DNA from: an uncultured Chloroflexia bacterium
Lineage (GTDB): Bacteria > Chloroflexota > Chloroflexia > QHBQ01 > JADMIH01
Direction of reading: 5' to 3'
Assembly: GCA_963797095.1 (NCBI GenBank)
Contig: CAWCNY010000006.1
Span: forward strand, 128,001-192,000
Length of the DNA stretch: 64,000 nt
In this document: positions 1 through 64,000 of the stretch, piece by piece
Layout of the letters: every line of letters starts with the position of its first letter
Numbering within the stretch: position 1 is the first letter of the stretch
Notes under the pieces: generated by a model
What the model saw: only the letters and a program-made list of their open reading frames with translations
Databases searched by the model: none
Told to the model about the DNA's origin: nothing
Position numbers and translations under genes: made by a program

Positions 1-1218
1 AGGCATCAGCATTTCTGGCGCGCCGAGCACGTAGCAACCTTGCAGGTCGGGTTCGTTGTATGACAAGGCGCTCCACTTCCAGGCCGACGAGAAGGGGACC
101 TCCTCGACTACTGTGCGCTTCTTGCCTTGCAGGGCCGCCCCGATGGCCTCGGATGTCTTGTTCCCAGCTGTGGTGTTCAGCGCGTAGTCGCCCAGCACTC
201 TTTCAAGCTTCGCCTTGTCCATCCCCAGCGGTTCCATCGTGTTGTACTTGATGGCGTTGGTGGTGAGGGTGCCCGTCTTGTCCAGGCAGAGCACGTTGAC
301 GTTGCTCAGCGATTCTACGGCGTTCGCCTGCTGGATCAACGCCCCTTTGCCCGACATCCTCACCGCGCCGACCGCGTATGCTACCGTGATCATGAAGAAG
401 AGGCCCTGCGGCACCAGCCCCACTATCACCGCCGACGCCTGGACGCTGTCCACTACCGATTGCTGTTGTCGCAGGAACGCCGAGATCAGCATCAGCCCAA
501 GCAGGGTGACAAGCACGATCAGCAGCCGGATGATGAAGTCAACGTCTTTTTGTAAAGGGGTCTTTACGAGGCGGTAGGCGCGTGCGCCTGAGGTCAACTG
601 GTTGGCGACGCTGGCATCCCCCACTTTGCGCGCCGCATAGCGGGTAGTGCCTGTCACGCAAAAGCTGCCCGAATAGACGGTGTCGCCCGCCCTCTTATGT
701 ATCAGGTCCGATTCGCCTGTAAGAAGCGATTCGTCGGCGTCTATTTCGCCGTCGCCCACTACCTCGCCGTCCACCACGATCTGGTCGCCGGGCCTTACAA
801 TGAGTACATCATCCAGGACGATTTCAGATGGGTCCAGGGTCTTTTCCGTGCCATTTCTCAATACAGTGGCTTTGGGGCGCATGAGGAGGGCGATCTTATC
901 GAGCTTCTGCTTGGCCCGTGCTTCCTGCACTACTCCCACTGCCACGTTGACGAGTACCACGCCTGCGGTCACTACCGCATCGTCGGCTCTCCCCATGATG
1001 ACAAGCACGATCCCTATGCTGAACAGGATCGTGTTGATGAACGTAAAGACGTTCTGGCGCACGATATCGAAGTACGACTTGCCCGTACCACCCGGCAGCT
1101 TGTTTACCTCGCCGCGCGTGATGCGCTGCACAACCTCTTCCTGGCTCAGACCCTGGGGCGATGCCGGTTTGGGTGGGGTGGACTGGGAAGTGTCTATTAC
1201 GCTTGCTGCTATAGACAC
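1..1218 (-). CDS. Cation-translocating P-type ATPase (HAD-IC, CtpE-like); 3' part runs off the window
   Basis: Manual translation of the minus strand from GTG at 1218 (AGGAG RBS upstream) gives GLSQEEV, VRPGDQIVVDG, DESLLTGES, GLVPQGL and the phosphorylation motif CLDKTGTLT. The frame is open to position 1. Not in the ORF track. Confidence 0.93.
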   Translation of the reverse strand, partial: MSIAASVIDTSQSTPPKPASPQGLSQEEVVQRITRGEVNKLPGGTGKSYFDIVRQNVFTFINTILFSIGIVLVIMGRADDAVVTAGVVLVNVAVGVVQEARAKQKLDKIALLMRPKATVLRNGTEKTLDPSEIVLDDVLIVRPGDQIVVDGEVVGDGEIDADESLLTGESDLIHKRAGDTVYSGSFCVTGTTRYAARKVGDASVANQLTSGARAYRLVKTPLQKDVDFIIRLLIVLVTLLGLMLISAFLRQQQSVVDSVQASAVIVGLVPQGLFFMITVAYAVGAVRMSGKGALIQQANAVESLSNVNVLCLDKTGTLTTNAIKYNTMEPLGMDKAKLERVLGDYALNTTAGNKTSEAIGAALQGKKRTVVEEVPFSSAWKWSALSYNEPDLQGCYVLGAPEMLMP

Positions 1219-1486
1219 AGCGCTCGCTCCTGAACTAGGGTGCCGCTATAGGGCACCAATGATACTATAGCGAAAGTTTTCCCTCCCAATTACCTGGGAG
1301 AGTTTTTACATTTTATCACTTTCGAGCGCAATTGCTACCCCTTGCTGCAAGGGAAACCCGTCACTAATATGTAGGACACGGGGTTGGGCCTGAATTAAGC
1401 TGGGCTGAAGATCCCAGGCGAACTCCTCTCTATTCTTCAGTGAAGGGTAGGGCCTGGTGAAGGACCCTTGGGTGGATGTATGCAAG

Positions 1487-1730
1487 CACCCCTCACCCCG
1501 ACCCCTCTCCCCACGAAATGGGGAGAGGGGAGTCTAAGAAGAAGATGAGAGTTGAGGGACACCCCCAAACCCCCGGCAGGCTGCTCCGCCTGCACCCCTT
1601 ATTGATGGAGTGTAAAGGAAGGGTTGGGACACCCCCAAAACCCGCTGTCAGGGGAGGACCCCTGCACCCCCTTTTAGCTGAGTATGCGGGCGAAGAGTTG
1701 AGGGAACACCGCACCCCCTTTTAGGGGGTG
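1487..1730. repeat. Cluster of REP-like palindromic units (CCCCTCTCCCC...GGGGAGAGGGG hairpin plus three GGGACACCCC...CTGCACCCC-like units)
   Basis: Units at about 1551, 1621 and 1696 (the last is degenerate) resemble copies at 7242-7287 and 23250-23317. Confidence 0.75.
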
Positions 1731-1735
1731 GGCCT

Positions 1736-1790
1736 TTCGAGAAACAGCCAAAAATGGCGGCGGAGCCGCCATTTTTGGCTGTTTCTCGAA
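1736..1790. terminator. Perfect 26-bp inverted repeat downstream of secA (terminator or REP-like)
   Basis: TTCGAGAAACAGCCAAAAATGGCGGC-GGA-GCCGCCATTTTTGGCTGTTTCTCGAA. Confidence 0.7.
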
Positions 1791-1851
1791 TCAAGTTGTA
1801 CGCCTGCGGACTTAGATTCGGGAGGCTGTATGTTTGTATGGCTTTCAGGTA

Positions 1852-4800
1852 TTATCTGCCGTGGCAGACTTTGTACTTCTTGCCGCTGCCGCACCAGCAT
1901 GGGTCGTTGCGGCCGATCTTTTGCCTGCCTGCGCCTACGCCAGCGGTGACTGCCGGGCCTGGTCTCTGGGCCTGGCCTGGACGTGGGGCAGACCTGCCGT
2001 TCCCCGCGCCGTTGCCTGGGCGTTGGGCCTGGTGCTGGCCTGGACGGGCTGCGCCTACCCCTGCCTTGACTTTGCCCGCACCCTGACCGGCCTGTGCTTC
2101 CTGGCGGGCCTTCTGCTCCATAGCTGATTGCGCAGCCGCACGCTTGATCTGGGCGCGTGCCTCCTCGGCCCTGCCGCCCATCATGAGCACGTTGAGGACA
2201 GACAACTGCCTGATCTCCGCTTTCAGGTCGTCAAACAGCTCGTAAGCCTTCACTTTGTACTGCACGAGCGGGTCCTTCTGGCCGTATGCCTGCAAGCCTA
2301 TGGAGTGGCGCAACTGCTCCATCGTGGTCAGGTGGCGGGTCCAGAGGTAGTCGATCACCCGTAACAGCAAGTCCGACTCCTGCCAGCGCACGAACGCATT
2401 GGTTACGATGTTACGCACTTCGGGGTCGAGCTGTATGAGCGGGATATTCTCGATCTCCTCCAGCTTCTCCAGCCCAAGCTGCGCCTCGATCTGCCTGTAG
2501 ACCGACCTTGGCAGCCTGTTGTCCACCAGGGCGATCAAGGGCATTGTCTCATTGGTCTCAATGAACACCCCGGCCAGCGTGGCCTCGATCTCCTGGTACA
2601 GAGCGTCAAGCTGGACCTGGATCTCCTCCACTACCGGCGATGCCCCATCGGCCGGCATCATCGAAGAAGAGTGCCCGCCGGTCTCGGCATCGGCGTACCT
2701 GGCCGCCGAAACGGGTGACAGGGCAAATCGCCCATCGATGTATTCCAGCAGCGAGCGCGTCCTTGCCTCGGCTGCTTCACCTCCTGCTGCTACAACTTTG
2801 GACGCCTCCGAATGTACGTAGTCGAGCAGTCTCTGAAGAGCCTCTTTGTTCTGCCGCTCGAAGCCCTCACGCGCAAGCTCGCCCAGGTATTCGAGAGCAT
2901 CCTCGTACTCCATCTCTTCGTCGCTCATGTGCCTGACCACATCGGCGGGCAATCCTAGTGAGCGTTGTAGTTTGCTGTAGTCGACGGTGCCTTGCCCGGC
3001 CTGCTCGTAATAGACGTCGCCTATGTGGTAGAAGTCGCGTAGGCGGTCGTCCAGGCCCTTGATGTTGGCCTCCATAGCGCCCTCGTATGCCTCGTGCGCT
3101 ATCTCCTCCAATTCCTCACGGAAGCCTTCGGCATCGCCTTCCTGCGCGATTGGGGCCACGCGCGAAGTGAGGATGGAGCGAAGCAGTCGCCTGATCACAT
3201 CGTCGGGAAAGGTCTCTTTGAGGGCGCCGAACATCTCGGTGTAGCCCGACACCTCCTTGCCCTTCTTCTTCCTGCCTGTGGATTCGTCAACCTGCACGGG
3301 GGCGGCCACTTCCTCGACTTTCTCCCCGATCATCTCCTGCACGATAGACCTGGGGTCGCCGTCGCGCAGGATGAAGCGGCGCTCGTTGTAGATCACGTCG
3401 CGCTGGGTGTTGATCACATCGTCATATTCGACCAGATGCTTTCTGATGTCGAAGTTGTAGCCCTCCATCTTCACCTGCGCCTGCTCGACGCTCTTGCTGA
3501 TCATGGAGTGCTCGATGGGCATATCCTCTTCCCACAAGCTCTTGAAGAGGTTGGAGTTGATGATGTTCTGGTTCACGCCCGAACGGCGCATGATCTCGTC
3601 CTCGATGCTCACGAAGAAGCGGGACGAGCCGTTGTCGCCCTGCCTGCCTGCGCGGCCTCGAAGCTGGTTGTCGATACGTCTGCTCTCGTGCCGCTCGGTG
3701 CCGATGATATGCAGGCCGCCTACCTCGTTCACTCCAAAGCCGAGGACTATGTCGGTGCCACGGCCTGCCATGTTGGTGGCGATGGTGATCGCGCCCCGCT
3801 GGCCCGCTTGCGCCACGATGCTCGCCTCGCGTTCGTGCTGCTTGGCGTTCAGCACCGAGTGAGTCAGGTCGCGCTCCTCCAGCATCTTGCTCAGCTCTTC
3901 CGATTTCTCGATGGAGACCGTACCGACCAGCACCGGCCTCCCGTCGTTGTGCATCTCCTCGATCTCGTCCACTACCGCCCGGAACTTGGCTTTCTCAGTG
4001 CGATAGATGCGGTCGGGGTGATCCTGGCGGATCATGGGCTTGTGCGTGGGGATCGTCATGACCTCCAGCTTGTAGATCTTCATGAACTCCTCGGCCTCGG
4101 TGACCGCGGTTCCGGTCATGCCCGCCAGCTTCGGGTAGAGCCTGAAGTAGTTCTGGATTGTGATGGTGGCGAATGTCTGGCTCTCGGACTGAACCTTGAT
4201 ACCCTCTTTGGCCTCGATCGCTTCGTGCAAGCCCTCGGAATATCGACGACCTTGCATGAGGCGGCCCGTAAACTCGTCCACGATCACTACCTCTACGGGG
4301 GCTTTGGGGTTGAGCCGCTCACCCGCGCTGATCACTTTGCCTTCCTGCCACAGCACATAGTCTTTGTCGCGCTTGAAGAGGGCGTGTGCCTTGAGAGCGT
4401 TGTCCACGCCGTACACAAGCTGGAAGTTGTCTGGGTGGTAGAGGTTGTCTACCCTGAAATACGCCTCGGCCCGGTCGATGCCTTCTTCGGTGAGCACCGC
4501 GCTGCGGCTCTTCTCGTCCATCTCGTAGTCGACACCCTCGCGCAAAGTGCGGGCGAAGCCAGCAGCCCTGATGTGTACCTCGGCGGAGCCTTCGGATGCG
4601 CCTGAAATGATCAGCGGGGTGCGCGCTTCGTCGATCAGGATGTTGTCAACCTCGTCCACGATGCAGTAGTTGTGCGCTCGCTGCACTAGGTCGTCGGGAT
4701 TATTGGAAATGTTATCGCGCAGGTAGTCGAAGCCTAACTCGGCGTTGGTGCCGTAGGTGATGTCGGACATATATTCGGCGCGGCGCTCCCAGGGGGCCAT

Positions 4801-6477
4801 GCCGGACAGGATCACGCCAACAGAGAGGCCGAGCATCTTGAATGCAGGCCCCATCCAATCGGCGTCGCGCTTGACCAGGTACTCGTTCACCGTGCACAGG
4901 TGCGCGCCCCTGGAGGTCAGGCCGTTCAGGTAGAGGGGCGATACCTCCACCAGCGTCTTGCCCTCTCCGGTCTTCATCTCGGCGATCTTCCCTTCGTGGA
5001 GGATCACGCCGCCCATCAACTGCACCTCGTAGGGCCGCATGCCGGTGGTGCGCCGGGATGCCTCCCATATAGCCGCGAACGACTCCGGCATCATCTCGTT
5101 GAGCACGCGCTGCTCGTCCTTGCGCTGTTCGGTCTTGTGCTCTTCCTGTATGCCCTTCAGGCGGTCGTACGCCCCCCTGTCTTGGAGGCGCAGGTCGTTC
5201 ATTATCTCGTTGAAGGTGGAGGCTTCCAGGGCATCTCTGCGCCGCATGAAGTCGCCCACTTCGTCGGGCTTGATCATCACCGGCGCGCGCTTGTCCTCGA
5301 ATTGCGCCATGATCTTGTCTATGAGGGCGTCCTGCTCGTCGTCCAACTCGGCGAAGCGCTGCACGAACGGCTCGAGCGCGCCCTGGCCCACCACGTCCGC
5401 TACTTTGCCCCAGGTGTTTGCCCAGAAGGCAGTGCGGGCTTCCAGTATGCGCGCCCTGAACATGGAGGACCACGCCTGCAATCGCTCTTCTCGCGATGCA
5501 AACCGCTCGGCCAGCGCCATCACCTTGGAAGTCTTGTTCCCGGCAACTGCTCCAGCGATTGCAAGCAACTCGGCGGTGGCCTGTTCCTCCCAGTAGAGGA
5601 TATCGGCAAGCTCGTCTTTTTCTGGCGTGCCAACCTGCCGTGGGTCGTTGCCCCGGCGGTTGCGGCCAGCCTGCTGTGGTACGGCCTGGTCCTCCTCGAT
5701 GCCTGCTGCCACCTTCACCTCTGACGGCAGCCTGAATCCCTGCCGCCCCAGGTGCTTTACCAGGTCGTGCTTGTATAGAGCACGCACCAGGTCGTTGGTG
5801 GCCTTCTCCAGGTCGGCCTGCGGCTCTTCACCGATCATATCGATCAGCATGGAGAGGCCGATGGCGCGCCTGAGCACGACTGTCGTGTCGTTGGTCTTGC
5901 CGAAGTAGTCGGCCACCTCGCGCCCCAGGAACTGCGCGACCGCATCCACCTGCTTGATCATTTCGTCGGCGGTGGCCTTCTTGGGGTAGAAGCTGGCCTT
6001 TGGGACGTCGTGCAGGATCGCTTCGCGCAAGCCTGTCTTTTGCTCTACCATCGCTGCTAGCTGCTCGCCAAGCTCTGCCACCAAAGTGTCGATCTCTTGT
6101 TCAAGCTCGCGCCTCTCTGCCGGGGGCCTTTGCAAACGCTCGGCGTTCATGGTGGCAAGCTGCTTGGAGTCGGCCAGCAACACCGACAGGTCGCGGCTCG
6201 TCTGCTCGCCCTTCTCGACGACCGCCCGCAAGGCTTCGGCCTGCCCCGCGAGTTTCCGCGCTTCCGCAGCCACCGACGTGATCTCGCCGCGAAGTGTCGA
6301 CTGCCACTCAGCGCCGCTTTTCGCCATTACTTCGAGGGCTTCGTCGCGGATCGCCGCCACGTAGTCTCGCTCGGTCTCCAGCAACTCCTCCGTCTCCGAG
6401 TTGGCTTCAGCGACGATCCTGCGCAAGCGGTCAAGCTCTTTGTCGGTGGTGTCGAACATCTTCTGTAACCATTTCAT
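1852..6477 (-). CDS. secA: Preprotein translocase subunit SecA with large N-terminal and wing-domain insertions
   Basis: Walker A motif AEMKTGEGKTL, IVDEVDNILIDEARTPLIISG, IATNMAGRGTDI, ERHESRRIDNQLRGRAGRQGD and the C-terminal SEC-C motif GRNDPCWCGSGKKYKVCHG. Confidence 0.98.
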   Translation of the reverse strand: MKWLQKMFDTTDKELDRLRRIVAEANSETEELLETERDYVAAIRDEALEVMAKSGAEWQSTLRGEITSVAAEARKLAGQAEALRAVVEKGEQTSRDLSVLLADSKQLATMNAERLQRPPAERRELEQEIDTLVAELGEQLAAMVEQKTGLREAILHDVPKASFYPKKATADEMIKQVDAVAQFLGREVADYFGKTNDTTVVLRRAIGLSMLIDMIGEEPQADLEKATNDLVRALYKHDLVKHLGRQGFRLPSEVKVAAGIEEDQAVPQQAGRNRRGNDPRQVGTPEKDELADILYWEEQATAELLAIAGAVAGNKTSKVMALAERFASREERLQAWSSMFRARILEARTAFWANTWGKVADVVGQGALEPFVQRFAELDDEQDALIDKIMAQFEDKRAPVMIKPDEVGDFMRRRDALEASTFNEIMNDLRLQDRGAYDRLKGIQEEHKTEQRKDEQRVLNEMMPESFAAIWEASRRTTGMRPYEVQLMGGVILHEGKIAEMKTGEGKTLVEVSPLYLNGLTSRGAHLCTVNEYLVKRDADWMGPAFKMLGLSVGVILSGMAPWERRAEYMSDITYGTNAELGFDYLRDNISNNPDDLVQRAHNYCIVDEVDNILIDEARTPLIISGASEGSAEVHIRAAGFARTLREGVDYEMDEKSRSAVLTEEGIDRAEAYFRVDNLYHPDNFQLVYGVDNALKAHALFKRDKDYVLWQEGKVISAGERLNPKAPVEVVIVDEFTGRLMQGRRYSEGLHEAIEAKEGIKVQSESQTFATITIQNYFRLYPKLAGMTGTAVTEAEEFMKIYKLEVMTIPTHKPMIRQDHPDRIYRTEKAKFRAVVDEIEEMHNDGRPVLVGTVSIEKSEELSKMLEERDLTHSVLNAKQHEREASIVAQAGQRGAITIATNMAGRGTDIVLGFGVNEVGGLHIIGTERHESRRIDNQLRGRAGRQGDNGSSRFFVSIEDEIMRRSGVNQNIINSNLFKSLWEEDMPIEHSMISKSVEQAQVKMEGYNFDIRKHLVEYDDVINTQRDVIYNERRFILRDGDPRSIVQEMIGEKVEEVAAPVQVDESTGRKKKGKEVSGYTEMFGALKETFPDDVIRRLLRSILTSRVAPIAQEGDAEGFREELEEIAHEAYEGAMEANIKGLDDRLRDFYHIGDVYYEQAGQGTVDYSKLQRSLGLPADVVRHMSDEEMEYEDALEYLGELAREGFERQNKEALQRLLDYVHSEASKVVAAGGEAAEARTRSLLEYIDGRFALSPVSAARYADAETGGHSSSMMPADGASPVVEEIQVQLDALYQEIEATLAGVFIETNETMPLIALVDNRLPRSVYRQIEAQLGLEKLEEIENIPLIQLDPEVRNIVTNAFVRWQESDLLLRVIDYLWTRHLTTMEQLRHSIGLQAYGQKDPLVQYKVKAYELFDDLKAEIRQLSVLNVLMMGGRAEEARAQIKRAAAQSAMEQKARQEAQAGQGAGKVKAGVGAARPGQHQAQRPGNGAGNGRSAPRPGQAQRPGPAVTAGVGAGRQKIGRNDPCWCGSGKKYKVCHGR

Positions 6478-6676
6478 TTGTTTGTCCCTTTATGAGTCGG
6501 ATTGCAACTCGTGGTTCGTGATCTTGTTCATTCCTGACCAGGCCCGTCAGGCTGGGCTGTGGATTATTGAAGTAAGTTGAGCCTGAGAGAAGGAAGAGAT
6601 GAATATGAGACAAACCCACTGCCATAAATCAGCATGGAGAATCAGGCTCTGACTAAAGGTCGGGCGGACCTTCAGG

Positions 6677-7171
6677 CTAAGCTACGTGCGGGATGTCGGG
6701 GGCTTTGAGGTAGTCGTATTTATAGGTGCTGTGGGCGACCTGGTGGCCGTCGAGGTAGGTCTCGCCAAATACGGCCCCACTGTTCGCCACATCGAGCGGG
6801 CGATAGAGGCCAACTGCTGTGCCTGGGGTATGCCCGCCAGACGTAGAGGGCCGCTCACCTTTTCTCGCCTGGCTTGCTTTGGGATTCGCGAGGGCGTAGC
6901 GGCTCTGGAGGCCATCTCTGGGGTCAATTGCTATCCTGAGAGTCTTGGCGACAACTGAGTCGGCAAGGCTACCGGTGGCTGCTGTGAGGAGGGTAATCGC
7001 TTCGTGCGAAGTTATCTCCACCAGGAATAGAGTGGTGGCTGACGTTGTGGATGAGACGAGGAAGCTTGCGGGCTGCACGCTGCTGCCAGCGACGTTGCCC
7101 GAAATCAGCAGCCCCACTACCATGAGGGTAGTCGCTATATTCGCTGTATGTATGCGTGCCTTACTCAACAT
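6677..7171 (-). CDS. Hypothetical exported protein upstream of secA (candidate SecM-like leader)
   Basis: 164 aa with a basic N-terminus and hydrophobic stretch (IATTLMVVGLLISG). A promoter-like sequence lies immediately upstream and the ORF is co-oriented with secA. Confidence 0.55.
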   Translation of the reverse strand: MLSKARIHTANIATTLMVVGLLISGNVAGSSVQPASFLVSSTTSATTLFLVEITSHEAITLLTAATGSLADSVVAKTLRIAIDPRDGLQSRYALANPKASQARKGERPSTSGGHTPGTAVGLYRPLDVANSGAVFGETYLDGHQVAHSTYKYDYLKAPDIPHVA

Positions 7172-7175
7172 CTAC

Positions 7176-7204
7176 ATCCTAAGCCAGATAACCCGTCCAG
7201 TCAA
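7176..7204 (-). promoter_or_regulatory. Sigma70-type promoter for the uORF-secA unit
   Basis: Minus strand TTGACT-17 bp-TAGGAT, 4 nt before the ATG at 7171. Confidence 0.55.
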
Positions 7205-7300
7205 TAGTCTCTTATAGGAAGAGGGAAATAGTGGAGAAAGATTGGGGACACCCCAAGCCCCGGCAGGGGTGCACCCCTGCACTCCCTTTACCATTAAATC

Positions 7301-8371
7301 TTAGCCTTTGATCTCAAACCAGTTCGCCATGCCGAGGGCCTTCACTGCGCCTTCCATGGCTCGTGTGAAGTGGGCCTGGTCCACGGTCATCGCCGCGCTC
7401 TCGCCGTCCTTCGACCTCTGGACCTGCATGTTAGCAATCGGCGACTCTTCCAACTCGCTGTACAGCTTCTCGGCCAGGGGCTGAGCGTCGCGCAGGTTCG
7501 CTATCTCTTTGTTCGCCAGCATACCCGCGTACCGCTCATACGCTTCGGTGTTCAATAGCCGCAGGTTGGCTAGCTGCACCGCCAGGTAGGTGCGCCTCTG
7601 GTCCTCTTTCTCAGGAGCCATTATCTGGGCGGTCAGGGTGGCGAGCATTTCCATTACGCCTGTGCGGAACTGCGCGGGGTCGTTTCCTGCCGACTCCAGT
7701 AAGCCTACCAGCTTGTTCAGGTTGCGCTCCGACAGATAGCGGTTGAACATACTCTCGGACCCCGTGAGCATCTGCGCTATGTCGAGGCCCCACCTGCGCT
7801 GCGCGTCGTAAAGCACTTCGCTCAGGCTCTTGAGTCTCTGGATCATCCAGGCGTGGTCGCCCAGCGTCAATAAATACGAAAGCAAGGGCGCGATCGTTTC
7901 CTTGTCTCGCGAGCCCGATTTTACCGACAACTGAGGCAGCTTTTGCCCCAGGTGCGCCTCGAAGTGGAGCAGTTTGTGCAGGATCGTGCCGACCAGGGGC
8001 GCGGGGCCATCTTCTCCTGCGGAGCCCAATTCCGGGTTGTATTCTACCGTCACGCCTCGAGTGCCCGACTTTAGCTCTACCAGGGTGGTAGTGGAGGGTC
8101 GCAGGTAGACATTCTGGCCCCACGCGCCCGCCATTGTGAGCATCAGGCGGTTGAACTCGTCGTGTACTTGAGGAGGAAGGGCCTTGTTGCCGGCTCCTAC
8201 TCTTGAGAGGAGGAAACGGAGTGTATCGACGCCGATCCTGCAATAGCGGCAAGGTTCGGTTTGATGCCGCGTGCTGTCGAGCGTGATCCACCCCGGACAT
8301 TGGGGGGTGGGACACTTGACCACTTTGGGCGTCTGCAAATAAAGGGATTGCTCCACGTCAGTTGTGGGCAT
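7301..8371 (-). CDS. Hypothetical protein with an N-terminal Cys4 zinc ribbon and an HExxH-like (HKLLH) motif
   Basis: CPTPQC...CRYC and GTILHKLLHFEAH. Start at MPTTD chosen for the upstream GGAG; the alternative is 8389. Confidence 0.8.
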   Translation of the reverse strand: MPTTDVEQSLYLQTPKVVKCPTPQCPGWITLDSTRHQTEPCRYCRIGVDTLRFLLSRVGAGNKALPPQVHDEFNRLMLTMAGAWGQNVYLRPSTTTLVELKSGTRGVTVEYNPELGSAGEDGPAPLVGTILHKLLHFEAHLGQKLPQLSVKSGSRDKETIAPLLSYLLTLGDHAWMIQRLKSLSEVLYDAQRRWGLDIAQMLTGSESMFNRYLSERNLNKLVGLLESAGNDPAQFRTGVMEMLATLTAQIMAPEKEDQRRTYLAVQLANLRLLNTEAYERYAGMLANKEIANLRDAQPLAEKLYSELEESPIANMQVQRSKDGESAAMTVDQAHFTRAMEGAVKALGMANWFEIKG

Positions 8372-8538
8372 AGAGACACTTTTCTCCATCGGAAGATTAA
8401 GGATGCTACATACTAATTGTACCGTAAACCACCCCTCTCTGCCAGTTGCGGCGGCACCCAGGCGGATAGCTGGCCGGCTGTGCGGGCGTACCCTGTTGGT
8501 GGTGATTATTCTTGCCCTCATATATTATAAGGCAAAGA

Positions 8539-9116
8539 TAGGGCAAAACGGGACAGGTTTTGGGGTGTACTTTCGGGTGGTTTTTATTAGTGCGGGGTGC
8601 GGGGTGCGGGGTTCGGTTGTGGTGTTGAGAGTGAGTGAATGTTCCTACGCCCCTACGGGGCTATGGCATTATCTTGGGCTTGCCACAGGGCGTAAGCCCT
8701 GGGCTACTCTCTTGCGTCCCTACGGGACTTGGCTTGGTTGGGTGATAGTGCGGCAGGTGGGATGAAAAGTCAGATAGAGCCTTAGGAAACGACGCCTATC
8801 TAAGCTCTTGCCATTCTGAATGAAGTGCAGAACCTGGGATCCTGACCTGGATCAATGCCTGGCATTTTAGATCCTTCGATTCGTTCAGAATAACACATCC
8901 AATCTTAGTGATACATCCAATCTTGGTGTGCCGATCATTCAGAATGACATATCCAAACCTGGTGTGCCTGATACCGACTTTGGATCAACCCGTGATAGTG
9001 CGCGTGTAAACGTTCGGATTGGAGGTAAGAAGAAGAGTAGGGGCACCCTTTATGGGTGCTCTGATGGGGAGAGTTCGAGGCATGCAAACAGGGCACCCAC
9101 CAGGGGTGCCCCTACT
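8539..9116. repeat. Mosaic of REP-like elements in a divergent intergenic region
   Basis: A 35-bp dispersed repeat (8539-8573), GTGCGGG heptamers, a CCCTACGGG/GCCCTGGGC unit (8641-8730), CATTCTGAA...TTCAGAATRAC arms, an 18-bp tandem ACATCCAATCTT unit and GTAGGGGCACCC...GGGTGCCCCTAC. Confidence 0.75.
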
Positions 9117-9235
9117 CCGGTGTCTTCTCTATCCTAATTCTGAGAGTTCACGTGCGCGTCAAAGTTAGACGAAAACCCTCAAACGATGATACAATGGCAC
9201 TGATACACAATTTTTATATCGTCGGATAAGAACCT

Positions 9236-10807
9236 ATGGATCACGGTCTCGCGACTGAAGGTGTCGCCACTGTTGTGTTCCTCTTGAGCACTACTATGGT
9301 GGTGGCCGTTGCCTCCAAATATTTACGAATCCCATATACTATAGCTCTCACGATTGCGGGCCTTCTGATCGCGCTCGCCAATATCAACCTGACCATCGAC
9401 CTCACCCCCGACCTGATACTTTTCATATTCCTGCCCGCACTCCTTTTCGAGTCGTCTTACAACCTCCCGTTCTCCGAGGTTCGCGACAACCTGCGTCCTA
9501 TTACCCTCCTCGCTATCCCAGGCGTTATTCTCACCGCCGCTGCTGTTGCAGTTGGCCTGCATTATATCGCGGGGCTGGGCTGGGATACCTCATTTCTGTT
9601 CGGCGCGATTATGTCGGCCACCGATCCGGTGTCTGTGCTCGCTATTTTCCGCCGCATAGGTGCGCCTCGCCGCCTTTCGGTCATTCTTGAAGGCGAAAGC
9701 CTCTTCAATGACGGAACCTCCATTGTAGTGTTCCGTATCGTGCTGAGCATTGTGATAGCCCACACTCTGGGGAACCTGGCGTTGAGCATCGAGCAATTTT
9801 TCGTGGTGGTCCTTGGCGCGCTGGCGCTGGGCGCTATCGTGGCCTATGTGGTATCGGCTATTCTTTCGCGAGTGAATGACTACCTGGTCGAAAGCACAGT
9901 CACTCTGATTGTGGCATACGGGACTTATCTCCTTGCCGAAGAAGTGGGCGTATCGGGTGTAATCGCCGTGGTGGTGGCGGCCCTGGTGCTGGGCAACTAC
10001 GGTCGCAAAGCGATGTCACCGACCACCCGCGAGGCCGTGTCTTCCACCTGGGAGCTGTTCGGCTTCCTCGCCAACTCGCTGATTTTCCTGTTGCTTGGAC
10101 TTGAGCTAGATGCAGCCAAACTCTGGCAGTACATCATCCCCACGCTCATAGCGATAGCGATCGTGCTCTTTGTGCGCTTCGTGGTTGTGGCCCTATCAAG
10201 CGGGATCTTGCGCTATATCCACAGGCCACTCCCCTACAGGTGGCAGGCCATACTGGTGTGGGGCGGGCTTCGCGGCTCTCTCGCGCTTGCCCTTGCCCTC
10301 AGCGTGCCGGTTTTCATTGACGGTCCTACGCTTTTCCCCAACCGGGATCTCATCCTTGCAATGACCTTTGGTGTTATTATCTTCTCCCTGGTTGTTCAGG
10401 GTTTGACAATAGAGCCGCTCCTGAGAAGGCTTAACCTCATAGGGAGGCAGGCTACCCAGGACGAGTATGAGATACTGGCCGCGCGCAAAGGGATGTTGCT
10501 TGCTGCTATAAACGAGATCGAGCGCATGGGGCGGGCCGGTGGGATCTCCCAGGATGCCATGCAAAGGCTCAAAGACGAGTACAACGACCGCCTGTCCGAG
10601 CTTGACACGGCCCTGGAAGACCTCCACCTGGCCGATGAGGACCTCAGCGAGTCGCAAATTCGCTCTATCAGGCGCAGGCTATTGCAGCTACAGAAAAGCA
10701 TCGTGCGCCAGCGCAACCTTGAGGGCGCGATCTCTGAAGAGCCGATGCGCCGCATAATGGCGGAGCTGGACCACCAACTCCACTCGCTCAACGAAGTCGA
10801 GACCTGA
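9236..10807 (+). CDS. Na+/H+ antiporter, CPA1 (NhaP/NhaK-like) family
   Basis: FLPALLFES, SATDPVSV, GESLFNDG and WGGLRG motifs, about 12 TM helices and a cytoplasmic helical tail. Confidence 0.95.
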   Translation: MDHGLATEGVATVVFLLSTTMVVAVASKYLRIPYTIALTIAGLLIALANINLTIDLTPDLILFIFLPALLFESSYNLPFSEVRDNLRPITLLAIPGVILTAAAVAVGLHYIAGLGWDTSFLFGAIMSATDPVSVLAIFRRIGAPRRLSVILEGESLFNDGTSIVVFRIVLSIVIAHTLGNLALSIEQFFVVVLGALALGAIVAYVVSAILSRVNDYLVESTVTLIVAYGTYLLAEEVGVSGVIAVVVAALVLGNYGRKAMSPTTREAVSSTWELFGFLANSLIFLLLGLELDAAKLWQYIIPTLIAIAIVLFVRFVVVALSSGILRYIHRPLPYRWQAILVWGGLRGSLALALALSVPVFIDGPTLFPNRDLILAMTFGVIIFSLVVQGLTIEPLLRRLNLIGRQATQDEYEILAARKGMLLAAINEIERMGRAGGISQDAMQRLKDEYNDRLSELDTALEDLHLADEDLSESQIRSIRRRLLQLQKSIVRQRNLEGAISEEPMRRIMAELDHQLHSLNEVET

Positions 10808-11045
10808 TCGGTAAGACCGGGAAATCAAATCAAGGGTTGCGGCGTAATCCCCTGCGTTTCTACGCCCTCACAGTTGCTTATCGCCCTGTCTGTTGACTAT
10901 AATAAGATGTCACGCCTTCAGGCGGAGCGCCAGGCGTGGCCTTTTTGTCTACGTATCAAAACGAAACTTGACGCCGGCACCGCGGCCTGCCCTTTATCCC
11001 ATAGGAAAATCCCATCCTCGAACGCGTACTTAGGAGATACCTGTA

Positions 11046-12452
11046 ATGGAAAGAGGCTCAGGGTCTAGAACCCTCCAATTAATCTTGCTCATCCTGGTGG
11101 TTGCCCTCGTCGGTTATGGCGCGGGTTTCGCCACACCCTACATCACCGGTCAAGCCTCGCTTCCCACTCTGGGCCTGGGTGGCGATAACACCCAGAGCAA
11201 CGGCGGCGCTCTGCCGGAACCGACCCTGCCCGCCGCCGATGCCGACATCAGCAAGCAGTTCGACTCATTCTGGCAGACCTTCCAGGCTATCAACGACGAC
11301 TATTATTATCAGCCCATCGACCGCCAGAAGCTCATCTACGGAGCAGCCCAGGGCATGGTCTCTTCGCTGGGTGATGACTTCTCCAGCTTCCTCACCCCCG
11401 ACGTAAACGCCGTCGTCAAAAGCTCCTTTGAAGGCAACTTCGAAGGCGTTGGCATGTATATCGAGCGGCGCAACAACCTTCCAACCGTGGTAGCTCCCAT
11501 CCCCAACACACCTGCCGAACGGGCCGGGGTGCGCGCGAAGGATGTTATCCTCGCGGTTGACGGTCGCGATGTCACCCAAATGACGCCCGATCAGGTCGCC
11601 ACGCTTGTGCGCGGTCCAGCAGGCACGACAGTTCGCATCAAGTTCCTCCACGAAGGCGAAGACCAACCGTTTGAGGTGGAGCTTACCCGCGCGCGGATAG
11701 AAGTACCCTCGGTCACTTACAAGAAGGAGGGCGATTACGGCTGGCTCCAGGTGTCGGTCTTCAATGACAAGACCACTCCTGAACTTGATGACGCTCTCAA
11801 CCAGGCCAAGGCCGACGGTGACAAGGGGATCATACTCGACCTGCGCAACAATGGTGGGGGCCTCGTGACCTCTGCCCTCGAAATGCTGGGACGCTTCCTG
11901 CCAGATGATACTATCGCGTTCTACGAGTCGCACAAGGTCGACGGCTCAGATGATCGCCCGCAGCGCGTTATCTCCAACGGCCCCAAGTTTACGGGTATAC
12001 CGCTGGTGGTGCTCGTCAATGGCGGCAGCGCTTCGGCTTCCGAGCTTACATCCGGCGCGCTACAGGACTATAAGCGCGCGGTGCTCATTGGTGAGCAGAC
12101 CTTCGGTAAAGGCTCAGAGCAGCACGTGTATGACTGGGACGACGGCTCGGAAGCTCGTATTACGTTCGCGCACTGGCTTACGCCAGACAAGCGTGACATC
12201 AACCCCAAGCGCACACCGACCCCCGGCCCGAACGATACTCCAGCGCCGGAGCCTACATTCACCCCTACTCCTATCTCTACTGTTCCACCTGCCGGAGCCA
12301 CCGCCACCGCCGAAGCCGCGCCACTGGTCCCCAGCCAGCCGGATCGTGGTCTTACCCCTGATATAATCGTGGTTCGCACCGTCCAGGACTACCAGGAGGA
12401 CAAGGACCCGCAACTTGACCGGGCCATCAAGTACCTTACTAACGGCAAATAA
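11046..12452 (+). CDS. Carboxyl-terminal processing protease (S41A, PDZ domain)
   Basis: N-terminal TM anchor, PDZ (FEGVG, TPAERAGV), ILDLRNNGGG, GSASASE, GEQTFGKG and DPQLDRAI. A PT-rich insertion lies near the C-terminus. Confidence 0.95.
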   Translation: MERGSGSRTLQLILLILVVALVGYGAGFATPYITGQASLPTLGLGGDNTQSNGGALPEPTLPAADADISKQFDSFWQTFQAINDDYYYQPIDRQKLIYGAAQGMVSSLGDDFSSFLTPDVNAVVKSSFEGNFEGVGMYIERRNNLPTVVAPIPNTPAERAGVRAKDVILAVDGRDVTQMTPDQVATLVRGPAGTTVRIKFLHEGEDQPFEVELTRARIEVPSVTYKKEGDYGWLQVSVFNDKTTPELDDALNQAKADGDKGIILDLRNNGGGLVTSALEMLGRFLPDDTIAFYESHKVDGSDDRPQRVISNGPKFTGIPLVVLVNGGSASASELTSGALQDYKRAVLIGEQTFGKGSEQHVYDWDDGSEARITFAHWLTPDKRDINPKRTPTPGPNDTPAPEPTFTPTPISTVPPAGATATAEAAPLVPSQPDRGLTPDIIVVRTVQDYQEDKDPQLDRAIKYLTNGK

Positions 12453-12466
12453 GGGTGATGAGGGAC

Positions 12467-12517
12467 ATTCTAAAATAGAGAAATGGCGGCTAAGCCGCCA
12501 TTTCTCTATTTTAGAAT
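12467..12517. terminator. Perfect 24-bp inverted repeat between the convergent S41 protease and gpsA genes
   Basis: ATTCTAAAATAGAGAAATGGCGGC-TAA-GCCGCCATTTCTCTATTTTAGAAT. Confidence 0.75.
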
Positions 12518-12599
12518 CAGACTAGATGCCTGCGAAGCTGAGATCTAAAATTCGGGATGTTTCATGTTTTAGGAACAGGTTGTGCATCATCCGGGGTTT

Positions 12600-13679
12600 C
12601 TACGAGTCTTCGGCCCTGGTTCCATCTTCCATTGACACCCCTAGCGAGAGGAACTCGTCGGTAGGTTCACGCGTTAGAAGCGCGGCCAGCCCTTCTAGCG
12701 CGGGCTTGCCCTCGAACAGCACCTGGTACAACTGCTCAGTGATCGGCATCTCTACGTTGTGCCTGGCCGCGAACTCGCGCGCGGCCCTGGTAGTTGTCAC
12801 CCCCTCGGCGACCTGCCCGCGCATTATGATGTGCGCTTCGTCCATCGTTTTCCCCTGGGCCAGCAACTCTCCCAGAGTTCGGTTCCTTGAGAGGGGCGAG
12901 GAGCAGGTTGCTATCAAATCGCCCAGACCTGCCAACCCAGCGAATGTAAATAGAGAGGCCCCGGCAGCCATACCGAGTCGCCCGATCTCGACCAGGCCCC
13001 TGGTGGTCAACGCGGCCTTGGCCGAGTCGCCTGCGGTCATACCGTCGGCCATACCTGCCGCCACCGCGATGATATTCTTCAAGGCTCCGCCCAGTTCCAC
13101 ACCGATCACGTCGGGGTTGGTGTATACTCTGAAGCGCCCGCCCGTTAGCAGTTCCTGGGCTCTCTGAGCGGTTTCCAGGTTTGCCGCGCCGATCACGGTG
13201 GTCGCGGGCTTGCCCGCTACGATCTCCTTCGCCAGGTTCGGCCCCGACAGCGCTGCCAACCTATCCTCCCATTCAGCGCCTAATTCTTCGCCCAAAACCT
13301 CTGTCATCCGCTGCAATGTGCCAAGCTCCAGCCCCTTCGCCGCGCTTACCACAATTGCGCCTGGCCTGGCGCTACTAAGGTAAGGTTTGAGCGCACGCAT
13401 GTTTGCCCTCATAGTCTGCGCGGGCACCACCATCAGCAGCATATCGCACCCGTTGAGGGCTTCTTCGGCATCGGCGGTGGGTGTGAGGGTCGGTGGGAAA
13501 GCGTAGCCGCGCATGAACCGCTCGTTCTCCCCGGCAGACCGCAGGAGCTCGGCCTCCTCCTCTGTTCGCGCCAACAGGCTTGTTTCCAGGCCCTGCCTCG
13601 CCGATAGAATAGCCAGGGTGGTACCCCAACTGCCCGTTCCTACTACGGCCACGCGCCCTCGCGAACTGCTCCGCTGCAT
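12600..13679 (-). CDS. gpsA: NAD(P)H-dependent glycerol-3-phosphate dehydrogenase
   Basis: VVGTGSWGT, KGLE, LSGPNLA, GVELGGALKN and GLAGLGDLIATCSSPLSRN. GGAGG RBS before the ATG at 13679. Confidence 0.97.
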   Translation of the reverse strand: MQRSSSRGRVAVVGTGSWGTTLAILSARQGLETSLLARTEEEAELLRSAGENERFMRGYAFPPTLTPTADAEEALNGCDMLLMVVPAQTMRANMRALKPYLSSARPGAIVVSAAKGLELGTLQRMTEVLGEELGAEWEDRLAALSGPNLAKEIVAGKPATTVIGAANLETAQRAQELLTGGRFRVYTNPDVIGVELGGALKNIIAVAAGMADGMTAGDSAKAALTTRGLVEIGRLGMAAGASLFTFAGLAGLGDLIATCSSPLSRNRTLGELLAQGKTMDEAHIIMRGQVAEGVTTTRAAREFAARHNVEMPITEQLYQVLFEGKPALEGLAALLTREPTDEFLSLGVSMEDGTRAEDS

Positions 13680-13867
13680 ATTGCCTCCGTGCAAAGTGTG
13701 TGATGCTGCTCAATCGTCCTGTTTACAATCCATGATTATAGCATAGGGCCGCCCGGCGCTTGCTCTCCATCTTGCAAAGCCATATACTCTCCCTATGCTT
13801 TCCAAAGCCCTTTTCGGGTATGGCCCCATTGTCTTTATTCCCTATGACCCTCAGGTGAATTGATACC

Positions 13868-15031
13868 ATGACTTATCTCACGCATCTCCGGTGTGCAGAT
13901 TGCGACCTGACGTATTCTCCCGATAACGAACGGCACCTTTGCTCTTGTGGCGGCATCTTGCTTGCTTCCTACGACCTTGAGCGTATGCGGAGCGAAGTGC
14001 CTCGCTCTCGAATAAAGTCGCGCCCCTGGTATGACGGGCTGTGGCGCTACTTCGAGCTTCTTCCGGTGCAGGACCCTGCGAATCGCGTGTCACTGGGTGA
14101 AGGTGCTACCCCTCTGCTGCCCATTGAATGGCTCTCGTCTGAGTTGGGCCTCGATCTCCTTCTCAAAGATGAAGGGTTGAACCCAACGGGTACATTCAAA
14201 GCGCGTGGGGCGGCGCTTGGTGTGTCGCGTGCAAAGGAACTGGGAGCGCGCACCATCGCGCTTCCCACAGCCGGGAACGCCGGGGCGGCGTGGTCGGCCT
14301 ATGGAGCGCGTGCGGGTATTCCTGTCGTGGTAGCGATGCCTAAAGACGCGCCTTCTCTCACCCAGCAGGAGGTGGTTACATACGGTGCTCGTCTCCATCT
14401 CGTGGATGGTCTCATCAGCGACGCGGGAAAGTGGATCGCCGAGGGCGTGGCGCGCGAGGGGTGGTATGATGCCTCGACGTTCAAAGAGCCTTATCGCCTG
14501 GAAGGGAAGAAGACGCTGGGCCTGGAAATCGCCGAGCAGTCGGGATGGAGCGCGCCCGATGCTATTCTTTACCCGACGGGCGGTGGGGTTGGCTTGCTGG
14601 GTCTGTGGAAAGCGTTCAATGAACTGCGTGCCCTGGGGTGGCTCTCCGACGATAGACCGCTGCCCCGGCTGGTAGCTGTGCAATCGACGGGTTGCGCTCC
14701 GGTGGTGCAGGCATGGGAATCGGGCGCTGATCATACCGAGTTCTGGAAGGGGGCGCAAACGCTTGCTGCGGGTCTGCGGGTTCCCGGCCCGCTCTCCGGC
14801 TCTCTGATGCTGCGCGCCCTGCGGGAGACAGGTGGGATCGCCCTCTCGGTTACGGATGATGAGATCAGGTCCGCGATGGGTGAACTGGCTCGAATGGGCT
14901 TCTGGGTTTGCCCGGAAGGTGCGGCCCTGCTGCCAGCCGTGCGCCGCCTCCGCGCCGAAGGCTGGCTCAGTGAAGGCGAGCGCGTGGTGCTGCTGAATAC
15001 GGGGACGGGGTTGATATATCCTGACGAGTGA
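13868..15031 (+). CDS. thrC: Threonine synthase (PLP fold type II)
   Basis: N-terminal Cys zinc motif, SLGEGATPL, NPTGTFKARG (PLP Lys), EGKKTLGLE, YPTGGG and LNTGTG. Confidence 0.9.
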   Translation: MTYLTHLRCADCDLTYSPDNERHLCSCGGILLASYDLERMRSEVPRSRIKSRPWYDGLWRYFELLPVQDPANRVSLGEGATPLLPIEWLSSELGLDLLLKDEGLNPTGTFKARGAALGVSRAKELGARTIALPTAGNAGAAWSAYGARAGIPVVVAMPKDAPSLTQQEVVTYGARLHLVDGLISDAGKWIAEGVAREGWYDASTFKEPYRLEGKKTLGLEIAEQSGWSAPDAILYPTGGGVGLLGLWKAFNELRALGWLSDDRPLPRLVAVQSTGCAPVVQAWESGADHTEFWKGAQTLAAGLRVPGPLSGSLMLRALRETGGIALSVTDDEIRSAMGELARMGFWVCPEGAALLPAVRRLRAEGWLSEGERVVLLNTGTGLIYPDE

Positions 15032-15099
15032 CGAGTGGCGAGTGACGAGTGACGAGTGGCGAGTGGCGAGTGATTGAATGCGCAGTACGCAGTACGCAA
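15022..15099. repeat. Heptamer tandem repeats: TG[A/G]CGAG x7, then T[A/G]CGCA[G/A] x3
   Basis: Read directly between thrC and lysA. Confidence 0.9.
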
Positions 15100-15113
15100 T
15101 AGAAGGACTTCTT

Positions 15114-16388
15114 ATGTCAGGCGCTTTACAGTACAGGGGCGGCATTCTCTATATTGAAGATACCCCCGTTAGCGATCTTGCCCGGCGCTTTGGCACTCCG
15201 CTCTATGCTTATAGTAGTTTGGTGTTGCGCGAGCAGTATGTGAGTTTGGTTCGTGCCCTGGATGGCCTGGCTTCTCGCGTTACGATCTGCTACGCGCTCA
15301 AGGCGAACGCGAATCTTGCTATCGGAGGCCTTCTTGCGGGGTTGAACGCGGGGGCCGATGTGGTTTCGGGTGGGGAGCTTTACCTGGCACGTCGTATGGG
15401 CTTCCTGCCGGAAAAGATCGTGTTCGCGGGTGTTGGCAAGACCCGACGGGAGATGCAAGAGGCCCTGGCGGGGGGCATACGATCATTCCACATTGAATCG
15501 TCGGGAGAGCTTGCGGTGCTCGAAAAAGTAGCGGCGGACCTGGGGAAGGTTGCCCCGGTCGCCGTGCGTATCAACCCTGACGTGGATGCCCATACTCATC
15601 CCTTTATTACTACGGGAACCCATGCTAATAAGTTTGGGGTGCCTCTGTCCGAGGCGCTTAGCCTGGTGCGCTACGCCTCCGGTTCGCTGCATCTTCGCCC
15701 GGTTGGCCTACATGTTCATATAGGGTCGCAACTTCCGACTGTGCAGCCAGTTGCCGATGCCGTGCGGCGCGTGTTGCAGTTGTGGGATGTGCTTGCAGCC
15801 GAGGGTATTCGCCTCCACGACCTTGATATCGGGGGTGGCCTGGGCATTCCTTATCACCCTGAGGACAACCCCGAAAGCCCGGAGGAATTGGCTGCGTACC
15901 TCAACCCTCTTCTTAGAGGGCGCGATCTCAATTTGCTGGTTGAGCCTGGGCGTTTTATCGTTGGCCCGGCGGGGGCACTCCTCACCACCATCCTTTATAT
16001 GAAGGCGTCTCCCGCGAACCCTCCACGCACCACCGGCTCCCTGGGCCGCCACCCTCCAATCGCTATAGTGGACGCGGGCATGAACGATCTTTTGCGCCCT
16101 GCTCTTTACGGGGCGTGGCACCCAATCTTACCCATGCGTGAAGCCGACCTGGATTCGGGGCAACCTGTGGACGTAGCGGGCCCGGTTTGCGAATCGTCCG
16201 ATTTCTCTGGGAGAGAAAGGCTGCTGGGAACGCCGCGCCCCGGCGACATCCTGGCAATTGGGCAGGCAGGAGCATACGGATTCGCTATGTCTTCCCAGTA
16301 CAACGGTAGGCCGCGCCCCGCCGAGGTGCTTGTGGAAGGTGCCCAGGCGACGGTGATTCGCCAGCGCGAAAGCTATGAGGATCTATAG
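15114..16388 (+). CDS. lysA: Diaminopimelate decarboxylase
   Basis: YALKAN (PLP Lys), DVVSGGEL, HVHIGSQ, DIGGG, EPGR, GPVCESSD and GAYGFAMSSQYNGRPRP. Confidence 0.96.
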   Translation: MSGALQYRGGILYIEDTPVSDLARRFGTPLYAYSSLVLREQYVSLVRALDGLASRVTICYALKANANLAIGGLLAGLNAGADVVSGGELYLARRMGFLPEKIVFAGVGKTRREMQEALAGGIRSFHIESSGELAVLEKVAADLGKVAPVAVRINPDVDAHTHPFITTGTHANKFGVPLSEALSLVRYASGSLHLRPVGLHVHIGSQLPTVQPVADAVRRVLQLWDVLAAEGIRLHDLDIGGGLGIPYHPEDNPESPEELAAYLNPLLRGRDLNLLVEPGRFIVGPAGALLTTILYMKASPANPPRTTGSLGRHPPIAIVDAGMNDLLRPALYGAWHPILPMREADLDSGQPVDVAGPVCESSDFSGRERLLGTPRPGDILAIGQAGAYGFAMSSQYNGRPRPAEVLVEGAQATVIRQRESYEDL

Positions 16389-16398
16389 AAGGGAAGTG

Positions 16399-16785
16399 TC
16401 AGGGGAGCCAGTATTCAAGCTGGATGTCGTCGGGATCGCGGAAGGCCACATAGTAGTTGCCCGTCGGCGCGAACTGCTCGACGCCCATTGTGGGGACACC
16501 CGCCGCGAGCAATTTGGCGGCCAGTTCTTCAAGAGCCTCCATACCTGGGGCGGTAAAAGAGAGATGGTCGAGGCCAATGCGGAACTCGCTGAAGCGGTCG
16601 CTGGGGATCGGGTGGCGGGAGGGATAGACGAAGAAATAGATGCCGCCTGTTGAAAAGAAGAAGCCCTTATTGGGGTCGTCTTGTACGGCGGTAACGTCGA
16701 AGCCAAGGAGGTCGCCGTAGAACTTCCTGGCGCGCTCGACACTGGAGACGGTCAGGATGATGTGGTTGAGACCAGGGGTGTTCAT
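16399..16785 (-). CDS. VOC/glyoxalase family protein
   Basis: LNHIILTV...FYGDLLG, GLDHLSF and AFRDPDDIQLE. Confidence 0.92.
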   Translation of the reverse strand: MNTPGLNHIILTVSSVERARKFYGDLLGFDVTAVQDDPNKGFFFSTGGIYFFVYPSRHPIPSDRFSEFRIGLDHLSFTAPGMEALEELAAKLLAAGVPTMGVEQFAPTGNYYVAFRDPDDIQLEYWLP

Positions 16786-16816
16786 CGATTGTCCCTCCGG
16801 ATCCTGTTACGTGTCC

Positions 16817-17980
16817 TTATCGCCCCCAGGAGGGCAATTGCCCGTTCTTTACCAGGGGAGTCAGTTTGTGGTCTCCGGTCAGGCTGATCTGGGCGATTTC
16901 CAGCCCCGTCGCCATCCATTCCGGGCCGAGGGGTTTGCTCTGCATGGTGCCGGTTTCTACTACGAGTTTATCGCCGGACGGTGACCAGGCAGGGTTGTTG
17001 GTGAGGTTAGGGAGGGCCGCCAGGTCCAGCCCGCCCCGCGTTCTGACCGCGACATTAGGCTCACCCGAGATAGATCTGCTCCTGTAGACTAATAGATCGC
17101 TGTCGGCTCCCACCGATGCGGGCGACCAGAGAGGTCCCGGCCCCTGCCCATACTCGCCCACGCCCGTGCCAACCAGCTGCTTTTCATCGCGGAACGGCGT
17201 GGCTTCGTCTTCCAGCACTCCGTAGATCAGGACAGCCCCGTTCAAGGACTCAGTGTATAACAGTGTTCTACTATCGGGGGACCAATCAGGTTCGCCGCCT
17301 CCGATCTCGCGAATGTCGCCATCGTGCCCTTCTGCTAGAGGCCAACGCCTCAAATAGAATGGGTTATTGGGGCCGCTCGCTACTACCCATTTGCCGTCAG
17401 GCGACCACTTGACGCTGCGCTCATAGCTGGCTCCTACATCGCCCGCGCCTTCCACGAAATCGGCAAGCAAGGTCGGGTCACCACCCTCGACGGGTATTAC
17501 CCAGGCTTTCTCAGCGCCGACGGTGCTCAGGTCGTAGGTGATGAAGCCGAGCATTGTGCTGTCGTAGCTCCAGCCGATGTGCTGCCTCTCGGCCAGCGAG
17601 CCAGTGTATAAGTTCCTGGCCTCGCCACCGCTGATGGGCATCACATAGAGGTTATTCCCCCCGATCCAGGCTATGCTTTGGCCGTCGGGGGAGGGCTGGG
17701 GAGTGTCGGTGGCGGGCAGATCGCTCATCTGCCGCTCCCCGGAGCCATCTGGCTCTACCGTCCACAGGTGTCCGTCGCGCACGAAGTAAATGTGGCCGGG
17801 ACCTACCGCGACGGGCGTAAAACCGCGTATGGGGGTGGCTCTAATGGGGGTCGTGTACACGGCTTCTTCGGGGTTTTGCGATCCCGGGGAAGGCGTGGGT
17901 AATTCAGGTGGGGGTGCGGGCACGTCACAGCCCGCCAGCAGCACTAATAAGGCAGCAAATACCAACCAGGTACGGCGCAT
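16817..17980 (-). CDS. Lipoprotein with a TolB-like (PD40) beta-propeller
   Basis: Lipobox LLAGC and repeated PSPDG/WSPDG/WSPSG motifs. Confidence 0.85.
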   Translation of the reverse strand: MRRTWLVFAALLVLLAGCDVPAPPPELPTPSPGSQNPEEAVYTTPIRATPIRGFTPVAVGPGHIYFVRDGHLWTVEPDGSGERQMSDLPATDTPQPSPDGQSIAWIGGNNLYVMPISGGEARNLYTGSLAERQHIGWSYDSTMLGFITYDLSTVGAEKAWVIPVEGGDPTLLADFVEGAGDVGASYERSVKWSPDGKWVVASGPNNPFYLRRWPLAEGHDGDIREIGGGEPDWSPDSRTLLYTESLNGAVLIYGVLEDEATPFRDEKQLVGTGVGEYGQGPGPLWSPASVGADSDLLVYRSRSISGEPNVAVRTRGGLDLAALPNLTNNPAWSPSGDKLVVETGTMQSKPLGPEWMATGLEIAQISLTGDHKLTPLVKNGQLPSWGR

Positions 17981-18053
17981 ACTCTACTATAGCAACTCTC
18001 TAGCCCAAGCAAAAGGGGATGTTTCATAAAATCAACGGCCGGGACGTCTGAAA

Positions 18054-19664
18054 TCAGCTTATCATTCCATTCGGGTCGAACACTGCTTCTCCATTCACCA
18101 TTGTCACAAGGGGCTTCATATGCTTGATATCTTTTGGGTCGATGGTGAAAATATCGCGGTCAAGCACCAGTAGATCGGCTACCGAGCCGGGGGTAAGCAT
18201 CCCGGTCACGCCGGGAAGGTAGGGACAGGAACGGGCCGCGCCTTCCGCGTAGGCGCGCACAGCCTCCTCGACCGTCAATCGCTCCTCTGGATACCAGCCT
18301 TCGGATGGCTCGTCGTTTGCGTCCTGGCGGGTGACTGCCGCATGTATGCCCAGAAATGGATCGGGCAACTCAACGGGTGCATCGGAGCCGAAGGCCAGTA
18401 AGCCCCCGGCGTTGAGCACGCTTCGCCAGGCGTAGCTGTAGCGAGCGCGGCTGCCCCACAGCCTGTCGGCGGCGCGCATGTCGGAGGTGGCGTGCAGGGG
18501 CTGCATAGAGGCCACCACGCCGAGGGCGGCGAAGCGCGGGATGTCGTCGGGGTGGAGGAGTTGGGCGTGCTCGATGCGGTTCTTGCCTGCTACCGCGCTG
18601 TAGTCTATGCCCATAGAGTCGCGTGCCTTCTGGAAGGCGTCGAGCACGCGCCTGTTGGCGGCATCGCCGATTGCGTGGATAGCGGAGGGTATGCCGGAGG
18701 AGGCGGCGCGCAGCACGGCCTCTTCCAGTTCTTCCTGCGGGATTGTGCCTATGCCTTTGTTATTGGGTTGGCCCTCGAACGGTTCCAACATTTGCGCGGT
18801 CGAGGAGCCTAGTGAGCCGTCGCTGAATATTTTGACCGGGCCGGTTCGCAGCCTGTCGGAGCCGAAGCCGGTTCGCAGGCCGACGCGGATGGACTCTTCA
18901 AGCGTGTAGTATGCGAGCAGGATTATCACCCTCAGGGGTAATTGGTCTGCCGCGTCCAACACCTGGAAGGCTGAGAAAGGGTCCGGCCCCTCGCAGTCGT
19001 GGAAGCCAACCAGCCCCATGCCAGCGAGCACCCCGAACCCGCGCTTCATGGCGGTGATGGCATCTTCGGGTGGTTCGTCGACCGCACCATGCACCAACCG
19101 GACCGCGCTTTCGTAGAGCATGCCGTCAGGCTCGCCATCGGTACCCCTGCCGATGACGGCTCCGGGGGGATCGGGCGTTTCTCTTGTGACACCTGCTCTT
19201 TCTAATGCTGCGGTGTTTACCCAGCAGCTATGCATATCCTTCCTGTCGAGCAGTACGGGGTTGGCGGGGGCGACGCGGTCGAGGTCGTGCCTGGTGGGGT
19301 AGTCGGGGGGCGACCAGAGGTTGTTGTTCCACCTGCCACCCAGCACCCATTTGCCGGGGCCAAGCTCTTTCGCTTTGGCCTCTACTTTGGCGAGCGCCTC
19401 TTCCTGTGAGGTCACGCCGTCCAGGTCGATTTTTGTGAGGCTGCGCGAGTAGTCGAGGAAGTGTATGTGGGCGTCGATCAGCCCTGGGATGATGGCTCGG
19501 TCGCCCGCGTCGATGCGCTGTACTTCGCCGGGTAGCCGGCGCAAGACTTCGGTGTTTCCTACAGCCAGGATGCGCCCGTGGCGTATCGCCACGGCGGTGG
19601 CGTGGGGCACCTCTATGTCCATTGTATATACACGCGCGTTCTCGATAATCAGCGTGCGTGGCAT
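18054..19664 (-). CDS. Metal-dependent amidohydrolase (Amidohydro_3, YtcJ-like)
   Basis: PGLIDAHIH, KIFSDGSLG, HAIGD, RIEHAQ and FGSDAPV. Confidence 0.93.
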   Translation of the reverse strand: MPRTLIIENARVYTMDIEVPHATAVAIRHGRILAVGNTEVLRRLPGEVQRIDAGDRAIIPGLIDAHIHFLDYSRSLTKIDLDGVTSQEEALAKVEAKAKELGPGKWVLGGRWNNNLWSPPDYPTRHDLDRVAPANPVLLDRKDMHSCWVNTAALERAGVTRETPDPPGAVIGRGTDGEPDGMLYESAVRLVHGAVDEPPEDAITAMKRGFGVLAGMGLVGFHDCEGPDPFSAFQVLDAADQLPLRVIILLAYYTLEESIRVGLRTGFGSDRLRTGPVKIFSDGSLGSSTAQMLEPFEGQPNNKGIGTIPQEELEEAVLRAASSGIPSAIHAIGDAANRRVLDAFQKARDSMGIDYSAVAGKNRIEHAQLLHPDDIPRFAALGVVASMQPLHATSDMRAADRLWGSRARYSYAWRSVLNAGGLLAFGSDAPVELPDPFLGIHAAVTRQDANDEPSEGWYPEERLTVEEAVRAYAEGAARSCPYLPGVTGMLTPGSVADLLVLDRDIFTIDPKDIKHMKPLVTMVNGEAVFDPNGMIS

Positions 19665-19781
19665 ACCGGCTCCTTGTTTTTACCACGAAGAAACGAAGAA
19701 GGGCGAAGGACGCGAAGAGTATTAAGAAGGGTATTAATTAGAGGTTCTTCGTGGACCTGGTTGTTCTACGCGTGACAAAAG

Positions 19782-20180
19782 TTATTCTTCTTCCAGTTGT
19801 TCGGCAATGGAGATCCCGGCCTCGGCGCAGGCTAGCCTGAGAAGGCCGAGGGAGAGGGTGGCGCATTTCATGCGGGCGTAGCTTACTTCTACGCCGAGCA
19901 TTTCGAGTATGTCGTCGCGGGTGGTGGAGGCAAGGTCTGTCAGCTTTGCGCCTTCCATCCTCTCGGTGAGCATGGAGGCGGCGGCCTGGCTGATGGCACA
20001 GCCGCGGCCCGTGAAGCGCACATCCTCGACGGTGCCGTCTTTTACTCGCAGGTCCATCGCGAGCCTATCGCCGCACAAGGGGTTGTTGGCCTCGACGTGG
20101 ATGTCGGGGTTTTCGAGCTTGCCGAAATTGCGTGGGTGCTTGTAGTGATCTAATATGTCTTCTGCGTATAACGAGTCCAT
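19782..20180 (-). CDS. sufU: SUF system NifU-family Fe-S assembly protein SufU
   Basis: ILDHYKHPRNFG, NPLCGD, GCAISQA and RMKCA. Confidence 0.95.
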   Translation of the reverse strand: MDSLYAEDILDHYKHPRNFGKLENPDIHVEANNPLCGDRLAMDLRVKDGTVEDVRFTGRGCAISQAAASMLTERMEGAKLTDLASTTRDDILEMLGVEVSYARMKCATLSLGLLRLACAEAGISIAEQLEEE

Positions 20181-20302
20181 AATTGTTTCCTAACTACCTT
20201 GTTCTAGAGCTTTGCCAGTGAGGATCCATCACACATATCTTTGTTGGTAACCTATATCCGGATGAGAATCGCTACAGGATCGGCTTTCATGACACATCTT
20301 CT

Positions 20303-21145
20303 TCAGTACGGCACTGGCAAGATCAATCCTTGTGTTTGACGCTGCTTTCGTATGAGAATAGCGCCCATCCAGGCCCAATTTGCGCCAAACAACACCAGCA
20401 ATATTGTAAACACATTCTGCTCAAAGAGGAAGTATTCAAGGTCAGGTCCGATCAGACCACTATCGAGCAGCAACTTGGGAATATGAAAAACCACGGCACT
20501 AAGCGTCATTGCCATGCCCAACCATACAGGGATCATCTTGGTTTTTGTCAGCGCGACGTAAAGAATCACCAGTCCCACAGAAACAATAACAAGCCCAAGA
20601 CTCGCGTGTGAGAACCACCCAAGCTGAGCAAAATAAGGACCATCTACGCCCAGGATGTTGAGTATCCCCCCGAATTGGGAGTTCTGGGAGTTGTCCTGGA
20701 ATATCTGAACCAGGGTCCCAGCATCGAGCACATATACATCGGCCGTGCCAAGTGCAGATAGCAACAGCCCTACGCATACAGTGATAAGCCCAAAACGTGC
20801 GCTCCTGGGCAATGCGGGTACAGGTACGAGGAGCAGGCTAAGGGTGCTATGCAGAAATAGTAATAGTGAAATAGTGCACAACGGGATAGGGAATGGAGAG
20901 AGGTCTAAACGAAGCAGATATGCCCTTATATCATCCGCGATTGAGAAATCTGATCCCAAGAACAGAAATAGCACCCACAGAGCACTTCCAAGCAAGCCAG
21001 CTAACCAACCCCATTCCAACACATCTCGCCCAAACCGAACCGTCATGCTCCGAATCGCTGGCAAGTCGAGCCACCGATCCGACCACTCGTGTTGTGCAAC
21101 CGCCGATTGCCTTGCCGCTATTCCCTTGATGCTTCTACGTGCCAT
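20303..21145 (-). CDS. Hypothetical integral membrane protein
   Basis: 280 aa with about 6 hydrophobic segments; lower GC than its neighbours. Confidence 0.7.
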   Translation of the reverse strand: MARRSIKGIAARQSAVAQHEWSDRWLDLPAIRSMTVRFGRDVLEWGWLAGLLGSALWVLFLFLGSDFSIADDIRAYLLRLDLSPFPIPLCTISLLLFLHSTLSLLLVPVPALPRSARFGLITVCVGLLLSALGTADVYVLDAGTLVQIFQDNSQNSQFGGILNILGVDGPYFAQLGWFSHASLGLVIVSVGLVILYVALTKTKMIPVWLGMAMTLSAVVFHIPKLLLDSGLIGPDLEYFLFEQNVFTILLVLFGANWAWMGAILIRKQRQTQGLILPVPY

Positions 21146-21160
21146 GATCTAGCTCGCTGT

Positions 21161-21706
21161 CTACAAACGTGCTTGGAATTCCTCCAATTTCATCCCGTAG
21201 ACTAACATATCCCAATGCTTGCCTTTAGTATAGATCATGTGCCGAAGCCGCCCTTCCGGCCGGAAACCCATGCGCTCGTGCAGAGCTATGGATGCGTCGT
21301 TGAAGCTGTAGACCTCGGCGTTCACTTTGTGGTAGCCTAACTCCTCGAAAAAGTAGCGTAGCACCAGTTTGATTGCTTCCGATGCATAGCCTTTGCGTTG
21401 GTGCTCTTGCATTATAGCGAAGCCGTACTTGAAGTTGCCGTTGTGGCGGTCGCAGTGGTGTGTACGGAAGGTGCCCACAATCGTGCCGTCCAGGGTTTCT
21501 ATCACCCAGATGTAGTCGTCTTCGTGAGGAGGGCGCACCGAGGCTTCCTGCGCCCATCGGGCGACGCTCTCCCTGGATTGGGGGAACGGAATCTCGTAGA
21601 GATGGCGTGCCATCTCGGTGTCGAGGTTCCACTCGAAGAAGGCGTGGGCGTCCGAGGGTTCCAATGCTCTGAGGCGCACCCGCGCGCTTTGCCAGAAGTT
21701 GCTCAT
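21161..21706 (-). CDS. GNAT (RimJ/RimL-like) N-acetyltransferase
   Basis: VRLRALEPSD, HQRKGYASEA and NDASIALHERMGFRPEG. The ATG at 21706 overlaps the upstream stop (ATGA). Confidence 0.92.
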   Translation of the reverse strand: MSNFWQSARVRLRALEPSDAHAFFEWNLDTEMARHLYEIPFPQSRESVARWAQEASVRPPHEDDYIWVIETLDGTIVGTFRTHHCDRHNGNFKYGFAIMQEHQRKGYASEAIKLVLRYFFEELGYHKVNAEVYSFNDASIALHERMGFRPEGRLRHMIYTKGKHWDMLVYGMKLEEFQARL

Positions 21707-21882
21707 TTCTCTCTGATCAGCACTATTATTCTGTAGATGAGAAAGGCGACGAAGAAGAGGAAGAGGCCGACGCGTATCGGGTTCCATTCGTACTGTAGCA
21801 GGCCTTCGCCCACGAGGAAGATGCCCACTATCGGCAGGAGCAATAAGAGATATTTGCGATACCTTGCCTGGGCTTCTTCCAT
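21703..21882 (-). CDS. Small two-TM membrane protein (59 aa)
   Basis: MEEAQARYRKYLLLLLPIVGIFLVG...FLFFVAFLIYRIIVLIREK. TGATG overlap with sufS and ATGA overlap with the GNAT gene. Confidence 0.7.
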   Translation of the reverse strand: MEEAQARYRKYLLLLLPIVGIFLVGEGLLQYEWNPIRVGLFLFFVAFLIYRIIVLIREK

Positions 21883-23138
21883 CAGGCGAATACCTTCTGA
21901 ACTTTGGCTACGGCTCCAACTAGAGCGTCGATATCTTCGAAGCGAGTATACACATAGAAAGAGGCTCGTGCCAGCGCGGGCACGCCAAGATGGTGCATTA
22001 GGGGTTGGCAGCAGTGGTGCCCTGCGCGGACGCAAATGCCCTCCGAGTCCATGATGGTGGCGATGTCGTGGGGGTGCGCGCCCGCGATATCGAAGGCCAC
22101 TACTCCGCCCTTGTACGCGGCGTCGGGTCCATAGATCGTTACGCCCGGCAATCCGCTCATCCTGTCGAGCGCATAGGCAGTTAGTTCTTGTTCTCGGTTG
22201 TGAATGTTCTCTATGCCTATGGCGCTGATGTAGTCAATTGCCGCTCCCAAGCCGATGGCTTCGGCGATGGCGGGTGTGCCTGCCTCGAACTTCCAAGGGA
22301 GCTCGTTGGGGGTGAACCCATCGAGGGTTACGGTTGAGATCATGTCGCCGCCGCCCAGGAAGGGGGGCATGCCTTTCAGGAGGTCTTTTTTGCCGTAGAG
22401 GATGCCGATGCCTGTTGGGCCGCACATCTTGTGGCCTGAGAAGGCGAGGAAATCGACATCGAACGCTGTGACGTTTACAGGAAGGTGGGGCACGCTTTGA
22501 GCCGCATCGAGCATGATGAGTGCGCCTGCCGCATGGGCTTCTTTGATGATATCTTCTACCGGGTTGATAGTGCCGAGGACGTTGCTCATGTGGGTTATGC
22601 TTACCAGTTTTACGCCTTTGAGCATCTGGTGGAGGTTGTCAAGCGCGAGCGTGCCGCTCGGTGTTACATCGAGGTAGCGTATGGTGATGCCTCGTTCTTT
22701 GGCGAGGATGTGCCAGGGCACCAGATTGGAATGGTGCTCCATTTTGCTCAGGAGCACAACATCTCTCTCCTGGAGGTTGGCGCGTCCCCAGGAATAGGCT
22801 ACGAGATTGAGCGCCTCGGTGGCGTTGCGGGTGTAGATTATCTCGCGGCTCGATTTGGCCCCGATGAAGCGGGCTATCTTGCCCCTGGCTTCTTCGTACC
22901 GGCGGGTGGCCGTCTCGCTGATCTCGTACACGCCGCGATGGATGTTGGCGTTGCATGTCTTGTAATAGTCGTCCATGGTGTCTAGCACCGCCTGGGGCTT
23001 TTGCGAGGTGGCGGCGCTGTCCAGGTAGACGAGCGGTTTTCCGTGCACGGTGCGCTTAAGGATCGGGAAATCGGCGCGGATGCGCTCCCAGTCGACGCCT
23101 GTTGTGCTCTTGGCTGTTGTTTCCATGTTCGAGATCAT
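21882..23138 (-). CDS. sufS: Cysteine desulfurase SufS (type II)
   Basis: YLDSAATSQKP, ANIHRG, MEHHSN, FSGHKM, FEAGTP and RAGHHC. The start may instead be 23126. Confidence 0.97.
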   Translation of the reverse strand: MISNMETTAKSTTGVDWERIRADFPILKRTVHGKPLVYLDSAATSQKPQAVLDTMDDYYKTCNANIHRGVYEISETATRRYEEARGKIARFIGAKSSREIIYTRNATEALNLVAYSWGRANLQERDVVLLSKMEHHSNLVPWHILAKERGITIRYLDVTPSGTLALDNLHQMLKGVKLVSITHMSNVLGTINPVEDIIKEAHAAGALIMLDAAQSVPHLPVNVTAFDVDFLAFSGHKMCGPTGIGILYGKKDLLKGMPPFLGGGDMISTVTLDGFTPNELPWKFEAGTPAIAEAIGLGAAIDYISAIGIENIHNREQELTAYALDRMSGLPGVTIYGPDAAYKGGVVAFDIAGAHPHDIATIMDSEGICVRAGHHCCQPLMHHLGVPALARASFYVYTRFEDIDALVGAVAKVQKVFA

Positions 23139-23406
23139 CTTATGACCAACCTTTCAAGCCTGCTCGTTCGGGGGTGTGATCCTGGGCCACCACTCTCTGA
23201 CCAGTTGCAAGTCTTCTCCATCCAGGAGGGAAAGTAAATAGTAAAGAGAGAGTTGGGGGGACACCCCAGCCGCCCAGAGGGCACCCGCCCGGCAGGCAGT
23301 TCCGCCTGCACCCCCCTTTTGGTAGGCGAGAAAGGAGAAGGGGCATGGCAACGCCACACCCCTGCTGGTTACTAACTCCGAACTCGGCATTCCGCCCTCC
23401 GTATTC

Positions 23407-24786
23407 TTATAGACCGGGTCGCTGTGCTTCCTTCCCGACGCGAGGTAGCTCGACTTTGTGCTGGATGATCTCGCGCAGGCGCTGACGCACCAACTCCAGG
23501 GGCATCTCCGCGATCACAGGCTCGAAGAAGCCGCCAACGATCAGTTTTTCGGCTTCGATCTCCGGTATGCCTCGGCTGCGGAGGTAGAACATTTGCTCCT
23601 CCTGCACCGTGCCGACCGTCGCGCCGTGCGAGCACCTTACGTCGTCGGCCAGGATCTCCAGGCCGGGGATGGAGTTGGCTTTGGCCCCTTCGCTCAGGAA
23701 GAGGGTGTTCATGGTGAGGTAGGAGTCGGTCTTTTGAGCGCCGTGGTCCACCTTGATGATGCCCTCGAAGCCCAGCCTTGATTGGTCCCTGACGGCACCT
23801 TTGAAGAGGATGTCGCCGTAGGTGTTTTGTGCTACATGGTGGGTGTTGGAGGTGTTGTCGTAGTGCTGGTCGCCGTCGGTGAAGCAGATACCGCGTGTGA
23901 GGGTTCGCGCGCCGGTGCCCAGTAGCTGGGTTTCGGCGTGAGCTTTGATCAGTTTCGCGCCGACCTCGCCTATAACCCAGTGCATGAGGCCGCCCTTGTC
24001 CACCTGGGCGTAGCGAGTGGCGAAGGAGTAGACGTTGCGGCCCCACTCCTGCATTGATGTGAACTCGACCTTGGCGTCCTCGCCTACAGAGACCTCGACC
24101 ACGCCTGAGTGGAGGGCCTGGCCCTGTGTGTAGCTCGAATGGAACTCTTCGACATAGCGCACATCAGCGCCCTTTTCGGTCACAATGAGAGTGTGGCCCA
24201 GGGCGGGGGCGCCGAGGGTGTCGAGACGGTAAACTACGTGCACAGGCAATTCTACTTTGACACCCTCCGGTATGTAGAGGAAGACCCCTCCGCTCCAGAG
24301 TGCACTATGCAATGCTGCGAACTTATCTTTATTAGGGGCGACCAGCTTGTGTAAAAAATTCTCTACTATAGAGGAATGATCTCTCACCGCCTCTTCGAGC
24401 GAGCAGAAGATCACGCCCTGCGCCTTCACATCGTCGGGCACATGCAGGTATGCGGTCTCCGAGTTGATTTGTACAAGCAAGCTACCGGCTTCATCGCTTT
24501 CGCCGCCGAGCGCCATGCCCTCTTCCGATTCCTGCCCGCTTGTCTCTGCGCCGACATAGGCTTTGAGGGTGTTGAGGTCAAGCTCGCTTACGTCGGTGGT
24601 CCACCATTGGGCGATGCCTTTGGTCCACCTCGGTAACGGCAGAGTCTCGAATGCGTTCCAGCCTTCCAGTCTCTGCTCGCGCAACCATTCAGGCTCGTTC
24701 AGTCGATCCGACAGAGCTAAGACCGCTTCTTTTGTAAGCCCGCCTTCGTTCAGAGCGCGTGTTTCGACAGCGCTAGGCGTTCCCAT
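23407..24786 (-). CDS. sufD: Fe-S cluster assembly protein SufD
   Basis: DKFAALHSAL, GVFLYIP, PGLEILADDVRCSHGATVG and FYLRSRGI. GAGGAG RBS before the ATG at 24786. Confidence 0.88.
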   Translation of the reverse strand: MGTPSAVETRALNEGGLTKEAVLALSDRLNEPEWLREQRLEGWNAFETLPLPRWTKGIAQWWTTDVSELDLNTLKAYVGAETSGQESEEGMALGGESDEAGSLLVQINSETAYLHVPDDVKAQGVIFCSLEEAVRDHSSIVENFLHKLVAPNKDKFAALHSALWSGGVFLYIPEGVKVELPVHVVYRLDTLGAPALGHTLIVTEKGADVRYVEEFHSSYTQGQALHSGVVEVSVGEDAKVEFTSMQEWGRNVYSFATRYAQVDKGGLMHWVIGEVGAKLIKAHAETQLLGTGARTLTRGICFTDGDQHYDNTSNTHHVAQNTYGDILFKGAVRDQSRLGFEGIIKVDHGAQKTDSYLTMNTLFLSEGAKANSIPGLEILADDVRCSHGATVGTVQEEQMFYLRSRGIPEIEAEKLIVGGFFEPVIAEMPLELVRQRLREIIQHKVELPRVGKEAQRPGL

Positions 24787-25741
24787 CGTCATCCTCCTCG
24801 TTGGAGATGCCGTTGGTGCCGTTGCCATCTTCCATATAATCGGTGCGCAGCCAGTCGTAACCCTTGACCTCAAGCTCCTGAGCCAATTCGGGGCCGCCCG
24901 ATTGCACGAGTTTGCCGCCGATCATGACGTGCACGTAATCGGGCTTGATGTAGTTCAAAATGCGCTGGTAGTGCGTCACCAGGAGCACGCCCAGCTTGGG
25001 ACCGCGCAGGCTTTCCACTCCATCGGCCACTACGCGCACCGCGTCGATGTCGAGGCCGGAGTCGGGTTCGTCGAGCATGGCGATTTTGGGTTTGAGCATG
25101 GCCATCTGGAGCACCTCAAGCCGCTTCTTTTCGCCGCCTGAGAAGCCGTCGTTTACGTAGCGAGTGGCGAAACTATCGTCCATCTTGAGGAGCGCCAGCG
25201 CTTCGCGCAGGTTCTTGCGGAATTCTCTTACCGCGGGGGTGGATCTGGCGACCCCGCTTCGTCCCACGTAATTGGGCGCTACCAGGTCGGATTGGGGCGC
25301 GGTCTCGGACTTCACTCTGCCCTGGTCGTCGAGCAATTCGGCCTCGGTGCGCGCCCTCGGCTTGGTCAGTGACACGATAGCGGTGCGGATGAAGTTAGCC
25401 ACGCTCACACCGGGAATGGATGAAGGATACTGGAAGCCGAGGAAGAGGCCCACCTTGGCTCTTTCGTCGGGCGGCAGCTTTGTGAGGTCTGCGCCGTTCA
25501 GGGTGGCCGTCCCAGAGGTGATCTGATAATTGGGGTTGCCCATCAAGGCGTTCACCAGGGTCGATTTGCCCGACCCGTTTGGTCCCATCAGGGCGTGTAC
25601 TTCGCCTTGCTTCACCGCCAGGCTCACGCCCTTCAATATCTCGCGGCCCTCGACCTGTACGTGCAGGTCTTTGATCACAAGCCCCTCTCCTAACTCGTTT
25701 TCATCTACCGCTATATTCTCTTCTACTATGCTATTTGCCAT
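24773..25741 (-). CDS. sufC: Fe-S cluster assembly ABC ATPase SufC
   Basis: MGPNGSGKST, FQYP, VNDGFSGGEKKR, LDEPDSGLDID and VTHYQRIL. Confidence 0.97.
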   Translation of the reverse strand: MANSIVEENIAVDENELGEGLVIKDLHVQVEGREILKGVSLAVKQGEVHALMGPNGSGKSTLVNALMGNPNYQITSGTATLNGADLTKLPPDERAKVGLFLGFQYPSSIPGVSVANFIRTAIVSLTKPRARTEAELLDDQGRVKSETAPQSDLVAPNYVGRSGVARSTPAVREFRKNLREALALLKMDDSFATRYVNDGFSGGEKKRLEVLQMAMLKPKIAMLDEPDSGLDIDAVRVVADGVESLRGPKLGVLLVTHYQRILNYIKPDYVHVMIGGKLVQSGGPELAQELEVKGYDWLRTDYMEDGNGTNGISNEEDDDGNA

Positions 25742-25824
25742 GCCTGTAAAATGCCTCCTCTATTTATTGACGAAAGACGAAGGACGAAGGACGAAAGTGT
25801 CCTTCGCTTTGCATTTGTCACTGT

Positions 25825-26595
25825 TTATTCGGGTGTGCCTACGGAAGTAACTTTGCCGACAAGCTCGATAGGCTCGCTTTGCAAGCGGCTCACGTGGAAC
25901 TCGCAGGCGCACGCGCCATCTACGATCCTGTCCGATAGCTCGATGCTTACACCCGGCCCCAGGAGGTCGATCATCATCTCCTGCTCCATGTCGCAGATTT
26001 CGCGGTGGTTGCGTGCTACATCAAAATAAGGGCAGGTGTGTGCTTTGAGCACATAGCCGCTAATGCCCTCCTCGTTCTGCACCGATACCATCGACACGTC
26101 CATGCCGGTTTCGCCGAGCGAGGCTACGAGGCCAAGAAGCTTCTGCGAAAGCTCGTTCACCTGGGTACCGCCCGCGAACTTGCTGGCTAATCTTCGGCTC
26201 ACGCGGTTCAGCAGCGCTCTCAGCCCTTCCTGGCCGTGCATTTCCATGGTCTCTTCCATCAGCAATTGGGCCAGGGTGGCGTAGTCTTTGGGGAAGAGGT
26301 CCTGGGCTTTCTCGGTAAGGGAGTATACATAGAAGGGACGCCCGATCTCTCCTCTTACCCGAGTGGCCTGCAAGAATCCCTCCCTCAAGAGGTGGGCTAC
26401 CTGCTCGCGTACTGCCGTGGTTGTCACGCCCATCTCGGCCTCAAGCTCTTTCACGGAAGCCGAGCCATGCCGCTGCACGATCTTCAGTACTTCGGCGCGG
26501 GGCGAGCCTTCAACATCTTTGGGGTCTCGGATCATTTTCGTCCCTCCACTTTCCCTTTCCCTTTCCCTTTCCACACTTGTCATCACTGTAGGCAT
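25825..26595 (-). CDS. SufR-like wHTH (ArsR-type) Fe-S sensing regulator
   Basis: N-terminal HTH, GRP-x-Y-x-LT, FPKDY and the C-terminal HTCPY...ICDME...CAC motif; heads the suf operon. Confidence 0.88.
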   Translation of the reverse strand: MPTVMTSVERERERESGGTKMIRDPKDVEGSPRAEVLKIVQRHGSASVKELEAEMGVTTTAVREQVAHLLREGFLQATRVRGEIGRPFYVYSLTEKAQDLFPKDYATLAQLLMEETMEMHGQEGLRALLNRVSRRLASKFAGGTQVNELSQKLLGLVASLGETGMDVSMVSVQNEEGISGYVLKAHTCPYFDVARNHREICDMEQEMMIDLLGPGVSIELSDRIVDGACACEFHVSRLQSEPIELVGKVTSVGTPE

Positions 26596-26665
26596 GCCGC
26601 TACCACCCTATTATATCATTCAATGGCCCGGCCAGTCAATTTACACAGCGAAAACTGTCGAAATC

Positions 26666-27463
26666 TCACTTGCCGCCGTTAGCCATCCACCATAGGGAGG
26701 CGATCATCACACCATCTGCTAACCAATGGGCCACTACTGGCCCCGCCAGGTTGCCTGTGCGCTCCCTGAGCAGGCCGAACGCTACACCCGCCAGCCCTGT
26801 CGCGACGATCCCTCCTAGTGTTCCCAGTGGCACGACGAAATCCTGGAGAAATGGGGGGAGTGCGCTGGCCGATGTAAGGTTGGTTTGTATCACCGAAATA
26901 GCGGTTACTCCTATGTGCCAGAGGCCAAAGACCGCAGCTGTGATCCCTATGGCTTTGCAGGCCGATAGTCTGCGGCGCAATATCCCGAACAAGAGGCCAC
27001 GAAAGGCCAGTTCCTCGAAGAAAGCGATGCTGACAGGCACCCTTACCAGCAGGTCCAGCGCTAACTCGCCCTGGCTGATCCTGGCTATGGGGCCGTATTC
27101 CAGTGGCGCGTTCGAGACGAGCGGATTCGCGAAAAAGAGGACTGAGATCGTGGCTAACCCGATCCCGACAGGCACTCCCCACGCTATGGATGTCCACAAC
27201 CCCTGTTTCTTCAGGCCCGCTCCTGCTAACCCTCCCAGCTCCCTGGCGGTGTAAGGCACCAGTACCAGCAGGAATGGCGGATTGATATAGCGAAATGCCA
27301 GCTCGGTGCTCCATCCAACTCCGTAGGCAATGGCCGCTCCCAGGTTGCTATAGGCGACCAGGATTGCCGATACAGCCAGAGGCTTGGCTGATTGCCCGAG
27401 AGCTTGCCTGCGGCTGCGTATTCCAGCATTCATATACCGACAGTTTAGCACCGCCTCACGCAT
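26666..27463 (-). CDS. CPBP (CAAX/Abi) intramembrane metalloprotease
   Basis: EELAFRG, FGLWH and AHWLAD motifs. Confidence 0.9.
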   Translation of the reverse strand: MREAVLNCRYMNAGIRSRRQALGQSAKPLAVSAILVAYSNLGAAIAYGVGWSTELAFRYINPPFLLVLVPYTARELGGLAGAGLKKQGLWTSIAWGVPVGIGLATISVLFFANPLVSNAPLEYGPIARISQGELALDLLVRVPVSIAFFEELAFRGLLFGILRRRLSACKAIGITAAVFGLWHIGVTAISVIQTNLTSASALPPFLQDFVVPLGTLGGIVATGLAGVAFGLLRERTGNLAGPVVAHWLADGVMIASLWWMANGGK

Positions 27464-27545
27464 CCGGCAATCGCTAACTCAATCCAATTCTCGACTGCAT
27501 CTAATATGGTGGTGAGAGCCGCCGCTTGCCAGGTCGCGCCTAACA

Positions 27546-27612
27546 ATCTTAGCGATCTTAAGGGTATCTTAAGGCCATCCTAATAGACATGCCTACCTTT
27601 CGCCCTTATGAT
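27546..27612 (+). promoter_or_regulatory. Phased ATCYTA direct repeats (candidate response-regulator site) and a -10 TATGAT
   Basis: ATCTTA at 27546, 27555 and 27566, ATCCTA at 27577 (last three 11 bp apart), TATGAT at 27607. Confidence 0.5.
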
Positions 27613-27674
27613 ACGGTCTATCGGGCGCAAATTGTATAGGGCAAATTAAGACCCAATTCAGGAGGAAACAGGTA

Positions 27675-28199
27675 ATGAAGAAGGTTCTATTATTAGCAAT
27701 GGCCATCTTCGCTGTACTCGCTCTATCCGGCGCACATGCTTATGCCGCTGACAGTATCACTGTAAACCTGACCGCTCAGAACGACTCAGGCCAAAACGGA
27801 ACCGCCGTCCTTACAGACATGGGTGACGGCACTACTATGGTCGTGGTCGATATTTCGGGTGGCAGTGATACGCCCCAGCCCGCGCATATCCACGATGGCA
27901 CCTGCGCCAACCTCAATCCCAAGCCGAAATGGCCCCTCACCAATGTGGTAAACGGGATGTCGGAGACGGTGGTTCCGGTTAGCCTCTCAGACCTCACCAG
28001 CGGCGTGTATGCCATCAACGTCCACAAGTCCGCCGCTGAGGCTTCTGTGTACGTTGCCTGCGGTAATATCGAGGCGCTGGTGATAGCCGGGATGCCTCAG
28101 ACGGGCGTTTCGTCGTTCTATGTTGAGACAGCCGCGCTGGTTGGGCTTGCTCTTATTGTCACGGTGCTGGGTTGGCGATTGTCTCGCCGCCGAGCATAG
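27675..28199 (+). CDS. Secreted CHRD/Cu-SOD-like protein with a sortase-type C-terminal anchor
   Basis: Signal peptide (AHAYA), QPAHIHDGTC, INVHKS and YVACG, then MPQTG, a TM helix and an RRRA tail. Confidence 0.8.
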   Translation: MKKVLLLAMAIFAVLALSGAHAYAADSITVNLTAQNDSGQNGTAVLTDMGDGTTMVVVDISGGSDTPQPAHIHDGTCANLNPKPKWPLTNVVNGMSETVVPVSLSDLTSGVYAINVHKSAAEASVYVACGNIEALVIAGMPQTGVSSFYVETAALVGLALIVTVLGWRLSRRRA

Positions 28200-28217
28200 T
28201 CAGCTTCGGGCACAATT

Positions 28218-28428
28218 ATGAGACATCCCGAATATTGAATTCGCGTGTACTACAGTGCCGGGGTGCTCCAAGACCCCACCCCAACCCCTCCCCGAAATTT
28301 GGGGAGGGGCGCTCTTTTTAGAACCAGATTGCATGTTTGCAAACCCGCATTTCCAGATTGCATGTTTGCAAACCCGCACTTAATGTTTGCGAATATGCAT
28401 TTACCATCTAAAGTTCGGGATGTTTCAT
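28218..28428. mobile_element. MITE-like element with 15-bp imperfect terminal inverted repeats
   Basis: ATGAGACATCCCGAA (28218-28232) and TTCGGGATGTTTCAT (28414-28428), with an internal hairpin and a 28-bp tandem repeat. Related sequence occurs at about 12508-12570 and 32293-32318. Confidence 0.55.
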
Positions 28429-28445
28429 GTTTGTGCCTGGACGCG

Positions 28446-29663
28446 TTATTTTACGACTACTTTTGCGAGCATATCGGGGTGTATCGTACACCAGTAGTCG
28501 TATGTGCCAGGCTTGTCGAAGACGTAGCTGAAGCTCATGCCAGGCGTGTCCATGAGGTCTGATTCCCACAGCGGCGGATTCGTTTTGGATACCGTGTTGT
28601 GTACTGTGGGGCCGACTTCGGTCCAGGTTACCCTTGTGCCTACAGATACTGTGATTACGGCGGGGTCGAACTTGAAATCTACGATGTTGACGCCTGCCTG
28701 CGGCCTGTCCTCATACTCTGCTTTGTAGCGGAAGGTCCCCAACTGGCTCAGGAGCACGTCGAACGGAGGGTTGTTCTCCGGGTGGTACTCAAGGACCGCA
28801 CGCTCGAAATATTGGACGAGGTAGGTCTTGCCGTCCAGGGCCGATTGCTCCATGAACTCGTCTGAAATCGGATAGCCTTGCTGTGCCAATCCGCCGTTTT
28901 GCTCCCAGTATTCGTGGAACTTGCCGCCTATGGTCTTGCCCGTTTCGGTGAATTTGCGCGGGTTGACCTGGCTTGCGTTTTGTCCAGGCGCACCGTCAGG
29001 GTATTTATCTTTGTAGACGAAGTTGCCAAGCAGGCTCAGGAGCACGTCGTTGGGGGCTTTGTTTTCGGGGTGTTTCTCAAAGACCGCTCGCTCGAAGTAT
29101 TGCACTGTGTAGGTCCGGCCATCGGTGGCGCTTTGCTCCTCTATCTCTGCGGAAATGGGATATCCCTGCTGTGCAAGCCCACCGTGCTGCTGCCAGTAAT
29201 CAAGGAACCTGTCGCACACGGTCTTGCCGGTTTCATCGAAGGTTGTGCAGTTCTTCTCCTGAGATGTTCCGCCTGAGACCGTGAAATTGATATTGCCGTC
29301 GGTGATGCCATTGTCGTCCTCGGTTACGGTGTGCCACTTCACAATATAGGCTCCCGCAGCCAGGGGTGTTATCATTGTGGTGGTCATTTTCTTGCGATTG
29401 GCGCGGTCTATAGCGGTAGTAGATGTCACCTGCATGCCGTCGGCCATACTTATCTGGGCCGTAGACTGATCTACGCTGACATCCTCCGAAAACATGATGA
29501 CAACCTCGGTTAGCCCTGTCTGCACGGTTGCGCCGTTCGCGGGGGTGGAGGTCACCACTCGCGCGTGTGCCCAGGTAATCCCCGGTGTGCCGAGCACGCT
29601 TACCAGCAATAATATCACCGCCAGCGAGGGCCAGACCCGCCTACTCACAGATCTACCCAGCAT
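28446..29663 (-). CDS. Secreted copper-binding fusion: CopC, two Chloroflexota-type repeats and a cupredoxin domain
   Basis: Signal peptide then HARVVTSTPANG (CopC His1) and WHTVTEDDNG; twin GGLAQQGYPIS...VQYFERAV repeats; HNTV...YWCTIHPDM type-1 Cu site. Confidence 0.88.
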   Translation of the reverse strand: MLGRSVSRRVWPSLAVILLLVSVLGTPGITWAHARVVTSTPANGATVQTGLTEVVIMFSEDVSVDQSTAQISMADGMQVTSTTAIDRANRKKMTTTMITPLAAGAYIVKWHTVTEDDNGITDGNINFTVSGGTSQEKNCTTFDETGKTVCDRFLDYWQQHGGLAQQGYPISAEIEEQSATDGRTYTVQYFERAVFEKHPENKAPNDVLLSLLGNFVYKDKYPDGAPGQNASQVNPRKFTETGKTIGGKFHEYWEQNGGLAQQGYPISDEFMEQSALDGKTYLVQYFERAVLEYHPENNPPFDVLLSQLGTFRYKAEYEDRPQAGVNIVDFKFDPAVITVSVGTRVTWTEVGPTVHNTVSKTNPPLWESDLMDTPGMSFSYVFDKPGTYDYWCTIHPDMLAKVVVK

Positions 29664-29804
29664 TTTCCGTCTCCAATTTCGCAGATCGTACCCTAAAGAG
29701 GCGTATTTTGGGCGCTAACATAGCATATTATACGCCGCCGGTTACACCACATTCACAACATTAGACACCCAGACCTGGGATAGCAGTGGCACGCCGGGAT
29801 GCAT

Positions 29805-30005
29805 GGTCCCTTGGGGACGTAAGAGCATTGCCTCACAGGATCGCAGAGCTCTTACGTCCCCAAGGGGCTATGGCATTATCTTGGGCTTACCACAGGGCTT
29901 AGGCCCTGGGCTACTCTATACCGTCCCTTCAGGACTTGGCTTGGGTGGCATATGATCCACGGTGCTTGGGCCCTGGGCTACTTTCTTGCGTCCCTTCGGG
30001 ACTTC
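29805..30005. repeat. REP-like cluster (GTCCCNNNGGGAC / GCCCTGGGCTA units)
   Basis: Close similarity to 8641-8730 and 39263-39352, with head-to-head units. Confidence 0.8.
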
Positions 30006-30059
30006 TGTTTGGGTGGAGTCTCTGGTATCTGGTATTTTGTGGCTGAAGCTGTTTCCGGC

Positions 30060-30530
30060 TTAGATCGTCGACTCGCCGTGCTGCCCTTTGCTTGGGTCGG
30101 AATCTCTGCCGGCAAGGTTGGGATCGTGCCCTTCGGCCTTGCGCTTGAACCGCTCCAGGTCGTCCTCCACGCTCCGGGTAAGTCTCCCCGTCAGGACATC
30201 TCCTATGGTTTCCAGCCATGTTGGTTCGTACTCAATTACAACGTGCATTTCCGTGAGATGTCCCCGCTCTGAGAGAGTGACCGCACCTGCATTCATCGCC
30301 CCTGAAGTGGACGACCATGTCACAGCCCGATTCTTTGCCAACCCCTTGACTTCGGCATCCCACTCTTTCTCAACAGGGCCGATTTTGGCTTTCCAGTGGT
30401 ATGAATGCTCCCCTGTTCTTGTCACCGATTCGATATGCTCCATAAATTGAGGGAAGTTCTCGAAATCGGTCCACATGGAATACACCCTGTCGATGGGTGC
30501 ATTTACTGTCACATCTTTTTCAACGCGCAT
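30060..30530 (-). CDS. SRPBCC/polyketide cyclase family protein
   Basis: VTVNAPIDRVYSMWTDFENFPQFM and DDLERFK. Confidence 0.9.
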   Translation of the reverse strand: MRVEKDVTVNAPIDRVYSMWTDFENFPQFMEHIESVTRTGEHSYHWKAKIGPVEKEWDAEVKGLAKNRAVTWSSTSGAMNAGAVTLSERGHLTEMHVVIEYEPTWLETIGDVLTGRLTRSVEDDLERFKRKAEGHDPNLAGRDSDPSKGQHGESTI

Positions 30531-30709
30531 CGTTTTCCCGGCCTCCTATCGCATATGATATGGTCCAACTGTGCAAGTAATATACCATGCCACTTTGATG
30601 CAACCAACCGGAGGGTAGTCCGTTGCTGATATTGGGAGTACAATGCTGGTAGCGCGCAAAATCAGCCCAGAACAAGCAGATTGTAATAATAACGAGGGAG
30701 AAGTTAGAA

Positions 30710-32287
30710 ATGAAACCAACCCAGAAGCGCATCGCCGCGCTCGCACCGTTCGCAGCGGCTGCTTTGCTCTTTATGAGCGTAGCGCCCGCTTCAGTACCAC
30801 GCGCTCAGGCAGCCTCCCAGGCCGCTCCTGAGCAAATACCCGGTAACTTTGCCGACCCTGCTTTTCAGTCTACGTGGTCGCGCACCGATCAACTGGTGGA
30901 CGAAGGCTCGGTGAAGCGCAGCTATTATTGGGGCCCGATCCCCGGCTTCACCGGGTATGAGGACTACGCGGAAGGCCCCAACGGCAAGCACCTCGTGCAG
31001 TACTTCGACAAGAGCCGCATGGAGATCAACAATCCGAACGGCGACAAGTCCAACCCGTTCTATGTCACGAACGGTCTGCTTACTGTTGAGCTTATCTCAG
31101 GGAATATGCAGGTCGGCAACGACAAGTACGAGTACAGGTACCCTGCCGAGATCGATATCGCGTCGGATAGCGACGATACGGGCGCGGGAACGCCTACTTA
31201 TGCCAGCTTCCGAAGCGTGGCGAATTCGTATACAACCAGTAACAGCCGCATCGGCGAGACGATCGTGGATACGATCAACCGCGATGGGCTGGTGGGGTCG
31301 AACACGGCTTTCAACAACTACAATGTCAAATACTCTTATTACGAAGCGGCTACCAAGCACAATATCCCCGACGTGTTCTGGAACTTCTTGAATGCTACGG
31401 GTCCAATCTTGCAGGACGGCAAGACTGTGGAAGCGCGGTTGAGCGATCCCTACTTCTACGCTACCGGCTATCCGATTGCCGAGGCGTACTGGGCGAGCGT
31501 CAAGATCGCGGGTAAGGCTAATACTTCGGTGCTTATACAACCTTATGAGCGGCGCGTGCTTACATTTGTGCCAGATGCCCCTGAAGGGTTCAAGGTGCAG
31601 ATGGGGAATATAGGCCAGCACTACTATGATTGGCGGTACCATAACGCGGGAATGCCCACGCCACCTGTGCAGCAGTGCCAGCAGGTGCCGATCCGGGGAT
31701 TCGGGAAGGTGTGGGCCGATCACTCCGAGGTGCATGCATGGCTTGGCTGCACTTATAATCAGGAGCTTCCCGCGACGGTGGCGCACCAGTACTTCGAGCA
31801 TGGGGAGATGATCGACCTGATAGGGAACTACGGCTACTATGGGAGCAGTTTCAAGCAGATATATGTGCTGTTTGATGATGGCACCATCCAGGGCTTCGCC
31901 GACAACTATGTAGATGGCACCGCCGAGCCTGATATCCAGGCTCCGCAGGGCCTGTATACTCCTGTGCGTGGGTTTGGTAAGGTATGGCGAGAGGGAACAG
32001 GGGCGCGGGTGCGCGAGCGGCTTGGCTGGGCAACAGCGCCTGAAACGGTGGCGGTAGCTCAGATCCCGCCAGTGCCCGGCCCGTATCCGACTGCCGCCCC
32101 GGTTGGCCCTACGGCAACCCCGGTTCCGGCGGGACAGGGTGGGGCAATCCAGCAGTTTGACCGTGGGATGATGGTCTATGCTGGCCCTGTGCTGAAGAAG
32201 ATCTTCGTTCTGTACAACGATAATGGATACGGCTACTACGATATCAAGAAGTGGGCTGTGTTCGACGATACGTTCACTGGACCGTAG
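30710..32287 (+). CDS. Secreted hypothetical protein (Chloroflexota-type)
   Basis: Signal peptide, WSRTD...WGP...LVQYFDKSRMEI...VTNGLL...QPYERRVLT...MGNIGQHY, and C-terminal PxRGFGKVW repeats. Confidence 0.85.
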   Translation: MKPTQKRIAALAPFAAAALLFMSVAPASVPRAQAASQAAPEQIPGNFADPAFQSTWSRTDQLVDEGSVKRSYYWGPIPGFTGYEDYAEGPNGKHLVQYFDKSRMEINNPNGDKSNPFYVTNGLLTVELISGNMQVGNDKYEYRYPAEIDIASDSDDTGAGTPTYASFRSVANSYTTSNSRIGETIVDTINRDGLVGSNTAFNNYNVKYSYYEAATKHNIPDVFWNFLNATGPILQDGKTVEARLSDPYFYATGYPIAEAYWASVKIAGKANTSVLIQPYERRVLTFVPDAPEGFKVQMGNIGQHYYDWRYHNAGMPTPPVQQCQQVPIRGFGKVWADHSEVHAWLGCTYNQELPATVAHQYFEHGEMIDLIGNYGYYGSSFKQIYVLFDDGTIQGFADNYVDGTAEPDIQAPQGLYTPVRGFGKVWREGTGARVRERLGWATAPETVAVAQIPPVPGPYPTAAPVGPTATPVPAGQGGAIQQFDRGMMVYAGPVLKKIFVLYNDNGYGYYDIKKWAVFDDTFTGP

Positions 32288-32361
32288 GGGAGGGGCTTTT
32301 TAGAACCAGATTGCACTCATTTGCTACTGACACCCTCTGTCAGGTAATGGACTTAAAAGCA

Positions 32362-32402
32362 AAGATCGGCGGACCCCTGTGAGGTGATCTGCCGATCCTT
32401 TT
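32362..32402. terminator. Hairpin terminator downstream of ssrA
   Basis: GATCGGCGGA...TCTGCCGATC stem with flanking A/T runs. Confidence 0.6.
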
Positions 32403-32749
32403 TGGTGGAGCTGAGGAGATTCGAACTCCTGTCTAGAGAGCTCAGCCAGAGATATACTACAAGCTTATTCTGCGTTTTGAGTTTCGCTCATCGTCCCTCC
32501 ACAGACGGAGTGGCGAATTGCTATCCTGCTGGTCTTAGACCGCCCTCAACAGGCATCGGAGCGGTAGCGCCCTGGTCTGTGTCGCCCGGGTCCCGCCACC
32601 CAGGGTTAGGCGGGTCGGACGTCGCCACTAGGCAGCAGCGAGTGCGTAATTCTTGTTGCCGTTTATGGCTTTGTCCCCAGTTTAACGAGGCAAGGACACC
32701 TCGGCTTGCAATCTCTTAACTTCCTTCCCTATCGAAACCATTCAGCCCC
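32403..32749 (-). ncRNA. ssrA: tmRNA; predicted tag (A)GNKNYALAAA*
   Basis: 5' GGGGCTGAATGGTTTCGA and 3' T-arm GGAGTTCGAATCTCC followed by TCAGCTCCACCA. The tag ORF runs 32660-32628. Adjacent to smpB. Confidence 0.96.
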
Positions 32750-32794
32750 ATGTGGTTATTGAGTACTTTGTACTGCTTATGTATGTAGTACGCA

Positions 32795-33301
32795 TTACTC
32801 TTCGTAACGGTTGCGCTCGCGGAGTGCCCGCGCCACTTCTCGGTCGGCGTCGCGCTCGGCCAGGGCATCGCGTTTGTCGTAGAGCTTCTTGCCCCTGGCT
32901 ACTGCCAGTTCAAGCTTGGCGCGCCCTCGCGTGAAGTGTATGTTGAGCGGAACCAGAGTTAGACCTTTCTGCTCCACTTTGCTCCTGAGATAGTCGATCT
33001 CGTTGCGGTGAAGCAGCAGCTTGCGCCTGCGCATCGGCTCGTGGTTGAAGTGGGTGCCTGCCTGCGGCCAGGTGGAGATGTGTGCATTGAGCAGCCACGC
33101 CTCCCCGCCTTCGACCCTCACGTATGCCTCGCCGATGTTGGCTCGCCCGGCCCTCACACTCTTGATCTCGGAGCCTACCAGGGCGATTCCCGCCTCGATG
33201 GTCTCTTCGATTGAGTAGTTGTGCCGCGCCTTGCGATTGTCGATCAAGGGAGCATTTCCCCTGCCTCCATCGCTTTTGCGAGCGCCCTGCCTGTTGGTCA
33301 T
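32795..33301 (-). CDS. smpB: SsrA-binding protein SmpB
   Basis: NRKARHNY, EAGIALVGSEIKSVR, RKLLLHR and GKKLYDKR. Confidence 0.98.
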   Translation of the reverse strand: MTNRQGARKSDGGRGNAPLIDNRKARHNYSIEETIEAGIALVGSEIKSVRAGRANIGEAYVRVEGGEAWLLNAHISTWPQAGTHFNHEPMRRRKLLLHRNEIDYLRSKVEQKGLTLVPLNIHFTRGRAKLELAVARGKKLYDKRDALAERDADREVARALRERNRYEE

Positions 33302-33323
33302 ACATATATATTATACCAAAAAC

Positions 33324-34316
33324 CTACTTCTTCATCACCTTCATCACGTCCTCCGCGAAGTGTTGCAAGGTATCGAGCCGCGTGAGGTCGTTGCGGAAGT
33401 AGATCACGAAATAGTCTATGCCCGCGTCCCTGATCTGCTCCAGGTGATCAACCGTTTCCGCCGCCGTGCCTGTGAACATCCTTTCCTTGTACTCCTCTAG
33501 CCCGATGTCTCGACCCTGAGCTTTGGACATCTTAGCCCTCATATCTGCGGAAGCCTGTTCGGGTGTTTCGCCGGGTCCGACAAGGGTTACAAAGACGTGG
33601 GCCGTCTTGAGTATGGAGTCGTAATCGCGCCCGAGTGTCTCGCAGTGCTCGCGTAGAGCCGCTACTTTCCTTGCATACTCCTGCGGGTGGCGCACAGATA
33701 TATTGCAGGCGTCGCCCCATTTCGCCACCAGCTTGAGGGTTACACGCTCGCCGCTTCCGCCTATCCAGAGGGGGATGTGGGGCTTTTGCACCCCTTTCGG
33801 CTCGTTGATCGCGCCTTCTACCCGGTAGTACTTGCCCTCGAAGGTGGCATACGGCTCGGTCCACATGGCCCTGATTATCTGCAAAGCCTCGTTGAGCATG
33901 CGCAGGCGCTCAGGGCCATCGGGGAAATCGTAGCCGAATGCTTTGAACTCTTCTTCGTACCAGCCTGCACCGATGCCGAAGTCTAGTCTACCGTGGCTCA
34001 TAACATCTACGGTTGATGCCATCTTCGCCAGCAGGGCGGGGTTGCGGTAGTTGTTGCAGGTGACCATCTGGCCGATGCGGATTCGGGTGGTGTCTCGCGC
34101 CAGCCCTGCGGTCGCCATCCAGCATTCGAAGGTCGTTTCCAACTCCTGGGTGGGGACGGTGTGGAAGTGGTCGTATACCCACACCGAATCGTAGTCGAGA
34201 CGCTCCGCCTCCTGGGCGAAGTGCGTCATCCACTCGTACTTTTCAATAGGATCAGCTATCTTTACCAGGTCCAACCGCCAACCTTGCGGAGTGATAACAC
34301 CAAACTTGGGAACCAT
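33324..34316 (-). CDS. LLM-class F420-dependent oxidoreductase
   Basis: PQGWR, WVYDHFH, YRNPALLAK, GIGAGWY and PLWIGGSGE. Confidence 0.93.
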   Translation of the reverse strand: MVPKFGVITPQGWRLDLVKIADPIEKYEWMTHFAQEAERLDYDSVWVYDHFHTVPTQELETTFECWMATAGLARDTTRIRIGQMVTCNNYRNPALLAKMASTVDVMSHGRLDFGIGAGWYEEEFKAFGYDFPDGPERLRMLNEALQIIRAMWTEPYATFEGKYYRVEGAINEPKGVQKPHIPLWIGGSGERVTLKLVAKWGDACNISVRHPQEYARKVAALREHCETLGRDYDSILKTAHVFVTLVGPGETPEQASADMRAKMSKAQGRDIGLEEYKERMFTGTAAETVDHLEQIRDAGIDYFVIYFRNDLTRLDTLQHFAEDVMKVMKK

Positions 34317-34375
34317 TACACTCTCCTTGCTATTCTGATCAGGCTTTCTTCACGATAAAAGAAGCGACATACCAT

Positions 34376-35707
34376 TTAGACCTTCTGTTTTACAATGGGT
34401 GCTCGACGCGATGCTATTTGCTTTGCCCAGTACAGCACCACCCATGCCATGAACAGTGCCACAGCGATCCCGGTCGCGGGAAGCGCTGCCAGCACTACCT
34501 CACCGGGAGACGCCACCTGCAACCCGATTCCCCAGTTGTTCACCAGACCGGCAGGTGCAGCCACACCGCCTGCCATAGCATCCACAGCAGGTTGTGCTAC
34601 CCATTCCACGGTCCATTGTGGGTAGATTGCGCTTATCCCCAGTAGAACCAGCGTTGCAGTTGCGACCGTTCCGGCTCTATCCTGCTCACCTCCTTTCGTT
34701 GCCCATTGTGCAAGACCTGCCACGAATATTATGATGGGTAGCCCCGCAACACCTGGCAAGCCATAACCTGCCGCCAGCGCCCCGTGGGAGAGCAGCCAAA
34801 GCCCTGCCAAACTCCCAGCCACCACTACAGCGCCAAAATATGAATTCCAATTAGGGTGGTGCCCCATTGCAGCGAGGACCGCAGCCAATGACAGCACCAG
34901 CACAGCCCCTAATCCTGCTACGGGGGATAGGGTTGCCAATCCGAAGGCCGCGACGCTCAGTCCAGCGAATACTTGCCCAGGAGTGGCCTTCCACCCACTG
35001 GTGCTTACGGTCACCCAGGCGATTGCGAGCAGTGCCACCATTCCCATTAGTGCCAGCGTCCATGTGCCCCAGGCATCCCAGCGACCACCGACGAGCATCT
35101 TCGACAATATGAAAGGCGCACCGGCTCCATACAGCGCCATCAAGCCTGGAGATTTGCCATCGCTCCACGCGGTTGAAAGCCCCAGCTGCACAAGAACTGC
35201 AATGCCTATGAGGAGGGTTGCTATCAGAGGCCATTCCCGCAGCGCCCCCCCCGCAGGAGGCGCGAATGGCCCTAGCCATCCGATTGCTGCCACCAACACG
35301 AGAAGCCCGGGTCCGTGCACCATGATGGCGAGCTTCAATCTCTCACGGCTGTTGGTTATTCCGGGGCCCAGCCATAATGCAAGCCCTGCTAGTTCCCAAC
35401 TCGCGACAAATATGAGAGGATCTCGCGAGTAAGCCATCCCTAGCAAGCCCAATAGTATCAAGCTGCTGAGTAGTCCCCGATCCTTCGCATCTGCACCCGA
35501 CCCAAAAATCAGGCCCGCCAGCGCCAGGCTCCAGATGACCCCGAATATGAGAGATAGGCCGTCAACCCTGAGCAGGATCGGCCCGCCATTCCAAAAGGCG
35601 ACATCTACAGCCTGGTTCCCTGCGATGAGAGGCAGGAAGAAGATCAACTGCAAGGCGGCTATCACCAGAATAATGCCGCTAATAACAAGAGGCACGACTT
35701 TTGTCAT
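34376..35707 (-). CDS. Polytopic membrane protein, degenerate antiporter-like (MrpD/NuoN/HyfB-like) subunit
   Basis: LRVDGLSLIF and FVASWELAGL motifs; about 14 hydrophobic segments. Confidence 0.65.
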   Translation of the reverse strand: MTKVVPLVISGIILVIAALQLIFFLPLIAGNQAVDVAFWNGGPILLRVDGLSLIFGVIWSLALAGLIFGSGADAKDRGLLSSLILLGLLGMAYSRDPLIFVASWELAGLALWLGPGITNSRERLKLAIMVHGPGLLVLVAAIGWLGPFAPPAGGALREWPLIATLLIGIAVLVQLGLSTAWSDGKSPGLMALYGAGAPFILSKMLVGGRWDAWGTWTLALMGMVALLAIAWVTVSTSGWKATPGQVFAGLSVAAFGLATLSPVAGLGAVLVLSLAAVLAAMGHHPNWNSYFGAVVVAGSLAGLWLLSHGALAAGYGLPGVAGLPIIIFVAGLAQWATKGGEQDRAGTVATATLVLLGISAIYPQWTVEWVAQPAVDAMAGGVAAPAGLVNNWGIGLQVASPGEVVLAALPATGIAVALFMAWVVLYWAKQIASRRAPIVKQKV

Positions 35708-35730
35708 GCCTTCATTATGCCATAGATGCC

Positions 35731-35953
35731 GGTGGTCGGTGGTCGGTGGTCGGTGGTCGGTGGTCGGTGGTCGGTGGTCGGTGGTCGGTGGTCGGTGGTC
35801 GGTGGTCGGTGGTCGGTGGTCGGTGGTCGGTGGTCGGTGGTCGGTGGTCGGTGGTCGGTGGTCGGTGGTCGGTGGTCGGTGGTCGGTGGTCGGTGGTCGG
35901 TGGTCGGTGGTCGGTGGTCGGTGGTCGGTGGTCGGTGGTCGGTGGTCGGTGGT
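35731..35953. repeat. Heptamer tandem array (GGTGGTC) x31 plus a partial unit
   Basis: Perfect array: 35731-35947 is 217 bp, i.e. 31 units. Confidence 0.97.
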
Positions 35954-35978
35954 GAGGTTGGTAGATTATGCCTGCGTT

Positions 35979-36941
35979 TTACTTGTTTCTTGCGAGCACT
36001 ACGATAGCTACCCCCAGCAGAATAACCGGCATAGCTACCAACCCAACCCGGGTTACTGTCTCGCCACCCAAACCGACGCCGAGGGCCACCGCCACCACGG
36101 GGTTCACATACGCGTAGCTCGTCGCCAGGGAAGGGCGCACTTTCTGAAGCAAATAGCTGTAGGCACTGAAAGCCACAATCGACCCGAATACTACGAGATA
36201 CAGGAAAGCCAATGCTGAGTCTAGATCCGGCATTGTTGTGAGCAACTCGCCGCTGACCAGCCCTAGCAGGAATAGCGCAGTTCCACCGCCTATCATCTCG
36301 GTCGCGCTTGCCATCATGCCCTTCGGCAGCGGCAAGTACCGGCTCCATACCGACCCCAAAGCCCAGCTAGCCGTAGCAAACAGCAGGGCTAGCGCGGCCC
36401 AGGGGTTGGCTTGCATATCGCCTTCAAGATTGAGCAGCGCCACGCCACCGAACCCCAGGAGCAACCCGACCCACTCGATCCTGCCGGGCCAGCGACCCCA
36501 CAGACCGGCAAACAACGCGGCGAAAATAGGAACTATTGCTACGGCAAGCGCTGCCAATCCCGATGCCACCCACTGCTCGGCGAATGTCACAAGCCCGTTG
36601 CCACCCAGGAGCAAGAGACACCCCACCAGCGTTGCCGCTCCCCATTGCTTGAGACTCGGCCATGCCTCGCCACGTAGCTTGACATACGCAAGTAGGAGCG
36701 ACCCGCCCAGTAGGAAGCGAGACCCAGCCATCAAGAAAGGCGGAATACCGCCAATCGCTATACGTATGGCAAAGTAGGTCGATCCCCAGATCACATAAAT
36801 AGCGAGCAGCGCGAGTGCGACCCCCAGATTGTTGTTTGACAAACCTCGCGTCTTTTCGGCTTCGTGTGCCTGTGCTCGCGCTCTGATCTCAACAGGTGTG
36901 GCAGCGGGTGCCACCGTTCCCATCCCGGCTCTGGCGCTCAT
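35979..36941 (-). CDS. yedA: EamA/DMT drug-metabolite exporter, YedA-like
   Basis: IYVIWGSTYFAI, LLGGNG, YLVVFGS and SYAYVNPVVAV. Confidence 0.9.
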   Translation of the reverse strand: MSARAGMGTVAPAATPVEIRARAQAHEAEKTRGLSNNNLGVALALLAIYVIWGSTYFAIRIAIGGIPPFLMAGSRFLLGGSLLLAYVKLRGEAWPSLKQWGAATLVGCLLLLGGNGLVTFAEQWVASGLAALAVAIVPIFAALFAGLWGRWPGRIEWVGLLLGFGGVALLNLEGDMQANPWAALALLFATASWALGSVWSRYLPLPKGMMASATEMIGGGTALFLLGLVSGELLTTMPDLDSALAFLYLVVFGSIVAFSAYSYLLQKVRPSLATSYAYVNPVVAVALGVGLGGETVTRVGLVAMPVILLGVAIVVLARNK

Positions 36942-37150
36942 AAGCTTCTTATCTCCAGACTGCCCCGGCCCAACCACTCAACTGTTCGTTCCGGAACCCG
37001 GTAGCTGTTAAACGCAGTAGGAGCTAATCCGGTAGGATCAACCCCTACATTTATTGTAAATATTAGCTGCGTTTGTTAGCTATTGTAAATATTAGCTGCG
37101 TTTGTTAGCAGCAATACTCGCGAGACTAACGGTTCTTATCAAGCAGCGTC

Positions 37151-37285
37151 TTACGCTACCTTGCCGTACCACTCTTTGCGGCGTTCCCATTCGGGGCTAT
37201 CAAGCCCTTCCCGGCTATCCGCACCCCATATCCATGCAGCTACGGCCAGCGCCAGCACCATTGCAATAAAGACGATCAATTCCAC
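37151..37285 (-). CDS. Small single-TM protein (44 aa) with a GADSR motif
   Basis: GGGAGG RBS and GTG start give MELIVFIAMVLALAVAAWIWGADSREGLDSPEWERRKEWYGKVA*. Below the ORF-track length cutoff. Confidence 0.75.
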   Translation of the reverse strand: MELIVFIAMVLALAVAAWIWGADSREGLDSPEWERRKEWYGKVA

Positions 37286-37431
37286 TTTGAGCCTCCCTTC
37301 GAGACAACCGCCAACTTCCTACTAGCGTTTATCTCTTTCTACTTATATAATACAAGGTGAAACGGCAAATTTGAATACATACATAGAAGTATTTAGTACT
37401 CCTGACTTTGGAGTAGAAGGTAGTGGGACCT

Positions 37432-37905
37432 ATGTACTATCAACTTGAAAGTGTACTGGATGCCACTGGTTGGCAGATTCTTGAGGCCCTCCAGGAGGAT
37501 GCGCGCATCTCATTTACCGAGCTTGGAAAGCGTGTCGGCATGTCTCCACCCGCTGTGGCCGAGCGCGTGCGCCGCCTTGAGGAGTGCGGCATTATCACCG
37601 GTTATAGCGCCCAGGTGAACCTGGAAAAGGCGGGCTTTCCGATCACTGCTTTCATACGCCTCAACGCCGGTGAAGACTGCCAGGGGATGGGCACTACCCT
37701 CGCCCACAATATCCCTGAGATGCTTGAATGCTACCGAGTCACCGGGACCGACGACTACATCATGAAAATAACCTCTGCCTCCGTCGCCGCTCTTGAAGAC
37801 TTGATCGACCGGGTGGCGAGCTATGGTTCCTGTATAACCTCCCTGGTGCTCTCTACTCCGCTGCACGGGCGCATCATTCGCAGGGGCCTGGGGCAGGAAT
37901 CCTGA
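37432..37905 (+). CDS. Lrp/AsnC family transcriptional regulator
   Basis: LQEDARISFTELG...MSPPAVAERVRRLE and ECYRVTGTDDY. Confidence 0.95.
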   Translation: MYYQLESVLDATGWQILEALQEDARISFTELGKRVGMSPPAVAERVRRLEECGIITGYSAQVNLEKAGFPITAFIRLNAGEDCQGMGTTLAHNIPEMLECYRVTGTDDYIMKITSASVAALEDLIDRVASYGSCITSLVLSTPLHGRIIRRGLGQES

Positions 37906-37956
37906 ACCCTGGACTTGAAGGGTCGTAGTTCGTTCCTCCAGGTCCAGGGTTCGGAC
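37900..37956. terminator. Inverted repeat between the convergent Lrp and ada genes
   Basis: TGAACCCTGGAC...GTCCAGGGTTCG. Confidence 0.6.
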
Positions 37957-37963
37957 TCGAAGA

Positions 37964-39074
37964 TCAGCTGAAGCTTTCTCCTTCGCGGGTAAGCAAAGCC
38001 TGCTTGCGCTCGACGCCCCACTTGTAGCCGCCCAGCGAACCGTCCTCGCGCACTACCCTGTGGCAGGGTATCACGAGTGCCACATGATTGGCCCCACATG
38101 CTTGCGCAACCGCGCGTACCGCCTTCGGATTGCCCACCGCCTCTGCTACCTGTGAGTAAGAGCGCGTGCTTCCGTAGGGTATGCCACGGATGACGCTCCA
38201 TACACTCTCCTGGAACGGCGTGCCGTGTATGTCCAGGGGCAGGCTGCTGTCGAGATAAGGCTTTCGTTCATCGATCTGGCACAGAATGGGTTGCGCCCAC
38301 TTCGCCATTTTCGCATCGTCTCTTTCGATGTGAGCAGCTGGGTACTCGGCGCGCAGGCTTGCGGCCAACGCTTCGTCCGAATCGCCCAGTTGCACCGCGC
38401 ACAGCCCACGCTCGGTTGCTGCTACCAACACTTTTCCCAGCGCGCTTTTTGCTATCGTATATCGCACGTCCATCCCTGAACCTCCCTGCCGGTATGCTCC
38501 GGGCGTCATCCCCATTTGTGTTCCGGCGTTCCCGTAGAGGTGGTTCGCCGACCCATAACCTGCGTCGTACATCGCCTCAGTCACGTTATCTCCTTCACGG
38601 AGGCTTGTCTTCAGTCGCTCCAATCGCAATGCCGCCGTATACTGGCGGGGCGTAACGCCCATTACTCGCTTGAACACACGCTGCAAGTGGTAGGGGCTGA
38701 TTCCTATGGCATCACCAAGCGCCTGAAGTGTGATTACGTCGCCCGCGCCCTCGTCCAGGCTCGCCTCGATCAAGCGGCTGACCTTCTCCGCTATTTCCAT
38801 CCCCGGCTCCGGCTTGAACTCGTCGGTTTGGGTGGCATCGCAGGCAAGCCCGGAAGCCTTTGGCCTCGGCCTCCTCCGGTCTGGCGAAAAAGAGCACTTG
38901 CTCTCGCCTGGGCCGCCTGGATGGGCAGCCTGGCCTGCAGTAGACGCCCGTCGAGCGCACCGCATACACGAATTGTCCATCCATGGCGATCTCTCTATCT
39001 AGCACGGCTTGCCAATATTTGCCTTCGTCCATCTTGCTCTCCGTTTTATTTTCCGCAGCCTCTAGCTCTCTCAT
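37964..39074 (-). pseudogene. ada: Bifunctional Ada regulator / O6-methylguanine-DNA methyltransferase, frameshifted at about 38825
   Basis: The N-terminal Zn domain (TGVYCRPGC...FRACLRCHP) is in one frame; the AraC HTH and MGMT domain (IPCHRV) follow in the +1 frame. Could be a pseudogene or a sequencing indel. Confidence 0.9.
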
Positions 39075-39262
39075 GTATCCATAATAGTGCATCCAACGTT
39101 TCTGGCGCTATCCGATTCTTGCGCTTCAAACTTGTGTTGCACGTGGATCATGAAGGATTTGTTTGTCGGGGAATACGAAGGAACGTAAGTGGTGCGAACG
39201 GCACTCACAATTGGCGATGGTATTGCATAAGGATTGTGAGCCGCAGTCATCGCGGAGTGCTT

Positions 39263-39590
39263 GTTCTTACGCCCCTACGGGGCTATGGCATTTTCCTGGG
39301 CTTTACCGCAGGGCTTACGCCCTGGGCTACTCTCTTACGTCCCTACGGGACTAAATGGGATGGGGATGGCGTACGAGCAGGATACCATTAAGAGTGTCCG
39401 CACCTGGGCCATCTCGGTGGATTTATACGGCAGCATTGCCCCTTGTGGGTGCCCCTACTGTACCAAAGTACACCCCCAAAACGTGTCCCGTTTTGCCCCA
39501 CCAATGGCTCTTAGTTAATGAGGGTGCTAGTATGAGGTTGGTAGCGTAGACCCAGTCGCCTTCTGCCCCCACCAATGGCTCTTCGTTGAT
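39263..39590. repeat. REP-like mosaic (CCCTACGGG unit, GGGTGCCCCTAC arm, 48-bp dispersed repeat, duplicated GCCCCACCAATGGCTCTT)
   Basis: Matches to 8641-8730 and, in reverse complement, to 61421-61468. Confidence 0.75.
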
Positions 39591-39632
39591 TAGGGCAATA
39601 GTGTTGTTCGCTAGTGGGTCACTACAGGTTTG

Positions 39633-40667
39633 CTAAGGGGTGAGGATGTCGGAAACGGTGACTACGCTGTAGCCCATTTCTTGTAGCTTGTCGAGGATGC
39701 GTGGCAAGGCTTCGGCTGACGCCTGTGAGCCGAAGTGCTGGAGAATGATCGCGCCGTCGAGGTTGAAATTGGGGGTGTTAGTCACTCTGTTGAAGATGAA
39801 ATCGGGTGTTTTCGGCTCACCCACCGAGTTGAGGGAATCAAGCGTCCAGTAGATCGACCTGTAGCCTTGCGCTACCGTTACGTTCAGCACATGGTTGTTG
39901 CGCGATCCGTATGGGGGTCTCCAGTAGGGCTTGGTGGTTACTCCGGTCAAGTTGTAGAGGATCCTTTCTGTGCGGGCCAACTCGTTTGTAAGTTCGTCGT
40001 CGGTGAGGGTGAGCGAATCGCGGTGTGAGTAGGTGTGGTTGGCGATCTCATGCCCATCCGCAACCGCTTGCTTTACACCCTCAGGGTACTGCTCCGCGAA
40101 CTTACCTGTGAAGAACATCGTAATATGTATGTTCCTCTGTCTTAGCGCGGCCAACACGGAGGGCATAGCGTCGTCTGGGCCGCCGGCATCGAAGGTAAGA
40201 GCAACACGCTTCTTCCCAGGATAGCCCCTGACAACCTCACTCCAACCGCCTGCGGGCGCAGGCTCTGCCGTGGGGGTTGGTGCGAGGGGCCTGGTCGCGG
40301 TCGGGGTCGCAATCTCTATCTCTTCTTCAGCGGTCGCAGTTGGTTCTACTAACGCCTGTGTGGGTTGGGGTGTGGCGACTGCCTCAGGTGTGTTGGTTGG
40401 CTCTTCGATGAAGGTTGGGGTTGGCGCAGGCGTATCGGTGGCGGTGGGCGTGGCGGTGCTTGTCGGCGTGGAGGTGGGTGGCAACTCGGTTGGCGATGGC
40501 GGGACTATGGTAGCCGTGTCTGTAAGGAGCGGCGTGTCGGTTGGGGTGGGGTTGGGCGTGGATGTGGGTGCAATTTCAGTAGGTGTGGGCAAGGCGCTCA
40601 CATTGCACCCCCAGGAAATAACCAGCAATCCGAACAGCAGCAAGACGATGGCGGCAACGCGTTTCAT
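39633..40667 (-). CDS. Polysaccharide deacetylase (CE4/NodB) lipoprotein with a long PT linker
   Basis: SWGC lipobox-like signal, PT repeats, ALTFDAG, NHTYSH, WRPPYG and IILQH. Confidence 0.92.
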   Translation of the reverse strand: MKRVAAIVLLLFGLLVISWGCNVSALPTPTEIAPTSTPNPTPTDTPLLTDTATIVPPSPTELPPTSTPTSTATPTATDTPAPTPTFIEEPTNTPEAVATPQPTQALVEPTATAEEEIEIATPTATRPLAPTPTAEPAPAGGWSEVVRGYPGKKRVALTFDAGGPDDAMPSVLAALRQRNIHITMFFTGKFAEQYPEGVKQAVADGHEIANHTYSHRDSLTLTDDELTNELARTERILYNLTGVTTKPYWRPPYGSRNNHVLNVTVAQGYRSIYWTLDSLNSVGEPKTPDFIFNRVTNTPNFNLDGAIILQHFGSQASAEALPRILDKLQEMGYSVVTVSDILTP

Positions 40668-40747
40668 GGCCGGATGATAGCACACCCTACCCTGTGGAAA
40701 GCCTGTTCATAAATGGCGGAAGCGGCCCAAAAGGACCGCTTCGTAAG

Positions 40748-40821
40748 TGGGTATGATAGGACTCGAACCTATGACCTTTCGGATGTGAACCGAACGCTCT
40801 AACCGACTGAGCTACACACCC
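40748..40821 (-). tRNA. tRNA-Val (anticodon CAC), CCA not encoded
   Basis: GGGTGTG acceptor stem, TAGCTCAGTCGGTTAGAGC D-arm, TTCGG-TTCACAT-CCGAA anticodon arm and GGTTCGAGTCC T-arm. Confidence 0.96.
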
Positions 40822-40949
40822 GTGCCCCACATTATAACAACTGCCTACCCGGTTTGCAAGCCGGAGAAATCGAACTAACGGAGAGGATCAGGGAGACCTT
40901 TGAACGGCGGCAGGCAGCTTGGCTTGCGCTCTCTGCCAATCTATGGGGT

Positions 40950-42128
40950 CTATTCGACGACTTCCAGATCAACTGTTGGGACGCGCATCTGCTGGCCGTT
41001 TGCCAGCTTCACATCGGCGGTAGGTGATACGACGCCCGACTGGGCCGAGCGCGGGCCCGCCGGTAGACCGGTGACCTGCGCCGTCTGCCCAAGGTAGCCC
41101 TGGGAAAGTAGCCTCACTATAGTACCCACCGCTAGCTTCGGCCCGATCTCCTCCGGCTTACGCACGGCTGTGGTGCGTGCCAGTGGGATGATTACTTCAG
41201 GTCGCGCCAGACCGCCGCGCAGGCGCGTCGTCCCGTCCACCGCGATTTCCTGCCCGTCGTAGCCAGCGATTGTTTCAAACACGCGCTTGCACATGGGCGC
41301 AAACCCGAAACCTTCCGTGATTATCAAGACAAAGTCGGGTGGCACGCCCAACTCGCCGCCGACTCCGGGCGGTGGAAAATCCCATCCCTTGCTTTCCCCC
41401 GAGGCCACGCCCATTCTCCAGGCTTCCAGCCCGCCGTAGCCCAGGAAGTTTGCAAGCTCGCCCGAACTCATACTGCCGACGATTGCGCCCCGTGCCCCAA
41501 GCTCGATCAACCGTCGTAGGGCGTCGGCGTTTACATCGCTGCCACCGAGCACGATGGAATAGGCAACCCTGGCATCGAGCCTATCGCGCGCGATAGGCTC
41601 GTCTTCGGCTGTTACCATGACCTTGAGGACACCGTGTTGCTCGCCGCCTACTCCAAATATGCCCCTCACCAGGTTGGCGGGTGTTTCCACGATAGCGCCG
41701 TAATGAGGTATCAGGTCGGTCACGATCCCTTTGAGGTGGGCGCGGACGCTGACAGGCTCGGCGGGTGTGGTTATCAGCCCTATTCCGGTGGCCGCGTCGA
41801 AGCCGGTGAAGGTGCCCGCTACAGGCGCCCGCGACACTCGCGACCCCATGCCCGCCCGTTGCGCCAATACTCCAGCCTGCTCAACCTGGGTTCCTGGGCT
41901 GACCAGAAGGCGTTTGGCGGTTGCCGCGGGGGACAGGTCCAGGTCGGCGGCGATGTCTACGCTTACTGGTTCGGACGCGAGGGTGCTCTGGGCAACGATA
42001 TCGCCCGGCTCGACGCGCGCACCCGCACGGACCAGCACTTCGCCGGGCACGGGGAGTCGCCTCTCCCGCCTTAGAAGAATGTTGGTGGCTATAGTGGGTT
42101 GGGGAATGGGGTAGTAGGGGCTGGCCAT
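40950..42128 (-). CDS. Hypothetical protein with barrel-sandwich-hybrid-like repeats and a C-terminal KOW/SH3-like region (GlmL-associated)
   Basis: RRLPVPGEVLVRAGARVEPGDIVA, RAPVAGT, GARGAIVGS and LIITEGFG. TAATG coupling to the upstream gene. Confidence 0.82.
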   Translation of the reverse strand: MASPYYPIPQPTIATNILLRRERRLPVPGEVLVRAGARVEPGDIVAQSTLASEPVSVDIAADLDLSPAATAKRLLVSPGTQVEQAGVLAQRAGMGSRVSRAPVAGTFTGFDAATGIGLITTPAEPVSVRAHLKGIVTDLIPHYGAIVETPANLVRGIFGVGGEQHGVLKVMVTAEDEPIARDRLDARVAYSIVLGGSDVNADALRRLIELGARGAIVGSMSSGELANFLGYGGLEAWRMGVASGESKGWDFPPPGVGGELGVPPDFVLIITEGFGFAPMCKRVFETIAGYDGQEIAVDGTTRLRGGLARPEVIIPLARTTAVRKPEEIGPKLAVGTIVRLLSQGYLGQTAQVTGLPAGPRSAQSGVVSPTADVKLANGQQMRVPTVDLEVVE

Positions 42129-44090
42129 TATTCTATCCCTTCGACCGGAGGAGCTTCGATACCGGGCATGGCGTCGAAGGCCGCCCACCATCGCCTGGCC
42201 TGGTCCATACGCGCCTCAGGGTTTTCGGGGAACTCCAGCGGCCTCCCTCTGGCGTCCACGATCAGGCCCACAAGCCCGCCTTTCACCTCTTGTCCCGCCT
42301 GGGTCTTGAGGGCTTTGCCCGGCTCCCCGCTCCCGACCCGGAAGCCTGACGACGGCTTGACCGTGAGGGGCGCACGCTCGTCCGGCCTTAAAGGGATCAC
42401 GCTGATGCTTCCGTATGGCACTTCTACCGTCTCAGCGTCGCCGGATTTGCGTTCAACAGTTACCGTGACGGCGGTGCGAGATTCATCCGGCAATCTGCCG
42501 TCTTCCTGCGATTCGGTATCGGCCTGCACCACCAGCGCTGTGCCGAGCCACACCAGGCAATCGCGGTCGAATATGTATGAGGCGGCGGCCAGATGATGGT
42601 GGGCCAGATTGCCCAGCGCGGGGAGCAGCAGCGTTGTGTCTACCGCCAGTTCGACGGACCCCAGACCCTCCGCGAATGGTTGGAGGGCATCGAGCATGAG
42701 AAGGGCGGCCTGTCCCGGCCGGGGGGTGTAACCTAACAAACCTCCTGTGCCGATCAAGAGATCGTAACGTGGAGCACCTTCGCCGTAACCGCGCTGCAAG
42801 TCTTCCTGGGCTGCGAGGAGGGCTTCGCGAGCCAGAGCGTGCTCGATAGCCAGGTCGCGGGCCGTCTGGGGGAGCAACTGTGGCCTCACCAGCTTGTTCA
42901 GCACCCAATCAAGTAGCTCGTCCTCTGCCATCGCGAAAGGAAGCCACCGCAGCACGTTCGCCAGACCCCGCTCGGCGAGGAGATTGCCCACGCCGTAAGC
43001 AAGGCCTGTGTCGCCCCGGATGATGGCCGAGTTCGCGTTCGGCGTTCGCCAGGTAGAGTGATGTAGCGCTTGCTCCCACGTCCGCGATCAATGTTTCGCG
43101 CCCGTAGTGGGCGTACAGATAGCGCGCGATGAGCCTGATGCTTTCGGCGGTGGGCACTACCGCCCCCTCGATCCAGCGCGATAGCACAGGGTATCCGGGT
43201 AGTTGCGGCACCCGCCGCTCGCGATAGAGTCCCGCCATCATCTCCTCGGCTGGACCTGTCTGTTCAATGGTCAGGCCGGGGCGCAGGTTAGCTACAGCTC
43301 GTACCTCAACCACCGATTTGAGCGTCTCGGATACTGCGTCCTGGGCCGCCGAATTGCCTGCGTAGATGGCGGTGGGCGTGCCTGGGGCTTGCTTGTTGAC
43401 CCTGGCCGCACGCTCGGCGCGGCTCGCTTGCTCACGTGAGGCCCCGGCCACTACTTTCGCCAAACGCACCAGTGGCGCTACCGGGCCGCCCTCGATGCCG
43501 CCTGCGATCAATACTACCTCCGGCGGCATGGCAAGCAGTTTGTCCATCTGCTCCTGTAGCCAGGCGGTGGATGCCTTGCTCAGAAGGGCATCGTCTTCGC
43601 TGGGTATTTCCTTTACGCCTTCGTCTAAAGTGATGTGTGCTACGATATGGGTGTATGCGCTCTCGGCTGCCTGTAACGCGCTAGGCTCCGAAATGTCGCT
43701 GCTGACAGCAGCAACTGCCACTCGCAAGGCGGGGGCCGCACTGGACGTGGCTATGAAGAGGTCCAGCCCGCTCCCATCCCTGCGCTGCGGCACTATGAGT
43801 CTGTTTTCTTCGGTCAGCTTTCGGCCTGTGATGCCCTCAAGCTCGCGCACTGCGTTGTAGACTCCGGCGGTTACGTCGTTGTAGGGAGCTTCGGCGGTTG
43901 TGAGGGCGGATGCCCGCGCCACGAAGCGGTATTCGTCGCCTACCACGTCGAACAGTGCGGCGCGCGTATTCAGTGAGCCGATGTCGACCGCCAGGATAGC
44001 GCCGACGGTCGCGACTGTGGGCGCCCCCTCCTGCTGTTCTGCTATCACAGCCTGCGGGCCGGTATTCTCCAACTTACCGATGTTGCTCAT
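42128..44090 (-). pseudogene. glmL: GlmL-like (glutamate mutase L) actin-fold ATPase, split by a frameshift at about 43030
   Basis: AVDIGSLNT (phosphate 1), IAGGIEGG, IADVGASAT (phosphate 2), IGTGGLL and IVDARGRPL. The frame changes between ...AEREL and AIIRGDTGLAYG. Possibly a sequencing indel. Confidence 0.82.
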
Positions 44091-44145
44091 AAATCACTCT
44101 TACTGGAGGTAAAGCTCAGGCAATTGTGCCTGGCTGTGAGGTCCT

Positions 44146-44814
44146 CTACAACTGCCACAATCTTTGTACTAATTCCACGAGGGACACCAGGCGCTCGATC
44201 AGAGCGGCATAGAAAGTGGTGGCGAGGGAGCCGAGTATAGCCCCGAAAGCGAGCACCAGCACCCATCGCCCCACTATCGAAAGCTGTTGTACAGGCATGG
44301 GCCTGGCGCCGTCGGCTCGTGCTCCGAAAGCGAAATACGACAAAGCGCACACTACCCCCGCCACCAAGACTATGTTACCCACCAGCGCCGCGAGAGAGGC
44401 AGGGTCGCTGCTTATGGTTACCAGACGCATGGTGTCGAGGGCCTGCGGTACGATTGCCCCGGCCAATGCGCCACCGAGCGCCAGCGATGCACCTACTACC
44501 ACTACGAGGTTGAGGCCAAAGGACGCAGGCCACGCGCCAGGATAGGCGATCCTTAAGAGCAGCAGCAGGCCGAGCGCCACGGGCACCATCCCAAGCCACC
44601 TGTCGGCGGCAGGGGTTCCCTCAGCGGGCACGATTATGCGCGCTATCTGTGGGGCGACCACCTGCGTCAGCACCACCAGCGATACGTATCCGACGGACAC
44701 GCCTACCAGCAGGCTTTGGGCTATCTTCCACAGGGGGTTCGCCCCTAGCAGATAGCTGAACACCATCAATGTAAGCAGCCCGGCTACAATTGCGCCGATC
44801 AGATTAGCATCCAT
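44146..44814 (-). CDS. Hypothetical 6-TM membrane protein (GlmL cluster)
   Basis: LTLMVFSYLLGANPLWK...VGVSVGY and GRWVLVLAFGA. Confidence 0.85.
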   Translation of the reverse strand: MDANLIGAIVAGLLTLMVFSYLLGANPLWKIAQSLLVGVSVGYVSLVVLTQVVAPQIARIIVPAEGTPAADRWLGMVPVALGLLLLLRIAYPGAWPASFGLNLVVVVGASLALGGALAGAIVPQALDTMRLVTISSDPASLAALVGNIVLVAGVVCALSYFAFGARADGARPMPVQQLSIVGRWVLVLAFGAILGSLATTFYAALIERLVSLVELVQRLWQL

Positions 44815-44829
44815 CGCTTTTGGGACCTA

Positions 44830-46728
44830 TCATCCTCTTCTCATTATTCTTCTCGCACCCTGTGCCAGAAATGCCGACACGATTACAAGTGCCGCCAGCA
44901 GCGCGGCTACCGATTGCGCGTTCAGGCGCGTGGTCAGCTCCACGGTCTTTGTAAGTACGCCACCGCCCAGGCCATTTTCCTCCAACTGCTGCATATAGGC
45001 ATATGCTCCGGTCGTGCCGCTCACAACTGCCTGCAACCCGGCCCCTGGCACCTGCAAATATGGCCTTGCCAATGGCTCAAGCCCTTGCGGGATAGCTGCC
45101 ACCACCGGCACGTTAGTGCGAGATGCCACCTGCTCGATCCAGTTTCTCATCTCGGCTTCCGTCCCGGCCAGGTCTACTATCAGCGCGAAGTCCTCCACTT
45201 TGTTGAGCGCACCACCAGCCGTCAACTGGTAGCTGTCGACCGGCCTGCTATTGATGTAATCGAGGGGAAGCAGCGCCTTGAAGTTGCCTACGAGTGTGCG
45301 CAGTGCTGCTTCGCTTCCGGGCAAGTAGCCGAGCACAAGGTAGTCTGTGCCGTACTCATATTCGTACCCCGGCTCAGTCTTGAGGGCATCTGTGACCTCT
45401 TGTGCGAAGCCCGGACCCTGGGGCACTGTGCTCACAGTCACGAATGAAAGATGCCGCCACATGATATGCTGCATGACAGCCTGCGACATAATCGACATCT
45501 CCGCCGACCTGCCGGCATCCCAGTCGTATACGACCAGCACCGGCCTGTCGAGCGGCACCGAATCGATAGCTTTATAGAATTCGATAGCCCCGGGTGCATT
45601 CACCGCAGGAGTGTTGCCGAAGGGCGGCCTGACTATCACAACTGCCAGCAGCGCGGCCAGAATCACGAGGTAGATCACTCCGTTGGGGAAGAGCCATTGC
45701 CTGACTTTGCTGCGACTTGCCTGCGCGCTCATGCGTGTTGCCTGGGCCGCCAGCGCCCGGCGGCTCCGCACCACGGGCATCGGGACCACGCGCCGTGTTG
45801 ATTCGGGCGCGGGAGGTTGCAGTAGTTGAGCCAGCGTCTCTACAGAACCGGGCCTGGGTGCCTTCACAGGGATGTTGCGCGAGGCTATCCCGGCCATATC
45901 TTCTTCGAGGGTGAAATTAGCAGGTGGGGCTGTGACGGTCCGGCCTTGTACGGGTATGGCTGCCGGTTGTGTTGGTGCGTCCTGTGTTATCGCGCCTGAG
46001 CCTTCGCCGCCCATATTGCGCACGAAATCGGGCAGTTGTTCGCTGGCGTCAGCCTCGGCGGGAGGAGCGAAAGGCTCTATCCCTTCGATACCCAGGTCGG
46101 CCAGTTCCGTGCTCCGCAATTCCTGCGAAGGCACCGATTGCAGCGTTTCCTGCACGGTTACATTGCCGAGCCAGGGTGGCAGGCCCGGCGGTGCATTATC
46201 GGCCTCTTCGTCTTCGGGCGTTTCGCCTGCCTCTGTCCCACCTTCTGTGGAGCTTGCCGCCTCTTCGTCTGCGCCTTTGTGCGCCCAGGGCATAATATGC
46301 GCAAGCTCCTCAGGCTCGTACCCTCCCTCGGGTGCTATAGGGCTGGACGAAGGCTCAAGTATGCTTACCACCCAGTTGGGCGGTGGGGCATCAGGGGCCT
46401 CGGCTTCTTTACCAGGTTCTGCGGCTTCCGCCGCATCTTCTGTGGAGCCTGGAGATGGAGAGGCGGCCTCAGATTCTTCTGCCAATTCAGTCCCCGTATT
46501 TTCGGTCTTACCGGCGATTTCAGGTTGGGCCGCAGCGTTAACTTTCTCAGGGCCAAGTCCGGTGGTTGGCAATACAGCTTTTTCATTGACCGCCTGGAGC
46601 CAGGGGAGGTCCATAAACTCATGGTCGTGTTCTTCGCCTTCCTGGCGAGGCAAGGCAGCGCCGCACCGGGCGCAAAATCGCCCTGTGTTGCGGTTAGTAG
46701 CCCCACAATTTTGACAGATTACATCCAT
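44830..46728 (-). CDS. Zinc ribbon, acidic disordered linker and TM-anchored alpha/beta domain protein (GlmL cluster)
   Basis: CQNC...CARC, repeated (L/P)PW motifs in an E/P/A-rich linker, TM GVIYLVILAALL, VYDWDAG, LVLGYLPG, WIEQV and a C-terminal TM. Confidence 0.85.
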   Translation of the reverse strand: MDVICQNCGATNRNTGRFCARCGAALPRQEGEEHDHEFMDLPWLQAVNEKAVLPTTGLGPEKVNAAAQPEIAGKTENTGTELAEESEAASPSPGSTEDAAEAAEPGKEAEAPDAPPPNWVVSILEPSSSPIAPEGGYEPEELAHIMPWAHKGADEEAASSTEGGTEAGETPEDEEADNAPPGLPPWLGNVTVQETLQSVPSQELRSTELADLGIEGIEPFAPPAEADASEQLPDFVRNMGGEGSGAITQDAPTQPAAIPVQGRTVTAPPANFTLEEDMAGIASRNIPVKAPRPGSVETLAQLLQPPAPESTRRVVPMPVVRSRRALAAQATRMSAQASRSKVRQWLFPNGVIYLVILAALLAVVIVRPPFGNTPAVNAPGAIEFYKAIDSVPLDRPVLVVYDWDAGRSAEMSIMSQAVMQHIMWRHLSFVTVSTVPQGPGFAQEVTDALKTEPGYEYEYGTDYLVLGYLPGSEAALRTLVGNFKALLPLDYINSRPVDSYQLTAGGALNKVEDFALIVDLAGTEAEMRNWIEQVASRTNVPVVAAIPQGLEPLARPYLQVPGAGLQAVVSGTTGAYAYMQQLEENGLGGGVLTKTVELTTRLNAQSVAALLAALVIVSAFLAQGARRIMRRG

Positions 46729-46733
46729 AAGGC

Positions 46734-46768
46734 GTGACGAGTGACGAGTGACGAGTGACGAGTGACGA
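46734..46768. repeat. Heptamer array GTGACGA x5
   Basis: Read directly; intergenic within the operon. Confidence 0.85.
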
Positions 46769-46809
46769 GTGATTATCGCTTACTGCTTATTTCTGGTGTT
46801 GATCGTTTG

Positions 46810-47448
46810 TCATTCCAGGTATGGCCTGTCGAAGCCGAGCAGTATGCGCAGGCTCAACCCGATTGCGCCGAAGGCTACTCCCAGGATGATAGCACGTATG
46901 CCCGCTAGCACCGGGTAGTCCAGCAGCCAATCTTTGATGCTTACCAGTACATCGAGCGGTGGCGCGGCTGCGAAAGGTGCCTGGCCGAGCACCACCACCA
47001 CTGCTACCAGCAACAGGACTGTGGCCTCCCGGCTCTTGAGCCGCATCGACCGGAACAAGGCGGTCGTCAGGAAGAACGCGAGCAAACTGAACAGTGCCGC
47101 ACCAAGGGGCTGGTATATCCACTTGAATATCCAGGCCACAGTGTCGGTTCCTGGGCTGCCTCCGATCAATCCCAGCGCCAGTACTGCTATCGCGCTTCCC
47201 ACCAGGATCAAGCTATAGAGCCAATCGGTTTCGCGCTTCAAGACGCGACCTATATGCACCTTCATGAGGTTGCCCAATCCGACCAGCAAGGCGAATCCAA
47301 CCAGCACCGCCACCCATTGTGCCAGCATCCCGCCCCAATCGGAGAATGTGCCCCGTGTGAAGAAGCCCACGATACTGATCACCCCGGCGACATACGCCAG
47401 GCCCAGGTTGAGTATCAGTATTGCGGTGGATGTGATGCGGTTTGACAT
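46810..47448 (-). CDS. Hypothetical 6-TM membrane protein (GlmL cluster)
   Basis: YQPLGAALFSLLAFF...RSMRL...LGQAP...RAIILGVAFGAIGLSLRILLG. Confidence 0.85.
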   Translation of the reverse strand: MSNRITSTAILILNLGLAYVAGVISIVGFFTRGTFSDWGGMLAQWVAVLVGFALLVGLGNLMKVHIGRVLKRETDWLYSLILVGSAIAVLALGLIGGSPGTDTVAWIFKWIYQPLGAALFSLLAFFLTTALFRSMRLKSREATVLLLVAVVVVLGQAPFAAAPPLDVLVSIKDWLLDYPVLAGIRAIILGVAFGAIGLSLRILLGFDRPYLE

Positions 47449-47499
47449 GGATGGTGATAGGTGATAGGTGATACGTGAACAAGTGATCACGTTTACGGG

Positions 47500-48330
47500 T
47501 TACGGGATAATACTTACAACCTCATTCCAGTTGATGCCTAGCAGGTTCCCGATTATGAACCCCAGCACTATCAAGATAATAAGCACCCAGCGCAGGCCAT
47601 CCTGGGCCAGTAAGGAGGCTGTGTGTGTGGTCCTGCGTTCAAGGTAGGCCCCTGAGGCGAATATCTCTTCGCCGATCAGGGTGTGGTCGGCGCTAATGCT
47701 GATCAGGGCTAAAGCCTGGTGGTCTGATGCTCCAATGATCTGTTGCGCGCCGTTTCTGCGCTGTACTTCGGTCAGGATCAATACTTCAGGCCCAAACTGC
47801 CCCACCATTACGGCGCTCGAAATCTTCTGCCCCTCGACCACCTCGGTGGCTCCCGCCACGTAGGCCAGCGGGTCGGCATGTGTCAGGAAGCGTGCTTCGC
47901 TACCCTCGTTCTCTGCTGACCACCCGGACCTGCTTGCCCCGCGTCTGAGCGCATTGTCTGTCAGCGCGTAAGCCACTGCATCATTGGTGGTGGCCTGCAC
48001 AGGAGCGCCCGTGATCGCACTCACCCGCGCCATAAACTCGACCACCGCCATGCCTGCCAGGGTGGCCGCACTCCCCACACCCTGAGTGCCCACGCTTCCC
48101 GTCCCAGGAGATATGTGCACCGCTCGACCTGTCTCAGCCGATAAGGCCAATCCTTCATTGGCTGCTTCGTACCCCGCGATTGGGCGGAGCGTGTAGGCTG
48201 ATGCTGTCTTTGTTGTTGCTTTCTGGCCCCATCCCGACCGCCACAGGTATATCAAGAAGAGCACCAGGAAGAGCACCAACCCGCCCAGCATGACAAGTAA
48301 GGCGCTCCCGTAAGCAGGCTCGACGCTCAT
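47500..48330 (-). CDS. DUF6754-like membrane-anchored protein (GlmL cluster)
   Basis: N-terminal TM, LRPIAG...AETGRAVH..PG, TLAG, HTLIGEEIFASGAYL, QDGLR and a C-terminal TM. Family name recalled from these motifs, not searched. Confidence 0.8.
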   Translation of the reverse strand: MSVEPAYGSALLVMLGGLVLFLVLFLIYLWRSGWGQKATTKTASAYTLRPIAGYEAANEGLALSAETGRAVHISPGTGSVGTQGVGSAATLAGMAVVEFMARVSAITGAPVQATTNDAVAYALTDNALRRGASRSGWSAENEGSEARFLTHADPLAYVAGATEVVEGQKISSAVMVGQFGPEVLILTEVQRRNGAQQIIGASDHQALALISISADHTLIGEEIFASGAYLERRTTHTASLLAQDGLRWVLIILIVLGFIIGNLLGINWNEVVSIIP

Positions 48331-48689
48331 CGCTCTTTGTCCTCCGCAGCCATTTCGGACTGATCCGAAAAGTCGCTCAGGTAGGCCTCCAGCTTGCCAA
48401 GACCATCATCACTCTCCAACAGCCGGGCTACGCTGCCGATAGAAGTTGTGCTCCTTCGTGATAATGGCCCCAGCGCACCCAGGAACGGCTCCAGCGCCCA
48501 AGCGAATTGCCCAGCTATCCAGTGCAAAGGTTTCAAGGCATCAAGCGCTACCCGCGCCGTCCCTCCCATGCCTGCGCGGTTTATAGCTTGCGCAAGCCTG
48601 TATGCTTCACTGTTAGGTTGTTCTCCTGATATGGAGCGTGTGGGCTTTTCGTTGCCTGGAGTGGCTGCCAAGAGTTCCCGTCCTTTCAT
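48327..48689 (-). CDS. Hypothetical protein (first gene of the GlmL cluster)
   Basis: 120 aa with LDALKPL..IAGQ..W..EP; ATGA overlap with the next gene. Confidence 0.72.
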   Translation of the reverse strand: MKGRELLAATPGNEKPTRSISGEQPNSEAYRLAQAINRAGMGGTARVALDALKPLHWIAGQFAWALEPFLGALGPLSRRSTTSIGSVARLLESDDGLGKLEAYLSDFSDQSEMAAEDKER

Positions 48690-48839
48690 GGGCTGGGGAG
48701 TGGAGTCACATTATAGCTATGCGCAGCTACTATGGTCAAGAAATCACATTAAGTTCCTCGAATGTGGAAAACAATATTAAATTTTAAGAAGGACGACGGC
48801 GCGTGCGCCGTCGTCCTTGTTGTTGCCAGGTCGCGGAGA

Positions 48840-51800
48840 CTATCGTTCGGTGGTAGCACAACCTGGGAAGAATGTGTTGGCCACTATCTTGGAGGCTTGC
48901 CCTCTCGTCGCATTGGCTCCTGGCCTGAAGTATGGCAGGTTGGCAGGGCCTACACATGGCTCTCCCACTCCTCCACATGCGTACCCGTTCATGATGCCCC
49001 GGTCCGTCAGCCTCCATATCCAGTCGTAGAAGGTTGACCCTGGCAGTACGTCCTGGAACTGCTGGTCTCCTACCGGGTCCGAGTACCCCGCTGCCTCTGA
49101 CACTATCTTGGACAGTTGTCCTCTCGTCACGTTGGCATTCGGTCTGAAGTACGGCAGGTTCCCTGGGCCTACACATGGCTCTCCTGGTCCTCCACATGGG
49201 TACCCTGCGATGATGTCGCGGCTGGCCAGCCTCCCTATGAAGTCGTAGAAGGTTGAACCGAGTGGCACATCCTCGAAGCGCTGGGGACCTGGGTCATCAT
49301 TGTAGCCAGCTGAGTTGGACACTATCTTGGACAGTTGTCCTCTCGTCACGTTGTTGTTGGGGCGGAAGCATGGGTTGCCGCTCTCGCACCCTGAGGTGTA
49401 ACCGTTGATGATGCCCCTACATGCCATGCAGGTGATGTAGTCGTAGAAGGTAGAGCCTGGGGGCACGTCAGTGAAGGTGATGGAGCAAGCTGTGGGGGTG
49501 GCGGTTGGTGGCACAGGTGTGTTGGTAGGCTCAGTAATGGGAGTATTGGTAGGCTCAGTAATGGGAGTATTGGTAGGCTCAGTAATGGGAGTATCGGTGG
49601 GAGGCACAGGCGTGTCGGTGGGTGGTACAGGTGTGTCGGTGGGGGTAGCTGTAGGCTCGGCACATGGTGTGATCGATGGAGGAGTGCCCATCGTGAAGCG
49701 GAAAGCGGTGTTGCTGCCCAACCTGCCCGGCTGGTTGAAGGAAAGCTGGATCGCAGATGTGCCGTTGTCGTCCTCGATACCTGCGGTTGAGCTATAGCCA
49801 TATCCAAACGCGGCATCCAGGTCTTCATAGACTATGGTGATACGATTGGTGGTTTCTTCAAGCTGTACCTCGAACGTGATTGGATCGTTTAGGCTCCCGC
49901 CTCCGTTCGTACCAGCTACGTCTCGCCACTCGATGACGAACGTACAATTCGGTGCGCTGCCTGATACCCCTGTGTAGACGTCACCATACGCGATGGCACG
50001 CGGGTCCACAGCCAGGTCGTCCCAATATGGATAGATGGCATTGTTGGGGTAGTTGTAATTGGAGGTGTGGGTAGTAGGGCCGGGGTTGGGTATTCCGGTG
50101 TTGGCCCACATCCTGGCGAAAGTGAAATCCTTAAACGTCAGGAAGCCATTGGTGCTGACGTTGAGGGTCGTATATGTGCCCGTGTAGTAGTTGAAGGCGA
50201 ATGGCAGCGTTACCGCCGAGTATCCATCTTCGTAATCATCGAACGTCAGAGCGGTTGTGCCTGCTATCCAGTTGGGCGTTGGCATATCTACGACGTATGT
50301 GCTGTCATAAGCCGGGCCGAATGTGAAGTCATGTGTCATAGCCGCGCCGACATTTACGACATCTACAATTGGCTGGTAACCTGCGCCCGCATCGGCTGTG
50401 AACGTGTAGGTTCCGGCGGGTAGGTTCACGCTGTACATTCCGCTAACCGGGTTGTTTTGCACAACCAACGATGCAGGCGGGTCGATAGTCACCGTGCCGG
50501 ACAAAGGCGCGCAAGAGCCGTTCTCGAAGAGATAACCTGATACCGCAAAGGTCGGTAGAGGTGTGAGGCTGACGTTGAGCACCGGGCTTGTATCGGTGAG
50601 CCAACTCTGCCCGCTGAGATTGGCGGTCTGGTATCCGAATGCCGATACGGTTACATCATAGGTACCTGCCAGCACAGTCATGCTGTAAGCGCCGCTGGCG
50701 TGCGTCACTACCGAGTAGGTATCGCCGTCGCTTGTTCGCTGAGCGGTAACATGAGCTCCCTCGATTGCGGAGCCATCGCTCACGGTGCCGCTGACATGCG
50801 GGCCGTGTACCGCCATTTCGATAGCGGTATCAGCCTGCACAAGACCCCAACCATAGTTGTTGTTAGGGCGTGCGCCCCAGGATGCCTGGAAGTAGGCGGT
50901 GCGGGTCAGAATGCCCATTACGTCTGTGTACGTAAGCGAAGGGTTGGCCGACAGGACGAGAGCCATCACGCCTGATACGTGAGGCGTTGCCATAGATGTG
51001 CCTGAGATCGAACCGTAGGTGTTGCCGGGGAAGCTGGAGCGCACGTTTACGCCTGGTGCGTTTACGTCCGGCTTGACAACTCCTCCCCAGCACGAAGGTC
51101 CACGGCTGGAGAAACTGGCGATGGTCAGGTTCGAGGCGTTAATAGCGCCGACGCCGATCAGGAATGGATATCCACCAGGGGAGCCGACTGTTCCGGCTGA
51201 GGGCCCCGCGTTGCCGTTGGCGAACGACGGCATAATACCTGCGTCGATCCAGGCTTGCATGATGAGCCAGCTATCGGTGTTCCAACATTCGTTGTCGCCC
51301 CATGAGTTAGTGACGATATTGGGCCGGAGGTCGGGGCGGCGGTTCTCTCCATTGAGATCCCAGGGCGCAAGCATAAAGTCTTCCGCAGGGGTGATCTCTT
51401 CGTTACCCGACGAGCCGCCACCAATGCCGGTAGGGAAGACCTTGGCGGCGATCCACTTGGCGTGCGGTGCTACACCAATCTGATTGGTCAGGGTGGGATC
51501 TTCGCCCAACACCGTGCCCATTGTATGCGTACCGTGTCCATTGTCATCGTATGGTACAGGTGAAGGAGTGGCATCTGCGCGGGCATCCCACCAGTTGTAA
51601 TTGTGGTCATAGGAGCCATCGCCCAGGTAGCCCCTGTACTGGCGGAATAGGGCTTCGTGTGTATAGTCAACCCCGGTATCGATACTTCCTACGACTATAC
51701 CCTGGCCGAAGTAACCCTCGGCCCATGCCTGGGGTGCATGTACCGTCTGCACGCCTAATTCGACGGTGTCGGGAGAGTTGGAATCGACCACACTGGACGT

Positions 51801-52427
51801 ATCAACGGACCCGGCCTCCATGCTCGATGCCGTGTCATCCATCAGATAGTAGCGGTGATCGGCTTCAATGTACGCCACATCGTTCAGGCGGCCCAAAGCG
51901 CGCGCTGCCGCTTCGTTACCGTGGACGAAAATGGCGTTGATAATGGTGAACTGGCTCACTTTGCCGTTGATATTGCCCAATCCCTGCTGGCGCGCCACCT
52001 CTTGCATTACACGCGGCTGGGTGGCCTGTGCTGTGCGCTGAAGCAGATCGAGTACGTAGCTACCTTTGTCGTTCCAGCTATTGATGCTGTTAGCAGTGTC
52101 GGCTTGAGCTTTCAGATAGACCATAAAGCCCACAGTGCTGTTGCCCGCAGAATCAAGCTGTCCTCTGAGCTTGTTACTGATTTTGGTGGCCGGATCGAAG
52201 CTGATCTCCGGCTGCGTGAGCCACCAGTTACCGCGCAATGGTATACCGGCCAGCGCGGGATCTGCCAGTGCGGGGTCTGACTGAGTTGTACCGGCAGTGC
52301 TGCTGCTTGCGGCTGCTGTGCCGGTAGGATAGGCGGCCTGTGCGTTCCAGGGCCGCCAGGCGAGTGCGGCGAGGGCAAACAACGCGATGCCCAGGCCGAT
52401 CATTAGGTAGATGCGCCTTCTTTGCAT
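48840..52427 (-). CDS. S8 subtilisin-like serine peptidase (bacillopeptidase F-like) with beta-sandwich domains, a PT linker and SLH repeats
   Basis: Catalytic motifs IDTG, HGTHTMG and GTSMATPH; signal peptide; C-terminal FxDV...TRGQ SLH repeats. Confidence 0.95.
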   Translation of the reverse strand: MQRRRIYLMIGLGIALFALAALAWRPWNAQAAYPTGTAAASSSTAGTTQSDPALADPALAGIPLRGNWWLTQPEISFDPATKISNKLRGQLDSAGNSTVGFMVYLKAQADTANSINSWNDKGSYVLDLLQRTAQATQPRVMQEVARQQGLGNINGKVSQFTIINAIFVHGNEAAARALGRLNDVAYIEADHRYYLMDDTASSMEAGSVDTSSVVDSNSPDTVELGVQTVHAPQAWAEGYFGQGIVVGSIDTGVDYTHEALFRQYRGYLGDGSYDHNYNWWDARADATPSPVPYDDNGHGTHTMGTVLGEDPTLTNQIGVAPHAKWIAAKVFPTGIGGGSSGNEEITPAEDFMLAPWDLNGENRRPDLRPNIVTNSWGDNECWNTDSWLIMQAWIDAGIMPSFANGNAGPSAGTVGSPGGYPFLIGVGAINASNLTIASFSSRGPSCWGGVVKPDVNAPGVNVRSSFPGNTYGSISGTSMATPHVSGVMALVLSANPSLTYTDVMGILTRTAYFQASWGARPNNNYGWGLVQADTAIEMAVHGPHVSGTVSDGSAIEGAHVTAQRTSDGDTYSVVTHASGAYSMTVLAGTYDVTVSAFGYQTANLSGQSWLTDTSPVLNVSLTPLPTFAVSGYLFENGSCAPLSGTVTIDPPASLVVQNNPVSGMYSVNLPAGTYTFTADAGAGYQPIVDVVNVGAAMTHDFTFGPAYDSTYVVDMPTPNWIAGTTALTFDDYEDGYSAVTLPFAFNYYTGTYTTLNVSTNGFLTFKDFTFARMWANTGIPNPGPTTHTSNYNYPNNAIYPYWDDLAVDPRAIAYGDVYTGVSGSAPNCTFVIEWRDVAGTNGGGSLNDPITFEVQLEETTNRITIVYEDLDAAFGYGYSSTAGIEDDNGTSAIQLSFNQPGRLGSNTAFRFTMGTPPSITPCAEPTATPTDTPVPPTDTPVPPTDTPITEPTNTPITEPTNTPITEPTNTPVPPTATPTACSITFTDVPPGSTFYDYITCMACRGIINGYTSGCESGNPCFRPNNNVTRGQLSKIVSNSAGYNDDPGPQRFEDVPLGSTFYDFIGRLASRDIIAGYPCGGPGEPCVGPGNLPYFRPNANVTRGQLSKIVSEAAGYSDPVGDQQFQDVLPGSTFYDWIWRLTDRGIMNGYACGGVGEPCVGPANLPYFRPGANATRGQASKIVANTFFPGCATTER

Positions 52428-52598
52428 TTATTTCTCCTTCTCTCTAAAGGACAATGGGTTTTTGTGCCCAGAGGCAATGGGCGAGGCGAATAGAATTATA
52501 GCAGGGCACTCGTAGTGAGTCAACCCCGCTATAAATTGAATTTATACTAAACTGCCAGATCTGTAGAAAAATATTTTAGGTTGGCATGGATAGTAATT

Positions 52599-55500
52599 TT
52601 ACGGGTTGCACCCTGGGAAGAACGTATTACTAACGATCTTGCTTGTCTGCCCGCGCGTCACTGTGCCGTTTGGCCTGAAATATGGCCTGTCATCGGGCGA
52701 TACGCAAGGCTCGCCCGGCCCACCGCATGGGTAGCCGCTCATCACGCTTCTGCTGACCAGTCTCTCCGTGAAAGTGTAGAAAGTGGCGCCGGGCGGCACA
52801 TCCTCGAAGGTCTGGCCGCTTACCGTTTCATTGAAGTTCGCGGCATTGCTGACGATCTTGGTTGTTTGCCCTCTTGTAGAGGAGCTGTTTGGCCTGAAAT
52901 ATGGCCTGTCATCGGGCGATACGCAAGGCTCGCCCGGCCCACCGCATGGGTAGCCGCTCATCACGCTTCTGCTGACCAGTCTCTCCGTGAAAGTGTAGAA
53001 AGTGGCGCCGGGCGGCACATCCTCGAAGGTTTGACCTGATACAGAGTCGTTGAAGCCAGCCGCCTCGGATACAATTTTGGTGAGTTGCCCCCTGGTTACA
53101 GGATTATTCGGCCTGAAATAAGGAAGGTTGTCCGGTGCGATGCATGGCTCGCCCGGCCCACCACAGGGGTAGCCCGATAGTATGCCCTGGCACGCAAGGC
53201 AGCGCACGAAGGTATAGAAGGTGCTGCCAGCAGGCACGTCCTGGAACCCGATTGGGCAGGAGCCGGGCGTGGATGTGGCTCGCGGCGTGTTCGTCGCCGT
53301 CACGGGCGGGGTCGCAGTGGGCGTTGGAGGTTGCAGCCCGCCGCTGCATACTATGGCTTCGTTGCTTTCCACATAGCTGCCATTCCACCCGCCAATCGCC
53401 AGCAGCGAATAGCTGTTCGGGCTGTAGGTGGCTGCCAGCGTGCGCCGCGCAGTATTCAAGCTGGATATAGGCTCCCAGCTATCGGTCAGCGGGTTGTATC
53501 TTTCAGCCGTGTTGGTGTAGTCCAGATAGCCGCCGCCTACCGCGTAGAGGAAGCCTCCGCACCCCGGCGTGCCGGTATCCAGGCCTACCACGGCCACTCC
53601 GCCCCTCGGGAGGTTCATCGGCTGAACTGTGCTCCAGCTATTGGTGGCAGGGTTGTATGCTTCCACTGTCGAGAGGTCGGTAAAGCCTCCAGGGATCCCT
53701 CCAGCCGCGTATATCAGCCCGTCCAGAGCGGCGGCACCCAGGTACACGCGTGCGGTGGGCATCGGCGCTTTGGTCTGCCAGCGGCTACCAGCGGGCCGCG
53801 TCGGGTCATATTCGTAGACGGTATTCTTCGCCTGCAAAGTGTCGTCCGAGCCTCCGATCACATAGAGTTTGCTATTGTACACGGCCACTCCCGCCCCGAA
53901 GCGTGGGGCGGGCAATGGGTCGCTGGTGAGCGTCTCTACGCGGTTTTGCAGGGGGTAGTATACCTGCAACAGGTTCTTAGTGGAGGCGGTATCGCCGCTA
54001 TAGCCGCCGGGGATGTAGATGGCGCTGCCGATCACCCCGGCCCCTACATTGCTCACGCCGGTGTTCAAGGAAGCACGCTGCGTCCAGGTGTTAGCCAGCG
54101 GGTCGTACTCCATAATTGGCATGTTGGTGTTGCCGTTGTTGTACTCGCCACCGAGCGCGTATATGCGCCCGTTGGGCACGAACGCCACCGCCGCCTCGCG
54201 GCTGCGCGGCAACAGCATGTCGGCCTTACGAACCCACACTCCTGCCGTGGTGGTCATGACGGTCTGCCCGAAGAACTGTCCAGGGCTGGGTAGCTGCCCG
54301 GATGCGTTCAAGGTAAGCACATCGCTGGCTCCCAGCGTCGCCCCCGAGGGCACGAACACGGTTACTGTAACAGGAGTGGATGCGTCGGGTGAGAGATTGC
54401 TGGTTACGGCCGGGGTTACGCTGGCGGACCAATCGACACCTTCCAGTGACATATCGAAATAGTTATCTTGCCCGCTCTTATTTATCAGGCTTGTTGTGAA
54501 GGTTACCGGGCTGCCGTAATCTCCGGCCCTCGTTTGTCCCGGCGGTGCAAAATCGACCCCTTCCGTGCTTACCGTGGTGGTTATCAAGGCGGTATCTGTG
54601 AAGGTACCGGGCGTGGGCAGGTCGGAGCTTACATCGACGCGTGCCGTATCCACTTCACCGAGGGGAGTGCCCGGCGGTATTTGCACCTGCACGGTTATGT
54701 CGGTTTTGCCACCGCTCGGTATCAAGCCTGTATTCGCGGGGCTGACGGTGGTGGTCCACACTCCGGAAGCCGCCGACAGCGCGAAGGAATTGTTTATGCC
54801 TGTGGCGTTCACCACAGATTCCGTGTATACGACGCTAGCGCCGGGCGCTCCGCCTCCCGCCCTGGTGCCGGGTTGCAAGAATACATCCTGCTGCACCCTG
54901 TAGCGTATCGCCCGCGACGGCGACAGGTCATCCACATAGCAGAGATAGGCAAGCCCTACACTACCATCAGCATTCTGAATACCTACCACGCCCTTCGATC
55001 CTGCGACGCCCGTCCCGTTGAGGGTCTGGTATTGGAAGACAATGTCGCCGTTTTCGTAGATAAGTGTTTCGATGGTGGCGCGCACGTTCGGGTTGCCGTA
55101 CTCGTAGACATTACGCCACTCGACCACGTAGATACGGTTGGGGGCAGTGCCGATTATGTCTGTGTAGACTCCGCCTTGTACAGTGTCGGTAATGAGGGGC
55201 ACGATGAAATCGTACCAGAGGGGGGCCACCATGGCTTTCGGCACGTATTGACTGATAGAGGGCACACATTCAAAACTCTTCCCCGGCCAGTAGTCGTTTG
55301 GCAACCCGAAATGTACATTGCCGTTAGTTGAAACGTGTGCCTGAGTATAATTCACGCCATAGAAGTTGAACACAAACGGGAGCGTGTAAGTCACGACGCC
55401 GTCATCATAGGGATAGGTGGGATCGCCGGTGCGCACCAGGGTCCATGCGCCGTCGCCTATACGCTGGGTGGCCTCAACCCAGTTGTAGACCGGCCCTCCA

Positions 55501-55778
55501 GGGTCGCGGTCGTCGCTGAATACGTATCCGAACTCATCCGGTCCACCCTGCCTGTCGGGGTATGTGCGGTCGGGTTGAGGGTGATCTCCCGTCTCATATG
55601 GAGGGGGCACGGACGACTTGCCGGTCGGGAGGATCGCCTGGGCGCTCTGCCCGGTCGAGGCCGCCATTTGCGAACGTGTGGGTATTTTGTGACCAGCCTG
55701 TGCCATCTCCAGCGCCAGTGACATTGTGATCGCGCTGAGCATGAGCAGCCCGAAAAATATGATAGCGCCCCTTTTCAT
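52599..55778 (-). CDS. SLH-anchored surface protein with nidogen-like, Ig-like and Kelch-repeat domains
   Basis: Signal peptide MKRGAIIFF, STNG...APLWYD, Kelch IYALGG/LYVIGG...YDP..W repeats and three SLH repeats. Start trimmed from 55964. Confidence 0.88.
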   Translation of the reverse strand: MKRGAIIFFGLLMLSAITMSLALEMAQAGHKIPTRSQMAASTGQSAQAILPTGKSSVPPPYETGDHPQPDRTYPDRQGGPDEFGYVFSDDRDPGGPVYNWVEATQRIGDGAWTLVRTGDPTYPYDDGVVTYTLPFVFNFYGVNYTQAHVSTNGNVHFGLPNDYWPGKSFECVPSISQYVPKAMVAPLWYDFIVPLITDTVQGGVYTDIIGTAPNRIYVVEWRNVYEYGNPNVRATIETLIYENGDIVFQYQTLNGTGVAGSKGVVGIQNADGSVGLAYLCYVDDLSPSRAIRYRVQQDVFLQPGTRAGGGAPGASVVYTESVVNATGINNSFALSAASGVWTTTVSPANTGLIPSGGKTDITVQVQIPPGTPLGEVDTARVDVSSDLPTPGTFTDTALITTTVSTEGVDFAPPGQTRAGDYGSPVTFTTSLINKSGQDNYFDMSLEGVDWSASVTPAVTSNLSPDASTPVTVTVFVPSGATLGASDVLTLNASGQLPSPGQFFGQTVMTTTAGVWVRKADMLLPRSREAAVAFVPNGRIYALGGEYNNGNTNMPIMEYDPLANTWTQRASLNTGVSNVGAGVIGSAIYIPGGYSGDTASTKNLLQVYYPLQNRVETLTSDPLPAPRFGAGVAVYNSKLYVIGGSDDTLQAKNTVYEYDPTRPAGSRWQTKAPMPTARVYLGAAALDGLIYAAGGIPGGFTDLSTVEAYNPATNSWSTVQPMNLPRGGVAVVGLDTGTPGCGGFLYAVGGGYLDYTNTAERYNPLTDSWEPISSLNTARRTLAATYSPNSYSLLAIGGWNGSYVESNEAIVCSGGLQPPTPTATPPVTATNTPRATSTPGSCPIGFQDVPAGSTFYTFVRCLACQGILSGYPCGGPGEPCIAPDNLPYFRPNNPVTRGQLTKIVSEAAGFNDSVSGQTFEDVPPGATFYTFTERLVSRSVMSGYPCGGPGEPCVSPDDRPYFRPNSSSTRGQTTKIVSNAANFNETVSGQTFEDVPPGATFYTFTERLVSRSVMSGYPCGGPGEPCVSPDDRPYFRPNGTVTRGQTSKIVSNTFFPGCNP
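52668..53030. repeat. Identical 144-bp direct repeat (SLH module duplication)
   Basis: 52668-52811 is identical to 52887-53030. Confidence 0.9.
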
Positions 55779-56299
55779 GCCCATATTGACCTGCCCATAT
55801 GCAAACACAGGCTTGTCATCATGAGGAAAGTCGCGGCGTGTGCTGGATCGCATATCAAGGGTCACTCCTCTAGTGGCTGGCCGGGCAAAGGGAGGCTTGC
55901 TCGCGGTATCTAATTGTCGCGAAAGGTATGCTGCTTTGTCAAATGGACGGAGGACGAAAGACAATGGACAGTTATCGGAATGTCCTTCTAACGCTTTAAC
56001 GTTTCAGTTTTACATTCATTACCATTTCTTGCTTCATGCTGGAGTACGGCAATTAGCCCAGCGTTATTTACGTAGCACATTACGTAATTCGGGTGATGGT
56101 TCCCTGGAAGTAAGCCGTTATACTGGCGCGTACCGAAATGTACCGGTGGGATGTAGACCAAATACCTATTTACCCCTCCCACCATCCGCCTTTACAGTGA
56201 GGTAGACGCCCGGCGCGGGCTGGGCGCGGCGCGTTTTGCGCTTCTATATCAAATTTGCATCAAATTTGCGCTTCTATATCAAATGGGAAGATAATGATC

Positions 56300-57412
56300 A
56301 TGTTTGACCTCAAACTCACTTACCGTTCACGCTCGGCTTCGATCATGCTGGCCCTGTCGTTGCTGACTTCGGTCTTCTTTGTCGCGGACGCAAGCGCCCA
56401 GACGGGTAGCAAGAACGGCGGTACCAATCCCACCCCTGACCCCATAAGCGCAGGGGCACTACCCGACGCACAAGATGCGCCTCTTACCTGTGCGCCGCCT
56501 TTCAGCGACGTGCACACTTCCGATTTCTACTTCGACAGCGTGCGTTACCTCTTCTGCTCGGGCGCGATCGGCGGCTACTCGGACAACACCTTCAGGCCGG
56601 GCAGCCCCACATCGAGGGGACAGTTTTCGAAGATTATCGTGATGGCGATGGGTTGGCCTTTACTGAACCCATCTTCGCCAACGTTCAATGATGTGCTGCC
56701 CGGCAGTCCATTCTATACATATGTAGAGACCGCTGCTTCGCACGGCATCATATCGGGTTACGGCAATGGCTCCTTCGGCCCCGGCGATCCTGTTTCGCGC
56801 GGGCAACTTGTCAAGATGGTGGTGCTGTCGGAAGGTTGGGCTCTGGTCAACCCGTCCTCGCCTACTTTCAGCGATGTGAGGCCAGGCAGCCCCTTCTACG
56901 CCTACGTGGAGACGGCCACCGCCCATGGGGTTATCGAGGGCTATCCGGATGGCACCTTCAAGCCGAGCGCGGGCACCACTCGCGGGCAGGTGTCCAAGGT
57001 TATTTATTACGCACGTACCAGCGCGATCACATCGCTGGAACAGCAGACGATGGACCTGATCAACGCCAGGCGTGTGGCTATGGGACTTGTGGCCCTTCGT
57101 TACGATGCGGCTCTGCATCGCGCCACCCTCAGGCATGTGAACGACATCGGGCCTCAGGGTTTGTGCCAGCACGACGGCACCGACGGCAGCTCGCCGTGGG
57201 ACAGGGCCTCGGAGGCGGGCTATACAGGCTTCGCGATGGGCGAGGTGGTGGGATGCGGGTATCCGACGCCACAGGCGATAGTTGACGGATGGTGGAACAG
57301 CCCCGGCCACTACGCCGTGCTCACGTCGCCGGACGCCCGTGCCATCGGCTGTGCCTGGTGGGTGAACAGCGCGGGCTACGGCTGGCAGGCGTGCCTCACC
57401 GGGAACCCGTGA
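56300..57412 (+). CDS. SLH-domain protein with a C-terminal CAP/SCP domain
   Basis: Signal peptide, three FxDV...SRGQ/TRGQ repeats, LINARR, HDGTDGS, GEVV and WWNSPGH. Confidence 0.9.
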   Translation: MFDLKLTYRSRSASIMLALSLLTSVFFVADASAQTGSKNGGTNPTPDPISAGALPDAQDAPLTCAPPFSDVHTSDFYFDSVRYLFCSGAIGGYSDNTFRPGSPTSRGQFSKIIVMAMGWPLLNPSSPTFNDVLPGSPFYTYVETAASHGIISGYGNGSFGPGDPVSRGQLVKMVVLSEGWALVNPSSPTFSDVRPGSPFYAYVETATAHGVIEGYPDGTFKPSAGTTRGQVSKVIYYARTSAITSLEQQTMDLINARRVAMGLVALRYDAALHRATLRHVNDIGPQGLCQHDGTDGSSPWDRASEAGYTGFAMGEVVGCGYPTPQAIVDGWWNSPGHYAVLTSPDARAIGCAWWVNSAGYGWQACLTGNP

Positions 57413-57513
57413 ACCTCTAGTTCAAACTCCTTTATTCTTTGGTTCAGATATTGAACCCTCGCGGCGCGACGGGCGTATCAAGAATTGCTACCGGCAATAA
57501 GGAGCAATCAGCC

Positions 57514-58014
57514 ATGAATACGCAAGTCCGCCGCGAACCTGTTGGGCCAGGGGAGGAGTCGGTGTGGGACTATCCACGCCCGCCGAGGCTCGAAGCAACA
57601 AGCAGGCATGTTGAAGTGATCTTCAACGGCGTCAGAATCGCCGATAGCTATCGAGCCTTTCGCGTGCTCGAAACGAGCCACCCGCCCGTCTATTACATCC
57701 CCGCCGAGGACGTGAGGATGGTGTTTCTTACGCTCACCGAACGCAGCACCTACTGTGAGTGGAAGGGTGGTGCGACCCACTACACTATCACTGTCGATGA
57801 AGAGTCGGTGCCGGATGGGGCGTGGGCATACCTTACTCCAATCGCGGGTTTTGGGGAGATCGCGGGGTATATCGCATTTTACCCGGCGCTGATGGATGCC
57901 TGCCTGGTGGATGGCGAGCAGGTTCGCGCACAGCCTGGTGGCTACTACGGAGGCTGGATCACTCATGAAGTGAAAGGGCCATTCAAGGGAGAGCCTGGGA
58001 CGGTTGGATGGTAG
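57514..58014 (+). CDS. DUF427 family protein
   Basis: ESVWDYPRPP, VLETSHPPVYY, CEWKG and GGWIT...GPFKG. AGGAG RBS. Confidence 0.92.
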   Translation: MNTQVRREPVGPGEESVWDYPRPPRLEATSRHVEVIFNGVRIADSYRAFRVLETSHPPVYYIPAEDVRMVFLTLTERSTYCEWKGGATHYTITVDEESVPDGAWAYLTPIAGFGEIAGYIAFYPALMDACLVDGEQVRAQPGGYYGGWITHEVKGPFKGEPGTVGW

Positions 58015-58112
58015 CGGGGTGGCGTGGGCTGTGAAAGTTGTATATGTGAAAGTTGTATAATTGGACATAGCCCAGCGCCCGCGGTTATCGAGATAGGAAC
58101 AGGCAGGAATAG

Positions 58113-59027
58113 ATGCGCGTAACTCTTTATACAGAGCCGAATTGCCCGGAGTGCGACGAGGTCCGTCTGCTTCTCAACCAGTTGGCCGGAAAGCATGATC
58201 TGGCTGTCACCGAAGTGTCTGCCGGCCCTGACGGGGTACACCCACCTGTGGTGCAGGTGGAGGATGTGCGGGTTGGGCGGCTGGTAAGCCCCATAACGGA
58301 ACCTGAGCTGCACGCTTACCTTCATGTGGCGGAGGTTGCCGTGAAGGATGGTGCATTTCCGTATGTACCCGCGGCCCCCGGTTCCGGCTCGATATTATCG
58401 GTGTACCAGGAGACAACTCTTGATAGAGTGGCGCGTTTTCTTGGCCGCAACTGGCTGAAGTTCATGGCGGTAGGGCTTGGCATCTTTTCGATACTGCCCT
58501 GGCTCGCGCCTATATTCGCGGCGCTTGGGTGGTGGGGTGTCGCCGACCCGATCTATACAGTGTATGCGATCCAGTGCCACCAACTTCCCGAGCGCGAGGC
58601 GCACATTTTTGGGTATGAGGTGTGCCAGTGCTGGCGGTGCAACGCCCTGTATGGCGGGATGTTTATCTTCTCGCTTGTATTTATGGGCACGCGCAACAAA
58701 GATTTGGCGCTGTTCAAATGGATGAAGAAGCCGCTCCCCGCGTGGGTCTTCATACTGTTCCTGGTGCCGATGGCAATCGACGGTTTTACGCACATGTTTG
58801 GACTGCGCGAGCCGTCCGACCCCGGCGTGCCTGCTGTGTTCGGGTCTTTTCTGATAGGCTCGCAGATGTTTTCGCTCAACTGGATCCTCAGGATCGTGAC
58901 GGGCTTGTTGGCCGCTGTGGCCTCGATATGGTTCAGCTTGCCCCGTATGCAGAGGGCGATGGACGAGGCCGAAGCGTTGAGGACCATGTACCTGAGGTCA
59001 TCTGTTATGCGTCAAAGTCAAACGTGA
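58113..59027 (+). CDS. Glutaredoxin-like (CPEC) domain fused to a DUF2085 membrane domain
   Basis: VTLYTEPNCPEC, CHQLPER...CQCWRC, PMAIDG and RIVTG. Confidence 0.85.
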   Translation: MRVTLYTEPNCPECDEVRLLLNQLAGKHDLAVTEVSAGPDGVHPPVVQVEDVRVGRLVSPITEPELHAYLHVAEVAVKDGAFPYVPAAPGSGSILSVYQETTLDRVARFLGRNWLKFMAVGLGIFSILPWLAPIFAALGWWGVADPIYTVYAIQCHQLPEREAHIFGYEVCQCWRCNALYGGMFIFSLVFMGTRNKDLALFKWMKKPLPAWVFILFLVPMAIDGFTHMFGLREPSDPGVPAVFGSFLIGSQMFSLNWILRIVTGLLAAVASIWFSLPRMQRAMDEAEALRTMYLRSSVMRQSQT

Positions 59028-59103
59028 TGCCTGGGGACTAATGACGAGTGACTAGTGACGAGTGGGCAATAGTCATGTGTCACGTAACATGTGAAGGGTG
59101 CTT

Positions 59104-59679
59104 ATGGGGATCAACTGGGAGCTTGACCACAAATACGCATTTGAGCGCGCTCGGTTGGAGCGGCGCGATTTGCTGGTGGATTTCAGTAAGAATCCTTGAG
59201 CGGGCTGCGACCGCCTGGATGCCGTGACGTATCCTGACCCCGAGGTGGCTTCTAATATTGAGGCTAATTTCCTCCCTGTCAAGGTCTACATTAATAACCG
59301 GGACGATTGGGCTCTGTTTCGTGCCCATCATGTTATCTGGACACCCACAATCGGGTTTATGGACCGCAACGGGGCGTTGCATCACCAATCGGTTGGGTAT
59401 CTGCCTGCGGGCGAGTTTCTTACCACGCTACGGATCGGGAAGGCGCGTTGTTTGATGGCGTGGACTCGGCTCAACGAGGCGGTCAATGAGTTGGAGGCGG
59501 CAGCCGCCACAGGCGATGCACTGGCTCCTGAGGCGCTGTACTGGCTTGGGATAACGCATTACCTGGCCCGCAGGGAGACCACAGGGATGTGGGATGCGTG
59601 GGAGCGCCTGCAAGCCCGGTATCCTGATAGCGTGTGGGCCAAACGGATCTATCCGCGCTATCCGGGGCCGGGCATTTGA
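59104..59679 (+). CDS. Putative selenoprotein: thioredoxin fold (UxxC) plus TPR-like helices
   Basis: ATG at 59104 gives MGINWELD...LLVDFSKNP-TGA(59197)-AGC-DRLDAVTYPD, in frame with the downstream ORF; WTPT cis-Pro loop and APEALYWLG. Confidence 0.85.
59200..59234 (+). promoter_or_regulatory. Candidate bacterial SECIS element
   Basis: Hairpin GGATGC-CGTGAC-GTATCC begins 17 nt after the UGA and has G at loop position 2. Confidence 0.55.
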
Positions 59680-59774
59680 GAGGGTGCGTAGACCAGTAGT
59701 TATGTTGCAGCGTGAACCAGGCTCCTTCGAGCGGTGTGTAGTCGGGTATTGCTATATTGAAGGAGCACTCAGCT

Positions 59775-60458
59775 ATGGAATTATCCAGGCACTTTCTGCC
59801 CCGCCCTCCGATGGAGCTTGATGCTGTGACGGTTGCAGCATTTGAACTGCTGTACAATGACATCCTTGTGCATGGTCAGGGCGAGCCAATCCGGTATGAC
59901 TTAGCCGCGCCGAAGTGGCAGTTCCTTTCCTATCTGACAGATACCAAAGAGATTCTTATGCATGGGTCGGGTAATGCAGATATTGAGGAGTTTGAGCCGC
60001 GCAAATCGGATGACTCTACCGAGTTCGGCAATCGGCGCGCTGTATATGCCAGCTCGGATGCTATCTGGGCGATGTTCTTTGCTGTTGTCGATAGACACAG
60101 CAGGCCGACTGCTACTATGAACGTGGCGTTTCGAGTAATGGAGACTGATGGCACAAAGGGTATGTCTTATTACTTCTTCTCGCTCGATAAGGACGCACTC
60201 GCGCTGAGGCCCTGGTGGGAGGGCACCATGTATATCTTGCCGCGCGATAGCTTTGAGCAGGAAGCGCCTGAGCTATACCAGGGGGTAATGCTGGAAAGCG
60301 CGCACTGGGCCAGCCTGGTGCCTGTGAAGCCGGTGGGGAAACTGTTGGTGGAACCGGAAGATTTCCCTTTCCTTAATAGGATCGTGCCGCACGACCAGGC
60401 GCTTATTAATGAGCGGGCTAAGAAGGACCCCGAAGGGTTTCCGTGGCTGGATGATTAG
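59775..60458 (+). CDS. Hypothetical protein, possible ADP-ribosyltransferase-like fold
   Basis: LMHGSG...FEPR...AVYASS motifs; AGGAG RBS. Confidence 0.75.
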   Translation: MELSRHFLPRPPMELDAVTVAAFELLYNDILVHGQGEPIRYDLAAPKWQFLSYLTDTKEILMHGSGNADIEEFEPRKSDDSTEFGNRRAVYASSDAIWAMFFAVVDRHSRPTATMNVAFRVMETDGTKGMSYYFFSLDKDALALRPWWEGTMYILPRDSFEQEAPELYQGVMLESAHWASLVPVKPVGKLLVEPEDFPFLNRIVPHDQALINERAKKDPEGFPWLDD

Positions 60459-60487
60459 AGGGGCGGGATGTGGGTAGGGATTGAGGC

Positions 60488-61204
60488 TCAGTCTCTGACC
60501 CATATTTTGGCGGCGAGATCTTCGGGTAGGGTTACAGTTCGTTCTTGATGGGCGTGGTCGCCCCTTGGGGTGATGTGTACGTCGAGGGTGCGGTCCTGCT
60601 GGTTCTGGGAGAGGATGGATAGCTTCGCGCCGGGCATGATGTCCATCTCGCCTAGCTGGGTGAGGATGGCGGTTTCGTCCTCGACCACCTCGGAGATGAG
60701 GAGCACCTTCATCTGTTTGCCTTCGGGGACCGCGTTGAGGCGGGCGGCTTTTTGCTCGCGCAGATACTCGGTGGTGTTGAAGTTGCCGACCGGGATGGGG
60801 TTGCCGTGGGGACAGGTGCGCGGGTTTTTGAGGAGCAGCATGAGGTGGGCCTCTATCTCGGCGGACATGCCGCGCTCCATGTTGTGGGCTTCTTCGTGGG
60901 CTTTGACCCAATCCATACCGAGGACATCGACCAGAAAGCGCTCGGCGAGGCGATGCTGGCGCAGGAGAACCTCGGCTTCGGACTTGCCCTGGTCGGTAAG
61001 CTCTATGCCCTCGCCCTGGCGGCCCCGGCCCCGGCCCGGCATCCTGATCAGGCCGTCCTTTCGCATGCGGTCGAGGGTCTGGGCGACGTTGGCCGGGGAG
61101 ACGCCGAACTTCTCGGCGAGGCGGGCACCCACTACGGGGTCGCCCTCCATTGTGAGGTTGTAGATGGTTTCCAGGTATTCGCGTGTTACGGGTGTAGTGG
61201 ACAT
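60488..61204 (-). CDS. DtxR/MntR family metal-dependent repressor with a FeoA domain
   Basis: EYLETIY, RQHRLAERFL, AHEEAHNME, TCPHGNPIP and a FeoA/SH3 tail. Confidence 0.95.
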   Translation of the reverse strand: MSTTPVTREYLETIYNLTMEGDPVVGARLAEKFGVSPANVAQTLDRMRKDGLIRMPGRGRGRQGEGIELTDQGKSEAEVLLRQHRLAERFLVDVLGMDWVKAHEEAHNMERGMSAEIEAHLMLLLKNPRTCPHGNPIPVGNFNTTEYLREQKAARLNAVPEGKQMKVLLISEVVEDETAILTQLGEMDIMPGAKLSILSQNQQDRTLDVHITPRGDHAHQERTVTLPEDLAAKIWVRD

Positions 61205-61267
61205 CGAGGTGTCCTTTCGTGCCGTTTGTGCCGGCAATGTTGCAGCCTTTATGTGTAGAGCAGTGCC

Positions 61268-61296
61268 AGTATAGCCTGCGTGGATACCCTTGTCAA
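61268..61296 (-). promoter_or_regulatory. Near-consensus sigma70 promoter of the DtxR/MntR gene
   Basis: Minus strand TTGACA-17 bp-TATACT. Confidence 0.8.
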
Positions 61297-61541
61297 AAGG
61301 GTAGGAGCGGATTCGAGGGCGTGTAGGATGTAGACTTTCGGGTGTACAAGTGCGTATTTTTGTGGGATTTCGGGGTCTCCGGTTGTCAGGTGGTTGGACT
61401 TGCCCCCGTATACTATGAGGCATTGGTAGGGCAAAACTGGACAGGTTTTGGGGTGTACTTTGGTACAGTCTTTTTAGTGCGGAATGCGGAATGCAGAGTG
61501 CGGAGTGGTGGGGTTGGCGGTGGTATTGGGAAGGAGGGTGA

Positions 61542-62351
61542 TTGATGGTTGGTGTTGATTATTTGGAAGTTCATAGGCGCGAGCGGGTGGATTTGCTGGA
61601 GCGGGCGATTGGTTTGCTTGAGGGCGATGATAGGATCGATGCGGCCTGGCTGCATGGCTCTATGGGGAGGGGAACGGAGGACGATTGGAGCGATATTGAC
61701 CTGTGGATCGTGGTGGCAGATGAGGCATGGGATGCTGTGGCGGGGGAGCGGGGGGAGTTTGTGAAGCGGGTCGGGGAACTGCTGCTTGTTGTGGAAGCGC
61801 CGCAGAACGCGCCTCAGGGTGGGGCTTATTTGCTGGCGATGTATGCCGGTGTGCAGGGTCCGCATATCCTCGATTGTTCATGGCAGCCGCGGTCGCTGGC
61901 TAGGAGAGGGGCGGATACGCGGGTGTTGTTCGATAGGGTGGTGATCGTGGAGGCAGAGGGGAGGGCGGAACTCTCGGAGGAGGAGCGTTTGGAGGGGGCC
62001 AGGCACCAGGTGGGTTTCTTCTGGATGATGGTGGCGATTGTGGGGAAGTATATCGCGCGGCGGGAGGCGTGGGAGGTGCTGGGGCTGTTGCGGTTTGTTT
62101 GGTCGGTGGTCAGGGAGTTTGAGTGGCTGGTGGGTGAGAGAGAGGTGCGGCCAAGATTTCGAGATGCGCCATCGTTCGCGCCGCCTGTTGATGTTGATGG
62201 GCAACTGGCGGCTTTGCGGGAGTTGGTTGGTGAGGTGGAGGCGTTGGTTGGGCGAACTCCCGCTCTGCACGATGCGGTGACGGTACAAGCGGCTGCGCAG
62301 ATCTATACATATCTTGATATAGTGAAAGAGACTATCCGCACTTCAGCCTAG
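61542..62351 (+). CDS. Pol-beta-type nucleotidyltransferase (aminoglycoside/lincosamide NTase-like) with a helical C-terminal domain
   Basis: AWLHGSMGRG..DDWSDIDL, ILD third Asp, VLFDR and KYIARRE. Confidence 0.85.
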   Translation: MMVGVDYLEVHRRERVDLLERAIGLLEGDDRIDAAWLHGSMGRGTEDDWSDIDLWIVVADEAWDAVAGERGEFVKRVGELLLVVEAPQNAPQGGAYLLAMYAGVQGPHILDCSWQPRSLARRGADTRVLFDRVVIVEAEGRAELSEEERLEGARHQVGFFWMMVAIVGKYIARREAWEVLGLLRFVWSVVREFEWLVGEREVRPRFRDAPSFAPPVDVDGQLAALRELVGEVEALVGRTPALHDAVTVQAAAQIYTYLDIVKETIRTSA

Positions 62352-62383
62352 ACAGGCTGTTTGAGCGCTGAAAAGGTTCTATC

Positions 62384-62704
62384 CTAAAGTCTTGGCATGA
62401 GCTTCCAGAGTCCGCTCTTCCACTCTGGCATAGAGGCAATTGGTCTGTTCTGGCATAGAGGCAATTGGTCTGTTCTGGCATAGAGGCAATTGGTCTGTGC
62501 CCATCCCACCATAAAGTCCTCATTAGCATCGATCCAGATAATTGTTCGTATCTCTTCTATTTCCTTCGATGCTTTTGCGAAAAGCGTCTGTGCCTCTCTG
62601 TCCAACGAGAAGAGTGTTTCATCTGCCAGGATTGCAGCTTTAATGAGATGCATGTCTTCCTGTGCTTCCTGAAGTTGCCGTGCCCCTAAATTGCAAGCTT
62701 CTAG
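62384..62704 (-). pseudogene. 3' remnant of a gene interrupted by IS701 and disrupted by a 25-bp triplication
   Basis: An open frame runs from the CTAG junction (LEACNLGARQLQEAQEDMHLIK...). TCTGGCATAGAGGCAATTGGTCTGT x3 at 62424-62498. Confidence 0.6.
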
Positions 62705-64000
62705 TATTACAGTGACACTTAGGCAGCCATCATCTGCTTAGTTGAAGAGCTAAGAAGGGACACCACCTGAGGCCAAATGCCAGCCTTACGCCAGTCGTGA
62801 TAGCGAGAGTAGACCGTATGCCAGCCGCCAAAGTCAGCAGGTGTCTCTCGCCACGCCGCTCCCGTTGCCATCACCCACAAGATACCTGCCAGCAGTCGCC
62901 GTTCGGCGTCTACCTTGCGCCAGGGGCGTGGTTGGCGGGCTGGTAGCAAGGGTGCTATCTGCTCCCACAACTCATCTGTCAGTTCGCCGAGCCCCGGCAG
63001 CACGGGTGCCTGAAGGGTGCAAGACGCGTGTAAGGGCAGGGACAGGAGCAAGGTCAGGTATGTGTCCCTTGGCTCGACCACACCACACCATCTAGCTTGG
63101 CGGCGCTTGATATGGCACCGTTTGGCACTCGCCTGATGCTTGCGCCGCCAGTAAGACCAATGCTGCCTGTGCTCTCGTTCATATTCGGGTTCTGCAAGGG
63201 CATTGTGCAGGCGTCGTACTTCCGGTACGGTGAGGGGTAGTAGGTTGGCTGTATCCGCACTAGCCTCACTAAGAGTGCTAACAGCGGTACCTGAAGACGT
63301 ATTTGTCCGGATTACCATTAGATAGGCGTAGGCGAGCAAGGCCAGCGTCACGTGCCGGTACCACCCCGCCCATGTGCGCACTTGATAGTGGTCCAGCCCA
63401 ACCTCCCCTTTGGCCTGCTCAAAGCACGTTTCAATTACCCAGCGACGACCAGCTACTTGCACCAACTGCTCCAGGGTAGTCGTTGCGGGTGCATAAGCAT
63501 GGTAATATGCTCGTTCCGCAGGGCAGGTAAGGCTGCGACGAGCAACGAGCCAGTGCGCATGTCCCGGGCTGCTCTGGTATGGCAGTTGTAGCCACGTCCA
63601 CTCATACAAACGCTCACCCTGACTACCCTCCCCTGCCGACAGGGGCACCCAGGCGTCCTCGGCCACCTGTCCCACCAAGTCGGCCCTTCTACCGATTGCC
63701 CCTGTGTCCAGATAGGAGTGTTGGATAGTATAGCCAGCACATACCACAGCCCATGCGTCTCCAACCACAGGCGCAATTCGGTAGTGCTGTAAACCGTGTC
63801 GGCAGCAACCCAACGGGCTGGAATCTGCGCACCGAGAGCACGCCCCAGCATATGCTGAGCAAGGGAGGGCTTGGAGGCAAAGGCATGATCCTCGGGCACC
63901 TTCGCACGCCGGCATCTGGCCGGGTCTTGCGTCCATTCTTCGGGCAGGTACAGGGCACGATCAATCAGGGCTGCACCACGAGGCGAGGCATAGGCCAGAA
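62701..64000 (-). mobile_element. IS701-family insertion sequence (downstream end at about 62701-62718; runs off the window)
   Basis: End GTGTCACTGTAATA-CTAG, consistent with IS701 CTAG/nTAG targets, plus an IS701 transposase. Confidence 0.85.
62719..64000 (-). pseudogene. IS701 transposase, frameshifted at about 63690, with a C-terminal IS5-type (DUF4096-like) domain
   Basis: IDRALYLPEEW, FASKP and WVAADTVY in one frame; GERLYEW, RWVIETCFEQAKGEVGLDHYQVRTWAGWYRH and ELTDELWEQIAPLLP...GILWVMATGAAWR in the next. Confidence 0.88.

Follow-up and report, generated by a model that had tools for sequence, protein, structure and literature searches.

A strictly conserved Chloroflexota operon combines a MutL-family ATPase gene with genes for DUF6754 and polytopic membrane proteins

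We analyzed a 64,000-nucleotide stretch of DNA from an uncultured Chloroflexia bacterium (hereafter, the window), in which seven co-oriented genes (g1 to g7) occupy positions 40950-48689 of the minus strand. We are highly confident that these genes form a functional multi-protein unit that is independent of glutamate mutase. For the reading that this strictly conserved Chloroflexota operon specifies an assembly embedded in the membrane, with a cytoplasmic ATPase of the actin/Hsp70 fold at its service, we consider the chances about even.

Gene order, spread, and neighborhood of the operon

The open reading frames (ORFs) listed for the window bore out the seven-gene layout of the initial annotation, with a 4-nt ATGA overlap joining g1 to g2 and a 1-nt TAATG overlap joining g6 to g7, and gave the first protein its claimed 120 residues (Table 1). 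The remaining intergenic gaps measure 9, 81, 15, and 55 nt. A promoter-like site with 11 of 12 consensus positions precedes the g1 start by about 20 nt, and its location and quality would suit the start of an operon; it is a consensus match only, in a region that holds 3 such sites in total versus 2.7 expected from shuffles. The true start of g3 is probably an internal ATG. For g7, a start at 42191 was set aside for 42128, which is the start in the window's own record (P0075) and the most likely one.

Table 1. Coordinates of the operon features in the window
Feature	Position	Residues	Strand	Description
Promoter-like site	48710..48739		-	TTGACC-18-TATAAT
g1	48327..48689	120	-	120-aa protein
g2	47500..48330	276	-	DUF6754 protein
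g3	46810..47490	up to 226	-	polytopic membrane protein
g4	44830..46728	632	-	zinc ribbon, linker, and TM-domain-TM
g4 zinc ribbon	46648-46722	3-27	-	weak Pfam matches
g4 linker		30-340	-	311 aa, acidic, Ala/Glu/Pro-rich, net charge -36
g4 TM segment	45610-45699	344-373	-	precedes the alpha/beta domain
g4 alpha/beta domain	44926-45609	374-601	-	about 230 aa, putatively extracytoplasmic
g4 C-terminal TM segment	44845-44925	602-628	-	follows the alpha/beta domain
g5	44146..44814	222	-	polytopic membrane protein
g6	42128..44090		-	MutL-family (ASKHA, actin/Hsp70-fold) ATPase gene, frameshifted
g7	40950..42128	392	-	soluble protein

DUF6754, the domain encoded by g2, matches 1477 representative clusters (E ≤ 1e-3, among 1.84 billion representatives), and at least 581 DUF6754 stretches were confirmed in GTDB species genomes. 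Because only the best 80 of these loci, found with a DUF6754 alignment, were read, the synteny figures hold for Chloroflexota-like copies only. The complete set g1-g7 was present in the same order and on one strand in 53 of the 80 loci, and 24 further loci are truncated by the end of the contig or locus no more than 190 bp past the final gene detected. At L024 the g4 slot contains an unrecognized 973-aa ORF, after which the locus ends; in L077, 198 N cover the g3/g4 slot; and L068 is the only locus truly lacking g5-g7, since its sequence continues for another 7.7 kb. Directly upstream of g2, a g1 homologue was found in 78 loci; the other two begin at g2. Since this order is repeated in 53 of the 80 loci even though their proteins mostly share just 20-45% identity with those of the window, the arrangement lies far beyond chance. 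The gene-neighborhood survey proposed with the initial annotation thus found a strictly conserved unit, and the objection that gene order might not be kept in other genomes therefore fails.

According to record titles, 77 of the 80 loci belong to Chloroflexota (with Chloroflexia, Anaerolineae, Ardenticatenales, Ktedonobacterales, and Ca. Aquidulcis among the groups named) and 79 come from metagenome-assembled genomes. The protein matches named no cultured species.

The genes flanking the operon are ordinary metabolic and envelope genes that vary between lineages. FtsK is encoded upstream in 5 loci, a phosphoglucomutase-family protein downstream in 9, and a protein with a sortase signal 3' of g7 in 25; in the window itself, the envelope genes near the operon encode SLH proteins and a polysaccharide deacetylase. 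In 21 loci, a downstream gene encodes a STAND NTPase joined to a DNA-binding domain, two loci have CHAT-domain genes, and HerA/NurA lie upstream in about 10. This last group of neighbors, together with the zinc ribbon and the hypervariability of g4, would fit a conflict (anti-phage) or signaling module instead of a housekeeping machine. We regard that reading as highly improbable, as PADLOC returned no match for any of g1-g7, the flanks are ordinary and lineage-dependent, and the operon is single-copy and keeps its gene order throughout several classes of a single phylum, with an identity that declines smoothly from about 87% to 20-30%, a pattern that looks like vertical inheritance.

The ATPase g6 and its frameshift

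An intact orthologue of g6 (P0002) matches Pfam MutL (PF13941) with an E-value of 2.9e-62 over profile positions 1-450. When 48 g6 sequences were aligned, the ASKHA motif positions proved invariant or nearly so, comprising phosphate-1 (D36-x-G38...T42), G197-G198...G202, phosphate-2 (D337-x-G339), and the adenosine motif (G449). The GlmL-like ATPase with actin/Hsp70-fold motifs that the initial annotation had recognized matches Pfam MutL in the window as well, and judging by these residues, the family looks active. At its C-terminus there is an additional domain of some 140 aa that had been overlooked, with the motif G-G-x-V-G-L-I-I-D-A-R-G-R-P-L, of which D-A-R-G-R-P is invariant.

GlmL/MutL, the accessory protein of coenzyme-B12 glutamate (methylaspartate) mutase, is regarded as its reactivator. 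A role for g6 as an accessory to that enzyme was rejected. It falls far below the cut-offs of the NCBIfam models GlmL, Or-4, and TIGR01319 (62, 58.5, and 36.3 bits versus 475, 600, and 204, with 62 versus 475 for the GlmL equivalog), and is 22% identical to the genuine GlmL of Prevotella, which is encoded in the order glmS-glmL-glmE-MAL. In tblastn searches of the window and the 80 loci (1.225 Mb), Prevotella GlmS, GlmE, and MAL gave no match at E ≤ 0.01, while Prevotella GlmL matched g6 in 50 sources. GlmS, GlmE, and methylaspartate ammonia-lyase were found neither in the window nor within about 10 kb of any of the 80 loci, and among the unclustered ORFs of 350-620 aa in the flanks, none of 93 carried Met_asp_mut_E. 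In agreement with the initial claim that the window holds no glmS/glmE or B12 gene, its 43 other ORFs of at least 100 aa contained no B12-binding or glutamate-mutase domain, and no cobalamin riboswitch was found in the window. The sole B12-binding domain seen belongs to a radical-SAM gene on the opposite strand at the atypical locus L068.

In this genome, the ATPase is not the single open gene that had been described. A one-base frameshift, which the first reading had missed, splits g6 into ORF 42909-44090 (393 aa, read out of frame over the final ~40 residues) and ORF 42128-42991 (287 aa), which lie in different frames and carry Pfam MutL positions 1-263 and 296-450, respectively. The intact, 89%-identical orthologue P0002, used as a tblastn query, placed the frame switch at 43032-43034, which fits one extra base. 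Orthologues are intact, measuring 617-687 aa in 57 of 73 non-self matches. The frameshift reflects either a single error of the assembly or an inactivation that happened very recently, and because the ATPase gene is broken here, the operon is possibly dead in this genome. That the lesion is real and the system a decaying, non-working remnant in this genome seems to us somewhat less likely than not. The extra base does not lie in a long homopolymer, the genome's own protein record (P0001) is the truncated 393-aa form, and a crude screen of the window for other GC3-rich overlapping frames revealed no other clear split gene, which shows that indels do not pervade the assembly. However, both halves remain close to the intact orthologue (identities of 88.7% across 353 aa for one and 82.2% across 298 aa for the other), and the other six genes are intact. 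Moreover, the contig is 1.06 Mb long, and loci on long contigs (L041, L061, L062, and L064), which we take to be long-read assemblies, have many split ORFs in the operon, making an assembly indel plausible for g6.

The membrane proteins, g1, and g7

The initial description of g2 as a TM-bracketed DUF6754-like protein was confirmed by its match to PF20539 (E 6.3e-32, 111 bits versus a cut-off of 27), shared by all 50 relatives in alignment A1, and by hydrophobic segments at residues 3-35 and 238-269 that flank a domain of about 200 aa. Residues R49, E66, G76, G177, and D244 are invariant, and H72, E182, G220-E221, and Q243 nearly so. Basic residues follow TM1 and precede TM2, and fused relatives place a signal peptide and an FN3-like ectodomain ahead of the TM segment, from which we infer that the DUF6754 domain is cytoplasmic. 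Its profile had no relative in the PDB and the Atlas yielded no lead. In the library of papers searched, none mentioned DUF6754 or PF13941 and none on such a system was found, consistent with the earlier statement that no function has been described. In g1, which had no match in Pfam, NCBIfam, or PDB sequences, alignment A8 delineates a conserved core of about 85 aa, in which a hydrophobic helical hairpin (P-A-x3-L-E-x2-K-P-L ... Q-P-x-L) leads into an L-L-E-D helix.

Both g3 and g5 have six hydrophobic peaks, as expected of the two 6-TM proteins claimed at the outset. They are not homologous to each other (hhalign probability 0.2%), and neither belongs to a family in Pfam, NCBIfam, or PDB sequences. 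Invariant residues of g3 are N74, H79, R147, R199, R215, and R222, along with a C-terminal D-R-P-Y. The zinc ribbon, linker, and TM-anchored domain ascribed to g4 were likewise recovered, with ribbon matches that are weak (E 1e-4 to 3e-3) and all under the curated Pfam cut-offs. Across the family members read (73 rows), one or two CxxC...CxxC ribbons and a constant TM-domain-TM module are joined by a linker of about 170 to more than 2300 aa, and E67, Q190, and Y214 (alignment A7 numbering) are invariant. The g4 ectodomain had no match in Pfam, NCBIfam, or PDB sequences.

RodZ consists of a cytoplasmic binding domain, a long linker, a TM segment, and an outer domain, a plan that g4 matches. The operon could encode an envelope complex with a morphogenetic or cytoskeleton-linked role, comparable to MreB-MreC-MreD-RodZ or to FtsA and the membrane proteins it works with. 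In it, g4 and the small polytopic proteins would position g6 on the membrane, and g6 would organize cell-wall or septum synthesis instead of transport. The pairing of an actin-fold ATPase with bitopic and polytopic partners in one operon speaks for this, as do a g4 plan that persists despite a roughly ten-fold range of linker lengths, which would suit a tether, and the FtsK, phosphoglucomutase-family, SLH, deacetylase, and sortase-signal neighbors listed above. Nevertheless, we consider it unlikely, because g6 belongs to the MutL family and not to MreB, FtsA, or PilM, Pfam scans detected no MreD homology in g3 or g5 and no RodZ homology in g4, and the flanking genes differ by lineage. The only known role of MutL relatives is as accessory proteins to enzymes, and they are not known to polymerize.

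The soluble g7 comprises a barrel-sandwich-hybrid N-terminal domain (residues ~13-170), an alpha/beta domain (~180-300), and a KOW/SH3-like C-terminal domain (~311-392), and its AF2 model from alignment A3 has a pLDDT of 88.4 and a pTM of 0.84. The barrel-sandwich-hybrid and KOW-like parts named in the initial annotation are echoed by weak Pfam matches among 70 relatives (RnfC_N in 38, Biotin_lipoyl in 19, KOW in 15, and NQRA_N in 10) and by PDB profile matches to the KOW domains of Spt5, L24, and NusG (E 1e-5 to 0.1). With the model as query, Foldseek returned no PDB match at E ≤ 1e-3.

A possible mechanism and comparison with known systems

The predicted complex of g6 with g2 scored 0.38 (runs 0.36, 0.38, and 0.42, sharing at least 82% of contacts, with partner pLDDT of at least 69), whereas the best of three controls scored 0.01. 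Among 157 solved complexes, 116 attain the same mark, as do 2 of 215 mismatched pairs; with scores no higher than 0.60, just 18 of the 157 attain it, along with both passing mismatches, and the calibration is only rough because our own alignments were used. The prediction thus lends weak support to a contact between g6 and g2. In the initial annotation, the ATPase was proposed to power or regulate a membrane complex. The independence from glutamate mutase in that proposal stands and the contact is weakly indicated, while powering or regulation is what we infer; a physical action of the ATPase on the membrane proteins seems to us somewhat probable.

We favor a transporter or envelope-assembly machine. 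In such a machine, g2 and g4 (2 TM each) and g3 and g5 (6 TM each) would form a membrane core of 16 helices. The conserved acidic cytoplasmic DUF6754 domain of g2 would recruit the MutL-type ATPase, possibly aided by the zinc ribbon of g4 on its long acidic tether, and g7 would act as a peripheral adaptor, like the N-terminal domains of RnfC and NqrA that sit on membrane complexes. ATP binding and hydrolysis by g6 might then switch the conformation of the core, which would drive or gate a membrane or envelope process, with the alpha/beta ectodomain of g4 as the read-out on the outside. None of the domains found in these proteins names a substrate or chemistry or singles out one output; transport, envelope assembly, and polymer export are guesses, and the first two together are a tentative assignment.

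Alternatively, by analogy with GlmL/MutL and glutamate mutase, g6 (with g7) could be a chaperone-type reactivase of a membrane enzyme, spending ATP on the reloading or repair of a cofactor or metal site. This site would lie in the DUF6754 domain or the membrane core, and that part would then be the actual catalyst. The invariant or near-invariant Glu, His, and Asp of DUF6754 could form a metal or active site, and the weak g6-g2 contact would fit. We find this quite unlikely, given that g2-g5 have no detected cofactor-binding motif or family, that the sole B12-binding domain (L068) is not operon-linked, and that the window has no cobalamin riboswitch.

Among known systems, g6 shares with GlmL/MutL its Pfam family and conserved nucleotide motifs, but its family is longer (617-687 aa versus 461 aa), has the added C-terminal domain, and never adjoins glmS/glmE in the 80 loci, lying instead between a 6-TM protein gene and g7. 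RnfC and NqrA are encoded with small 6-TM proteins (RnfA/E and NqrD/E), and g7, a soluble protein with weak RnfC_N and NQRA_N matches among its relatives, is likewise encoded beside two 6-TM proteins of about 220 aa. In contrast to RNF/NQR, however, g3 and g5 have no Rnf-Nqr family match and are not paralogues, g3, g5, and g7 have no invariant cysteines, the operon has no Fe-S or flavin domain, and RnfC and NqrA are missing from the 50 best Foldseek rows for g7. Sharing an operon with bitopic and polytopic proteins recalls MreB-RodZ/MreC/MreD, FtsA, and PilM-PilN/O, and the plan of g4 is RodZ-like, but no partner has sequence or profile similarity to these systems and g6 sits on the MutL branch. 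Finally, g2 is a clear member of DUF6754 (PF20539), a family without a described function, for which we find a fixed partnership with six other genes.

Gene order and conservation of the g1-g7 unit

Seven minus-strand genes (g1-g7) occupy the operon with the coordinates, overlaps and short gaps that the initial annotation had described. The stop codon of g1 and the start of g2 share the bases ATGA, the stop of g6 and the start of g7 share TAATG, and the remaining intergenic gaps measure 9, 81, 15 and 55 nt. A promoter-like TTGACC-18 nt-TATAAT element, recognized by its match to the consensus only, ends about 20 nt 5' of g1, and a tRNA gene follows g7. Therefore, these two elements are plausible boundaries for the unit.

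Coordinates of the operon genes and of other features in the window and related loci (L-numbered)
Feature	Location	Strand	Description
g1	48327-48689	-	120 aa
g2	47500-48330	-	276 aa
g3	46810-47490	-	at most 226 aa
g4	44830-46728	-	632 aa
g5	44146-44814	-	222 aa
g6	42128-44090	-	MutL-family ATPase gene, frameshifted
g7	40950-42128	-	392 aa
tRNA gene	40748-40821		after g7
SLH-domain envelope protein run	48840-57412		immediately upstream of operon
Secreted polysaccharide deacetylase	39633-40685		immediately downstream of operon
ORF ending in LPATG	34376-35707	-	443 aa
SecA ORF	1852-6477	-	1541 aa
tmRNA gene and adjoining smpB	32403-32749 and 32795-33301	-
Acido-Lenti-1 RNA motif, three copies	8684-8729, 29891-29936, 39307-39352	+	above Rfam gathering score
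Eighth gene (examples)	L013:16797-17261, L043:12079-12636, L048:11850-12404		22 more loci
STAND NTPase-Trans_reg_C (example)	L053:9331-10791
Giant g4 forms	L075:11369-19354		2660 aa
	L080:11410-18606		2394 aa

In a library of 1.84 billion, DUF6754, the family of g2, matched 1477 representative clusters at E<=1e-3. A 14-sequence DUF6754 alignment, scanned against GTDB genomes at one per species, matched at least 603 stretches, of which 581 were confirmed. We read synteny in the best 80 of the at least 581 loci, nearly all of them carried by metagenome-assembled genomes, by calling ORFs and searching these with iterated profiles of each window protein. Of the 80 loci, 53 held the full g1-g7 set on one strand and in unchanged order, and most operon proteins of the 80 were only 20-45% identical to those of the window. 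A further 24 loci were cut off, by a contig end or by the end of the fetched locus, within 190 bp of the last gene recognized. Locus L024 breaks off after an unrecognized 973-aa ORF in the place of g4, and in L077 a stretch of 198 N covers the g3/g4 slot. In L068 alone, titled Ktedonobacterales, g1-g4 are followed by 7.7 kb in which g5-g7 are missing, making it the one locus that truly lacks these genes. The gene-neighbourhood check proposed in the initial annotation thus found the order conserved.

By record title, 77 of the 80 loci belong to Chloroflexota, and the other three to Acidobacteriota, Methanosarcinales and Bacillota. The contig carrying L067 is probably mis-binned, because its layout and its additional eighth gene are nearly identical to those of loci titled Anaerolineaceae or Anaerolineales. 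Relatives of g7 bearing WOR-3 and Armatimonadota names are 30-35% identical, and among ESM Atlas clusters close to g7, Planctomycetota and Fidelibacterota are the most frequent.

Members of the Chloroflexota abound in soils and sediments as well as in hot springs and wastewater plants, and their envelope biology is poorly known. Because the unit is kept in fixed order across several classes of the phylum, it is likely to do something basic, and five of its seven proteins carry no family name or only a DUF label. A literature search that reached few subscription journals returned no papers on DUF6754 or PF13941 and nothing on the operon itself. Together, g1-g7 form a well-supported and apparently undescribed Chloroflexota system.

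The run of SLH-domain proteins beside the operon consists of an S8 protease and a Kelch-repeat protein, 1195 and 1121 aa long, and a CAP-domain protein. Another ORF, of 443 aa and about 5 kb away from the operon, has no Pfam match; its C-terminus carries LPATG, a hydrophobic stretch and basic residues, and its product may be a sortase substrate. An eighth gene directly follows g7 in 25 loci of the Anaerolineae type, on the same strand and at a median gap of 60 nt, but no counterpart adjoins the window operon. Its small product has an acidic N-terminal part that holds a conserved N-R-T-F, a single TM segment and a stretch rich in Pro and Thr; in 23 of the 25, the C-terminus combines an LPx[T/S/A]G motif with a hydrophobic segment and an Arg-rich tail, a sortase-type sorting signal. 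Another recurrent neighbour of the operon, with 28 copies in 21 loci that lie mostly downstream, on the operon's strand, is a STAND-type NTPase joined to a DNA-binding Trans_reg_C domain; it may be a regulator. Elsewhere in the window, the DEAD domain of the SecA ORF starts at residue 438 and its wing/scaffold match is stretched over residues 987-1430. These positions point to an insertion and to either a long N-terminal extension or a start called in the wrong place.

The MutL-family ATPase g6

The Pfam MutL model (PF13941, cut-off 27 bits) matched g6 in two halves at 156.4 and 50.3 bits, and matched the closest intact orthologue, P0002, at 211.3 bits. Across 48 aligned g6 sequences, the phosphate-1, phosphate-2 and adenosine positions were invariant or nearly so, and on these motifs g6 is a predicted ASKHA/actin-fold ATPase of the MutL family. 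P0002 had no match among PDB sequences, and the g6 profile had two, both at chance level. An extra C-terminal domain of about 140 aa contains G-G-x-V-G-L-I-I-D-A-R-G-R-P-L, the best-conserved stretch of the protein. Homology of this domain to g7, g2, g1 or the g4 ectodomain was rejected (probabilities of at most 0.5%).

The initial annotation was right about the gene set and its arrangement but had read g6 as one open gene, overlooking a frameshift. ORF 42909-44090 covers MutL positions 1-263, and ORF 42128-42991, in another frame, covers positions 296-450. Residues 1-353 of P0002 (652 aa) align to the window in one frame at 88.7% identity, and residues 353-649 continue without a gap in the next frame at 82.2%, which places the switch at 43032-43034. 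The simplest reading of these alignments is one extra base. A programmed frameshift was ruled out, because the orthologues are read in one frame and an intact g6 is the rule among relatives, 57 of the 73 non-self matches to the N-terminal ORF being 617-687 aa long. The extra base could be either an assembly error or a recent mutation. On the side of a mutation, the site is not a long homopolymer, and a crude screen of the window found no other clear split genes; on the side of an assembly error, the host contig measures 1.06 Mb, and related loci on long contigs (L041, L061, L062 and L064) have many split ORFs in the operon.

Although g6 is a MutL-family protein, it does not look like a glutamate mutase accessory and scores far below the cut-offs of three NCBIfam models. 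The GlmL equivalog NF040745 (cut-off 475 bits) scored 62 bits with the N-terminal ORF and 14.8 with the C-terminal ORF; for the N-terminal ORF, the ornithine Or-4 model and TIGR01319 gave 58.5 and 36.3 bits, with cut-offs of 600 and 204. The lone g6 match in a plasmid collection was a true Prevotella nigrescens glmL, 22% identical, which sits in the order glmS-glmL-glmE-methylaspartate ammonia-lyase (MAL), an arrangement that g6 does not share in the window or the 80 loci. In tblastn searches of the window and the 80 loci (1.225 Mb), the scope of our glmS/glmE search, Prevotella GlmS, GlmE and MAL gave no matches at E<=0.01, and a GlmL query against the same target recovered g6 in 50 sources. 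Glutamate-mutase domains were likewise absent from 43 other window ORFs, the 18 commonest flank clusters and 93 further flank ORFs. The Pfam scan of ORFs and tblastn therefore confirm the earlier statement that the window holds no glmS or glmE, and the co-occurrence check, by tblastn over the window and the 80 loci, found neither gene beside the operon.

Public NCBI records for relatives of g6 (P0004, P0007, P0012 and others) routinely carry the name 'glutamate mutase L'. Because no glutamate mutase adjoins the operon in any of the 80 loci, this name is probably misleading for the subfamily, and it could yield false predictions of glutamate fermentation. For MutL/GlmL itself, one paper treats a chaperone role for glutamate mutase as assumed (PMC4682846).

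The membrane-side proteins and g7

We found that g2 matches DUF6754 (PF20539) at 111.2 bits against a cut-off of 27 (E 6.3e-32), as do all 50 aligned relatives. It has a hydrophobic segment at either end and basic residues flanking a central domain of about 200 aa rich in invariant Glu, His and Asp; in relatives, the first TM segment is preceded by a signal peptide and an FN3-like ectodomain. The terminal TM segments, flanking basic residues and ectodomain-fused relatives would place this domain in the cytoplasm. Plasmid sequences yielded no DUF6754, and an ESM Atlas search with g2 gave no usable match.

Both g3 and g5 show six hydrophobic peaks. Searches of Pfam, NCBIfam and PDB sequences found no family for either, including a member-by-member scan of 42 sequences each, and paralogy between the two was rejected (hhalign probability 0.2%). 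In g4, an N-terminal zinc ribbon, below Pfam cut-offs, is followed by an Ala/Glu/Pro-rich linker of 311 aa with a net charge of -36, and then by a constant TM-domain-TM module. Family members differ in linker length, from about 170 to more than 2300 aa, and retain the ribbon or ribbons and the end module. In the two giant forms, the extra length precedes the TM-domain-TM module, and CxxC...CxxC was not found in the portion read. From the topology, the g4 domain of about 230 aa should face outward. This ectodomain matched no family, and homology to the DUF6754 domain, g3, g5 or g7 was rejected (probabilities 0.1-3.1%). PDB profile searches returned no matches for g2 or g3 and one each, at chance level, for g5 and the g4 ectodomain. 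The remaining small protein, g1, has a conserved core of about 85 aa with a hydrophobic hairpin.

A structural model of g7 built from a 70-sequence alignment reached pLDDT 88.4 and pTM 0.84 (pLDDT 34.4 when folded without an alignment). In the model, the N-terminal region is rich in beta structure, the middle is alpha/beta, and a small beta domain forms the C-terminus. Pfam matches were weak: RnfC_N in 38 of the 70 members, Biotin_lipoyl in 19, NQRA_N in 10 and KOW in 15 (best E 7.9e-5). PDB profiles likewise linked the C-terminus weakly to the KOW domains of Spt5, L24 and NusG (E 1.2e-5 to 0.6). Foldseek rows included eS4, Spt5 and NusG, all at E>=3e-3, and gave no whole-protein structural relative at E<=1e-3; ESM Atlas clusters were unnamed or weakly named.

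A proposed assembly and its relation to known systems

We argue that the seven proteins would form one assembly, because their genes keep a fixed order with stop codons that overlap the next start, and because their topologies match. The membrane core would consist of g2-g5 with 16 helices; g1, the DUF6754 domain, the g4 ribbon, g6 and g7 would lie in the cytoplasm, and g4 would supply the single outer domain. Complex modelling, one of the checks the initial annotation had proposed, lent weak support to one contact. Residues 33-652 of P0002 with g2 scored 0.38 versus 0.01 for the best of three controls, with at least 82% of contacts agreeing between runs and a partner pLDDT of at least 69. Of 157 solved complexes, 116 attain the mark applied, as do 2 of 215 mismatches; at scores of 0.60 or under, only 18 of the 157 and both passing mismatches attain it. 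Because this weak prediction score is joined by a strong synteny prior, docking of g6 on the DUF6754 domain has modest support.

In the actin/Hsp70 fold, ATP binding closes two lobes and alters partner affinity. We therefore propose that g6 would be a nucleotide switch acting on the core in the membrane, and g7 a peripheral adaptor. The output of the core could be transport, envelope assembly, or catalysis with g6 as a reactivase. The initial interpretation, an ATPase co-opted for a membrane complex, is thus reasonable but unproven, the predicted g6-g2 contact supporting it weakly. If g6 does drive the core, this would be a new kind of energy coupling for membrane machines. We regard as possible, if doubtful, the wider proposal that these proteins represent a new class of membrane machine, housekeeping in Chloroflexota envelopes, whose motor or switch is a MutL-type ATPase and not an ABC, P-loop or AAA+ protein. 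In a bolder version, for Anaerolineae-type loci, the machine might insert, position or tension LPxTG membrane-to-wall tethers. The DARGRP domain of g6, the acidic DUF6754 domain and the g4 ectodomain offer concrete targets.

Profile tests led us to reject a defence system, an RNF/NQR-like pump and an ECF/CbiMNQ-like transporter. PADLOC-DB 2.0 gave no matches to g1-g5, P0002 or P0075, the window's own g7 record, at E<=0.01, and profiles detected no MreB-type elongasome parts. None of the 42 g3 and 42 g5 members matched Rnf-Nqr at E<=1, and none of the seven proteins has a redox domain. ECF/CbiMNQO-type transporters frequently have a cobalamin riboswitch; the window contains none, and no CbiM/CbiQ/EcfT-type Pfam match was found. 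RNF/NQR pumps combine paired homologous 6-TM subunits with flavin/Fe-S subunits, whereas g3 and g5 are unrelated to each other, and the ATPases of ECF/CbiMNQO transporters are ABC proteins, whereas g6 has a predicted actin fold.
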